The translations under genes were made by a program, and so were the position numbers. A stretch of 54,710 nucleotides of DNA, taken from positions 1-54,710 of the forward strand of contig CALSCP010002373.1 in the NCBI GenBank assembly GCA_943704425.1. The letters are read 5' to 3'. Numbering within the stretch: position 1 is the stretch's first letter; each line of letters starts with the position of its first letter. Source of the DNA: Ministeria vibrans ATCC 50519. Taxonomy: Eukaryota; Protista; Filasterea. This document shows, piece after piece, positions 1-54,710 of the stretch. The notes beneath the pieces are model-generated. The model had not been told where the DNA came from and did no database searches. It worked only from the letters and a program-made list of their open reading frames with translations.

Positions 1-45
1 TCTCTCTCTCTCTATCACTTTGTTTCTCTCTCTCTCTCTCTGAGC

Positions 46-1629
46 AGGAGGACCTTACTCTGCTGAAGGGCACGGGAGGTGGCAATGAGGTCATCACATC
101 AGGTAGCGTGTCCGCAGCGTGACTGAGTGAGCGTCACACTTGTGCATTTGTATAGGGGTGAACTCTCTGGAGTTGCTAGACCAGTCACGGTGCATTCATG
201 AGCGCAGTCTCGTAAGGCGACGACCCACTCACATATTGAGTGTTTATGCATTCACGAAACTGTGTAGGACGAGCCGGACGAAAGCGAGATCGAGGCGATC
301 AATCGACACTACATGTACGGGTCCAACGAGGCGGGCCTCACCGACGAAGAGGTCCTCATGCATGTCATGATCAAGAACCTTGATACGGGCCAGTATATCT
401 CCCTCAAAGACGCCGAAAAGGTTCTTCCCAAAGGTACGATGAGAAGTGAGGAGAGGAGAGAATGGAGAGCGGCCACTGATGATGATGTTGTGTTGTTGTT
501 ATGCTTCGTTTTTGTAATTTTTTTATAGGAATCGATCCTCTGTCATTGCACATCATGAAACGGCAAAGAGAGTTTGGAACGGGGGCACAAGACCAATTTG
601 ACAGCGAAAGGAGTTTCCACCACCACCACCACCAACAAAGTCAGCACAGCAACGCGCTAAAGACACAGGACAGAGGGGGCACAAGAGGGACTGTCCCTGA
701 GCGCTCTCAGTCATCTGTGTCGCTCGTCACACCCAGTGGTCAGGCGCACCCCGCTGCGACCTCCTCTGCTTCTGCCTCTTCATCCGCTTCTGGCTCCCAC
801 AAGCTGGGTCGTCAGCTCATGAAAGGTCTGACGCGGATCAAAGAGAAGCTGAATGCGTCAGGAAGCGAAATGCATATCGGACGGACGCCTATCAGTACAG
901 AGGACGCATTGCTCGCTGAAGCAGGCTCACTCAAGGTAACAACTACCTGTCTATTTGCTTTCGCATTTTGATTCTGTATTCTCTCTTTGTGTGTGTGTGT
1001 GTGTGTAAAGGTGACTGGCAACCACAAGAAGACACAGGAGTTCTCGCGCGTGCAACTGTTGCAGGACATGTCAGGGGAGCACCGGGGCGCAGTGTGGACC
1101 ATGAAGTTTAGCCACTGCGGACGGTTCCTGGCAACTGCCGGACAGGACACAATTGTGCGTGTGTGGGTTGTGTGTGGCAGTGACCATGTGCTGGATGAGA
1201 TGCGCAGGACATTTACAGCGACGCGAGGGAACACCAATGCGACGACGGCAGGCGGTGTTAGTGCCGGAGACGCACAATCAGCGGAGAAAGGTATGCAATT
1301 GTATAGTTCAAGCGAGTTCCTTTGATTAATGAGATGTATGTATGTGTGTGTGTGTGTGGGTGTTTTTTGTTTTGTTTTCTTTTGTTTGGCCAGACGTTTG
1401 TGATGATGAGAACAGCGATGGAGTGAAGCCAGAGGCCAGTGGAGGGATGCGCAGTGGGGTGTTTAACCGTGCGCCTGCATGTTTGTACCGCGGACATACG
1501 GGTGAGGTACTGGACCTGTCTTGGTCACAAAACCACTTTTTGCTGTCCTCTTCGATGGACAAGACGGTATGCAGTCGGGTGTTGTCATGAAGGGGGCGGT
1601 AGTGTGTGTGTGTGTGTGTGTGTGTTGTC

Positions 1630-1716
<87 letters not shown>

Positions 1717-3356
1717 TGTGAGTTAGACTGAGATGACTGAGTGTATATCTATAACTACACTCATATCATTGGAGTGTTGTCCGTGCCCTGTATATATGAC
1801 TGCCTCTCATTCACTCACACATACTCTCTACTGTCTGTTTTTATGCGTCTCAGGTGCGACTGTGGCATGTGGCTCGCTCAGAGTGTTTGTGTTGTTTCCA
1901 GCACGCTGACTTTGTCACTGCCATTGCGTTTCATCCCAGAGACGATCGATACTTTCTGAGCGGCTCACTTGACTGTCGAATCAGGTACCAAGACATTTTT
2001 TTTTTCAAGTGCGCTATTCTGATACCATTGCATGTAGACTGTGGAACATTCCCGAGAAGAAAGTTGCACTGTGGAATGAAGTAGTCGGACAGGGCTCAAA
2101 TCTCATTACATCTGGTAAGAGATGCATCGAGTTATTCATTGAGTGACTGTGTGAGTGACTGTGTGAGTGAAAGATTGAGTTCTGTGAATGAAAAAGGTAG
2201 TTCACTGACTATGTGTGTGTGTATAGCGAATTTCTGCCAGCAAGGAAAATTGGCAGTGGTGGGCACATATGACGGACGTTGTCTGTTTTACGACTCACAG
2301 AGACTCAAGTACCATACTCAGGTGAGGATCAGTCATATATCTCGTGTACCACTTTGTTTTTTTCTCCCTCCTCTTTCTATTTTTTCTTTTTTTTCTCCCC
2401 ACTGTGGTTGTTGTTTTTGATTGTGTGGTTGTTTGTCTTGTGGTAGATTCATGTCAAGTCGTCGCGTGGAAAAAACTCAAAGGGACGGAAAATCAGTGGA
2501 ATAGAGCCGATGCCAGGAGAGGTAAAAGGAAAACAAGAAGGAGATGTGTGTGTGTGTGTGTTTGTGTGTGTTTGACAGTGACTTGCACAACACAAAAAAA
2601 TGAGACGGAAACTCGAAAAAAAATTAATGTATATATATATATGTGTGTGTGTGACACGCCGACACAAGCCTCTGACACTCACACACATATATGAAATGTA
2701 TGCAGAACAAGATTCTCGTGACATCCAATGACTCACGGATCCGTCTGTACGATCTGGATGACCACACACTGGTCTGCAAGTACCGCGGCATTGCCAACAG
2801 CAGCTCACAGATCAAAGCGTCATTCAGTAACGACGGAACGTACATTATCAGTGGCAGTGAGGACTGCGATGTGTATATGTGGAGCACAGATTACCATGAG
2901 GTCCTCTCACGAAAGGATAAAATGGTGGAACGCTTTTCAGGGTATCGCAGAGACCGCAATGAGTCCTACGAGACGTTTAATGGTACTGAGACGTAGTGTG
3001 TGTGTGTGTGTGTGCGTATGTGTGTACTGATTGATGATTGTGGTTGCGCTGTGTAGCGTCCCCTGCAGTTGTGACTGTGGCTCTCTTTGCTCCGTACTCA
3101 ACATTTGCATCAAAGGTACAATCACACACACAGACACACACACTTTTTGTCAATCACTCTCTCACCCACTTCATTTCTCTCATCCTTATTTTCACCGTCA
3201 CACACTAACCGTTGTAACTCACTCACTCACTCACTCACTCTCTCTGTGCATCTCACACAGGGCATGGATGGGGGTGCTGAAGGGGAAGTGCTTGTTGTCG
3301 CAGACTTTGATGGTGCAATCAAAGTGTTTGTCGCCCGTGGACGCACCAAAACCTAA
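46..3356 (+). CDS. WDR44: WD repeat protein 44 (Rab11-effector/rabphilin-11-like), multi-exon, 5' end lies outside the window
   Basis: Spliced exons give IKNLDTG, HRGAVWTMKFSHCGRFLATAGQD, GHTGEVLDLSWS, FQHADFVTAIAFHPRDDRYFLSGSLD, KILVTSNDSRIRLYDL and QIKASFS, which are characteristic of WDR44; stop at 3354-3356. Confidence 0.9.
1601..1714. repeat. (GT)n intronic microsatellite
   Basis: Directly visible. Confidence 0.95.
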
Positions 3357-3461
3357 CATCCTTCGTTCCAGGCACTCAGGCACGCACGTATGCACACTCT
3401 ATATTGCTGTATCATTAGTCATGAATAAACGTGTCTGTATTCAACACACAAGCTTTCACCC

Positions 3462-4435
3462 TCAAAGAAGATCTGGAGCGTATGCTTTGAGGGTCAGTTG
3501 CAGGGTGACTTCGGTCGGGACACACGCGGGCGACGACCGGATGGCGAGAAGACACGTCTCGGCAATGTCGGACGGCCGCAGACACCGCTCAAGATCAATA
3601 CCAGGAATTCTGTTGATCATGTCGGTCTCGACAAAGCCTGTGACGGCGAAACGATGAGCTTCATCGCATCCCCTCCCCCCCCTCCCCGTCCCCTCGTCTA
3701 CCGTTGTACCTGGGGAAATGAGCATCACCTTAATGTTGTGTTGGCGCAAACTGGCATGGGAGGAAAGAGACCAACCGCGAAGGGCAAATTTTGACGCAGA
3801 GTAAACACACACACTCTCTTGTGGCTCAACTCCCGCGACACTTCCAACGTTGATGATCACACCCTGTCCTTTGGAGATCATACTTTCTGACAGTCGACGT
3901 GTCAGTCTCATTGGAGCGTGGACATTTACGGCAAATATCTGACGGAGAGAGTGAGTGAGAGTAAGAGAGAGAGATAATGAGTTGGACTACTTTTTACCTT
4001 CAGCCAATCGTCAGGATCTCCATCTTTCGGGCCACCCCGTGCACCCATACCGGCATTATTGACGAGAACATCAACGCCACCATGTTTCTCCACCAGTTGC
4101 TGAGAGTGACATGATTTGGGATAAGTTAAAATGAGTTGATCACTCAACAACAACAATCGCCCGTACCAAGGCAAGAGCATCAATTTGCCCTCCATCCGAC
4201 AGATCAGTTACATAAATATCAACATTTGGAGCGCCTGCGGCGCGGCATTCGGCAGCTACGCTTTCCAACTGAGCTTGAATGAGCGAACGAACGGAATCAA
4301 TCAACCAAACCAAACCTGATCTTGACTCCGTGCGGTCAGCGCCAGAGACGATTCTTCTTTGGCCAACGCCAATGCTATCGCACGTCCAATACCACGACCG
4401 GCCCCTGTTACGAGAGACCACTTTCCTGACAGCAT
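3462..4435 (-). CDS. Short-chain dehydrogenase/reductase (SDR), multi-exon
   Basis: TGAGRGIG Rossmann motif, VDVLVNNAG, INVGSVAG and the catalytic YSASK (YxxxK); GT-AG introns. Confidence 0.9.
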
Positions 4436-4593
4436 CGAATCGAATACAATAAAAGAATAATAATGATCTTTCTCGAAAATCTCAACTCGAAAGACGAAAG
4501 AGTAAACACTAAACACTCAAACTGACAGTTACTATTTTACTTCCCCCCCCCACCCATTCATACAGATGCCTCCTCCACCGCCGCCGACGACGC

Positions 4594-5825
4594 CTAAGAA
4601 GCCCGGGAAGGTCCAAGTTCAGGTAGATCCGACAACCGCTTTTGCGCCTCATCCAACGCACTCTCTCCTCTCTCAAGGTATTCCGGGCGCTCTACACCTA
4701 CGCACCGCAGCACGTAAGCCCCCCCCCCCGCTCTCTAGTTCGTTCCCTCCGCTTTCTCTCCAAGACCACAATAACAGTACCAATTGCTTTGGTATAGTGC
4801 GCTGCGCCCAAAAGAAGCTCAGGCGACCGATACCAAATCGTGACAACCTAAAACACAGCGAGACTTAGAAATCCCACTATAATTCCGCTACATACTTCTG
4901 CGTCGATTTCGGTAAATCGCTTCAGTGGATCCGCAAATATCCTCGCAAGTCCCAGGTCGCCTATCCAAATACAAAGACATTCACACTCACATTCTCTCTG
5001 GAAGGTACAGTACCAATTTTGACATTGCCAATGTCCGACTCAGGCGACCCCTTGATGAGAATGTTGGCTGGCTTGAGGTCGCGATGGAGGATGAAGTTGG
5101 CGTGGAGGTACTGCAGGCCCTTGAGGATCTCGCGGATGATCCATCGCGAGCGCGTCTCCGGCATGATCATGCGCTTGTGGCGATATTGTGTCAAGACTTG
5201 CTGTCAGATTGGTACGAAAACACGCAGTGAGTCACTCTGACTTGATAGTGTCTTTTTTTACTCCCTTACGTAGAGATCAAAGTCGGCATATTCAAACACA
5301 AACCAGACGCTCCGTTCGACGACGTTCAAGTGGACATCGATGACAGTCATGAGATTCTCGTGTCGCAGTTCCTTCAGCACCTGTGCAGGATGTGTGTCAG
5401 GCGACTGCGCGCGACCCGCCGGACTGTACACTTACTGCAATCTCACGGCAGGCAGAGGTCGAGAGGCCGTCGAGACGCTGATCGTTTGTAGGGGGCATCT
5501 TGATGCGTTTGAGTGCGTATGCGACGGACGGTCCTTGTCTATAGAGCGAGAGAGAGAGAGAGAAGAAGAAGAAAAAAAATGAACTTTTGCGTCGCACAGG
5601 TTCACACTACGTACTGGTCCCGTCGCGTTGCCTTGTATACGATTCCGTATGTGCCCTGGCCCACATAGCCGTCCTAGGGACACGCAGATAAGCCAGAGAA
5701 GCGCAGAGACAGTCCAAACCTACCCATTGATATGCCAGTTTCACGTAGTCGCGCTTGTCGCCTAGTCGTCCAGCAAACGGCGCCAATGCCGTGCTTGTCG
5801 AAGGACCCGCCTCAGAGTCGGACAT
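4594..5825 (-). CDS. CDK8: CDK8/CDK19-like kinase, apparently truncated after subdomain VIII
   Basis: [17 protein letters not shown] (the CDK8 version of PSTAIRE), [19 protein letters not shown] and [22 protein letters not shown]; the next exon is unrelated and stops at 4594. Confidence 0.8.
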
Positions 5826-6089
5826 GGTAAGTACGCTATAAAAGAATAAACCGATTAAATTTCCGATTTCGACCTACATCGCAATTTCAATGTGAATCGA
5901 GTGAATTGAGTCAGGAGTTAGCCAGTAAGAACGGGAAATAGACATATGTCATATGACATATCCTGGAAAGTGAAAGGGAAAGCTAGGGGAGTGGCTAGGG
6001 ATAACTGATAAACATGGTAAGTGAGTCTTGTGAATATAATGCTACACTCACTTTCTCTCTTTAGTCTTTTGCGTCTCTTTTGAAGTACG

Positions 6090-6776
6090 ATGCCTGAAAA
6101 AGTCATAATCTTGTCGGGGAAACGCAAGAGTGGCAAGGATTACATTGCTGCCGAACTGCAACAGAGGTAGAGTAATCCATATTTGATCTCTCTCCCTGAA
6201 ACAACTCTCGTCCTCTCCCCTATCTGCTCTCGTAGAATACCCTCGTGCATCATTGTACGACTGTCCGAGCCCCTCAAGCGTCAATATGCCCTGGTAACGG
6301 GAGGGTTCGAGTCTGACGGCCCACTCATTCACCTTCGCCTTTCGCAGGATCACAACCTTGACCTGAACGAGCTGCTGGGCACCAGCGCCTACAAGGAACG
6401 CTATCGAAGCGACATGATTCGCTGGGGCGAAGATCAGCGTGAGCGCGACCCGGGTTTCTTTGCGCGCCTTGCGACGGCAACGAGCCATGCCGAGTCGGCG
6501 AGAGTATGGATTGTGTCCGACGCACGACGGCCCACCGACGTCGCTTACTTCCAATCAAACTATGGCGACCGCGTGACCACGGTGCGTGTGCAGGCGAGCG
6601 AAGAGTGCCGCGCCACGCGTGGCTGGGTGTTCACCGATGGTGTCGACAACGCCGTCTCCGAGTGCGGTCTCGACGACCTCACGCACGACCTGACTGTCGT
6701 CAACAACAGTCTGGCGGGCTGTGATGCGTCTCTCGAAGAGACACTAAAACGCATTGTAGACCTCACTCAAGCATAA
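6090..6776 (+). CDS. PMVK: Phosphomevalonate kinase, animal type
   Basis: ILSGKRKSGKDY P-loop, RLSEPLKRQYA, YKERYRSDMIRWGE, WIVSDARR and GVDNAVSECGLD; two short introns. Confidence 0.92.
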
Positions 6777-6846
6777 ATTGTATCGCATACCCACCGCAAC
6801 ATTCTACTTTCTTGTCTATTCTTGTTTACACCTTTACTACTATTAA

Positions 6847-8599
6847 TTATGATTCAGCTTCAACCAGCACGTCGACTACACGCCCAACCACGACGGTCGC
6901 AGGAGCCACGATAGCGTGGTCCTTGGCGATCTGAGCAATCGTCTCAAGGGTGCCGCGCACAGTGCGCTCGTGGGCGCGGTTGGCGCCGTGGAAGGCACGC
7001 TCAACCACAGCGACAGGCGTGTCGCGCGGGTACGCCAGCTTTTCTGTGAGCTCACGCGTGACAGTGGGCAGCGCGGCAACGCCCATAAGAAACACCACGG
7101 TGCGCAGTGGCTCGTACGCGGGCAGCACAGGCAGCTCGCCGTTCTTGCCGCGTCCCGTTGTAATGAGCAGCTGATTGGCACTTCCTCGGTGCGTCACGGG
7201 AATACCACCAGCCAAAGGCGCCGCAATGGCCGACGAAACGCCAGGAAGCACGCGCGCAGCAAAGCCATGCGATCGGAAAAACAACACCTCCTCACCGCCA
7301 CGCCCAAACACAAAAGGATCGCCGCACTTGAGGCGCACCACGCGCTTGCCTGCACGCAGCCCATCCAGCACCATTCGGTTCATGGCATCCTGATACGCAT
7401 CCGCATTACCCGCAGTCTTGTTCGCCACTCGTACTTCCGTTACCTCTCGGTTTACATACTCATCAATAATCTAATAGAAAAAAAAAAGCCCCCTTGTCAG
7501 CATAAAAATGCACAATATGTTCCGCTTACGGCGCTTGGTACGAGCTTGTCGGCAACGACAAGGTGAGCGGCACGCAGAGCCTTGACGCCCGCCATGGTCA
7601 TCATGTCAGGCGAGCCGGGCCCCGCACCCACCAGCGTCAGCAAAGGCTCTTCCAACGTGCCCGCATCATTCCTTGCTGTATTCGTGTCGGTCGTCGTGTC
7701 GCTCACGCCCGAGTCAGACGAGCTGGGCGAAACAGCGCGCTCCTCGACACGATGGTTGTCGGTGTCCGTCTTTTGCTCGTCCCCGTGATGAAGATAGTCG
7801 TCGACAAGGACATCAATGCGTTCGTCTGTGAGAGTTGCCAGATCGGGTATGGGTGTGTTGGTGCAGAGGGCACTCATCCATTTCATGCGATGCGCACACG
7901 ACTGAGGGTCCGGATCCGCCTGCCGAATGCGTTGTCTCAGCACGTTGACCCGCTCGAGCGCATCGCCCGAGTGCTCGGGAACCGCACTGCGAATCTGTTG
8001 GCGAATCATTGCGCCAAGTTTGGGCGCCTTGCCGTTGGTCGACACGGCCACCTGCAAGGGTCCATCGCGAAACTGCGCAGCAAACCAAAAGTCACAAAGT
8101 GCGGGAATGTCGGCGCAATTGACGGGAATGCGCTGTGATCGGGCCAGTGTTGCAATGCGAAGGCTCTCCTCGTGATCATCAATCGTCGACAAAACCATGT
8201 CGACTCCTTCCAAATCTTCATCTTTGAAATGTCTTCGCACCAACTCAACTAAAAATCAAAAGAAGAAAAAAAAAACATCAGAAGTTGAACTATCTCTCTT
8301 TGTCTCACACACCACACACACACACACACACTCTCTCTCTCTCTCTCTCTGAGACGCAACGACACTTATATATACAATAACAGGGGGGGACACTGACCTT
8401 CGCCAAGCGACTCGCGCACCCTGAGCGACTCGTGAGCCCTTGGAGCGACCACACGCACTTGGGCATCCGCCTGCAACGCTGCTTCGACGCGCCGTGTGCC
8501 CTCTACGCCGCCCCCCACGACAAGCACGCGCTTCCCTGCTAGTCTCCAGGCAACCACCAGACTCGCTCCACCCTCAATCTTCTTCACTACTTGGCTCAT
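6847..8599 (-). CDS. Siroheme synthase / uroporphyrinogen-III C-methyltransferase (CysG/Met1-like, multifunctional)
   Basis: N-terminal dehydrogenase/chelatase region (VLVVGGG, VNCADIPALCDF, QVAVSTNGKAPKL) plus a methyltransferase domain (LVGAGPGSPD, VVRLKCGDPFVFGRGGEE, PGVSSAIAAP, IPVTHRG). Confidence 0.92.
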
Positions 8600-8923
8600 T
8601 GGTAAATAAAAGTGAAATTGTAATTGCGTGATCAGCGAGAGATTACAAGTGGAAGTTTGCCTCGGCCGCCGCCCCACCGCCCCATACCCGCGCGATTCAT
8701 GGTGCGATCAAGCATTCTAGTGGTTTTACTGAGCGGCTCCAAGCAAAATCGAGGCGGACCGTCGTGCGTCGACCTTTGTGGCGCATTCTTTCAAAAGTCG
8801 CAAAGCGCCGGCCAATGAGATGCGCGCAATTTTTTCAATCAAATATGGCGCCCCATATTCACCGCATTCCGTTCGATCAGTCATCAGCGCGACTGCGCGA
8901 CTTGACATCCACTTTCGTTACTC

Positions 8924-9617
8924 ATGTCTGTGCCACCTCCCAGTTTCCTTCAGGCTCGTGGCCAGCAGCTCTCCAACGTACTACTGGCGCCCAGCCTGCT
9001 GTGGCGAAAGGGCAAAAACGAGGATGCGGACAAGAAGGAGTTGGCGACAGACGCTGATCCCGCTTGGCTTGCCGTCGATCGCATCCGCAGTGCCACCACA
9101 CTGGCTCAGGCTGCGGTGGCCCTCTCGGACGTCGTCATCGTGAACCCCACCGTCGCTGCTCCCGACGCAAACAGTCGCGAGATTCGTCGACTCGCCGGCA
9201 GTCACAACAGTCTCAGTGGTGTCACGCAGGTGAAACTTGTTCTCTCGGACGCCGCCCTCGCCGCCTCCCTTGTCGACCATCTTGTCCACCGCCGCCTCGC
9301 GTCCGCCATTGTCGACGGCCCGCGCGCCCTCCTTCGCATGTTGGCTCCGCTCCAGTCAATGTGTGACAAAGGTAAAGCCATTTTTTTGTCTACTTAGTAC
9401 CGCACCATACTACGACAGGGCGATGCCCTTGTGATTGTATATCCATTGAAACATAGCGATTTCATTTTTTTGATCTTTGATTTAATTTTGCATTATATTT
9501 TTAGGTCTTCCTGGCGTTCTTCACGTTGCCGTCGAGCCAACGTCCACTGCCGACATTGCCGATGTCCTGGCCCTGCGTGATACGGGTGTGATTATTCTCT
9601 CCTCGCGTTCACCCGAG
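8924..9617 (+). CDS. N-terminal fragment of a PFOR-domain protein, probably a sulfite reductase subunit (Met5/Met10-like); the rest is not present here
   Basis: Exons 8924-9371 and 9505-9617 encode LLRMLAPL...GLPGVLHVA...DIADVLALRDTGVIILSSRSPE, resembling the PFOR domain I motif; it lies head-to-head with siroheme synthase. Confidence 0.6.
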
Positions 9618-9672
9618 GTACCAAAAAAAAAAATGGGTCAAATATTTTTGCAGAAATTAAATCATTCTCTCT

Positions 9673-9728
<56 letters not shown>

Positions 9729-9759
9729 CTCCCGTCATACTTTCTCACACTCTGGGTAG

Positions 9760-12086
9760 GAAAACGACCTCCTGTCAATAATCGGTGCGTCTCGCTCCAT
9801 CAATGGCTCGCTGACCATCCCTGCTGGCCTCTACACGCATCGCGTGCTCCCCGTCATGCTCACCGATGCCGCTCAGGTCACCCTTGAGGCAGGTGCTCGA
9901 TTCGTCGGCTCCTGCAGCGACTCGTCCAACTCCGTCTCCGCCGCCTTTGTGATTCATGCAGCCAGCTCAGGCGTCTCGGTGACAGGCGGCGTCTTTGCAG
10001 ACTTTGTCACCGGCTCGCCCATTGTTGTCGCTGCTGGAGCGCGTCTGGCCGTCGTTGCGTCGGCGAACTTTGAGGACAACGTGGTAGGCACTGGCGTGTC
10101 GCGCAACGCCTCCACGGGCGCTTGGTCAATCCAAGCGAGTGCCAATCTCGACCCAACAGCAGCAGGCGCCCTCGCTGTGGGTGCTGGCGCATCCGTCACC
10201 ATCAACACGGTGCAAGTGACGCGCTGTGGCTCTTCGGGTGCTGGTGCCATCAGCGTTGGCGCTGCTGCATCGCTCACCGCCAATGCGCTGACCATTAGCA
10301 ACTCCGCCGGCGCTATTGCTGGTGCCATTGTGCAGCAAGTGGCATCGACTGTGACGCTCAACAGCGCGACCATCAGCGACACGCAGTCGCTCTCCGACTC
10401 GTTTGCCTACCCCGTTGCGGGTGCCATTTCGACTGGCTTGGACGCTTCTCTCACCCTCAACGGTGGCTTCTTCTTGCAGTGTGTGAGCTCTGCTACGGGC
10501 GCGGGCGCCATTGCGGCAATTGGTGCCACAGAGGTTGTTGCGAATGGTGTCACCTTTGACGGCAATCGTGGAGTGTCGGGTGGCGCAGTTTTGGCAGGAG
10601 GTCACGCAGCAGTCACGCTCAAGGGAGCGTGTGTGCTCAAGAACAACCAGGCGAGCCTGTCGGGTGGTGCCATTGCACTGACACAGGGTGCGTCGCTCAA
10701 AGTAGAGTCTGGTGCGTGTACCTTCTCGGCAAACGAGGCGCAGCTCGACGGCGGCGATGTCTCCGTGACCGACACAGCTTCGGCCTGGCTGGGTGCATCT
10801 GTCCACACGGGCTCGTCGGCGCCCGTTGGCGGAACATTTGCGGCGCACGGACGAACGACCGTCACGCTCGATGGGACTTTGGTGAGCGGTGTGACCGGCC
10901 TCGCTGGTGCTATTGGTCTGGCGGACGGTCGTGCTACCGTGACTCTGCTGAGTGTGACGCTGGACAATGCTGTGGCGGTGCGTGCAGCGGCTGTGCTGGT
11001 ACGTGATCTGGCAACGCTCACAGTGCGCGACTCTACCATTTCCAACATGCGCACCAACACACACGGTGGGGCATTTGCCATTGATGACCAGGCGAGTCTG
11101 CTCATGGACAACAGCGCCGCGACGAATAACTGGGCGGCCTTTGGTGGTGTCGTGGCCGGCGGTAGTCTGAGCACGATTATGCTGAACAATTGTTCCATGT
11201 CGGGCAACGTGGCGACGTGGAGCGGTGGTGCAGTGCACGCTGAAGACTACACTGTGTTGGCCGTCACGGGCGGTACGTACACCAACAACGCGGCGGTACG
11301 CGGCGGTGGCGGTGTCTTTGGCATGAAGGACCGCGTCGCGTCGTCATTTCTCAACACCAGCTGCACCAACAACTTTGCGCCATTTGGGGGTGCTGTGAAT
11401 GTACACGGCCCTGTGACGTTTGACGCGCACGGTAGCACCTTTGACTACAACGAAGCGACGGAGGGTGACGTGCGGCCTTCGGGCGAGGGTGGCGCTGTCC
11501 ACGTCGACTTTATCATTCACGAGAACCTGGCGAACACGCGCGTGCCCGCCACCATGAAGTATTCCAAGACGCTGTCTCGCTTTGTCTTTGGGACACTTAA
11601 TGCGTCGCTGCCAGCGTCGCTGCTTGCGAGCAACGCCAACCTGATGACCCGCCTGCAGGAGACGCCAAGTGAACTTGCCAACGGTCGCCAGGAACACACG
11701 AGCTTCTCGTACAACCAGGCAGTGTATGGCGGTGCGCTGTACCTCAATGACTTTGACCGTGTACAAGGCAACACCACGTACATTAACAATCGTGCGACAC
11801 TTGATGGCGGCGCTCTCGTTGTATGGTGGGGCCATTTCCGTGAGGACGACCCCATTTTCAGCGAAGGCGAGCCCTGGGCGCAGGAAGTCAGTTTGGGCAG
11901 CGTGAAAATCATTGGAAACGATGCTGGGCGAAAGGGTGGCCATATGTATGTCAAGGTACACGCCATCAAACTCGCGCGTCTTTATTAATATTCATATTAA
12001 TATTCATATTAATAATAATAATTATTATAATTATAATAATTAAATAATTATTATTAATATTAAATTAATAATAATATTATTTTTAT

Positions 12087-12119
<33 letters not shown>

Positions 12120-15100
12120 TTCAATAATAATTCATGTTTTTTTATATGTGTATGTGTGTAGATGTTGAAGACACCTGCTCGAGATGGTCGTCGCTGGACC
12201 GAGGCACGTGGCTCTTTTGCAGATGGTACAGGGTCACAAGTGATCAACAATACGGCGTTGGTGGCGGGTCATGTGTACTTTGCGGACGTAAAGATTGACG
12301 AGATCAACGAGGTTTTCACTGTGTACGGGCTGTTGCTCGAGCTGAACAGGCCTGGCACGTACAACAACGTTGGACGCTTGTACGGTGACGTGTGGAGCAG
12401 TGACAAGTTTAAGTTGTTCCTGCGTTGGGATTTTCTGGGCACACAGTCTGCACCTATTTCGGTGGGTCAAGGTGGACAGCTTGTCATACCGCTTGACATT
12501 GAGATGGTTGACATGACACACTCCAGGGTTGCCGACAACTTTGACCTTGTCAACTTGACAGTGGGTGCTTGCGTGGATCGCAGCTCTTCGTTGGCACTGA
12601 GTGCCACCAGCGACATCGAGCTAGTGGCGAGTTCAGTCAAGTTTAACCTGGCCAACGGAGTCGCTTCGTGGCCGGCGATGCGTGTGTACGGCAAACCAGG
12701 CACCTACTGTGTGTACGTGAGCCCGGGCGCCGCTGACAATATTGTGTACCGACTCTCGGCGCAGTTTACCATGGAGGAGTGCACTGGCATTGAGGTGAAG
12801 GACGGCTCGAGCGACGCTGGCTACACCCGATGCATGGAGGAGATTGTGGTGCGAAGTGGACTGCAAGTGGGCTACACCGTCTCGGGCAGCGTTCTTCTCT
12901 TCATCTTCCTCGTGACTATTGTGGTTCTGGTGGTGCGTCGCACGGGCAACATTGTGGTGATTGTTGGGCTGCCCACGCTGCTGCTGATTGCCATTGGCAT
13001 GATGGTCGGTCTGGTCGTGCCTGTGATGTGGGACATTGCGGCAAGCAAGTCGACGTGTCTGCTGCTCATTTGGGTGTCGCACATCTGCTTTGCGCTCGTC
13101 ATGACGCCGATTGTGGTCAAATTGCTCCATTTGTCGCACAGCAAGAGTGTCAACAATGTGAGTCTGCAGGTGCCCGCGTCGAAGGTGATTGTGCCTACTG
13201 TGGTGGCACTGTTGTGTGTGTTTGTGTACCTGCTGGTGTGGTCCCTCGCAGACTCGACGCTGGGCGTCACGGTGGTTTTCAACACGGACACCGACACGGC
13301 GTTTCATCAGTGTGCCTACAATGCGGTTGCAAACGCATTCATTTTGACGATTGAGGCACTCGTGCTGCTGTGGTCGCTGTACATTGTATGGGCGACGCGT
13401 CACCTCACGACCATGTTCAGCGAGTCAACCTTTTACTATGCTATTGTGGCGTGTACCAGCGCGTTGTGCTTGATTGCGGCGGTGACGTACACGGCGGTGC
13501 TTGAGTCGCGTGCGGCGGGACAGTACTCGGCTGCGGGTGGTGTAATGCTGTTTGTGGCCTTTGCCATCTTGTGCTTCATGTACTTGCCCATCCTGATCAA
13601 GTTGTACACCAAGTCATGGATGGACGGCGGCCACCACCTGTTCTTGTCGTACAGCAAGGGTGACAAGAAGGTGACGCAGCAGCTAGCGCGTGCACTCACT
13701 GCCAAAGGCTTTGGTGTCTATGTCGACGAGGTGCGCTCGGACGCGGGTGCGTCGTGGCGCCGTGAGGTGGCGCAGCACCTGCGCGCTTCGCAGTACGTGC
13801 TCTTTGTGGTGTCACCCGAATCGGTACAGTCGTCGTATTGCCAAGAGGAGATTCAGTTTGCGTATGACAACAAAATTCAGGTAGGGGATGGTCGAAAAAA
13901 AAATACAATTGCACAAACATGAAGATATATATTATCAATGATTTGATATTAATAATATATTTCATTAATATTATTGCAGATTTTGCCGATTATTGTCAAC
14001 GAAGGATTCTCGAATGTGATTGACCATGGGCTGGACATGTTGATCAAACGGTTCCAGTGGACTATGTTTACGACGCCGGGACCATACGGGTTTGAGCAGG
14101 GATTGGAGAGTCTGCTAATGGGATTGCGCAAGTTGGAATCGCAACGGCAAACGAAAATGGTGATGGATGGTGTGGTAGAGATGCGAGAAGGATCACACGT
14201 AGCCTTGACCAAGACGTCGTCGGCGACGTCTCATGATAGTGTCTTAGGTTCGGGTGGTGGTGGAGGTGCCGGCGGCGGCGCTGCCGACTCGAACGGAGTG
14301 GGTCTCACTGGAGCAAAGGGTTCTAACAATGCGCTTGCACAGCTGCTCAAGGCCAAGGAGTTGTTCTTGTCGTGGTCACATCGCGATGGGGAGTTCACCA
14401 AGGAACGACTGTGGCCCGATCTCGAGTCGCACAACCACGGCTGCTGGATTGATTGTATGGGACTGGCGAGTGGTGATGCGTGGCGCCGTGAAATTGGACA
14501 AGCCATCTCGGGGTGCGAGACACTGCTGTTTGTGCTGACGCCGCGCTCGGCAGAGTCGCAGTATTGCATGGAGGAGGTGTTTTATGCCAAGTCACAGAAC
14601 AAGAAGGTGATTGTGTTGTTGCTGGAGGACAGCACGCGTGTGTTGAGTCTGCCCAACTCGGTGGAGTTTACAGAGTTACTTATGAGCTATCCGGTAATTG
14701 ACTTCCTCAACATCGACACGGAGTACTACGAGTCGTTTGACCGTTTACTAACCCTGCTGTCGGCACGCGAGCGCACCATGCTGACGGCGGTCGACGGTGA
14801 TGCGGAGTTGTGGACATCTGTGGCGCAGGCGATGCACAACATGACGGGCATCTATCGGATTTTGCAGAGGGGCGCACAACAGGTGTACGGGGCGAGCAAC
14901 CCGACGACGACGGCGCGCAACCATTCGCTTGGGCCCTCGCTTGACCCCGCCCAGCATGTCTCGACCAACAAAGAGCTCACGTCGGTCGTGGTCAACAACA
15001 GTGCGTCGGCGGGCTCACACCAGGGTCGACTGAAGACTTTGGCGTTGGTGGACGAGGAAGCGGACGAGCAGAAGGTTGTTTTTGAGGCGTCCATGATGAG

Positions 15101-15131
15101 CGAACTCGGTGTTTCCGAGACTGCCCTCTAA
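9760..15131 (+). CDS. Large receptor: Pmp/beta-helix GGA(I/V)-repeat ectodomain, class C-like 7TM domain and two cytoplasmic TIR domains; true 5' end uncertain
   Basis: Exons 9760-11955, 12162-13880 and 13980-15131 are all phase 0; many GGAI/GGAV...N repeats; seven hydrophobic helices at about 12860-13605 with class C-like C..W..F.L..K, ATR...FSES and YLP motifs; TIR1 LFLSYS...W...YCQEEI and TIR2 LFLSWS...W...YCMEEV. Confidence 0.85.
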
Positions 15132-15937
15132 CATTATTATTTTAATTTCTTTTTTCGTTCGTTCTCCCAGTAATAGTGACACAATGAAAACATAAATTCC
15201 GTATACGTATTCTTAAATATAATTATAATTATTATTTCTATTATGAAGAGCCCTTCTACAAATAATGAGAAAACCGATTAAAAGACAAAAATGATAAAAA
15301 CTGGCAGTGGTTATCTCTCCTAGTTCTCCGACTAGAAGTATATTTTCTATTTCAAGTCCGATTTGCAAAAAATCATCCAATAATCTGAGGGGTCTTCTTG
15401 CCGGCGCTGTCGCCTGTCGCCACGCATCATCTCCATCTCAAACACCAGATTTAGTGTCGTCTTCTTCGCTTTTTTTTGTTTTTTTTTTTACAGAATTCGC
15501 GTATTTCTGAATTGACACACTTCACTTCAAACAACTCCCGGGCACTCATCAGTGAGACAGTGACAGTCACCTTGCTCATGGTGACATGTGGGACACGAAA
15601 AAAGACAAATTGGAAAAAAAAAATCATGGTAGAAATTTCTAGAAGTTAGAAAATTCTAAAGTACGGGATACCCACTGTTAAAAAACGATTGAAAAGAAAT
15701 TTTGTGTTATTTGTGAGTGTGTTATCAGGTGTAATCACTGTAAAGGTAAAATGCATGGGCAATGGAAGTTATGGGGATACGGAATCATTGGAAAGACGAT
15801 TGCAGAAAAGACAGAAAAATAAACTCTTTCAAAGCGCTGTCACATGAATGATTGCCACAGTGGATTAGTTATACAATGTGTGATGTCGCTTGCGTAGCCA
15901 TTTCTATTTGACGTGACATAGGGAATTTCAAAATACG

Positions 15938-15954
15938 GTTTTATACCATTTTAA
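15938..15954 (+). promoter_or_regulatory. Possible upstream TATA-like element for the permuted tRNA
   Basis: TTTTATA followed by TTTTAA about 20-30 nt upstream of the pairing leader; position only. Confidence 0.3.
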
Positions 15955-15980
15955 GCCCCAATCTGCGACTAACCGTCGAA

Positions 15981-16063
15981 ATGCGAAGGTCGTGCGTTCA
16001 AGTCGCACTCGAGGCATTATTTCCTGCCTCGATAGCACAGTTGGCTAGTGCATCGCACTTGTA
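15981..16063 (+). tRNA. Circularly permuted tRNA-Thr(UGU): 3' half 15981-16016, 9-nt spacer, 5' half 16026-16063
   Basis: Rejoined halves give a fully paired cloverleaf: acceptor GCCTCGA/TCGAGGC plus A73, D arm GCAC/GTGC, anticodon arm TCGCA-CT TGT AA-TGCGA, T arm GTGCG-TTCAAGT-CGCAC. Confidence 0.9.
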
Positions 16064-16066
16064 TGG

Positions 16067-16074
16067 TTTTTTTT
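16067..16074 (+). terminator. RNA polymerase III terminator (T8)
   Basis: T-run beginning 3 nt after the end of the tRNA 5' half. Confidence 0.7.
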
Positions 16075-16221
16075 GTTTTTTTTTTACTTTGCCTTTACTG
16101 TGATGAATCTTTTTTTTTGGTACATATAATATCTTCTAATTTTTTGATGATAAAAATAAATATGTCACAATTTTTTTTTTCATCAAGACAGGTTTTATTT
16201 ATTTATTGCGAGTTTCTACGA

Positions 16222-17408
16222 CTAGCATGTGCTTGATGACCCCCAATTAGGCCGTGCACCGGTGTACATACTGGCAAGGCTGTCGAACCCATTGGGATGC
16301 GAAGAAATGAGCTGGACACACCAGCTGCTGAGATCCGCGTTAAAGCTGGTCGCGCTTTTGAACCTGAGAAACAAAAAAAAATGGAGGAGATTAGGAATGA
16401 ATGGTTGACCAAGACTCTTACATGCTGACCATGTTGATCACGAGGGGAACATTCCAATTACTCAAATCACTACACGTATCAAAAGAGATGTAGTATATAA
16501 AATAGAGAGTGAGAGAGAGAGTGAGAGAGAGTGAGAGAGAGGAGAAAGAAACAAAGTGAGAGGAAAAAAAAACAGTGAGAGGAGAAAAAAACAAAGTGAG
16601 AGGGGAAGGAAACAAAGTGATGAGAAAGAAACAAAGTGAAAGGAGAAAGAAACAAAGTGAGAGGAGAAAGAAACAAAGTGAGAGGAGAAAGAAACAAAGT
16701 GAGAGGGGAAAGAAACAAAGTGATGAGAAAGAAACAAAGTGATAGAGAGAGTGAGAGGGAGAGACGAAGAAAAAGAAAAAAACAAGTAAGAGAGGAAAGA
16801 GTACAAAATTAATTAATACTATAACACTATTGCAGTGTGTTGGGACCTGGTGAAGGCAAAGGCGCTTTCAAACATGCTTTGCATGTTTATTGCCTTGGAG
16901 GTGTCCCAGTTGGACAGGTCGGATGTAAACACAGACGCACCAAAGAAAGTACCACCAAACGTCGTCACCGAGCCGACCTAAATGCAAAAACATACACTCG
17001 ATAAAGTAAAAATTGATAGACGGGTGTTTTAAACTTACATGCCATTGACTCAGGTCCCGATTGAAGTTAGGGCAATCAGCAAAAGCCGCGCTCATGTCGG
17101 TCAGCGAGTCGGTCTGCCATGTGGACACGTCTCCGTTAAACGCAGTCGCCCCTTTGAATGCCTGGTACATCTTAAGCAAATTACGCACGTCCCATTGGCT
17201 CAAATCGACATTGAAGAGCGCGCAGTCACGCACAAATTGGTTCATGTAGAGCACATTGGACACTTGCCAGCCAGATACATTGCCCACAAACACTAGACAC
17301 TGGTCAAACTAAAATATGTATGTACAGAGAGAAAGAGAGGAGGGGAAGAGAAAAAAAGTGATAGATAAAGAAAGTGAAAACCCCAAAGTAAGAAATAGTA
17401 AGAGAAGC

Positions 17409-17448
<40 letters not shown>

Positions 17449-17676
17449 CTAAGAAGAAGAGGCAAAGAGTACCTCGACCTCGGTCATATCAAGGCTCTTG
17501 ATGTCAGGAGTGTTGACGAAGACGCGGAAGGGATAGGGCAAGGCGCGATTAGCCCGCCAGTGGTCTGGCAGTTGCGTTGCAAAGACACGGCTGTCCGACG
17601 TGGGCACGAACTGCTCCGAGTCGCCCGCGTCGCTCGGCCGATCGTCGTTTGTCCCGGCGTCGTCCCGTTCGATCAT
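16222..17676 (-). CDS. DUF285/BspA-type repeat protein; first exon 17473-17676 may belong to another gene
   Basis: Repeated FN.DLS.W.V..V..M..F units across exons (FNVDLSQWDVRNLLKM, FNGDVSTWQT, FNRDLSQWHV, SDLSNWDTSK, FNADLSSWCV), ending PNWGSSSTC*. Confidence 0.8.
16506..16800. repeat. Intronic minisatellite, unit of about 19-21 nt (GAGAAAGAAACAAAGTGAGAG-like), about 10 copies
   Basis: Directly visible tandem units. Confidence 0.85.
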
Positions 17677-17793
17677 TGTTGCGGAGATGAATAATAATTA
17701 TTAGATAATAGATAACGGAAAATAAATAGAGAATCGAAAAACGGTACTCATTTAATATTCATTTCACACACACACTCACTTCATTTTTAATCA

Positions 17794-20641
17794 ATGTCTC
17801 GTGTTTTTGTTCTACTGGCCTCGCTAGTCATACATACGTTGGGGTGTGGCATGACGACCCACCAGGTCATTGCGCATCGTGCCTTTTCGTACTATTTTCA
17901 GTCTGTTGATTATCCCGAGTATCGCACCCTCGCCCTGCGCCACACAGGCGCTCTCCTGGCCGGCGCTCCCTTCCCAGACTATCTGTAAGTCCATTGCTAC
18001 ACTATTTGTCTTTGGAAGCACCATGTCGCGTGTGTGTTCTGTGATAATATTTATGTTTGTTTACGCTCTCTCTCACTTCTCGTCTCTCGTCCTTTCAGCT
18101 ACGCCTGTGGACAGAACCACGACGACGGCGAGTTTGCCCACTGGGCTCCGTTCCAGGCAGTTGCTGCGCAGTACATCCGGCAGCACTACCCGGCGCCTCG
18201 CTCCGACGCAGGCGACAAGCTCGTCGTCTTCATGCTGGGCGTCGTGAGCCACTACGAGGCGGACATCATCTGGCACGGCCTGCAGAAGGCCCCCGCCGGC
18301 TACGGCATGATTGAAACCATTGGAGGACTCTCCTTCAACTGCACCGGCTCGCTTGGCGGCATGCACTGCCTCGATGGCACTGTCTCGGGCGACGTTGCCC
18401 ACAGTCAGGCTGGTAACAATACTTATTATGTAATTGCTTTGTGTATTTTCTTTATTGTTGTAATTTTAGTTGTAGCTCTCTATTCTTTATTCTTAATGTT
18501 TTCTTATTAGAAGCAAAAGTATTCATTTTTTATTAATTAATTATAATAATTATTCTCTTTTGCGCCTTTTTGACTAACCTTTTCGCTCGCCCCCCTTAAT
18601 TTTGTTAGATACGGGCGGTGAGTTTCTGGCGACGTCGCAAACCGACCTGTCGCCCATTGAGCCGACACATTGGTACATTCCTGTGCACGACATTGTCGGT
18701 ATCTACGCCTTAGCCGGTCGGAAAGTCAATGCATCCGCCATCGACGAGTGTGCCGTAATCTTCTTTGCGGCAACCGAGGCCGTCAAGCGCATTGCGGACA
18801 TTCTTACCGAGATGGAAACTGTCAAGTCGCCCGTCTTTGAAGAGCGCTACTTGGATCTTGGCTACGGTGGAATCGACTCAATGGCGGTCTGGTCTGCCCG
18901 CATGGCCCCTCGTTTTGTCCACTGGGTTGAAGAAGGCCCACCGTCGCCGGTGCCTCCAGCGCCTGAGTCAACTGCCGCAAGCGGACGTCTTCGCATGCCC
19001 TTGCTGCGCACGCTCGTTGAGACTGTCGATCATGCTGCTCTGCATGACCTGGTTGACATTGAACGAGACGCCTCGGGTGGTCTCACACTGCACCGTCGTG
19101 AGGTACGACAAGTCGAGCGACGTCTTGCGCGCGCACTATCGCCTCTCAGTGCACAGGCGCGTGCTCGTCTTGAGGTTCACATGGACAGCGTGTCGCTGGC
19201 AGTCGTACTTGCACGTCTTGCCGAGGGAGCGCAAGACAAGGAAGAGGTCCCAGTGCGCACGGCGGGTTTGTCTGAGAAGCATGTGATTGCCAGTGGTAAC
19301 ACTCCACTTGCCTATGTGGGCGCTGCACTGGTGTCACACGGTGACTTTGACGGTGATGGACACCCCGACGTGGCTGTGGGTGCACCGGGCAATGGGTCGA
19401 CGTCGCTTCCGCAGTCTGGTTCTGTCTCCGTCACGTACCGCCAGGCCAAGAAGGAGCAGGTACTGTCACTAGCTCTTCCCTACGCTCGTTTTGGCGCCGC
19501 TCTGGCTGTGCTGGATTGGAACATCGATGGTATTGACGATCTGGTCGTGGGTGCGCCCGTTGCCGGCTGGAACTGGACACACGATGGGCCTGTGGGTGGA
19601 CCCGACTATCGCTTTTATGGCCAGGTCTTCGTGTACCTGGGCCACCGAGGTTCCGGACTGAGTGAGACTGCCGACACTGTGATACGCAGTGAGCGTGCGC
19701 GGAATTTCTTTGGAGCAGTTCTCGCGACTGGCGATCTCACAGGCGATGGCCACGCTGATCTGGTTGTGGGATCGCCCGAGGCGGATCCGAGTGGTGGCAG
19801 TGGTGGTGCGCAATGGGCCGAGCGAGGGCAGGTGACCGCATATGCGACCACGCGCGAGACAACGACGCACTTGGACGTCCTTGGCGACGCCCTGTGGTCA
19901 CTCAATGGCACTGTTGCCTACGAAATGCTTGGTTCTTCGCTGGCCCTTGATGGTGGTCTTCTGCTTGTCGGTGCTGTGGGCACACACTGTGTGGCGTGTG
20001 GCGCACATGGACGTCATGTGGCCGCGGGTGGTGTCCATGTCTATGCCATTGGCAAGGGCACTGTGACTCTGCAATCCATTGTGACGGGGGATGTGTGGAA
20101 AGGCAAGCTGGGCGCCGCCGTGGCGTTGCTACAGCACGGCTCTATACTCGTGCTTGGCGAACCGACACACGCGTTGCACGCCGATCCCAATGTGAACAAG
20201 TCCTCCACCGTTGGCCACGTGTATCTTCTTGCGCGCACTGCCCTGCCCGACTCGGGTGCGACTGTCGCTCTTTCCACTCTCTCGCTCACAGCCACACTTG
20301 TGTCACAAGATCATAATGGCCGCTTTGGCGCGCGGCTCCTTGCCGTCGCCTCAACCGATCAACTTGCCGTCTCGTCCCCAATGGCGCACCATCCGCGTCT
20401 TGCCCAGCGCACCATTGGCCGCGTCACCATCTTTAACAATGCAAGTACGACTTTGCAAGGCACCGTCAACGACTGCGAACGACACGCGTCTCTCTCCGTT
20501 TACGGCGAGCATGTTCATGGCCGCTTTGGCCAGTCCCTTGCCTACACCACCAACAACAACGACACCGTGTCCTTTCTCACAGCGGCTCCTCGCGATCCAA
20601 CCACCGTTGAAATGGCCGGCTCCGTCTATCAGCTCACATGA
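17794..20641 (+). CDS. GPLD1: Glycosylphosphatidylinositol-specific phospholipase D
   Basis: Signal peptide followed by CGMTTHQVIAHRA, GAPFPDY, GVVSHYEADIIWH and DTGGEF, then FG-GAP repeats (DFDGDGHPDVAVGAP, DWNIDGIDDLVVGAP); three exons. Confidence 0.9.
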
Positions 20642-20810
20642 AACTATAAACTTAATTTAATATTAATTAATTAATACGTCCTTCTTTTGGATTTCCTTTC
20701 ATTCCATTTCGAATATACAAGAAAAGGAAACAAAAGAAACAGCAGAGAATCTCAACACACATTCACAAACACACAGACACCAAACAATAGAATAATTAAT
20801 TTTTGATGGC

Positions 20811-21276
20811 TCAGACAATGAGTGGCGGTTTGACGGCCGAATCAACAACAAGAGCGGGATCAAAGACCTCTTCGCCCTCGGAACTGCGCACGACATAGGC
20901 AACACCCGGGTAGTGTGCGCGCAGCAAACAGACGATAGCGCTTTTGAGAGCTTCCGCCGTCACACTTGTGTTGGTCCCGCGCACAGTGATGGCAATGTTC
21001 TCGCGTGTGCACGATGCGCGCACGTGCAGTTCCTTCGCATCGTCCTCGTGAAACACAAACACCGCGTGGTTTCGGCATAAAAACCCTAAAAAAATCATCA
21101 GCAATGCACCGCAAGAAAAAAGAACAATAATTATTATTAGTGCCATGCGAATGTGTCACTGTGTGTGTCTACCTTTTCCCCCGCCACCTCCACGCAAATC
21201 TTCTTCTTGACGCAACAAACAAAGTACCTGTGAAAACAAACCCGGTGGGGTCCACATGGTAAACACCACACAAGCC
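20811..21276 (-). CDS. 3' exons of a hypothetical gene with no visible start
   Basis: Short GT-AG-bounded exons ending ...VKPPLIV*; upstream there is only a (CT)n tract and then the ATG11 stop. Confidence 0.4.
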
Positions 21277-21395
21277 TAAAAATAAAATAAAATTTGAGTC
21301 AGAAAGAGGAACGAGAAAGCACACACCATCACATCTATCGCGTTTTTGTTTTTTTTTTTTCTCTCTCTCTATCCTTTGATGCTTTCTTCCTCCTC

Positions 21396-21398
<3 letters not shown>

Positions 21399-21475
<77 letters not shown>
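21399..21475. repeat. (CT)n microsatellite
   Basis: Directly visible. Confidence 0.95.
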
Positions 21476-21477
<2 letters not shown>

Positions 21478-21506
21478 GACACTTCACACTTGTTTTTGTT
21501 TCAAGG

Positions 21507-24256
21507 TCAGCAGATGCCCTCTGAGGAGGAGACGGTCGCAATGCGGATCTTGAGGCGGGGCTTGACGCCATACTTGATGGCATCCTCGGGGGACGCAATG
21601 CGGTCCTCGTAGTGCAGGATGTGCACAAAGGCGCGCGTGGGGCGCTTTCCGTTGCCCTTGGGCCGGTTGAGCTCAAGCAGACGCACTGCGTCATCGTGCA
21701 GGAAGGCATAACGTCCCTTGGTACTCTCCGTGAAGATCATCCAGGCTTCGCTCTGCGAGCTGGCCGGGAAGGCAACCATGCGCTGGTTCACCTCAACTTC
21801 GCCTACGCTGATAGTGCCGTCCTCGACGCTGCCTTTGCCGCACTCCAAGCTCTGCGACTCGAGGTCGTGCAGACGCCCCTGCAGCGCGGGAATCACATCG
21901 AAGCGCATGCGCACCTGGTTGCTTGTCTTCTGAATCGCCTCCTCAATGCGCGCCGGTCCCTGCACCTCCTCCTTCACGGCCGTTGGCGCAACGCCCGCCA
22001 GCTCCATCAGCGACTGCATCTGCACACTGATGGAGTCCACGCTCGCCTCGAGCGTTCGCAGCTGCTCGTTCGCCCGCTGCGCCTGTGCCCGGGCCTCGTC
22101 CGCCTCCGCTGTCATGGCAGTGTACGCCGCCGCGTGTGTCTGGCGCTCAACCTCCAGGGCCGTGTTGTGCTCGCGCTGCTGCTTTGCAAGCGCCGCAACG
22201 CCCTCCGCTCGCACCTCCTTGATACGCTTCTCGTAGTCGGCGGCCGCCTGTTGCGCTTGCAGCGTGGTCCGCTCCAGCGACCGCAGTGCAATGGTCTTGT
22301 CATCTTCCTCGACGTTGCAGCGTCGTTTCGACTCGGCCAGCTGCTCCTCAAGAGCCGACACAGTCTTCTGCAAGCCCGCCAGTGTAACCTCCGTCGCTGC
22401 CAGCTGCTCCTTGCCATAGCGCATCTGGGACGTCGCGTCTGCGATGTCTGCCCGAAGATCTTCGACGGTGAGACGTGAGGCCTCGACTTCGTTTGCAAGC
22501 GTGTCATTCTCCGCCTTGGCCTGCCTCAGCTGATCCTCGAGCAGCGGCACGGCCGCCTCGGTGGTCGCAGCCTTACTCAGACTAGCCTTGAGCGTCGACA
22601 CCTCCGCGGCAAGCGCATTCTTGGCATTCTGAAGACCACGGTTCGCCTCGACTGTGTCCAGTCGCATCTCGTTGGCGTGGTCGGCCGCCGCCGTCAGACG
22701 CTTCTGCTCCGCCTGCAGTTCCGCAATGCGCTGGTCGCGACAGTCCTGCTGTGACTGCAGACGATCCAACTCATCCGTCAGATCATTGCTCAACTTCTCA
22801 AAAACGCACTGCCGCGTCTTCTCCCTCTCATGCTGCGTCTCGAGCTCAATCCGCGCCTCGTCTAGCTCCAGCGTCACGCGAGCAACCTCCTCGCGCAACT
22901 CGGCCACAATCGACTCGCCGGCCATGACGACATCAAAGGACGCGTCCGATTCTGTGCCGTCCTCTTTGTTGTCGTTGTCGCCATCGTCGGGACGCGAGTC
23001 TTCGCGGTCGAATGAGGAGTCATCGTCATCAGGGGCTGGTCCAGCAGATGACACTACTGCCTCCTTCGTCTCTGCGTTTTCCTCTTCCACTGCCTCGTCA
23101 TTGGGTGTGTCGACGGGTGCAACGGGCGTCGAGCCGTCGAGGGACGAAAGGTGACTGCTCACAAGCATCCATTGGCTCGCGCGCTCGTTCGACGACTCGC
23201 GCGCCACCGTCTCGAGCTGGTCGAGGAGCGGCGCGACGCTCTCAATGATGTTGGCGGCACAGTTACTCTCGGGGCCTGCGGCGTCGCGCAGCATGTACAG
23301 GTGCTCCATGTGCTGAGCGAGGTCGCGCTGGTCAAATTGGTATTGAGCGAGGCCGTCGCACTCGAGGTCGCGCAGTGCGTAAAAGAGTCCCTCCTCTTGC
23401 GAGTGATTCTTGTGCAGACGCGGCACGAGAACTCGATCGACAAATTTTTGACGACGCTGACACTCGTCAGCATCGTCAATGGAGGTGAAGGAGCGACGGG
23501 CCATCTCAATAAGGCAAAGGGTGTAGTCGCGAGGCAACTTGTCAATGTACTGCAGGAAAAACAGTTTGTCGAGCAGGGTGTGCTCGCCCTCCATAATCTG
23601 CGTCAAATTATCGCCCTTCAGCAGCACGTCAATAGTGCGCGCGAGCACCATCTCGGCCGCTGCACTCACCGCACTATAGAGTGTCTTGAAGGTTGAAAAG
23701 TCACGAGCGACCGCGTCGCAGGCTGACTGCATTTCGCCGATCTTCAGGGTGTTTGCCTCGACGCACCCACGCAGGTGCTCCATGTCAGCGCCGTCGCCGT
23801 CAGCAAGCACCTGCAAACTCTTGCGACAGGTAGTGTGTGCAAGGTCCACTGTGGCCTTGAGCGACGCAATGCGGTCGCTGTCGGTCAATGCAGCAAGTGC
23901 CTGGTGGTCGTCGTTCATGACGTCCAGGTGACTCTTGATAAAGCCACTCACGACTGTCTCGAGCTCATTCACCTTGGTCTGGAAGACGTCGGCAAAATTG
24001 GTGTGACGCACAAGTTGCTCGAGTGCCTTTGGCGTCCATTCTGCGACCGTGTCGGCAAAGGCGGCGTCATTCGTGTCTGGCTCGTGGAAGTACGTCAGGA
24101 GAGTCATGGGCTCGGCCAGCGACGCATACGCCACCGGACGAAACTTGGGCGGTACCGTCAGTGCCAGACACAGATGCAAACAACTTGGCACGTCCGTCGC
24201 CTTCAGTGTCGCTATTGTGCGAGCAAACTATGAAGAAAAATATTAATATTACTAAA

Positions 24257-24301
<45 letters not shown>

Positions 24302-25078
24302 GTTGTTATTATTCTTCTTTTTTTCCTTTTTTTTCTTTTTTTTTTCTTTTTTCTGTTGACAGCGCAACGTACCGAAACATGGGTTCGGTTGAGCTTGTGA
24401 AGCTTCGTCTTGAGGGCGAGCGTGGTGCTTTCGGCGTCGCTGACGAGGACACGAGAGCGTTCGCACAGTCGACGACCCACCAACACATAGGGATGGCGAA
24501 GAATGTCGGGCACAATGATACGCGCACACTCATTCATGTACTCGACGTCACGCTCCAGTTGTGTCTTGATGCCTTCCACCAGCGTGCAGTCAACAACATT
24601 GCGCTGCAAATCAATAGTAAAATATTATAAATTTTGAGGGTTAGGGTTAGGGTTAGGAATAAAATGTTGATACCGTGGGGACTCGAGAGAGTGGAGCGGT
24701 GGAGGACATGGCCAATTCATTTGAGATACGTGTTGAGGGACGACAGATGAGAAGAACAGGTCGTGCGAGGGTCCCTGAAAAAAAAATGAAAAAAAGAAAA
24801 TGAAAAAAAAGGAGTTGAGTCGGATGCAATAAAGGGAAAAAAACGACTGTCGACCCAAACGACACACAGTGGACAATAATGCGTTGCGTCGCCTGGACAG
24901 GACGCGTGGAAGTAAACATCGAGGGATTCTTACCGATACCCAGGTCAATGAGGGCGCCAACTGTGTCTGCGCAAGCGGTTGTTCCGTTGGGCTTCAGCAG
25001 CGTTTTGCCGTCCAGACTCATCAGATAGCTTTCAGCCACATTGATCCGATACGTGTCCGCCAGCTTCACCATCACATC
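21507..25078 (-). CDS. RB1CC1: ATG11/RB1CC1 (FIP200)-like autophagy scaffold; first exon missing
   Basis: Ubiquitin-like N-terminal piece, ATG17-like helical region, long coiled coil and a C-terminal Claw-like domain (RMVAFP...YAFLHDDA...RAFVHILHYE...KYGV...KIRIATV). Confidence 0.75.
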
Positions 25079-25272
25079 CTAGCACAGAGAGGGGGAGAGA
25101 CAGAGGGAGAGCGAGACAGGGGTTAGTGGGGCGTAGGCAGGAGAGAGAGAGAGCGAGAGAGAGAGAGTGTGTGTGTGTGAAAGATTTCTTGGGGAATTTT
25201 TCCCATATTAATTATTGTCTTGGCCGTAAGAAAAAAAAAAAAAAAAAAAAAAAAAAACAATAATTCTTACTT

Positions 25273-26537
<1,265 letters not shown>

Positions 26538-26890
26538 TGGGAATTTAATAATTATAATTATCTTTATTGTTTAGTTTTGTGGATCTCTGGGCGCTTCATC
26601 TTCTTATAGTTAGCAATACTTAGCATATGGCCAAGGCGTTGTATTACCCCTCAATCCTCATGAATCATGATGTGTTACTTCTTCTTCTTGAGTAAACTTT
26701 TCATTTTTCATTTTAATCATTTTAGTCATAATAATTATTATTTATGATACAAAATGGAAAATCAATGTCTTCTTCTTCTTCAAAAGGTTATATAATTATG
26801 TTCACTGAGAATGATGGACTTGATGGTGTCTCTGTGTCTGACTCAAAAGGGAGTTGAGTAGGATGAAGGTGTACAACTAGTCTTGTTGAA

Positions 26891-28531
26891 CTATTTATCT
26901 TCTTCTTCTTCCGAATCTGTGAGCGACTCGAGAAGAGTGGAGCGTACAGTCACAGGTGCGTGAGTGCGCAAGTCTTGCTGGTGTGAGTGTTGCGTGGAAG
27001 GGGGAGCAATACAAGAGCGACAGGCGACGGCGATAAGAGGCGGGGGAAGGAGCATAAGGAAGAGGGCGAGCCAAATGGCGGAAGGGGCGATGCAGTGCGT
27101 GGTGTCGAGGGGCAGCACGGGGACGGTGCCGTTCACTAATAGTCCTGCTGCTGTTGCCATGGTCTGGTTGGCGTATGAGACAAGTGTGCTGTTCGTGGTG
27201 GAGTTGGCGGTGGTGGAGGAGGAGAAGGGCGGTGGGCAGTAGGCGTCGAGGAGAAGCCCTGAGGCGATGGGTGAGACAAGTGTGTCGAGAAAGAGGGGGA
27301 GGGTGGAGAGAGAGAGAAAGGTGCCCAGGAGAGGTTTGGGAGCAAGGGCGACGACAAGTAGAGTAAAACGGGTAGCACCAATGATTTCGGCGATGGTCAT
27401 GGCGATGAAGAAGGGAACAGACGCGCTTAGAGTGGTGGCGCAGAGAATGAGAGTGGAGCAGGCGTAGAGGGTCGACTGGGCAACGAGCAAAGAAAAGTGG
27501 TCCACGTGGCGGGTAAGTGAGGCAAACAGAGGCACGAGAAAAACGCACATGAGCGGATTGAGGCTGCGGAAGGAGCTCCACAGCACTGAATGGAATTGGC
27601 GCTGAATGTACTTGGGATAGACATTGTTCCGGACGCCTTGCCCAAAAAAGATGGGCGCGCTGAGAAGGAGCGAGAGAACAAGGACTCGGTAGGCATTGGG
27701 CATGCGAATTAGGCGTTTGAGGCCGTGCCAGGTCGACAACAACGACGACGACGACGACGCACTTGTTTGTGTGTCGGCGGACGCGAGCGACTCAAGAGAG
27801 AGTGTTGGCGCACCAATAGAGATGCGGCCCGTCGGGGAGATGTACACGTCGCGCAGGAGAAACGCAAGGAGGACACATGCAAGCGCGGTGGCGGCGCCGA
27901 GCATGTAGCAGACGCGTAGGGCAGAGACGCGCGATGACTGGTGATGCTTGGGATACTGCGCAAGAATGAGCGTTGTGATGTTCTCGCTGGCGAGCAGTCC
28001 GAGGTTGTACGCGGAGTATTGCAGCGCAAAGGCCACAGTGCGGGCACTTTCATTGGGGGTGAAGCGCACTATCGCAATGCGGAAGGCGGCCGACTGAAAG
28101 ATGGCCCGAATCGGCGTAACAACGAGAAGCACAGCCACGAGCAGACGGGAGGAGTGGGTGAACGCCAGGGCGGCACCCAGCACGGCCGCAGCCAATGAGG
28201 CGACACGCAGCGACAGGCGCAGGCCGACAACGTCGACAACGAGGCCGGAGAGAGATGCGGCGCAGACGGCAACGAGTCCGACGACGCCGATGATTTCGCC
28301 GGCTCTCAGGTCGTTGTAGCCGAAGTCGGCGGTGAGGTAGAGCGGCAGGTTGATAGCCGAGAAGGCTTCAAGGGCACTCCAGAGGAGCATGAGCCACAGC
28401 TCTCGCGGAGCGCCGCGCAGAGCGCTCGTCTTGTCATTGTTGTCATTGTTGACAGGGGAGTGCGCTTCCTCCTCCCCAATCTCTCCCATCTCCAACAAGC
28501 GACTACTGTCTTCTTCTTCTTCTATTTCCAT
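26891..28531 (-). CDS. Major facilitator superfamily transporter, single exon
   Basis: 546 aa with about 12 hydrophobic segments and an MFS motif A-like GLVVDVVGLR. Confidence 0.8.
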   Translation of the reverse strand: MEIEEEEDSSRLLEMGEIGEEEAHSPVNNDNNDKTSALRGAPRELWLMLLWSALEAFSAINLPLYLTADFGYNDLRAGEIIGVVGLVAVCAASLSGLVVDVVGLRLSLRVASLAAAVLGAALAFTHSSRLLVAVLLVVTPIRAIFQSAAFRIAIVRFTPNESARTVAFALQYSAYNLGLLASENITTLILAQYPKHHQSSRVSALRVCYMLGAATALACVLLAFLLRDVYISPTGRISIGAPTLSLESLASADTQTSASSSSSLLSTWHGLKRLIRMPNAYRVLVLSLLLSAPIFFGQGVRNNVYPKYIQRQFHSVLWSSFRSLNPLMCVFLVPLFASLTRHVDHFSLLVAQSTLYACSTLILCATTLSASVPFFIAMTIAEIIGATRFTLLVVALAPKPLLGTFLSLSTLPLFLDTLVSPIASGLLLDAYCPPPFSSSTTANSTTNSTLVSYANQTMATAAGLLVNGTVPVLPLDTTHCIAPSAIWLALFLMLLPPPLIAVACRSCIAPPSTQHSHQQDLRTHAPVTVRSTLLESLTDSEEEEDK

Positions 28532-29320
28532 TGCTCATGAGAATTAGATCAAAGGCCGGAGTGTAGGCCAATGCTACGAGAGAATTAACTCGGCTGCCTT
28601 TGGCGAGTGACTTGCAAAAATTGTGGGAAGCCCGAGAAGGCATTCATAATTATGATAATCAATGGGAAGACCTTTCATTATAGATTTTCTTGTGCGATTT
28701 AAGGAAATCAGGCGACGATCGTGGACTTTGTGGAGATGATGGTATGTGACCGCGCCCACCGTGTGGCTTTCCCCAACATTCATCGAGGCGCCAGTAGAGC
28801 CGTCTTGATTGAATTTGCACGGGCTACCATCTGCGCCCTGGCCAGTGACCACCACCCGGTCGTTGGAAGATGATTCGGAGACGTATATAGGTAAGCGACC
28901 GACGTGGCATGGGTAATCGCGTCAAGACGACTGTAGGACACACTAGACGTGAGCTACAACAACAAAGGGGGTTTTAGCTGTTTGTTTACCCGAAAGAAAG
29001 AGGTACGTACTGCTTTGCAAGAGCCGATTTCGTGCTTTACATAGACCGCGCCTCCAGTGCACACATACTCCGCCCGACAACGAACAAAGCCACCACGCGC
29101 AACGGCAAACACTCCCAACATGGCGAGCAGGACCTGGAGCCTTAAATATTGTTGTTAATTACCGTAATACCTTAATAATTAATAAAGAATAGGTGATAGT
29201 CGATAGAGGGCCAGTACAGTCGTCGGTATTTATTTATTTTTATTGGCACGATCAAGGCTCCCGGTATATTAGAAAGCCATTAGCACGAAAAAACAAAGTC
29301 AAGCTACTTCACACTTCATT

Positions 29321-32300
29321 TTATCTTGTCCAGTCTAGATCAGAGACGTCCACCTCAGGAATCTTCCTGCAATGCGATGGTGCAAGAAGAGATGCTTTCG
29401 CACTCTGTTGACTCGGTCGTACATGTATATCCTCTTTGTTCTTGATGCTCTTCCCACTCTGCCTTGCCCCCGTCGTCTTCGTCTTTGTCCCCTTTTTTGG
29501 CCTTGACTTCTCTGCTCCGCGTTTGATCGCTACTGACATCACTGTGTCTACAGAGAGTTTGTTCGTATCCTCGACTGGCTCTGTCTCAACATCCACGAGT
29601 GTCTGAGACACCTTAGAGGGCACAGCAGTACGCGTCGTGCGCCCGCTCGTGCCTGGCTTGTCCGGATGGTCCTCTGTCTTTGCCTGCACCACTCCCTTCT
29701 CGAATTTGCCCTTCTTTGCCTTCTTCTGTTTCTTCTTTTTGCCTGAACTGGTCGTGACCGTCTCGTTCTTCAATACCACAGCCTTCTTCTCACGACGTTT
29801 TGTGTTGCTGCCCTGAACCACACGAGTCGTCACATCCGGCACAGATTGGCCGTTCCCACTCGCCTCCCCCTCCAACACATTCTGTCCACTGGTCTCCTCC
29901 TCCAACAGATTCTGTCCACTGGTCTCCCCCTCCAACACATTCTGTCCACTGGTCTTTTCCTCCAACACACTTTGTCCACTGGTCTCCTCCTCCAACACAT
30001 TCTGTCCACTGGTCTCCTCCTCCAACACATTTTGTCTACTGGTCTCCTCCTCCAACGTATTCTGTCCACTGGTCTCCTCCTCCAACACATTTTGTCCACT
30101 GGTCTCCTCCTCCAACATATTCTGTCCGCTCCCACTCGCCTCTTCCTTCCAGACATGCTCATCCTCATCCCCATCCTCGATCTTCTCCTCGCTCTCACTC
30201 TTCCTTGTCACAACATTGGGCGGCTCAAACGTCAAGGACAGTGCAGCCTCATCGAGCGCCGTAAACTTTTCATGAAATGACTCCGATGTCTTCTTGACTG
30301 CTTCCATCAGATCCCCGTCAATACCGTCCACAATCTTAAACGCGTGGTGGATGGTGCGAAGCACATGGTCAAAATCGTTCAGCAGGCGGTAGGTGTCGCA
30401 ACGTCGAACACCAATGTACTTCATCAAATCTGGCTCAGCCTTGTCGTTGAGAAACCGTAGTGCGTACGCACTCCATTTGCCCTCGTTGGCACGAGTCCAG
30501 TGACGCAAAGTGGGTACCATGACTTCAAAGAGCTCCAACTGGGCACGCGCGTGACACATCAGCTCATGACTATTGCCCGCCTTGAGATCCTCATCTACAC
30601 ACCCGCAAAGTGCATCAAAAGGCACTTGCACTCGTACCTCTGACGGAGTGTCACCCGAGTCATTTCCATTCCGTCCAAATGGCTTAGTCTTTGACAGAGG
30701 AAACTCAAGCAAACTCGACAGTGCTCGACCGGCAATGAACGACAGATCACGCAGAGACACCACCAGCGACGACACAACGTGCTCCGCGTGCTTGTGCACC
30801 TCCTCGACCACTTCATCGCTCAACGGCGGAAGAATTTGGTCCACCTCGTCTCCTTTTGGCTTGCTGTACACCTGACGCTCGCAAAAGAGCCAAGCAATTG
30901 TGCAAAACACACGCTGTTGATACTCTTCCATCGGTTCCAGCTCGAAAATATCAATCACTTGCCCCTCATCTTGTTTTTGTCGTCGACGTCGCTTGAGGGC
31001 TCCTGACTCAACAAGTTTGACGAGCATCAGTCCTCGCGGATGTGCCCACCACAGTCGGTGGATGACTTGGAAGAAGCCCTTCTGCTCGCATCCATCTGTA
31101 AGCACACCCGCTCCATAGAGCCAGTGGGCACTCGTACGAAAGTGACACATTTTCTTCAGCTGTGCAGCTGTGTTCGACTGCCGTTGAGCTTGTTGTCGCC
31201 GACCACCGTGCTCGTCAAGCGTGTTGTGCATTGATAGATTTAACATTCGATCAAGCGCCTTGGCATTCGATTTTGCCTCCTCAATCGTTGAGACGCACCG
31301 CCGAGTTGTGATGTGCAACATGCGTGCCACAGTTGGGGTTGCGCACGGTCCGTTAGGAATCACACGCGGCAGTTGTGCCTTTAGCAGGCGTCGTACAACC
31401 GCACGAGGTACTCCCACAAAAACCACATGCCCGAGAACGTCGTGGCCACGTCGCCCTGCACGTCCCGCCATCTGTCGGAAGTTCATTGGCGTGAGGAAGG
31501 GCGATGTGCCCATAAAGACACACGTGCGAGTTGGCGCGTTGATGCCCAGTGCGAGCGTTGTCGTTGCAAACAAGACGCGCAGTACCCCTTTACGAAAGAG
31601 CGTCTCGACCAACAGACGAAATTTGAGAGGCAATCCCGCATGGTGCACACCCACGCCAACACGCAAGGAGCGCAGCAAATCATAGTCGTCGGATGGTCCA
31701 AAACCAAACGCGCGGCAGTGGTCGTCGACCACCGAGGTGTCGTGCTTGTCGAGCAGGAGTGTGTCGCCCGCGACCGCCAATCCGTCGCTCAGGCGCTTCG
31801 TCCAGCTCGTCAATACACCACGCTCCCAGCCAAAGAGAATCGCAGGCAGTCGCTGTGTGGCGCGTAGTCCTTGAACCACTTCAAAGAGCACCTTGTCGGG
31901 AAAGAGTACACCCGGATCATTCGCGGTGATCAGCTTCGTTTTGGCTTGAGTATGCTCCTTAAACGCAATGGAACTGTACAGCGCCCCATCCAGTGGCTCG
32001 GAGAGCGAATGAAGCAGCTCATTCAGTCCTGCTGACTTGACATCGTTGGCCCAGCTGTTCAACAGCTCCAATAATTCCTTTATGTAGCGATTTGCATCCT
32101 CACGAAAAATGCAGGTCGGATCAGAGAAGTAGCGACCCGGCGCCAAATCCCCTGTCTCCTTCAGCCGGTCTGACAAGTGCTCGGGAATGTCACTTTGCGA
32201 CTTATCCACAAAATCGCGGAGCGCACTGTACAGGATGACGGCATCGACAGGCTCCATGTCAAACGGCGAGCGCAGTTGTAACGTCACTTTCTGGCTCAGG

Positions 32301-34480
32301 CCTCGTCCGTCTTTCTTTACCTGCCGCTCAGCATGGCACAATGGATGCGCGTGCACAAACAGACTGGCGTCATCAAAATCAAGACAGGCATGCTCATGGT
32401 GCGAGGAAAAGATCGACGGGTGATTGTGCACCGCGTGAGTGGACCACGTTTCGTTGCCAATGCGCTCGTGTTTGCTGGGCTGGAAGACCGCGACACGCAA
32501 TTGTGCGTGACGAGTTTTGTATTCAATGAGCTCCACAGGCTTGGGTCGTAGTGTCGAGAGCCAAGTCCGGAGGCACTCAGGGTTGCCCAGGGTCGCTGAA
32601 AGCGCCAAAAAGGGGCATTGCACCAGACGGAAGATCTCCTCAAGACACTGCGAGTAGGCAGCACCGCTCGCACGCTCACCCGAGTCCAAGATGAAGCCAT
32701 TGCCACTCAGCATGTGAACCTCGTCGACAATGAGGAATTTAATGCGCTTGCGCCAGGCACACGCGTCTCCGCCAAGTAGAAGCAAATGCAAGCACTGAGG
32801 GAGGGTGACAAGGTATGCACACTCTTTGAAGCGAATGCGCGTGTCGCGTGTGAAGATACCCCACACAGTCTCACCCAGCCGGTTGTACATCTCAGCAGCA
32901 ATTTGGTTGACAAGTGCCTTTGTCGGTGCAATGTACACGACCACGCCAGGGTCAGCCCGAAGGCCCGTGCACGCCTTCTTGCTATACGCCTGCATGGCCG
33001 AAAAAGACAGATGTGTCTTGCCACTCGACGTGGGTGCACACACTAGAACAGAGTCGTTGCGCTTAACTGCCTCGAGAACCCTGACTTGCCATGGAAAAAG
33101 TGCCTCACCACCTGTGCCAGTGGCACTTCCATCAGATGGCGCTGTTGACGCAGCGCCTTTCCCTTTCTCACTTTGCACTCTTGACGGCGCAACGCCTTTT
33201 CCTTTCTCACGTGGCGCTGTCAACGTTGACGCAGCGCCTTTACTCTTCGCCTTTCCTTTGCGTGGTGACTCGATGAACTCTTCACTCTCTTTGCGGTCGG
33301 TTGCACTGTTGGCACTGCGAGTCAAAGCAACGGATTGCTGCAGTTCGGCGCTGAGGTATCTCAGTTGGAACGAGGCGATACCGTCACAGTACCTGTCAAG
33401 GAGACCATGGGAAACCCACTCACGGAAACGCTCACGGCTCAACTTGGTGAAAAGATTGCAAACAATGCCGCTGGCGGCTGTTGGAGTTTGCGCTCGAGTG
33501 ATGATGATGTGTGACACGACACGGATGAGACGTCGCTTCAAGCTTTCGAAGGCGGCAGCGTCTGATGAAGGCATACGTGCCAAGTCGAGCACTAAACGGA
33601 ACTCTTCACGAATGCGCTCGGGATTGCTACAGACAGAGAGGGACTGTCTCGCCGCAGTAACAGTCAATGACAATGCCAACTCGGCAATTTGCAGATGAGG
33701 CATTTCATGCAGTGAGCACTCCTCCCAAAACCTTTTGGTGCGAGCCAACGCGTTTTCCTCTCGCTTTGCTTTCTCAGCAGAGGTAACGGCACGCTTTGCG
33801 TATTTGGAAAGATCCATCACTGCTTGATGCTTCTCGAGGACAAGGGGTTGCAACTTCACATCATCAAGGGACGTGCGACTTTTGCCAGAATGCCAACTGA
33901 CGTTTTCATCCTGACGCGTGACTGCCATCTCCTCCGCAAAGACGGTGTCTTCGGTGTTCTCGCACCAGCGCTCATCAAGCCGCTGCAGCAGAGTGTCACC
34001 GTCGGCGTGTTGCGACCCATTGGCAACGTCGTCAGTGAGACCGCCTCTGAGATTAGCCCACAAGTCAGTGTTCGCCCATTGGGACGGCAAGGTTAGGGAG
34101 TGCTCTGATGAAAGAGTGTTGTTGTCGGCGCCTGTCTGCGGTGGTGGAGCCAAAGGGCGCCAGTACTCGGGTGCCGCAAGAGCCCATAGCTGATCAGGCT
34201 GATCGGGAGACGGGAAGGCAGCAGTGGCGGTAGTGCTGCTATGAAACGCAATACGCCAGTTGGTGAGTGTGGCACCCTTGACGCGGTCAAAATGAGGAAC
34301 ATCGAGCCATGAGCGGCTCGGCGAGGCACTGGCACGACCAAGAAGATTGCATAAAAGAACCCCATCGAGGCAATTGAGAGGCGAGAAGACACCTGTGGCG
34401 TTTGCAGCAACAAGAGTCTCTGAGAGATGGTCCAGTGCCCGTCGCACAACATCAACACGAAGCAATCGCGCATCGACTAA

Positions 34481-34530
<50 letters not shown>

Positions 34531-36842
34531 TAAAAAATCGGCCTAAATGATAGCCCTTCACCAGCGCAAGACGATCAGTGAACGTGAGACAGTCAAGCAG
34601 AGCAATATGCACGAGACACGCGAGAGAAAAGTCACAAAACTCTTCGGCGCTCATGTACACACAATATCGAGGATTTGACATGGTCGAGAGGGCATGAGCA
34701 ACGACGAGGACAGGGTCTGTCGCGTTGAGAGACCAGTTTGGCGCGGGAAACGTACGGAGTTGAGACGCACAGGTAGACGATGGAATGTGCTGAGTGTGAG
34801 TGCCAAAGCGGACAAGGGAGAAGAACAGATTGGGATCGTTGAGGCGCGCGGCACGGTAGAGCTTCCCGCAAAACTGTTGCGTGTCAAACTGGTCGAGAGA
34901 GGCGACGTCAAGTGAGTAGGCGTTGCACAGGCGCAGGAGCAGAGCCCACGGGTCGTCGTCAACCTGTGCGGGGTTTTCGGATAGATCAGCGACAAAAGTG
35001 AAGTCGGTGGCAAACACACAGTGCACATCGTGGTTGTCCACAAAGTCCCACCACTCGGGATCGGAGCAGAAGGAGAAGAAGGTGTGCGAGTCGAGCGAGA
35101 GATTCTTCTTAGTGGTGAGATTGTCGCGAATGTGGTGCTCCAGCAGATGGCACAGGAGACGAGCAGACTTGTTCGACCTGAGAAGTGCCATGTCGTCGAG
35201 AAGGGGCGGGCAGGACGATGGGTGAACTGGCGCAGTTGTCAACCTGCAGGCATAGAGTTGGTCGTCGAAGAACACGATGTGTACGTTGATGCCACGCTCG
35301 ATGAAGTACGAGAGAAGCAGCTCACAATGAAACGTGAACTGGGCGATGGGAGGAATGCCTACGTTGGGCGAGCGTGAATGCAGGCTGTCAAGCACTGACG
35401 CTACAATAGCCGCACCAAACAGCACAACGGATGTGGAGTGGTCGCAGCCTTGAAGGATGTTGGAGTCCATCGGCTGGTTGACAGAGTGGCTCGTAAGTGC
35501 GACAGAGGAGCCACCGTCGTTTAGATTCAGACGCGCGCACTCCTCAGCCACCCACTTGTGACACGACTCGCGTGTGCGTGACGTCTCGGAGAGCAGCAGT
35601 TCATCGATCAACGGCAATGTGCCTGCACAATCTCGTGCTTTTGCAATCTGCACGAGTGTGTCAAGAGCGTTGGCGTATTTGTCGTGAGACAGCGAATTTG
35701 CACGCTCCCATTTGTCACAGTGGCGATAAAAGTCCAGCAAAAGAGGATGGTCAGTGTCAGGGCAGAGAAGCAACAGCAACGCTACGACGCTGCGAATGGG
35801 AAGCGGCGTTTCGATGACTGGGTTCGTGAAAATGTCTCGATGGCGGTCAATGGAGTAGTGCCGAAGAAGAAAGTGTACAAAGGAAGCGGTCGAGCCGGTG
35901 ATGGTCTTCGTGGTGAAAGGAAGGTAATCGAGTGCAATGGTAATGTTGTTTTCCAATGGGAGTACGTTCTCACGAACGATCTCGTATGGGAAATCGCTAT
36001 CAACGTCGAGAAGTGTCAGTGTGTTTTTCAGTGCCACTGCAGCGAGTTCCTCCGACCAGCGATTCAGTGTCGGACGAATTTCTCTGATTGCCCCTCCAAG
36101 CTAAGAAGAAGATGACAATCAAGGCAAATCGAAATGAATCATAATAAATTATCATAAGAGGGCTTACTTGCAGCCAACGCGTCACGCCGGATTTTTCAGA
36201 GAGGCGAACGCGACGTTGCATCTCTTGCGTGCCCCAACGCAACGGGTCCGAATTGACATTGGCGCATTCTCGTTTGTGGCGGTCGCAAAGGACGTCAATC
36301 TCGGCGATGTATGGGCTGAGGGGGTCGTTGGCGAAGACGGCATTCAATTTTGTGAAATACTTGATCACTGACGTAAAGTGCGGCTCTTGCGGCGGTGGCT
36401 TGCCACACCCAGGGAGCGGCACGTGCGCCTTCGGATTACGTTCGAGCTCTCTGAGTCGTCGAGCCGCCTCTTCCACCACGCTGTGCTTGTCCTTCGCGAG
36501 ATTGGCGCAGCAGAACTCGAGAAAGTTGAGAGCCGCGGCCAAATCCCACGTACTATCCTCTCCTTGGTCCTTGACGAAAAGCCGAGCAAAATTGAACAGC
36601 GCTTGGCCTGTGTACGTGTTAGGTGTGTCGCTGGGGCTGCAAAGGTGGAGCGACATATTGGAAGGGTTGTGGTTCTTGTGAAATCTTTTGAGCTTGAGCT
36701 GCAAAATGGGAGTTGATCCTGGGAGGCTTCGGAGCAGATTGCTCGCGTGGAGATCACTCACAGCTTTGACCGCCCTTTCAATAATGTCATAGAGTTCTTT
36801 ATTCGCCTTCTCATGATACTGTGAGAAGAAAGTATTGGTCAA
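29321..36842 (-). CDS. DDX60: DDX60-like Ski2-family DExD/H RNA helicase, about 2480 aa, two exons (36842-36168, 36100-29321)
   Basis: CAPTSSGKT, VYIAPTKALVNQ, IVDEVH, CPFLALSATLGN, GVGVHHAGL, FATTTLALGINAP and FRQMAGRAGRRGHD; DDX60-like N-terminal segment (LLSYFIERG..HIVFFDD); a phase-0 GT-AG intron joins the two ORFs in frame. Confidence 0.88.
29861..30145 (-). repeat. Coding 30-bp tandem repeat (EEETSGQNVL), about 9 copies, in the helicase tail
   Basis: Unit ctcctcctccaacacattctgtccactggt is directly visible. Confidence 0.95.
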
Positions 36843-37482
36843 TGGTCAGTACTCAGTTTGTTTTTTTTTTTCAGACCGAATCCATTGGGTAAGCGAGTGC
36901 GTGACTGCGTGTCGCGAGATAAGTGTATTGACTATTGAGATTGTCGGAAAGATGGCTCAAATAGTCAAATTGGCTTTAGTCTTGGTTTGGTCGATTGTAG
37001 TGAATGTGGGGGAAAAAGTGTAATAACTCAGTGAGTTGACTGAGTTCAGTCAGACAAAGTCAACGAAAGAGCGAGCAAAAGTGACTACAAAACAGCTTCG
37101 AATCGCTAAATCCGCTATTTAAGCTAGACAAGCGTCAAGAGGGAGCCGACACAGGTTGGGTTACTTTGAAATCCTTGCTAGTTTGGCGTACTCGACCATT
37201 CATCATGATCTCTAATGAAAAGGGAACGTCCCCACCTAACAACGGGCCTTTGTGATTCTCCTCAATCTCTTGCATTGCCCGTCGCTCTTTGCTTCATGCT
37301 TGTCGCTTTGAGTGCGTCTTTGACACGCTTGATAAGTTGATATACGGAAAAGATCAATATGGCTATTTGTTGGGGAGGTGATGTGGCACTTCGAGTGGAG
37401 TTGAAAAAAGTAAACAAACAACAACAAACAAATTCAACTGCCAATCATTCACACACATTTCCTGACTTTATTAATTCTTGTT

Positions 37483-38877
37483 ATGGACCTCAAGACGAGG
37501 AAGCTGCTGCGGAAGCAGAATGCTGTGTATGAAACGGTGAATGCGTCTATCCGAGCCATCCGTCAAGAGGCATTCGAACGGTTTCGCAATCTTCTCTTGA
37601 GAAATCAGCATTGCCTCCCAGGAACGGTGGATGCCGTCCATCGCGCTGGTTCAACGGCCAAAGCAACAGACATTTGGAAGTCTGACGTGGACATCGTCAT
37701 CGCGTTTAATGATTTGGCGCCACAGAAAATTGCGCAGTGGATGAGCCGCGCACTCGACGGAATCGAAGCAGTGCTCCAGCTCGACGAAGAGTTCCCGTGT
37801 CGTCGACGCGACGAATTTCTGATATCGTGCTTCTACAAGAAAGGCGGCATTCTGTGCGAAATGGATCTTTTGCCAACATGTCGTATTGAAGGAATGCGGC
37901 AATTGAGCCTACTTCCTCATGAAAAGTAAGGAAAGATTTATTCACAATAATAATAATAATAATAATAATAATAATTATTATTATTACGTCTTTGTTAGTT
38001 ATGACTTCAATAATTAACCCAAATTTATGATTATTTTTTTGTGCTTTAGGTACTACGACGTTGCAATGACGGCTGAGTTGAAATCAGTGATATCGACAAT
38101 GAGATATAGTCCGCCAAAGTGGCGCCGCCATTGCAAGACAGTGGTGAAGGTTCTGAAGCGAGTTTTGGCGCGTGACATCAAAGGTGAGAAGTACTGCTCC
38201 TTCTTGTGCGAACTCGTCACCATGCATGCGGCTCAGTCACTTCGAGATTCCCAACATCGATGCGTGATGTATGAGGACCTTCTCATGCGAGTGGTTCAAT
38301 ACTTGGCGCACCCTGAGCGCCTTCATATCACATGGGGACATGCGTCGAAACACGCGCCTGAGCTGCCTCTCGTTCTTCTACCAAGCACAGCCGTGTACAA
38401 AAACGTCTGCAAAAACCTTGAGAAAAAGTGGCCCGACAGTGCCAAAAGACTGATGGAAAAGATCTTGAATGACCCCAGTCAATTGTTGGGTGCGTGTAAT
38501 TATTTAGGACTCAACGTACTCGCGTGAAAATTAATACTGTTCTTCCTTTCTCTGTAGATCAAGTCGCGCTCGCGGAAGACACGGAGTGGATTTTCGATTT
38601 GGCAGTTGAAAATGAGTCCCCATCAGCGTGCACAATGCTGTTGCTCCAGCACAAAAGAGAGAGCGCGAAAGCGACGGCACGCAGGGAGGCGCAGCTTTAC
38701 AAGGCGAGACAGCGCGCCCAGCTGACACTCGATTCGGACACAGACTCGAGCTCGTCTGATGCCGATTCATGCGATTCGGGTTCCGAGGAGATGTACATGT
38801 CCGACGTACGCGTCGACTGGAGAAGCAAAGAGGAGCCGGAATGGAGCAGTGATGGCGCTGGGTGTGTAATCTCGTAA
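37483..38877 (+). CDS. 2'-5' oligoadenylate synthetase-like nucleotidyltransferase (OAS/cGAS superfamily), about 400 aa, three exons
   Basis: Exons 37483-37925, 38050-38489 and 38558-38877 splice in frame; AGSTAKAT...SDVDIVI, a third Asp in EMDLLP, and OAS1_C-like KTVVKVLK, SFLCELVTMHA, LHITW and PLVLLPS...KNV. Confidence 0.8.
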
Positions 38878-39743
38878 AGACCCTTCCTCATCAATCAGTC
38901 TGAGAATCCGTGACCCGTGTACATCAGAAACCGTCACAACCCACAAACTAACTACGACCTACGTCGATGTATTTACGAAGTAATCACAAGAAGGGAACAC
39001 TTGGGTTGGGTAATTCGGGTGAATTTCGAGACTCTACGTAGGTAGTGAGTGATCTTTATCAACGTAGAGGTCGAGGTTCCGAACGAGGCAGCCACGCCGG
39101 TCTAGGCTCCGTAGGCCCCCGCTTTAACTTTTATTAGCAATTACGGCGGCGTTTAGTACGAAGTCGGAATAAATGACTCAAATCCGTACTGCTGTGCGTG
39201 CCATAGTCATGATCACCGAGTCTCTGAGTAATAACTGTATCAACTGATAGATGTAAGATGAATTTAGATGATAGACTCAGATAGAGGGCCAATAATGTCG
39301 TCTTTGGCGAATATGCACGGGCCACCGTCACGCCACCGTTTCGATCGGCAAAGTTTGACTGAGTCTGACTAACCTGAGAGTGAGTAGAGTATAACTGTCT
39401 GAACTCTGATCAGACCACTCATCCTTCTCTCTTTTACTATGACGTCGGTTCAGGATCTGACTTACGGCCGTGCTGCCATGCCGTTCACCCCCGAGCACGA
39501 CGAGCTCACGACTCGAAGGTACGAAATGAAATCCAACGCGTGAAACCAAAAGCACAAGCGAAAAACACGGCCACGCCTTGCGCCTGCGACCTGCCTCCCC
39601 TCCCGTCCCAATCCCCAGTCGGATCGTGACAGTACACTCGTCACACTGAGGATTTGCCCTACTTTTGTTCTTTCTCTCTCTCTCTTTTTTTTTTTTTTTT
39701 TTTTTTTTTTGCTTTTTTGATAATAATATTGTTTTATGTATAG

Positions 39744-40432
39744 TTGTCGAAGAGCGTCTCATGCAAAAGTACAAGAGTGTGGTCAAGCTTGTATCACAGC
39801 TTCAACAGGTAATAAATGTCAAAGGATGCACAGCAATGACTATGGTGTGTTTCTGTAGTCTTTCTCCGCTGTCCTCTCAAAGGCCCACAGACTCGACCAG
39901 GTCACGCAGAACCACGAGAAAATGAAAGAAAGCGAAACAGAGAAAGTCATCAGCAAAGGTACAGTAACACACGATTAAGAGATAATAATTATACTATAAT
40001 TAAAATAATAATATTATTTTTCAATATAGAACTGGCAAGCACTCAAACGAGTGCTCACAGCACAGCACACCCCACTCCACAGCCCATCGCCGCCACTACA
40101 CCTGCCACTCCCACTCATCCTACTACTACGACTACTGCAACTTCATCCACGGCAAGTGCGTCGGCGGAAACGCGTCGTTTGCGTCGCACCATTGCCCGCA
40201 AACTCCGCTCCAACTCTGCTTCCCCTTACGTTCGCTAAAACTCCCATATTACAACCTTTTTCTCTCTTTTATTATATTATTACTATTACATACGCACCCT
40301 CTCTCTCTCTCTCTATCACTTTGTATCTTTCTCTCTCTCTATCACTTTGTATCGTTCTTTTCTTTCTCTCTATCACTTTGTTTCTCTCTCTCTCTCTATC
40401 ACTTTGTATCGTTCTTTTCTTTCTCTATCACT

Positions 40433-40513
<81 letters not shown>

Positions 40514-41500
40514 TCTCTTTATCAATTTGTTTCTTTCTCCTCTCTCTCTGCATACACACATTGTGACTAATCGTGTGGTGGTGTTTGGTGATAGACGCAC
40601 TGCCGGACCTGACGCCAAGTACGCGACGGCGGACGACGATGATGCGGCGGTGGTCTGCGGCGGCACTGGATGCGCGCGAGGTCGACTGGAAAACCATTCG
40701 CATTCCGTCCCTCATTCCCCTGAGCAAACTTAAACTGCGCACGGCCGACGACCGTCGCAATCCTGAGATGGACTATTATGCACAATTGAAGAAGAAGAAG
40801 AAGAAGAAGGTAAAATGGTTATGCAGGGAGAGAATGAAAAGAAATGAGCAATTCTCAATGGTGTATTTGTGTAGCAATCGAGCGACGACGCATTTGCTGT
40901 GCTGGATCAGATGAGCGTGGGACACCCGACAGAAGTGCAGCATTTGAATCACGCCGAGAAGGACTCACGCAGTGGAAAGGTACCGTTCAATTCTCAAGTG
41001 CGTCTTTCATGCTTTGCTTTTGCATTGTAGATTTTGGGACTGCCAACGTCAATGCATATTGCATATGTGCGACTGCAGAACGGAACATCGGGTCCCGTAA
41101 TGCCTGCTCAGCTGAGTTTTGGAGCACCTGCCATTCCCGTACCCGCAGACACACTATATTCGCCCTTCTATTCACTTACACTATCCTCTCCGCGTAGGAG
41201 GACGATGGGCCGTCGTTAAGTAAGAAGGAAAAGAAGAAGCTCAAGAAGAGTGTAAGTGCGGGTGATGGAGCTACTGCGTCTACCAAGGTATCATCAAACT
41301 TGATTTTGATCACACTTTACTGACTGTGCGCTTCACTCTTGTTGTGCAGGAGCGAAAGAAGGCGCAGAAGGAAGAAGAGAAGAAAATGCGACGGGCGGCG
41401 AGTAGTGCGGACGACTTAGTGAAGGGGAAGAAGAAGAAGAACAAGAAGGGGAAGGGAGCGGAGGAGGAGGAAGATGTATGACTTCACGCACGGACGCAAT
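39744..41500 (+). CDS. Hypothetical multi-exon coding sequence(s), possibly pieces of two genes either side of a CT tract
   Basis: Chain of GT-AG-bounded exons (coiled-coil, Thr-rich and Lys/Glu-rich); no family recognised. Confidence 0.45.
40298..40550. repeat. (CT)n tract with embedded TATCACTTTGT units
   Basis: Directly visible. Confidence 0.9.
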
Positions 41501-41834
41501 ACACGCAATCGTAGATATAGATTTAAATTTATATCTGACTGTGTTGTTGAGCAGAACTATTCTATCATTCAGATGTATCCGCAACAGAAGAAAATATAAT
41601 AATAAAAATATTTATTATAATAATTTATTATAAGTATTTATCAACTAAAATTATACTAGTGGGTCGAGAAGTCTACTGCGGAAGTATTGCGCGGCTCTTT
41701 GTTTTGTATATTGCAATAAATTGTGTTTACACCAATTACACGCCTTGATCGTTGATTGTCAGTGTGTTTGATTCAAATGATTTTTCACTCTGATTATTTC
41801 TGATATTCATTTTCACAATAATTGCGTCTTATTC

Positions 41835-43929
41835 ATGTCCCAACCGCCGATCACACAGTTCTTTGGGAAGCCCAAGACGTCACGGGCTGCGGCAGCTGCA
41901 GCAGCTTCCACAGCTGCAACGACCACGACAGCGACAAGCACCCCAGCAGCGAGCAGCTTTGGCGGAGGCGCAACTGAACGTTTGGCGACGGACACAAAAG
42001 ACGTTGCGACGACTGCTGAGGAAACGCGCGAGAGCGACGAGTCGCCCACGCTAGGCATGGAAATGCACGATGACGATGCAGACGACGACGAGGAAATGAC
42101 GTATGCGGAGGAGGCGGAGGAGGCGAGCGGAGGGGAGGACGAGGCGGATGCGGACGAGGAGGAGTGCAGTGACAGTGTCGAGGGGGCCGACCTGACCCTT
42201 CCGTACAACTACGACGAGGAGTACAGCAACGACGCCGTGCTCAGCCAGGAGCCGGTCGTTGTCGAGCACAATATGACGCCCATCTTGACCCATCTTGGAC
42301 ATGTTCCGCTTGCGTCTACCGCCACACACACAGTCCTCAACAGCGGCCACACGACGGCTGCCGCACACGATTACTGGGACAAGGATCACGTACGCATGCC
42401 CAACTCGAGTCACAACCGCTATCCGCCGTCGTATGGGCGTCGCGAGTCGCGCTGGGCGACCATTGAGCGCAAACTGCGCACTACCCTTGTCAACGGTCCA
42501 ACCGACCTGGCGGCGCTCATTGGCTCGTTCACCAGCCGTACCGTGTCCTTTGATGGTCTATGTCACTTTTTTCGTGACCAAGGTCGAACGCTTAAACGCG
42601 ACTTTTTCACCACGACTCTTCCCAAAATGGTAACACTGGCGCTGCGCATTGGCCAACTGTTTCCCTCGGGCATTCCTCTGCTCTGCACCAACCGCACTCA
42701 CTCGCTCACCATGTCACAGCAACAAGCAGCTTGTCTGCTCACTCATGCCTTCTTCTGCACATTCCCCTTACGCTCGCGTGACCGTTGCCATCGCGACCAT
42801 CTTCCATCCATCAACTTCGATCGTCTCTTTGCTGACCAGAGCGACGTCAACGCTGCCAAACTACATGCTCTCATCACATATTTTACGCGCGTCACCGAAT
42901 CGCCTCCTGTCGGAGCACTCACATTCGAGCGAATTGCGTTGGAGTACGCGGCGGGAACGCGTCTCACAGACTGGCAGGAGCTACGCGTGCCTCTGAGCCC
43001 CGTCACTGTCCGCGTCTCCGGAACCATTGAGGACTGTGCCGCCAACCTGGCACACGCCGACTTTGCCAACAAGATCATTGGCGGCGGTGTGCTTTCGCAC
43101 GGTGCTGTCCAGGAGGAAATCCTCTTTCTTATCAAACCCGAACTCATTGTGGCCCGTCTCATTACCCCTGAGCTTCTCTCTACCGAAGCCCTACTCATTT
43201 TCGGCGCAGAGGTATGTCTTGTGTTTTGTTTTCATGGTTTTGTTTTTCATTTTGTGTTTGTGTGGTAGCGGTTCTCGGAGTACAGTGGTTATGCAAGCAC
43301 ATTCCGGTTTGCAGGGCAACATCACGACCTGACTCCACTCGACCCGCACAACAGAAGGTCACTCACTCCACTCACTCACCCACACTCAATGACTACTGAC
43401 AGTGCAGTACTGTCACCGGCACACCACTAAATCACACCCATTTTCACTCGATGCTTGCCATTGATTGCGGTCACCTGCTCATTGACGCCGCTCATCTCTC
43501 CCTCACGCACTCACTCACTTACTCACACACACTCACACTGTCATCTCTAACCCTCCCTTTCCTCTTTGACTGCGTAGGACTAGTGCCGTCATTGGAATTG
43601 ATGCAATGGTCTTCCGTTCGCTTTCTGATCAGCTCACTCCCAAAAGTATTCTCAGAGAACTCAACAAAGTAAGGAATTTTAAATCAGAAAAAGTTTATTG
43701 TTGGAAATGATGTCATAATACCAGACAACCTCACTCACAAATTCGCATTTACTCTCTCCTTTTCTTTCTCTCTCACACACACTAGGCATACGCTGGATTC
43801 CAGAATACGCTGGGCAGTGCAATGGACGGCACAATGGCAGTGCGCACCCGCTCGCCCATTGCGACGGGAAATTGGGGCTGCGGAGCGTTTGGCGGTGATC
43901 GCATGACCAAATTCATTCTCCAGTGGATT
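41835..43929 (+). CDS. PARG: Poly(ADP-ribose) glycohydrolase; last exon(s) not seen
   Basis: DFANKIIGGGVLSHGAVQEEILF (GGG-x-QEE catalytic motif), AFFCTFP, RELNKAYAGF and IATGNWGCGAFGGD. Confidence 0.93.
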
Positions 43930-43984
43930 GTATGCTTCATCTCTTCATTGCTACATCGTCTCATAATCACTCTCTCATTCATTT

Positions 43985-44069
43985 CGTTTCTCTTTCTCTC
44001 TCTCTCTATCGCTTATTTCTTTCTCCTCTCTCTCTCTATCACTTTGTTTCTTTCTCCTCTCTCTCTCTC

Positions 44070-44158
<89 letters not shown>

Positions 44159-44165
44159 CTCTATT
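43985..44165. repeat. (CT)n tract between the PARG and FYVE exons
   Basis: Directly visible. Confidence 0.9.
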
Positions 44166-44209
44166 TCTTTTCCACACGCGCACGCTCTCACCTTGTGAAT
44201 GCCGTTTAG

Positions 44210-44576
44210 GTGGAAGTGTCTTCGGACGAGTTGTCCAGTCGGCGTGAACGCGCCGACACGGACGCACTGAGTCTGGGGAGCTCGCTCACCCGCCAGGTCG
44301 ACCAGCATCAGACCTGTCATGAATGCGACCAGACATTTAATTTTTTGCGACGCAAGGTGTGTCAGTGAATGTGCTTTGTGCCATCTCACTCACTGTCTCT
44401 CCTTCCTTTATATATATAGCACTACTGTCGCTCTTGTGGAAACGACTTTTGCGGAAAGTGCTGCTCCAAAGAGGTCGTACGTGCCTTCCTCGGCGCCACT
44501 GCACCCGAGGCCTTTGAGCAGACCGTCCGTGTTTGCAACTCCTGCTTTGATGAGCTCACAACCAAATCATTTTGAC
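44210..44576 (+). CDS. C-terminal FYVE-domain exons, protrudin/ZFYVE27-like
   Basis: CHECDQTFNFLRRK|HYCRSCGNDFCGKCCS...GATAPEA...VRVCNSC; from memory, GATAPEA is typical of protrudin FYVE domains. Confidence 0.7.
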
Positions 44577-44834
44577 TGGCAATCTTTGCTTCTTGTATGC
44601 CGAACGTGTAAATTAGAATCCATTAGAATTGAGTTTGCGGCTCTTTTCATCATTAATTTCACTTCTTCATTCTTCATTCTCAAGTTAATTTCTCTCTTGT
44701 GCCTTTTGTCTGATCACTCGCCCGGAAAGTCAAGTCAAACTGTCAAAGATTTAACTCTCTTTTCTTCCTTATTCGCTGTCTGTCCCCCCTTTTGCCTCGT
44801 CTCGCGTGCGTGCCCCTTCCCTGATACGCCCACC

Positions 44835-47800
44835 ATGGGTACGAAAGCAACCGTTCTCCTTTCACATCTTGCCCATCATTGAACTTGCCCGCCTCCCTCC
44901 CTCCTCCCTCCTCCCTCTCTCTCTCTTTCCCTGTCTCCCCGCCTCGGCTCCTCTTCCTCTCACTCCTCCCCTGTTCTTTCGTAGATGCGTTGAAGCGGGG
45001 CTACCTCAAGACGGCAGCGCTTGGCGGCGCAAGTCAACAAAACGCCCTGACCCGAGCCATCATGGACGAAAAACGCGTCTACCTCGGCATCGCTGGCACC
45101 GTCAAGGCGCGATCAGTAGGTTAGTTGGCCCCTCGTCTTCCCCTTGCGGCCCCTCGCGACTGCCTTCTTGGCGCTCTCCTTTTTCCCTTTCAAACATGTC
45201 ATAAAACAATTTCCCTTTCATTTTTTCACACGTAATTGGTGGCATCCCTTCCAATGCATCGCCCCTGCCCGCTGCGCCGCGCCGCGCCACTCGCCGCCTC
45301 GCGTCCATTGCCTTACGTGCGCGCCACTTCAACTGCCCTCCTCCTAAGTCTTTCCACTCTGTGTCGTCAGCATTCAATATTCTTTTTTTTTTTTGCCTTT
45401 CGTCGCTTCTTTCCGTTCCCTTGCACCACATTTCTGCCCCATCGCTTGACTTTCCTTGCATTTTGCTCATCCTCATCCCTTTCCGTGCTGTCGTAGCCTT
45501 GCAGAGTCTCGTCAAATGGACGCGCAAAGAGGAAAACGACACTCTGCGAGACATCTTTTTGAACGCAGCCGAACTTGACAAGCTCTGGGCGGACGTTCAA
45601 ATGGAGTTTGCCGAACGCTACCTCGACTACCGGCGGGCCTACAAGGACATTCGGGAGCACGAAAAGGCTCTCGGCCGCTACCGAAAGACACGTGACGCGT
45701 GCGAGAAGAAGGTTGCTAAGGCACAGGGCGATCTCGATCGGGCCATCAAGAAGAAAGACGACGCCCGTGTGACCGCCCTCGAAATCGAACTCGACTGTGC
45801 TCGCGAGCAGTATCGCGTCGCCGATGTCGAGTTCGAGGAGAAATACCGTGAACTCGAGTCGTTCAAGGGTTCTGCCGTGCGCACTGCCCTCACCGATCTC
45901 AGCGACGCCTACATCGACATGGCCGACAAGTGCTCGACGCTCTTCAAGTCTCACAAAGAGTTCCTCGCCGACGATCACCACACAAGCAGCGCCAGTGCCA
46001 CCACCGCGTCAATCACATCCACTACCACCCCATCTGCCACCGCAAACAGCACTGGGAGCGCATCTACCCCCTCTGATGGGAACTCCTCGAGCCTCTCGAC
46101 GCCCCCCTCCACCTCGTCCATGACCTCCAATGCCCAGAGACGCATTAATGAACTGCGTGCTCGCATTCCCGTTCATCACCAGCGACATCGCTCCGAGTAC
46201 TTTGAGGACCTTGACGATCTGACGGGCGGCGCTGCAACCGACGACGACGATGGCGACGGAAGCAACACATCCCGTGACTCAACCTCGAATCGTACCAAAC
46301 TGGCGAGTGTTTCGTCGAGCTCCGCGACGGCCGTCGCGTCGTCACGGCCGCGTCCACGCACCCCTACCAACCGCCCTCGCTCGTGCAGTCAATCTTCGAT
46401 GCTTTCTCGCGACAGCGCCTCCGCGTCCGACACAACCCACGCCACACCGCCACACTCTCCCTCCACCGCTCGTACCCACATGAGCCGCCGTGTCACCGAT
46501 GCCATGCGCTCTCCGCCCTCTACTCGGGCCGACGGCGCGTCGCCGCTGCTCGCCGAAGTTCACGCAAAAAACCTCATGCGCTCGGCGGCCGCCGCGGATG
46601 CCAACAACAAAGTTCCCCTCTCCAACGCCATCACCGACTCCCTAAATGCCAACACATCGCCCTCTTCCTCTTCGTCGTCCCCCGCAGCCGCCTCAACGCC
46701 AGTGCCCAGTCTTGCGGCGGCCGCTGTTGCTGCTCGTCCCAACTCACCGGGTCTACCGCCTCGCACAGCCTCGCTGTCACCCCCGCCGTCGCCTGCAGCC
46801 TCGCGCGACCTCCTCAGCTCCGACACACGTCTCGGTCCGTCTGACTTGGCGCCCTCCCTACCAATCAAGCGCGTTAGTGTAGCGGGAACGGCCGAGCTGC
46901 GCCGTGGCGAGCGACCAAAACACCCGCCCCGCGCTACTCGCGGTCGAGAGCATGTTCGTTCCTGGAGCCTCGGTGGTGGTCCTGGTGAACTCGAACGCAT
47001 CACGCGCGGCGACATGGATGCCACTTCGTCACAGTCACCCTCGACCGCCAAACCGCCAGAGCAACAAACGCAGTCACAGCAGGAGGGAAGCCAGATGGTC
47101 TCCTACCATTCGCTGGGTGCCGTCAGCGCCAGTGGCAATAGCAATAGTGGTGGCAAGCCAAAGGGCCTCAAAAAGCGCATCGGGCGTCTATTTCGCGGCA
47201 AGACGGTCGACTCGACGTCCCCTTCCTCATCTCCCTCCTTCCCCGGACCCCCAGCAACCACTTCGCCCCCTACAGCGCATGTCAACGTATCTGCCTTTCC
47301 CACGCCACAACGTTCCGCCAGCATGGCTCCCTCGACGTCCGCGTTTGCTTCTAGTTCGCCCACCAAGTCCGCTGCCAAGCCCGCCCAGCAAGCACCCACG
47401 TTCTATTCGTCGGCAGGCGGTGCCGTTCCCGACGCCAAACGCCCTATTCTTCCTCCCAACTACAAGGCCGAGCTGCCACGCGACCGTTCGCAGTCCCTCG
47501 GCGCCTCCTCTCGCCTCCAGCTTCGACCTGGCCCTTCGCCTCTCGGTGCTTCCACTCAGCCCCAACAGCAACAACCACAGCGCCGACGTGCTCCCCCGCC
47601 TCCTGACCATCCTACTACATCGACCGCCCATCGTAACGCCGAGCGCACTACCAGCGCCGACGACGGTTCGCTTGCGTCGGCCCTCAAACGAGGCGGCTCC
47701 GTGCGTGGCGCCACCAATCCACGCGCGGCCGCTCGCATTGCCGAGAACACGGCGGCCGCTGTGGTGCAGAAGAAGGCGGAGGCAAACGCGGACGACATGG

Positions 47801-50800
47801 AAAAGGAGAAGGACTCGCTCCTGAAAATGGCCGTGTCCACCGACACGCTGCATGGAAATGAGTACAATCGCACGCGACGCTGGTCCTCCGATTTTACCGC
47901 AATCGACTCGGAGCTCCACGTCAAACTGGACGCCGTCAACGACGCGTGGCACCACGAAAATGGTGAGGATCTCGAGGAGGTCGATGATGACGACGATGAC
48001 GACGACGAAGGCGCCTACGTAGGCGGCGACTATGACTTCCACAATGACGACAATGATGATGATGATGATGACATTGACGACGCCCTAGACAGCATGTTGC
48101 GCGGTCGTGGTCGAGGCACTGACAGGGCAACGACCGGAACTAATTTGTCCCACGACTCCGAATCCCTCACGTCATCACTCTCCGAGTCGACTACTCCGTC
48201 GCACACGTCGCACGGCGGTGCCTCGCGCCAAGTTTCAACAGACCCCGTGGTGCGCTACAGTACCAGCGCACTGTCGTCGTCGTCAAACATTGCGGCTAGT
48301 CCGTCAAGCTCGCTCGCATCGCTCAACTCGTCCACCGTTGCCTCCGCGACCTCTCCTGGTGTTTCGCCCAAGTCAATCGGTCGTCCTGTGCCCGCTCCTC
48401 GTGTGGGTTCCACCGAGGATGCCAGCAAGCCGCCTGACCGTGCACTCTCGCCCACGCCGCAACCTCGTCCTGACCGTGCTCTCTCGCCCACGTCGCAGCC
48501 TCGTCCCGAACGTGCACTCTCGCCCACGCCGCAACCCCGTCCTGACCGTGCTCTCTCGCCCACGCCGCAACCTCGTCCTGACCGTGCTCTCTCGCCGTCC
48601 GAGGGCGACGCTGTGGTGCGCCGTCGATTTGGCGCCAAACAGGCACCGCCACGACCACGCAGCAGTGCGAGCGAGGCACTCCAGCGACTCCAACTCGACG
48701 TCAGTTCCGTCACCGAACACGAACGTTCATTCTACGAGGCGCTCGCCAACGCCCCGCCCGACGAGGACGAGGAGTCTATCGATGGTGTTGCTGAGGCCGC
48801 TGCGGCCGTTGCTGCTGCCGCCACTGCTGCCCTCAGCGCCGCCAAAGCTGCCCAGTCAGCCTCACCCGCCAAACTCGATCCCACGGCGCCTCCACTTGAA
48901 AAGCGTTCGCTCCCCGCACTTCCACCCCGCACCAACTTGTCGGCGGGTTCTCCGGGCCGTCTAATTTCGCCCCCTACCGTGGGCTCGTCGCACAACCGAC
49001 CAACCAATGCTGCCGAGGCACGCGCAGGCCTCCGCTCCACACCTGCAACGCCTCGCCCCACGTCTTTGAGCTCCGCTATGCGTGCCCCACCCTCCGCAGA
49101 CAAGCGTGCCGTACTTCCACCACGCGCTACCTTTCGCCCTGCCTCCATGACTTCTTCGGCACCGCCGCCGCGTCAGTCGCCCGTTCACGCCCCACCCGTG
49201 TCAAAGCGAGCCAGCGTGTCGCGTCGACGTTCCTCGCTCGATGGTAGCGTTTGCACGGCGGTCGTCGAGGAAGAGCCGCCGTCGACACCGCCCAAGCGTG
49301 GCTCGTTTGGTCACCGCCGTGGTTCGTCCATGGACAACAGTGCACTGGCAGCATCGTCGTCGCTCACGTTGGTTGGCACTCCGGATGCCGACGAACTCGA
49401 CTCTGTGGTCGAGAGGGCGTCATTGTCGTCGGAAGGCGTGGTCACTCGTGAACCCTCGTCGGCGTCACCTGCCGGCGGCAAAGATCCGGCGCCATCGAAA
49501 GAGCCACTGCGTATTGTCACCTCCTTGTCGAATGCTAGGCAACAAGACACAGACATTACTGCCGTGACGTCGGCCGCTACTACACCCCCGTCGTTGCCAG
49601 TCAAGCGACAAGGGTCGTCTTCGTCTGTTGTCTCCGGTCCTGGTGACTCACCCCGTGCCATTGTCTCGCCACGAACCCGCCCGACAAGCAACCCTGCGAG
49701 CTCGCCACCGCCACCGCTGCCGCCAGGCAAGCATCAGGTACTTCGTCGTCTCTCGCTCACGACCAACCAAAACCCCGAGCCGACCGCTACGAGCGGCACT
49801 AACAGCGGTGCAGCGCCTGCTCTCAGCACGGATTCTCGGCCGCCAGTGCCCCCTGGCAAAGACCGCGTTGCGAAGCAACTCTCGACGAGTGTGGACTCTT
49901 CGTCGGTGCTATCGTCGTCAGGCACGCCACCGCCTCTGCCCCCGGGCAAGGACAAGGTGTCACGACGACTGTCGCGTGCCAATGCCGATACGTCGCCCGT
50001 CTCGAGCGAGCGTCGCGCATCGCTAGAGATGGGCGCTGGCGTACCTCCCCCGTTGCCTGAGGGCAAAGAGAAGGTCTCAGCTTGTCTGTCAGCTGCGTCG
50101 TCGTTTTCGTCACCGCTCATCGACAGCACTGCTGCGAGTAATAGCACCGACAGCAACGCGACTTCCTCTGCACCTTTGACTAAACACCCAGCACTGCGCC
50201 GTCTCTCAATCGACGCGACTGCGACCTCGCCCTCTCCGCCACCGCCCGTGCCCGCTGGTAAGGACGCCGTTGCGAAGCGCCTCTCGGTGGACTCCTCCGC
50301 GTCGTCCGGTGCTCCTCCATTACCACCAGGCAAAGACAAGGTCGTCAAGCAGTTCGCGACTTCTGCCATCGCTGACACGGAAAAGGAGGAAGACGAAGAG
50401 CTAAATGAGGCAGCGAGTGTGAGCGACAAGGACACGGGGGAGGAGGAGGAGGAGGAGGAGGAGGAGATGGCAGCGTTGAAAGTCGGGCAGGCGAAGCCCG
50501 AGACTGCCTCTGACTCGTCTGCTTCTGCTGCTGATGAGGCTTACGAACACGACGCACCGGTGGCACTCGACGAGCCGTTTGCAGTGCGCAGCGTGGAACC
50601 AAGCTTGGACGACCTCTTTGAGCGACTAGACCGTCTTGCTGGCAAGGTACTGGCATCATCGCAGCTGTCGTCTGGCGACATGAGCACGAGTCGGGCGCGT
50701 GTGGCTGCCCGCATGGCCTCGGCGTCGCCCAAGGCAGACACGTCCACTGGCGCGAAGAAGACTGCTCTATCGCACGAAACAGCGAGCCCGCCACAGGCGG

Positions 50801-51549
50801 AGGCAACGCGTCGCCAGTCCGAGCCCAATGCGTCGGTGACCAAGTTGCGTGTGAGTGCGCAGCTTTCGGAACCCTCTGTGGTTGTGGGCAACCCCGTTCC
50901 CGAGCGGCTGTCCGTGTGCGAAGAGATTGATGATGATGAGACGGGGGAGAAGGATGAGCCAGTCACGGCACAGGAGGTCGAGGAGTCTGTCCGACCCTCT
51001 GAGGCCCAACCGATACCGAGTGCCGCCGCCACGGCGTCTGCCACGAGTGTCAGTCGACCACATGTGGTTACATCGGTGACACGCATCACGTCGCGCAGAA
51101 GCTCGGCAGAGAGCAGTGCTCCTGTCGTGACCAAAGTGGTGACGACACGACGTGGGTCGCGCAAGAATAAGAGTAGCGCCAATCTCAGTAGCAGTACCAT
51201 TCCGTCTGCTTCTGCTTCTGCTTCTGCTTCTGCTTCTGCTTCTGCTTCTGCTTCTGTTTCTGCTGCTGTTGCAACATCCACACCAACACGCACTGGTGAC
51301 TCTATCACAGACACGACGGCTCCCGGCAAGGCGGTCGCCACCAAAGCAATTAGTGCGCCCGGTAGCAGTCCTTCGTCGACTCAGCGTCGTCGTGCTCCTC
51401 AGCCGCCACAGCCGACGGCGTTTGAGATGGTGGAGTGGGAGGCGGACGAGGACCTTGTTGAGACGGACCTTCGCGAGGCGACTCCCGTCGACGAGTCGTC
51501 GCGCGCAACGCAACGTCGCCCTTCCGATATCAACGATATCTCCTTTTAA
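44835..51549 (+). CDS. BAR-domain (Pil1/Lsp1- or FAM92-like) protein with a Ser/Pro-rich disordered tail of about 1850 aa
   Basis: Kozak-like gcccaccATGG micro-exon, exon 44985-45119 and exon 45497-51549 splice in frame; a helical N-terminal domain of about 200 aa is followed by low-complexity sequence. Confidence 0.65.
48433..48597 (+). repeat. Coding 36-bp tandem repeat (PDRALSPTPQPR), about 4.5 copies
   Basis: Directly visible in DNA and protein. Confidence 0.95.
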
Positions 51550-51889
51550 CTCTCTTGTATAATAATCATGCTCTCCATATTTTTTTTTTCTAACTCATCA
51601 CATGAGAGTGAACGCAACGTATTAATGTATTATTATTATAATAATTTTAAAGGCAAAAATTAAAAAAAAAAAACACTAATAATTTTTAGTTTTCATTTTT
51701 TATTGACTGTCTCGCGTGTCTTGGACCTCGCTCGTCGTGTCTGGTCTCGCGGAGGAGTTTGGACGTTGGGAAAGACCTTTTCAACCCCGCCCTGTTTGTG
51801 TGGCTCCTAAAGGAAAGGGAAGGAAGAAGAAACTGGGACAGGAAAGAAGAAGAAGAAAAAAAAGGCGTTGCTACGGAAGTTCGTAAGCT

Positions 51890-52924
51890 ATGGGCAACTC
51901 TGGGGGGAAAGGGCCTGCCGCGGCAGCAGGTGAAGGAGCCACGCCGGTACAGACTGCGGCGTCGCCCAACGCGAAGCCCAAACGGTCTTTTCGGGGGCGT
52001 CCTAAGAGTGCTGACGTCTCATCGGCAACGGCGCTGTCGCCCAAAGAGACGCCGCGCAACCGCAGCGGCACGCAGGGAAGTGACGACGACCGTAGAGGGC
52101 GTGGGGATCCGGCGAAGACGGGTCGTCATGTCGACTTTCCAGAGGTAAACGAGAAGGAGGCAACGTCACCGTCGTCCCGGAAGGAGAAAAAGGGCCGGTC
52201 GCGCAGCACAAGCCCGAGCGCAGCCTCTCGTGTGGACAAGTCTGCGAGCGCCCGAGGGTCTGACTCGGGGAGATCGAGTGCAACGGCGTCGCGCAGCTCT
52301 TCCACGACCTCCATGAAGCGACAAGGTATTGCGCAGGAGCAGCGCATTGACATGGACGTGTCCATGCTGCCGCCCACGACGACCGGTCAGCACGAAGAAT
52401 ACGACAACTTGTGGGTACAGCCGCAGCGCCAGAGCAAACGCGAGCAGCGACGAGCCTTTATCGATTCTACCAAGCAGAAGCGCGAAGAGCATGACCGAAA
52501 CGACACATCGAGTGAAGGGACGCTGTCTCGGCCACGCTCGGCCGTCGACCTGCACATGGTACAGCCGGTGGGAGGGATAGCGGAGGGGCCGGTGCAAGAC
52601 CCGCTGTACGACCAGCTTGATGTGCCGGCGGGCGTCGCAGTTGAGAAGCCGCACTTGTTTGGAGTGCACCCGGACGTCCTTAACGAAGGCGTCTACGAGA
52701 CAGTGTCTGCGGAGATGATTGAGCGGGCACGCGAGATGCAGGCGGCAGCGATGCTGGAAAAGGGTGTAGTGGCCGAGGCAGAGACGCCGCGGTCGGTGAC
52801 GCCCGACAACACAGATGAGGACCTGCCGCTCTTTGGCGAGAATGATGTCAAGCTCATCCGCACGGAGGTCGAGGAGAAGCGCATCAACGCCGCCATTGTT
52901 CCCGCCCCCGCCCCGCCCTTGTGA
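51890..52924 (+). CDS. Hypothetical protein, probably N-myristoylated, with Tyr motifs; may continue past a splice donor at about 52921
   Basis: MGNSGGKG start, basic Ser-rich region, and YDNL, YDQL and YETV motifs. Confidence 0.6.
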   Translation: MGNSGGKGPAAAAGEGATPVQTAASPNAKPKRSFRGRPKSADVSSATALSPKETPRNRSGTQGSDDDRRGRGDPAKTGRHVDFPEVNEKEATSPSSRKEKKGRSRSTSPSAASRVDKSASARGSDSGRSSATASRSSSTTSMKRQGIAQEQRIDMDVSMLPPTTTGQHEEYDNLWVQPQRQSKREQRRAFIDSTKQKREEHDRNDTSSEGTLSRPRSAVDLHMVQPVGGIAEGPVQDPLYDQLDVPAGVAVEKPHLFGVHPDVLNEGVYETVSAEMIERAREMQAAAMLEKGVVAEAETPRSVTPDNTDEDLPLFGENDVKLIRTEVEEKRINAAIVPAPAPPL

Positions 52925-53146
52925 ATTTTCCCCTCTTTTTTTTGCTTCCTTTTTTTGTTGTCTCTCTTTCCTGTGCTTTTTTTTTGTTCTGTTGTAATGA
53001 TTTTAATCAGAAAAATACACGCATTCTTATCATATTTGAAAGTCTGCGATTGAATTGGCGCGGTGGTACTTTCGTGTGATAGACATGCAAATAATACAGT
53101 AGAGAACAGTAGAGAGAGAGCGCGTGCACGCGAGTTGGATGGAGAG

Positions 53147-53402
53147 TTAGAGCGTGAGGATGGACGAAAAGGAATCCGAGTCAAGTGCAGAGCAAATGTT
53201 GGATGTGAAGGAGGTCGAGCCACAGAGGATGGCAGATACAGAGGCAGAGGCAGAGGGAGGGGGGGCACGGGAGCAAAGGAGACGCGTCTCGGACGCAAGT
53301 AGAGTGTCGCTGATGCGCCCATCGATGACGGTGTCGCCATAGCGTACCTGCGACCTGCTGCTGCTGCTGCTATTGATGTTGATGTTGTTGTTGTTGTTAG
53401 TG

Positions 53403-53455
<53 letters not shown>

Positions 53456-54181
53456 AATGTTGCTGCTGACGTTGCTCTTGCTAGTAGTAGTGGTGGTGTC
53501 AGGGGGAATTGAAAATAGCAGACGAATGTTCCAGGCAGACTGAAGAGACGAGAGACGCGTGCGAAGGAGAATGTCCGACGTTGAACGACACGCATAGACA
53601 ATGGTGATGCGACACTCGTCGTCTTCGTTTGCTACAATATGCTCTGCCAATTGAACGATGGGCGCAATGCCCGTGCCCGCACACACACACAAGATTCCGC
53701 AGAGGTCACCAGCGGCGTAGTGAAAAGCCCCAAACACGCCACGGCAGTCGATGCACACGCCAGGACGCCAAAGTTCACGGATCACTCGACTCAGCGGCCC
53801 AGTGTCGTACAGGCGGATGACCATTTCAAAGGAGTGCGGGTCGTCTGGCACAGCGAGTGGAGTGAGGGCACGCACAACCACAGGCGTGTCGCCCTGCCCG
53901 TCGACTCTGACGAGGATGTGCGAGCAGGGCCGCACGGGCATTGGAAGACCCTCGACCGAAGTCAGTCTGACCACGACGGCGCTCTCGCCCGTGTCGCACA
54001 GGGACGTGATTCTCCACGACGAGTAGCTCAGCAGACGCAACCGCGTCGCATCATCGACAACAACGCCCTTCGTCTGCTCACCGAGCGCCTTTTTAAGCTC
54101 CGCTTCATAACGATCGTACACGCATGGAGAACATCCTTGACCGCAGCAGTCGTGGGGTGACGGCTCGACTGGGAGGCTCAT
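53147..54181 (-). CDS. CYB5RL: NADH-cytochrome b5 reductase-like protein
   Basis: N-terminal EPSPHDCCGQGCSPCVYDRY motif, FAD-binding region (RALTP, GPLS), NAD-binding CAGTGIAP and LCGS; poly-Ser/Asn insert. Confidence 0.85.
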
Positions 54182-54296
54182 AAAAAGAAATAATTATCAT
54201 TTGAGATCAGTCCAATGTGACGTGAACGAATCGTCGATCCATCGGGAAATTTCGTGATTTATTTTCAGTCTTCTTTCTTTTTCTTACACACAGAAC

Positions 54297-54654
54297 ATGT
54301 CCTCGTCTGCAACTGGCGAATTCGGCAACCCCTTACGGAAATTCAAACTTGTCTTTCTCGGCGAACAGAGCGGTGAGTTCATAAACGCCGTCCCCCGTCG
54401 TTGCCGACGCCCCGCGCGGCACGGGGCATCCCCGTGGGCGCCGTGCCGGAGGCTCTCTCTGCGTTGCGTGTGTGTGTGTGCTGGAGCAGCAGCGGGGATG
54501 CGCGTGAGCCGTCCCGAGCGCATCCGTGCCCCTCGCTGCCCTCCAAACGCCCCCTCGCCCCGTCTAAACGCCCCTCTGCCCCCCGTTGTCTGTAGTGGGA
54601 AAGACCTCGCTGATCACCCGCTTCATGTACGACAGCTTTGACAACACGTATCAG
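54297..54654 (+). CDS. RAB6: Rab6 GTPase, first two exons (continues beyond the window)
   Basis: [17 protein letters not shown]|[20 protein letters not shown]. Confidence 0.96.
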
Positions 54655-54710
54655 GTGCCACGCAAAATTCACATTTCTTCGATACTTCTTCTTCTTTTTT
54701 TTTTTTTTTT

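What the first reader, a model, noticed from the sequence alone, without database searches (positions are those of the whole stretch)
15971..16074. Circularly permuted tRNA-Thr(UGU) gene in a probable unicellular holozoan
Seen: the 3' half (positions 38-73, ATGCGAAGGTCGTGCGTTCAAGTCGCACTCGAGGCA, 15981-16016) lies upstream of the 5' half (positions 1-37, GCCTCGATAGCACAGTTGGCTAGTGCATCGCACTTGTA, 16026-16063), separated by TTATTTCCT. All four stems pair without mismatch when the halves are rejoined. The break fits the canonical intron position 37/38, the B box precedes the A box, a T8 terminator follows, and I saw no other half in the window. Known: permuted tRNA genes mature through a circular intermediate using the splicing endonuclease and ligase, then RNase P and tRNase Z; they are described in Cyanidioschyzon, prasinophytes, chlorarachniophytes and Thermofilum. 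Inference: I know of no report from opisthokonts, so this could be an independent origin in a relative of animals, and standard tRNA scans would miss it.
Basis: partly seen in the sequence, partly recalled or inferred. Interest (0 to 1): 0.95.

Follow-up and report, generated by a model that had tools for sequence, protein, structure and literature searches.

The report
Back-to-front threonine tRNA gene, Ministeria
A threonine tRNA gene is written with its back half in front of its front half in Ministeria vibrans, a single-celled close relative of animals; this layout was reported before only from a few algae and one archaeon, and its expression is not yet shown here.

Summary
Window 15981-16016 encodes tRNA positions 38-73. 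Nine bases follow, then 16026-16063 encodes positions 1-37. Rejoined, the halves give a mismatch-free 74-nt tRNA-Thr(UGU). In the native order, ARAGORN and Rfam find nothing.

The locus is not an assembly artefact. DNA contigs from two separate studies span it unchanged and at the depth of their neighbours.

It is one of at least 13 permuted tRNA genes that I found in this genome. A model built only from seven others hits this locus alone in the window (74 bits, E 4e-19). Earlier agents of this scan reported the same kind of gene for other tRNAs of this genome.

The genes share four features:
- a TATA-like box about 39 bases upstream;
- a long T run downstream;
- a leader that pairs with the trailer;
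- a base pair between position 32 and leader base -3, present in 9 of 9 genes, with 32 and -3 changing together.

No conventional nuclear tRNA-Thr(UGU) was found, although ACA codons are common.

The host is Ministeria vibrans (Filasterea). Scaffold count, assembly size and mitochondrial scaffold length match the published assembly.

The likely route is excision of the ends by the splicing endonuclease, ligation into a circle, then RNase P and tRNase Z. Expression is untested: the poly(A) RNA contigs do not cover the gene.

The parts
15942..15952 (+). TATA-like upstream box (TATACCATTTT), the putative external Pol III promoter. It starts 39 nt before tRNA position 38.
   Evidence: the same box (consensus about TATA[G/T]CAC[T/A]TTT) lies 33-41 nt before the 3' half of the other permuted genes. 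It also lies upstream of most ordinary nuclear tRNA genes of this genome. Its function is inferred.
15967..15980 (+). 5' leader of the precursor; the start is inferred from the TATA spacing. AACC at 15971-15974 pairs with trailer GGTT. G15978 (leader -3) pairs with C32 (16058). A15979, A15980 and A38 would form the 3-nt bulge at the 3' cut site.
   Evidence: cofold and fold of the precursor. The 32:-3 pair is standard in 9 of 9 type II genes, as 7 C:G and 2 T:A.
15981..16016 (+). 3' half of tRNA-Thr(UGU): A38, the anticodon-stem 3' strand, variable loop AGGTC, the T arm with the B box (GTTCAAGTC), the acceptor 3' strand and discriminator A73.
16017..16025 (+). Intervening sequence TTATTTCCT, which joins A73 to G1. 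RNase P and tRNase Z would remove it from the circular intermediate. Its longest T run is 3, so it holds no terminator.
   Evidence: Linkers of 3-26 nt occur in the sister genes.
16026..16063 (+). 5' half: the acceptor 5' strand, U8, the D arm with the A box, the anticodon-stem 5' strand, and loop C32 U33 with anticodon TGT (16060-16062) and A37.
16064..16085 (+). 3' trailer and terminator. T+1 is followed by GGTT (16065-16068), which pairs with leader AACC. T8 lies at 16067-16074 and T10 at 16076-16085.
   Evidence: T runs of 7 or more follow all but one of the sister genes I checked (the Cys gene is the exception) and the ordinary tRNA genes.

Best explanation
This is a working, circularly permuted (type II, junction 37/38) nuclear gene for tRNA-Thr(UGU) of the filasterean Ministeria vibrans. 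The proposed pathway has four steps, all inferred. First, RNA polymerase III starts about 5-14 nt before A38, directed by the upstream TATA-like box, and stops in the T8/T10 run. This gives a precursor of leader, 3' half, 9-nt linker, 5' half and trailer. Second, the precursor folds into a cloverleaf whose acceptor stem is closed by the linker. Its anticodon stem is extended by a leader-trailer helix (AACC:GGUU) and by the C32:G(-3) pair, which mimics an intron-containing pre-tRNA. Third, the tRNA splicing endonuclease (two catalytic-domain genes are present) cuts after A37 and before A38, and RtcB joins A37 to A38 into an 83-nt circle. Fourth, RNase P and tRNase Z open the circle at G1 and A73 and discard the linker, and CCA is added. 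The product reads ACA codons.
For: Shown here:
- The anatomy is exact and the cloverleaf is perfect, with all universal bases (U8, A14, G15:C48, G18G19, U33, A37, GUUC, A58, C61).
- The leave-one-out model gives 74.4 bits, E 3.9e-19.
- The gene is close to the ordinary nuclear tRNA-Thr(AGU) genes, and the differences in all four stems are compensatory.
- In my own census, 13 distinct permuted tRNA genes at 15 loci keep cloverleaf pairing: 91% of cells paired against 59% when shuffled, and 18 of 21 pairs change on both sides.
- The promoter-like box sits at a fixed distance, T-run terminators follow, and there is no T run longer than 3 inside the gene.
- The 32:-3 pair is Watson-Crick in 9 of 9 genes and covaries.
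- The lowest-energy fold of the precursor is the permuted cloverleaf closed by a leader-trailer helix, z -2.6.
- The only other tRNA-Thr(UGU) lies on the mitochondrial scaffold. The nuclear genome otherwise shows Thr(AGU) twice and a permuted Thr(CGU).
- ACA makes up 15 per 1000 codons.
- DNA contigs of two studies span the locus unchanged.
- Sen2/Sen34-type domains and RtcB are encoded.

The pathway itself follows Soma 2014 (PMC3978253).
Against: No RNA evidence exists. Contigs of two spliced, poly(A)-type RNA runs leave 15871-16138 uncovered. That is expected for a tRNA, but it proves nothing. The junction does not form a strict hBHBh' motif: in the canonical register the central helix has only 1 of 4 pairs. 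In the lowest-energy fold the 5' cut site lies inside a helix. The A and B boxes are in the wrong order for TFIIIC, so transcription rests on an untested upstream element. The tRNA census is incomplete, because the tool scores only the best candidates and the assembly has 2860 scaffolds.
Confidence: 0.8

Rival explanations
1. A dead relic. A tandem duplication of an ordinary tRNA-Thr(UGU) gene lost its outer halves, leaving a 3' half plus a 5' half that is not expressed or not matured. ACA would then be read by another tRNA, for example inosine-modified Thr(AGU) or an undetected gene.
For: The tandem-duplication route is the standard model for how permuted genes arise (PMC3978253). Ordinary tandem tRNA arrays exist in this genome (C1275, C585, C2083). 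There are no RNA data.
Against: There is not one mismatch in 21 stem pairs, and the changes relative to Thr(AGU) are compensatory. The promoter box sits at the family's fixed distance and the terminator is intact. The 32:-3 pair and the leader-trailer helix lie outside the tRNA body and would not survive in a relic. No other nuclear Thr(UGU) was found. At least 12 other tRNAs show the same design, several of them anticodons for which I saw no ordinary copy.
Confidence: 0.13
2. An assembly artefact: a collapsed or mis-joined tandem array of ordinary tRNA-Thr genes.
For: The assembly comes from short-read metagenomic data of a polyxenic culture.
Against: Contigs of 892 nt (a 2022 run) and 741 nt (a 2011 run) from different studies cover 15642-16492 and 15642-16381. 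Neither differs inside the gene, neither shows a joint there, and their depth is like that of the neighbours. The 9-nt linker is too short to hold a terminator and promoter between two ordinary genes.
Confidence: 0.02
3. A split gene. The two halves are transcribed or processed as separate RNAs that work as a nicked or trans-joined tRNA without a circular stage.
For: Split tRNAs exist in some archaea (PMC3218864).
Against: The 9-nt linker holds no promoter box and no T run. A single box lies upstream and a single terminator downstream.
Confidence: 0.05

Closest known systems
Type II (37/38) circularly permuted tRNA genes of Cyanidioschyzon merolae (e.g. Thr(CGT), Thr(AGT), Leu(CAG); Soma et al. 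2007; review PMC3978253)
   Same: The 3' half lies before the 5' half on one strand. The intervening sequence is short (9 nt here, 7-74 nt there). The junction is at 37/38. A TATA-like box lies upstream and a T stretch downstream, with no signals in the linker. The genome also holds permuted genes with extra introns in the T arm, one that appears to have a D-loop junction, and many ordinary genes with odd introns. As reported for C. merolae, six-frame searches found no TFIIIC B-block or Tau95 domain (weak evidence).
   Different: The host is a heterotrophic holozoan, not a red alga. The junction here is only a relaxed bulge-helix structure. Expression, aminoacylation and the circular intermediate were shown for C. 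merolae and are not shown here.
Permuted tRNA genes of prasinophytes (Ostreococcus, Micromonas) and the Bigelowiella natans nucleomorph (Maruyama et al. 2010, as cited in PMC3978253 and PMC13578239)
   Same: Nearly all are type II, with linkers of 5-64 nt and an AT-rich upstream region.
   Different: Those sets hold 2-6 genes per genome, mostly Ser, Leu, Cys and iMet. Here I found at least 13 distinct tRNAs, including Thr, Val, Ile, Gly, Arg, Lys, Cys and Ser. The lineage is not photosynthetic: no Photo_RC gene was found.
Ordinary eukaryotic intron-containing pre-tRNAs (intron at 37/38, anticodon-intron pair)
   Same: The cut sites flank positions 37 and 38. Position 32 pairs with the base 3 nt before the 3' cut and leaves a 3-nt bulge, which I recall as the determinant of 3' cleavage by the eukaryotic endonuclease. 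The mature domain is intact for the enzyme's ruler.
   Different: The 'intron' consists of the two free ends of the transcript, so ligation circularises the RNA and the acceptor end must be opened afterwards.

Membership tests
Circularly permuted tRNA gene, type II (Soma 2007/2014) | The 3' half lies upstream of the 5' half on the same strand, joined through a short intervening sequence at the acceptor ends. | tested here: met
   15981-16016, a 9-nt linker, then 16026-16063.
Circularly permuted tRNA gene, type II (Soma 2007/2014) | The rejoined halves give a canonical cloverleaf with the universal bases, and the junction falls at 37/38. | tested here: met
   (ARAGORN Thr(tgt), 74 nt). (leave-one-out model, 74.4 bits, no non-standard pair).
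Circularly permuted tRNA gene, type II (Soma 2007/2014) | The sequences flanking the junction (leader and trailer) form a bulge-helix-bulge motif. | tested here: inconclusive
   The outer helix AACC:GGUU sits in the right register, and the C32:G-3 pair leaves a 3-nt bulge at the 3' site. The central helix has only 1 of 4 pairs, so the motif is relaxed. Sister genes range from 1/4 to 4/4.
Circularly permuted tRNA gene, type II (Soma 2007/2014) | There is one transcription unit: a promoter-like element upstream, a T stretch downstream, and neither in the linker. | tested here: met
   These are sequence features only; transcription was not observed.
Circularly permuted tRNA gene, type II (Soma 2007/2014) | The gene is expressed through a circular RNA intermediate into a mature, aminoacylated tRNA. 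| not testable with these tools
   only assembled contigs of poly(A)-type RNA runs were available, and none covers 15871-16138.
Circularly permuted tRNA gene, type II (Soma 2007/2014) | The host encodes a splicing endonuclease and an RNA ligase. | tested here: met
   (two tRNA_int_endo domains, 61 and 54 bits). (RtcB, multi-exon, 180 bits).
Essential single-copy isoacceptor (the argument used for Thermofilum pendens) | No redundant conventional gene exists for the same anticodon. | tested here: met
   (no second copy of either half). (the only other Thr(tgt) is on the mitochondrial scaffold). (20 pattern hits against 22 in the control; only the mitochondrial one is a tRNA). Limit: the assembly is a draft and the scan is partial.

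The most novel reading that the evidence does not exclude
Ministeria vibrans, a close unicellular relative of animals, keeps a large part of its nuclear tRNA set in scrambled form: at least 13 permuted genes, most with the junction at 37/38 and one apparently in the D loop, and some with extra introns in the T arm. These genes, including the sole tRNA-Thr(UGU), are expressed through circular intermediates. The holozoan splicing endonuclease would then accept substrates thought to be limited to algae and archaea. Permuted tRNA genes would have arisen independently of plastid-bearing lineages, or would be older in eukaryotes than assumed.
Probability: 0.7. Interest if true: 0.85.

Novelty: new member of a known kind. 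Interest (0 to 1): 0.8.

Why it matters
Permuted tRNA genes were an oddity of three algal lineages and one archaeon, and their spread was discussed in terms of algal ancestry and endosymbiosis (PMC13578239, PMC3978253). A full set in a heterotrophic filasterean breaks that link. It places the phenomenon next to animals, where the splicing endonuclease (TSEN) is well studied and medically relevant. It also gives a culturable organism (ATCC 50519) in which to ask how a ruler-type eukaryotic endonuclease handles circularising substrates and T-arm introns. The shared upstream box raises a second question: can Pol III transcribe tRNA genes whose A and B boxes are in reverse order? In practice, tRNA annotation of protist genomes with standard tools undercounts genes. 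Here the nuclear Thr(UGU) decoder would be called missing.

Tried and rejected
- **Standard scans.** ARAGORN and Rfam on the native window found nothing, as expected for a permuted gene.
- **Brute-force rejoining.** Rejoining at every cut position and testing with ARAGORN was too permissive to be useful. I replaced it with an explicit stem search.
- **False positives.** C1275 looked permuted in the pattern scan. It is an ordinary tandem array of intron-containing tRNA-Leu(AAG), with a T9 terminator and a TATA box in the spacer. Model R1 hits on C2083 and C585 are likewise tandem ordinary genes. ARAGORN's 'Thr(cgt) with intron' on C1793 looks like a class II Ser(CGA) gene, so I did not count it as Thr.
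- **RNA evidence.** The runs available were contigs only. Two proved to be spliced, poly(A)-type RNA, but they do not cover the gene. This gives no verdict on expression.
- **Host identity by protein search.** The GPCR-TIR ORF hit only a metagenome contig. An ORF from another contig hit nothing. Exact look-ups failed. PARG gave only 40-45% matches, to animals and other opisthokonts. A note from an earlier agent naming Ministeria was then checked against the assembly statistics of the genome paper and held.
- **Relatives in metagenomes.** An exact pattern across the linker found nothing in the JGI metagenome contigs.
- **Domain searches with no hit.** Focal_AT, the TFIIIC B-block and Tau95 gave no hit in six-frame searches. 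These are weak negatives in an intron-rich draft genome.
- **Not done.** I did not search with the rejoined 74-nt sequence, because it has no reference and I did not type it in. One search, run with the native 104 bases, covers near-identical copies of either half.

Full report
**1. The observation**

- tRNA positions 38-73 lie at 15981-16016.
- The linker TTATTTCCT lies at 16017-16025.
- Positions 1-37 lie at 16026-16063.
- The trailer TGG follows, running into a T8 run (16067-16074), a G and a T10 run (16076-16085).

A script joined the two halves in tRNA order. ARAGORN called the product a 74-nt tRNA-Thr(tgt) with seven acceptor, four D, five anticodon and five T pairs, none mismatched. It carries U8, A14, G15:C48, G18G19, U33, A37, G53UUC, A58, C61 and discriminator A73.

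In the genomic order, ARAGORN finds no tRNA in the whole window or around the locus. Rfam has no family at gathering score. The 104-base stretch occurs once in the 29.7 Mb assembly.

**2. Is it an assembly artefact?**

I laid contigs of four public runs on 15000-17000. Two DNA runs come from different studies, dated 2011 and 2022. One gives a single contig over 15642-16381 and the other over 15642-16492. Neither differs inside the gene. The only change is one extra T in a later T run at 16109. Neither has a joint in the region, and their word depth resembles that of the neighbouring contigs. A collapsed tandem array is therefore very unlikely.

The other two runs are RNA. They skip 16362-16419 and 16470-16846 with CT..AC ends, which are GT..AG introns of a minus-strand gene. 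One carries a poly(A) tail at about 16171. Their contigs stop at 15145 on the left and begin at 16166 on the right. The tRNA gene thus lies between two convergent mRNA genes and is not covered. That is what poly(A) libraries give for any tRNA, so it says nothing about expression.

**3. It belongs to a family in this genome**

A pattern that asks for a B box followed within 19-60 bases by an A box gave 97 hits, no more than the reversed-pattern control (129). In eleven of the hits, the seven bases after the T arm pair with the seven bases before U8. A stem search resolved seven tRNAs of these (eight loci) as type II genes with the junction at 37/38:
- Thr(UGU), the present gene;
- Val(AAC), two copies;
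- Arg(ACG);
- Ser(UGA);
- Cys(GCA);
- Gly(UCC);
- Gly(CCC).

One hit, on C1275, is an ordinary tandem array and served as a control.

On an alignment of the seven genes, the permuted cloverleaf is paired in 91% of cells, against 59% after shuffling. Eighteen of 21 pairs change on both sides.

A covariance model of this layout (R1) was searched over the genome. It added:
- Ile(AAU), two copies;
- Thr(CGU), with an extra intron in the T loop;
- a second Arg(ACG), with an insert in the T loop.

Reading the sequences also showed Arg(CCG) and Lys(UUU), both permuted with an intron in the T stem. It showed an Arg(UCG) gene whose junction seems to lie in the D loop and which also has a 37/38 intron. 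These five readings were made by eye and are less secure. In total I count 13 distinct permuted tRNA genes at 15 loci.

Earlier agents of this scan reported the same kind of gene for other tRNAs of this genome, with counts of 'at least ten' and 'at least 15'.

**4. A leave-one-out test**

I re-aligned seven other permuted genes to R1, without the window. From that alignment I built model R2 and searched the window. The only hit on either strand is 15981-16063, full length, at 74.4 bits and E 3.9e-19, with no non-standard pair. The locus therefore fits the family on evidence that does not include it.

**5. Signs of function**

(a) *Similarity to the ordinary Thr genes.* The rejoined sequence is close to the two ordinary nuclear tRNA-Thr(AGU) genes on C159 and C1908. 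The differences in the acceptor, D, anticodon and T stems are compensatory.

(b) *A shared upstream box.* A box TATACCATTTT lies at 15942-15952, starting 39 nt before A38. The sister genes carry TATA[G/T]CAC[T/A]TTT-like boxes 33-41 nt before their 3' halves. Most ordinary nuclear tRNA genes have the same box upstream. This fits one external Pol III promoter for all tRNA genes. Soma proposed the same for C. merolae, where the reversed A and B boxes cannot bind TFIIIC. Six-frame searches found no TFIIIC B-block or Tau95 domain here, but that is weak evidence.

(c) *Terminator placement.* Nothing inside the gene or the linker exceeds T3. T8 and T10 runs follow it.

(d) *The junction.* In the register of a 37/38 intron, position 32 pairs with leader base -3 in 9 of 9 type II genes. 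The pair is C:G seven times and U:A twice, and never mixed. I recall this anticodon-intron pair as the determinant of 3' cleavage by the eukaryotic endonuclease. In this gene it is C32 (16058) with G15978, which leaves A15979, A15980 and A38 as a 3-nt bulge. Just outside, trailer GGUU (16065-16068) pairs with leader AACC (15971-15974); the Ser(UGA) gene has CGUU:AACG at the same place. The central helix of a strict bulge-helix-bulge has only one of four pairs here, so the motif is relaxed. Thr(CGU) and Gly(CCC) have four of four.

(e) *Fold of the precursor.* The lowest-energy fold of 15963-16070 is the permuted cloverleaf closed by a leader-trailer helix, at -37.6 kcal/mol and z -2.6.

(f) *Need for the tRNA.* Among 63 Rfam tRNA matches, ARAGORN finds Thr(tgt) only on contig C1523, the mitochondrial scaffold. 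A pattern for an ordinary Thr(UGU) gene, with or without a short intron, gave 20 hits against 22 in the control, and only the mitochondrial one is a tRNA. ACA makes up 15 per 1000 codons, about a fifth of Thr codons, in seven long ORFs of the window, all with Pfam domains.

(g) *The enzymes.* Two tRNA-intron endonuclease catalytic domains and an RtcB ligase are encoded.

**6. The host**

No photosystem reaction-centre gene is present. The PARG protein of the window is 40-45% identical to proteins of animals and other opisthokonts, with no closer match.

Two earlier notes named Ministeria vibrans, and I checked this. The genome paper is Ocaña-Pallarès et al. 2022 (PMC9492541). Its Supplementary Information 1 reports 2860 scaffolds, 29,797,085 bp and a single mitochondrial scaffold of 55,949 bp. 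The assembly here has 2860 contigs and 29,722,531 bases. Its tRNA-rich contig C1523 ends at base 55,949 (locus L031) and carries a tRNA with anticodon UCA, which ARAGORN labels SeC and which I read as a UGA-reading tRNA-Trp typical of mitochondria.

The run table also fits: one organism label sequenced in 2011 and again in a multi-species study of 2022.

Neither that paper nor its supplements mention tRNA. A full-text search for 'permuted tRNA' (74 papers, 40 listed) and for Ministeria with tRNA found no report outside C. merolae, prasinophytes, the B. natans nucleomorph and Thermofilum pendens.

**7. How it most likely works**

The anatomy and the family signals above are shown. The pathway below is inferred from the C. 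merolae work (PMC3978253).
1. Pol III transcribes leader, 3' half, linker, 5' half and trailer as one RNA.
2. The leader and trailer pair next to the anticodon stem.
3. The Sen endonuclease cuts after A37 and before A38.
4. RtcB joins the two ends into an 83-nt circle.
5. RNase P and tRNase Z cut at G1 and after A73, releasing UUAUUUCCU.
6. CCA is added.

I put 0.8 on a working permuted gene, 0.13 on an unexpressed relic, 0.05 on separate half-transcripts and 0.02 on an artefact.

**8. Verdict**

This is a new member of a known kind, a type II permuted tRNA gene, in a lineage where the kind was not known. Its interest is high for tRNA biology and for the biology of animal relatives. That interest is tempered by the lack of any RNA evidence, and the same discovery has been made on other tRNA genes of this genome within this scan.

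Noticed in passing
window 12162-13922 (+) and 13974-15131 (+): One ORF joins a class C GPCR seven-helix domain (7tm_3) to a C-terminal TIR domain. A second TIR-domain ORF lies directly downstream. The only close database match is a 99% identical protein on a 1.9 kb metagenome scaffold.
   Followed up: partly
window 16166-16977 (-): A minus-strand mRNA has GT..AG introns at 16362-16419 (58 nt) and 16470-16846 (377 nt) and a poly(A) site at about 16171. That site is about 100 nt from the tRNA terminator, so the tRNA sits between two convergent mRNA genes.
   Followed up: partly
window 16608-16808: A GA-rich simple repeat inside the 377-nt intron reaches word depths up to about 500,000 in all runs. 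It shows many length variants and back-joints, so it is a genome-wide microsatellite-like repeat.
   Followed up: no
G000 C2350:47625-47736 (-), L093: tRNA-Thr(CGU) is also permuted at 37/38 and carries an extra insert of about 30 nt in its T loop. Of the three nuclear Thr isoacceptors, I found only Thr(AGU) in ordinary form.
   Followed up: partly
G000 C2431:223937-224016 (-), L064: By eye, an Arg(UCG) gene appears permuted with its junction in the D loop (like type I) and also has a 12-nt intron at 37/38. Its linker is TTTTTAAA.
   Followed up: partly
G000 C335 (L039), C437 (L043), C883 (L103): Permuted Arg(CCG), Lys(UUU) and a second Arg(ACG) carry inserts of about 28-57 nt in the T stem or T loop. 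One insert holds a T6 run, which suggests that Pol III here needs longer T runs to stop.
   Followed up: partly
G000 C2083:7140-8070 and 38150-38620; C585:35680-36570; C2093: These are dense head-to-tail arrays of ordinary tRNA genes. On C2083 they include anticodons unusual for eukaryotic nuclei: Val(GAC) and Arg(GCG). They gave false hits to the permuted-gene model. Their origin (nuclear, viral or contaminant) is open.
   Followed up: no
G000, whole genome: Six-frame searches found no TFIIIC B-block (PF04182) or Tau95 (PF09734) domain. A TATA[G/T]CAC[T/A]TTT box precedes both permuted and ordinary tRNA genes. Together these hint at TFIIIC-independent tRNA transcription, as proposed for C. 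merolae.
   Followed up: partly
public runs X6, X12-X14, X16-X19: The 8 kb around the gene is held at 24-82% of its words by runs labelled as algae or seawater metagenomes and as cultures of other organisms. This protist or close kin therefore turns up in marine samples and algal cultures.
   Followed up: no

Follow-up and report, generated by a model that had tools for sequence, protein, structure and literature searches.

An OAS-family nucleotidyltransferase gene ending in a CaaX box lies head to head with a divergent DDX60-family helicase gene in Ministeria vibrans

The viperin and CMPK2 genes of animals are arranged head to head. They are described as a colocalised metazoan pair (10.1101/2022.12.12.520048), and in choanoflagellates a cGLR gene and a STING gene are reported to lie 178 bp apart (10.1101/2025.09.04.674280). 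The locus described here resembles both, in that two antiviral-type genes stand side by side, as with viperin and CMPK2, and a unicellular eukaryote has a CD-NTase-superfamily gene adjoining another gene of immunity type, as with cGLR and STING. However, viperin and CMPK2 encode partner enzymes of a single pathway and their synteny is conserved, and the cGLR partner is a proven receptor whose link recurs in two species, whereas our locus pairs an OAS-type gene with a helicase gene, was seen once, and joins two families, OAS and DDX60, without a known biochemical link.

Human DDX60 acts at translation initiation. Trypanosome k-DDX60 is described as a helicase of the 43S initiation complex and a general component of it (PMC7773551), while mouse DDX60 is reported to be dispensable for interferon induction and for immunity to five viruses (PMC4833184); the role of DDX60 as an 'RNA sensor', which a preliminary description of this DNA had taken as given, is disputed. 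For the p46 form of human OAS1, prenylation is reported to decide antiviral activity, and the CaaX tail matters (PMC8357416, PMC10683996). The accounts of OAS prenylation found in the literature describe vertebrates only.

The window analysed here is a stretch of 54,710 nucleotides from Ministeria vibrans ATCC 50519 (GCA_943704425.1, contig CALSCP010002373.1, forward strand, 1-54,710), a marine unicellular protist probably closely related to animals, within which we examined the block 29321-38877. The gene pair is real and consists of two intact, spliced genes (Table 1). As the preliminary description had proposed, a DDX60-like helicase gene on the minus strand and an OAS-like nucleotidyltransferase (NTase) gene on the plus strand, the latter ending at 38877, are transcribed away from a common spacer. 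The splice joints come from runs of at least four coded studies (P1, P2, P3 and P5), which we term RNA-like because they carry such joints, none being recorded as RNA. One DNA-like contig (record 9 of X10, 34541-37936) covers without a break the 5' end of the helicase gene, the spacer and exon 1 of the NTase gene; since it spans both 5' ends, the two genes were not brought together by misassembly at a repeat, although X10 is possibly the sample from which the window derives. X7, X8 and X9 yielded nothing but short, near-identical pieces, and thus represent no relatives and provide no synteny. The spacer is shorter than the 640 bp first given, whether measured to the ATG at 37483 or to that at 37359, and is covered fully by RNA-like contigs of X1 and X2 and mostly by those of X5. 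It contains no notable repeat, its repeats being weak. Contig depth was higher for the NTase than for the helicase in X5 and X6; assembled contigs cannot rank genes. As neighbours the pair has unrelated genes of the housekeeping type (MFS, PARG, siroheme synthase and phosphomevalonate kinase).

Table 1. Positions in the window of the features of the helicase-NTase locus
Feature	Positions	Strand	Remarks
Helicase exon 3	29321..36100	-	2259 codons
30-bp repeat unit	29856..30127	-	nine in-frame copies, acidic tail; sequence repeat
Helicase motifs	31445..33037	-	all intact; Pfam DEAD and Helicase_C, sequence
Motif VI	31445-31474	-	helicase, intact
DEVH	32714-32725	-	helicase, intact
Walker A	33014-33037	-	helicase, intact
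(CAT)16	34483..34530	-	in-frame poly-Asp tract; sequence repeat
PIN-like DDX60 region, degenerate	34895..35341	-	aa 474-622; own DDX60 profile, i-E 9e-7
N-terminal extension	35471..36885	-	about 430 aa, precedes DDX60 PIN-like region
Helicase exon 2	36168..36818	-	217 aa, within unmatched N-terminal extension; splice joints
Helicase exon 1	36877..36885	-	ATG at 36885, three codons; joint 36818/36877 in X1, X6, X2
Spacer, candidate bidirectional promoter	36886..37358		473 bp (597 bp to downstream ATG), 44% GC
Optional upstream NTase exon	37359..37409	+	ATG 37359, 413-aa isoform
NTase catalytic exon	37483..37925	+	aligned to OAS1/OAS2 catalytic positions
G-S loop (G56-S57)	37648-37653	+	NTase, aligned with OAS1/OAS2
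Asp68 and Asp70	37684-37692	+	NTase catalytic residues
Asp128	37864-37866	+	NTase catalytic residue
NTase second lobe, OAS1_C-like	38050..38489	+	joints in X1, X5, X6, X8, X2
NTase last exon	38558..38877	+	basic helix, acidic tail (pI 4.3), stop 38875-38877
CaaX box Cys-Val-Ile-Ser	38863..38874	+	predicted prenylation signal, C-terminal in spliced product

The NTase gene encodes a product of 400 or 413 aa; besides its two introns it has a third (37410-37494) that is optional, with the joint 37409/37495 seen in X2 and left unspliced in X1. A form of the NTase with a retained intron would have 306 aa and no CaaX box. The joint to the last exon, at 38488/38557, occurs in five runs, and (AAT)10 lies within an intron. 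Judged by its sequence, the NTase is a divergent member of the OAS family. Its catalytic triad (D68, D70 and D128) and G-S loop are intact in the alignment, and HHalign aligned residues 33-280, covering both lobes, with OAS (94%). When a two-sequence NTase profile was compared with the PDB, the top five of eight rows were OAS (best E 0.0018), followed by a CD-NTase, and all five matches of a database search were likewise OAS (best E 0.004), with modest scores. A grouping with the housekeeping poly(A)/CCA-adding enzymes, looked for as a refuter, did not appear in the PDB or database searches, where the nearest proteins were OAS and not PAP, TUT, CCA or DZF enzymes; the relative P0124 alone gave a weak MTPAP-like match, as true OAS proteins also do. 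The OAS1_C-like lobe by itself was less telling (P 0.004, probability 8.6%), with no match to Pfam PF10421 or in the PDB.

Exon 1 alone found no match in a search of 5.8 billion sequences or in the PDB, while a representatives search returned four rows, namely itself (P0121), the true relative P0124, and P0122 and P0123, which were dropped as repeat artefacts. Pattern scans, limited by the pattern used, found no NTase relative in GTDB genomes, IMG/VR or JGI contigs. The AlphaFold model of NTase exon 1 (pLDDT 57) was too poor to use, and that of helicase exon 2 (pLDDT 47, mostly helical) too poor to decide; neither gave a Foldseek match, the best VIA Z of 6.3 pointed to unrelated folds, and the ESM Atlas held no entry for the three sequences tried.

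Compared with animal OAS1 and OAS2 (PDB 1px5, 4rwn, 4ig8 and 9h1z; Mytilus OAS P0126-P0128), the NTase shares the NTase lobe, the G-S loop and the Asp triad, and has a putative OAS1_C-like second lobe. It differs from them in its low identity (18-25% to seven OAS domains), in not reaching the Pfam OAS1_C and SMODS models, in a 105-aa tail, and in that no effector is assigned to it. In the alignment as compared with PMC6307210, the acceptor-pocket segment is unlike that of 2'-specific OAS1. With human p46, the NTase has in common a CaaX box in the last exon, placed behind an acidic stretch, and a basic core (pI 9.3), while the altered acceptor-pocket segment and a CaaX box ending in Ser rather than Leu set it apart.

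By established rules, a CaaX box ending in Ser is of the farnesyl type. Of the window's 626 stop-ended frames one has a CaaX end, as do 10 of 12542 in the fetched loci, against a background of about 0.03-0.08%, for a pattern that was defined only after the NTase sequence was known. No variant of the box is listed among X1, X2, X5, X6 and X8. The NTase CaaX box is a sturdier novelty of the locus than the gene pairing; should the box prove functional in this organism, OAS would have been targeted to membranes much earlier than thought, or the targeting would have evolved twice. The box had been overlooked in the preliminary description, as had the N-terminal extension of the helicase.

The helicase open frame, assembled from the splice joints in RNA-like contigs, comprises 2479 aa and starts at the ATG at 36885; two introns (36819-36876 and 36101-36167) were found in place of the one claimed before. 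Exon 3 encodes the remainder of the extension, the PIN-like region, the RecA1/RecA2 core, the DDX60 C-terminal region and a low-complexity tail of about 300 aa. Positions 778-1153 and 1251-1707 of the DDX60 profile are matched with about 260 bits each, and in database and PDB searches the helicase matches DDX60 better than Ski2, Mtr4 or Brr2, its closest PDB match being k-DDX60 with 157 bits versus 100 for Brr2. The PIN-like region scored below the cut-off against Pfam PF23002 (E 0.033), and our own profile places it where expected. The helicase has in common with the DDX60 family (human and mouse DDX60; k-DDX60, PDB 7ase/7ask) a probable PIN-like region, the C-terminal region and a Ski2-type RecA core with every motif present. 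What is unlike the family is the N-terminal extension, the repeat-bearing tail and a long branch. Identity to 26 aligned DDX60 proteins is 20-26%, and in a FastTree tree of 42 of the 93 collected DDX60 proteins with three outgroups (769 columns) the helicase received no supported placement or sister, being pulled to the outgroup at a support of 0.44-0.53.

The extension matched nothing among 130 collected proteins or in Pfam, and its PDB search gave no match except one repeat-driven row, the FNIP-repeat entry 6nyr (E 0.008), which was rejected because its score adds up weak matches to repeats. Searches of the extension with Pfam, NCBIfam, PADLOC and the PDB gave no match to a CARF, SAVED, ankyrin, STING or nuclease model.

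The synteny check proposed in the preliminary description turned up the pair once, an outcome which that description had listed among its refuters: none of the 17 other DDX60 loci carried an OAS-like gene. This is a weak test, as 14 of the 17 loci best match fungal queries, and at least 2.5 kb of upstream DNA was present in ten, nine of them fungal-like; as a control, the search recovered the NTase exon of the window at E 0.005. Our literature search found no report of an OAS-DDX60 gene pair. Since synteny is described as seldom conserved among holozoan lineages (PMC5560861), the missing linkage in fungi says little. The gene link is most likely local to the host lineage.

We tentatively favour, with a probability of about 0.45, a reading in which two RNA-defence genes act in parallel, a CaaX-tailed OAS and a divergent DDX60 that likely share a bidirectional promoter. 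The OAS, judging from its CaaX box, would be farnesylated and located on endomembranes, the expected site of viral RNA synthesis, and would presumably join ATP into short oligoadenylates. The helicase would act separately on ribosome-bound or viral RNA, like human DDX60 and k-DDX60 at translation initiation. The two genes would be co-induced, as neither an operon-like relay nor an imported island. In favour of two parallel defence genes we counted the splice joints, the OAS affinity, the intact triad, the rare CaaX box, the intact helicase motifs, the distance of both proteins from their relatives together with their low GC, and the precedents for linked genes in unicellular holozoans, which include head-to-head, co-expressed integrin genes described in Capsaspora (PMC5560861). 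Counted against it were the single sighting of the linkage, the commonness of short-spacer divergent pairs, the dispensability of mouse DDX60, the general initiation role of k-DDX60, the altered acceptor pocket, the post hoc CaaX pattern, and the argument made in PMC6307210 that early-branching OAS are dsRNA-independent and not antiviral. OAS genes are common in organisms without RNase L, which is not expected in the host lineage, and the locus lets OAS and DDX60 be tested together in a unicellular system of the cultured type.

Nearly as likely as parallel defence is that the two genes are chance neighbours in a compact genome, an ordinary DDX60 of translation or RNA metabolism beside an independent OAS whose CaaX box may or may not work. 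Both families are widespread: our database search found DDX60 in fungi, an apusozoan, a green alga, rhizarians, discobans and animals, and OAS is reported from 8 of 12 eukaryotic supergroups (PMC10732462). The housekeeping neighbours, the 17 other DDX60 loci and the frequency of divergent adjacent pairs (4 of 18 in an approximate gene list of the window) agree with chance, and a scan over 250,000 windows would yield such neighbours by chance. However, the probability for a given gene is low, 0.001-0.02, on the assumed and not measured figure of 10-100 antiviral-type genes among 10,000-15,000; the helicase and the NTase are both long-branched and low in GC; and the rarity of kept synteny among holozoans (PMC5560861) takes weight from the loci without linkage. 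If the genes are unlinked in function, the locus would add one new and divergent member to each of two known families.

A CBASS-like relay is unlikely. Here, a membrane-bound OAS would survey endomembranes for viral RNA, like human p46, and its oligoadenylate would be received through the extension by the helicase, which as receptor and effector would block translation and fill the role of RNase L. The relay would give a place to the extension, missing from the DDX60 relatives compared; sponges and further invertebrates are reported to possess OAS but lack RNase L (PMC6307210), and a CD-NTase beside its receptor is described in choanoflagellates (10.1101/2025.09.04.674280). However, the extension matched none of the sensor or nuclease models searched, its structural model is too poor, and the pair was seen once. 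If true, the relay would mean that an OAS effector is older than RNase L and that OAS membrane targeting arose outside vertebrates.

Least probable is a defence island that came in by horizontal transfer or from a virus: the two genes have the lowest GC values among 12 coding stretches, the codon usage of the NTase correlates with that of its neighbours at 0.38, under all 18 control blocks (0.58-0.81), a range that three of eight helicase blocks likewise do not reach, yet the genes contain five short GT-AG introns of native type, the pattern-limited scans of GTDB, IMG/VR and JGI contigs found no NTase relative, none of 79 viral loci exceeded the DDX60 score threshold, and no mobile-element gene occurs among the scanned frames. 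Apart from this mildly atypical GC and codon usage, the 'island' of the preliminary description rests on features that are ordinary in the window. Intron poverty is not special, as six other stop-free frames of at least 540 aa are present, one of them of 2114 aa. The block does lack CT/GT microsatellite introns, with no CT, GT, AG or AC run of at least 10 nt in 27317-39673, but the contrast with the neighbours fails: among the joints listed, all nine neighbour introns are without a CT/GT run longer than 8 nt, and the stretches 8351-16511 and 44927-53110, each of about 8 kb, are equally microsatellite-free.

The gene models were checked against contigs of the public sequencing runs X1, X2, X5, X6 and X8, and the features of the window are collected in the table. 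From the open frames and splice joints it is clear that the two genes diverge, with the helicase on the minus and the NTase on the plus strand, as the preliminary description had it, and a DNA-like contig of run X10 spans the spacer continuously. The helicase was found to have two spliced introns instead of the one proposed, so that it starts at 36885 and is 2479 aa long. The spliced NTase has 400 aa from ATG 37483; X2 skips 37410-37494, removing this ATG and giving a 413-aa form from ATG 37359, and X1 keeps the segment. Depending on the NTase ATG, the spacer measures 597 or 473 bp, and not 640 bp. Helicase intron 1, spliced in three runs, has an unusual donor (GTCTGA) behind a 9-nt coding exon. 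Run X6 is a seawater sample, and since its spliced contigs differ from the window by few letters, the organism is marine. Five of the six coding differences between runs and window (32196, 34162, 35113, 36067, 36721, 38675) change an amino acid; four differences are each seen in one low-depth contig and could be errors.

Coordinates of genes, introns and domains in the window
Feature	Position	Strand	Basis or remark
Class C (7tm_3) GPCR, then two TIR domains	12162-15131	+	
DUF285 repeat exons after Runt exon	16871-17308		
Exon for start of Runt domain	17473-17676	-	Pfam E 5.7e-5, below cut-off
Helicase, 2259-codon open frame	29321-36100	-	Frame scan of window
Helicase GT-AG intron 2	36101-36167	-	Skipped by X1, X2 contigs
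Helicase GT-AG intron 1	36819-36876	-	Skipped by X1, X2, X6 contigs
NTase, three short open frames	37414-38877	+	Frame scan of window
NTase GT-AG intron	37926-38049	+	Skipped in X1, X2, X5, X6, X8
NTase GT-AG intron	38490-38557	+	Skipped in X1, X2, X5, X6, X8
Spliced PARG gene	41781-44000	+	~3 kb downstream of OAS
2114-aa single frame	45205-51549	+	Weak BAR/Pil1-like match near start; 36-bp tandem repeat

The helicase indeed belongs to the DDX60 family. DDX60 proteins rank above Brr2/ASCC3 in its database matches (120 of 278 listed), and their hosts among the matches listed are fungi, Thecamonas, sharks, rodents, Klebsormidium and other protists. The closest solved structure in a PDB search is trypanosome k-DDX60, a profile built from 40 typical DDX60 proteins places the PIN-like region, helicase core and C-terminal region in DDX60 order, and all seven helicase motifs searched for are present. 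The protein is very divergent (20-26% identity to DDX60 relatives), and a tree of DDX60 proteins gave it no supported sister. DDX60 homologues are reported in all eukaryotic kingdoms, and human DDX60 reduces translation driven by type II viral IRESs (PMC9724679); k-DDX60 is included in the 43S complex (PMC7773551), and mouse DDX60 is reported neither to be needed for interferon induction nor to capture RLR agonists (PMC4833184). Because of these published roles, the 'RNA sensor' label first attached to DDX60 is unsafe. A compact Ski2-like helicase core is common in giant-virus-type contigs (~28-38% to DDX60 motifs in most rows), and none of these loci (L079-L157) passed the DDX60 threshold.

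NTase exon 1 on its own gave weak NTase and CBASS-cyclase matches, and a search of 1.84 billion representatives returned one true relative, the database protein P0124 (42% identity). With a profile of these two proteins, OAS1/OAS2 filled the top five places among eight PDB rows and all five database proteins returned were OAS, not housekeeping poly(A)/CCA-adding enzymes. The spliced NTase aligns with a seven-domain OAS profile (residues 33-280, HHalign 94%, E 1.2e-7) and scores 17.0 bits on the OAS profile, with 500 shuffles reaching no more than 8.9; the second lobe, taken alone, matches weakly and Pfam OAS1_C is missed. The catalytic G-S loop, Asp68, Asp70 and Asp128 are present, and the assignment as OAS-like is upheld. 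Of the 2'-specific acceptor-AMP segment of OAS1 (pig S186, T187, T190 and Q193; PMC6307210), only the serine is retained in the alignment to OAS, and therefore a 2-5A product cannot be assumed. Of 12 eukaryotic supergroups, 8 are reported to have OAS proteins (PMC10732462), and supplementary file 2 of that study names many choanoflagellates and amoebozoans in the first 27 of its 324 rows; the surveyed invertebrates are reported to lack RNase L (PMC6307210).

The spliced NTase ends in Cys-Val-Ile-Ser-stop, a CaaX box that the preliminary description overlooked. The strict pattern, defined after the motif had been seen, occurs in 1 of 626 stop-ended frames of at least 50 aa in the window (the NTase only), in 10 of 12542 frames from the fetched loci and in none of 130 comparison proteins, with 0.03% expected from composition. 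By established rules, a final Ser favours farnesylation, and an acidic tail favours endomembranes over the plasma membrane. The NTase is therefore predicted to be prenylated, probably with a farnesyl group, and directed toward endomembranes. Human OAS1 p46 is geranylgeranylated via its CaaX box, which brings it to endomembranes and is required for its extra antiviral activity; the OAS1 box is described across diverse vertebrates (PMC8357416, PMC10683996), and the titles and abstract openings listed by a literature search report no CaaX-bearing OAS beyond them. Retention of the last NTase intron (segment 38490-38527, +) would give a 306-aa protein without the box, a layout resembling human p42 versus p46; none of the contigs listed showed this form.

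We tentatively favour, at a probability of about 0.45, a pair of RNA-defence genes acting in parallel: the OAS, likely farnesylated, would make an oligoadenylate of unspecified linkage at endomembranes, DDX60 would act at translation, and a likely shared promoter in the spacer would drive both. The analysis shows the gene structures, the family memberships, the catalytic residues and the CaaX box; the functional steps of this reading are inferences from them. Close behind, and quite conceivable, is that the two are chance neighbours. Divergent adjacent pairs are 4 of 18 in the window (approximate gene ends), and an OAS-like frame occurs in none of the 17 DDX60 loci among 157 fetched helicase loci, with the window NTase exon recovered as a control at E 0.005 among 32,524 peptides. 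The linkage is therefore seen once, but the synteny test is weak: among the 17 loci, fungal queries are the best match for 14, there are two near duplicates, and upstream sequence of 2.5 kb is present at just 10; holozoan lineages rarely keep synteny with each other (PMC5560861). Chance is opposed by a P of 0.001-0.02 per OAS gene for an antiviral-type neighbour (assumed gene numbers), which is low for one gene, not over a large scan, and by linked partners in unicellular holozoans, namely cGLR-STING (10.1101/2025.09.04.674280) and head-to-head integrin genes (PMC5560861). Our literature search found no published OAS-DDX60 pair.

A direct relay from the OAS via the N-terminal extension of the helicase is improbable; some 430 N-terminal residues had no match among the 130 comparison proteins, Pfam or PDB, and a single-sequence model of 217 of these residues was helical and unreliable. 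An imported island is very unlikely. A distinct block is favoured by coding GC, which among 12 stretches is lowest in these two genes (0.541 and 0.523 vs 0.553-0.629), and by the codon usage of the NTase and of three of eight helicase blocks, which falls below all 18 control blocks; this is a mildly atypical signal that fast evolution or low expression would also give. Against import, pattern scans of GTDB genomes, IMG/VR and JGI contigs found no prokaryotic, viral or metagenomic NTase relative, and the low intron content and lack of dinucleotide repeats once taken to mark the block are ordinary in this window. The weight of the locus lies in the CaaX tail and the testable question of what an OAS does without RNase L, not in the island claim.

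Elsewhere in the window, the remainder of the Runt domain is absent from view, and sequence may be missing at an A-run (17414-17446); to our knowledge, Runx is limited to Holozoa, and on this basis the Runt exon suggests that the host is a unicellular holozoan, a probable relative of animals. A 2025 GPCR survey across relatives of animals does not use the word TIR in its main text (PMC12716839). At 39518, 39742 and 40594, sites adjoining a T-run and CT repeat, RNA-like (splice-joint-carrying) contigs of at most three runs diverge into non-window sequence; the one divergent string tested did not occur in the window, and exons of the gene at ~39438-41495 are probably missing from the assembly. 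PARG acts in ADP-ribose turnover and so places a third immunity-adjacent function near the pair.
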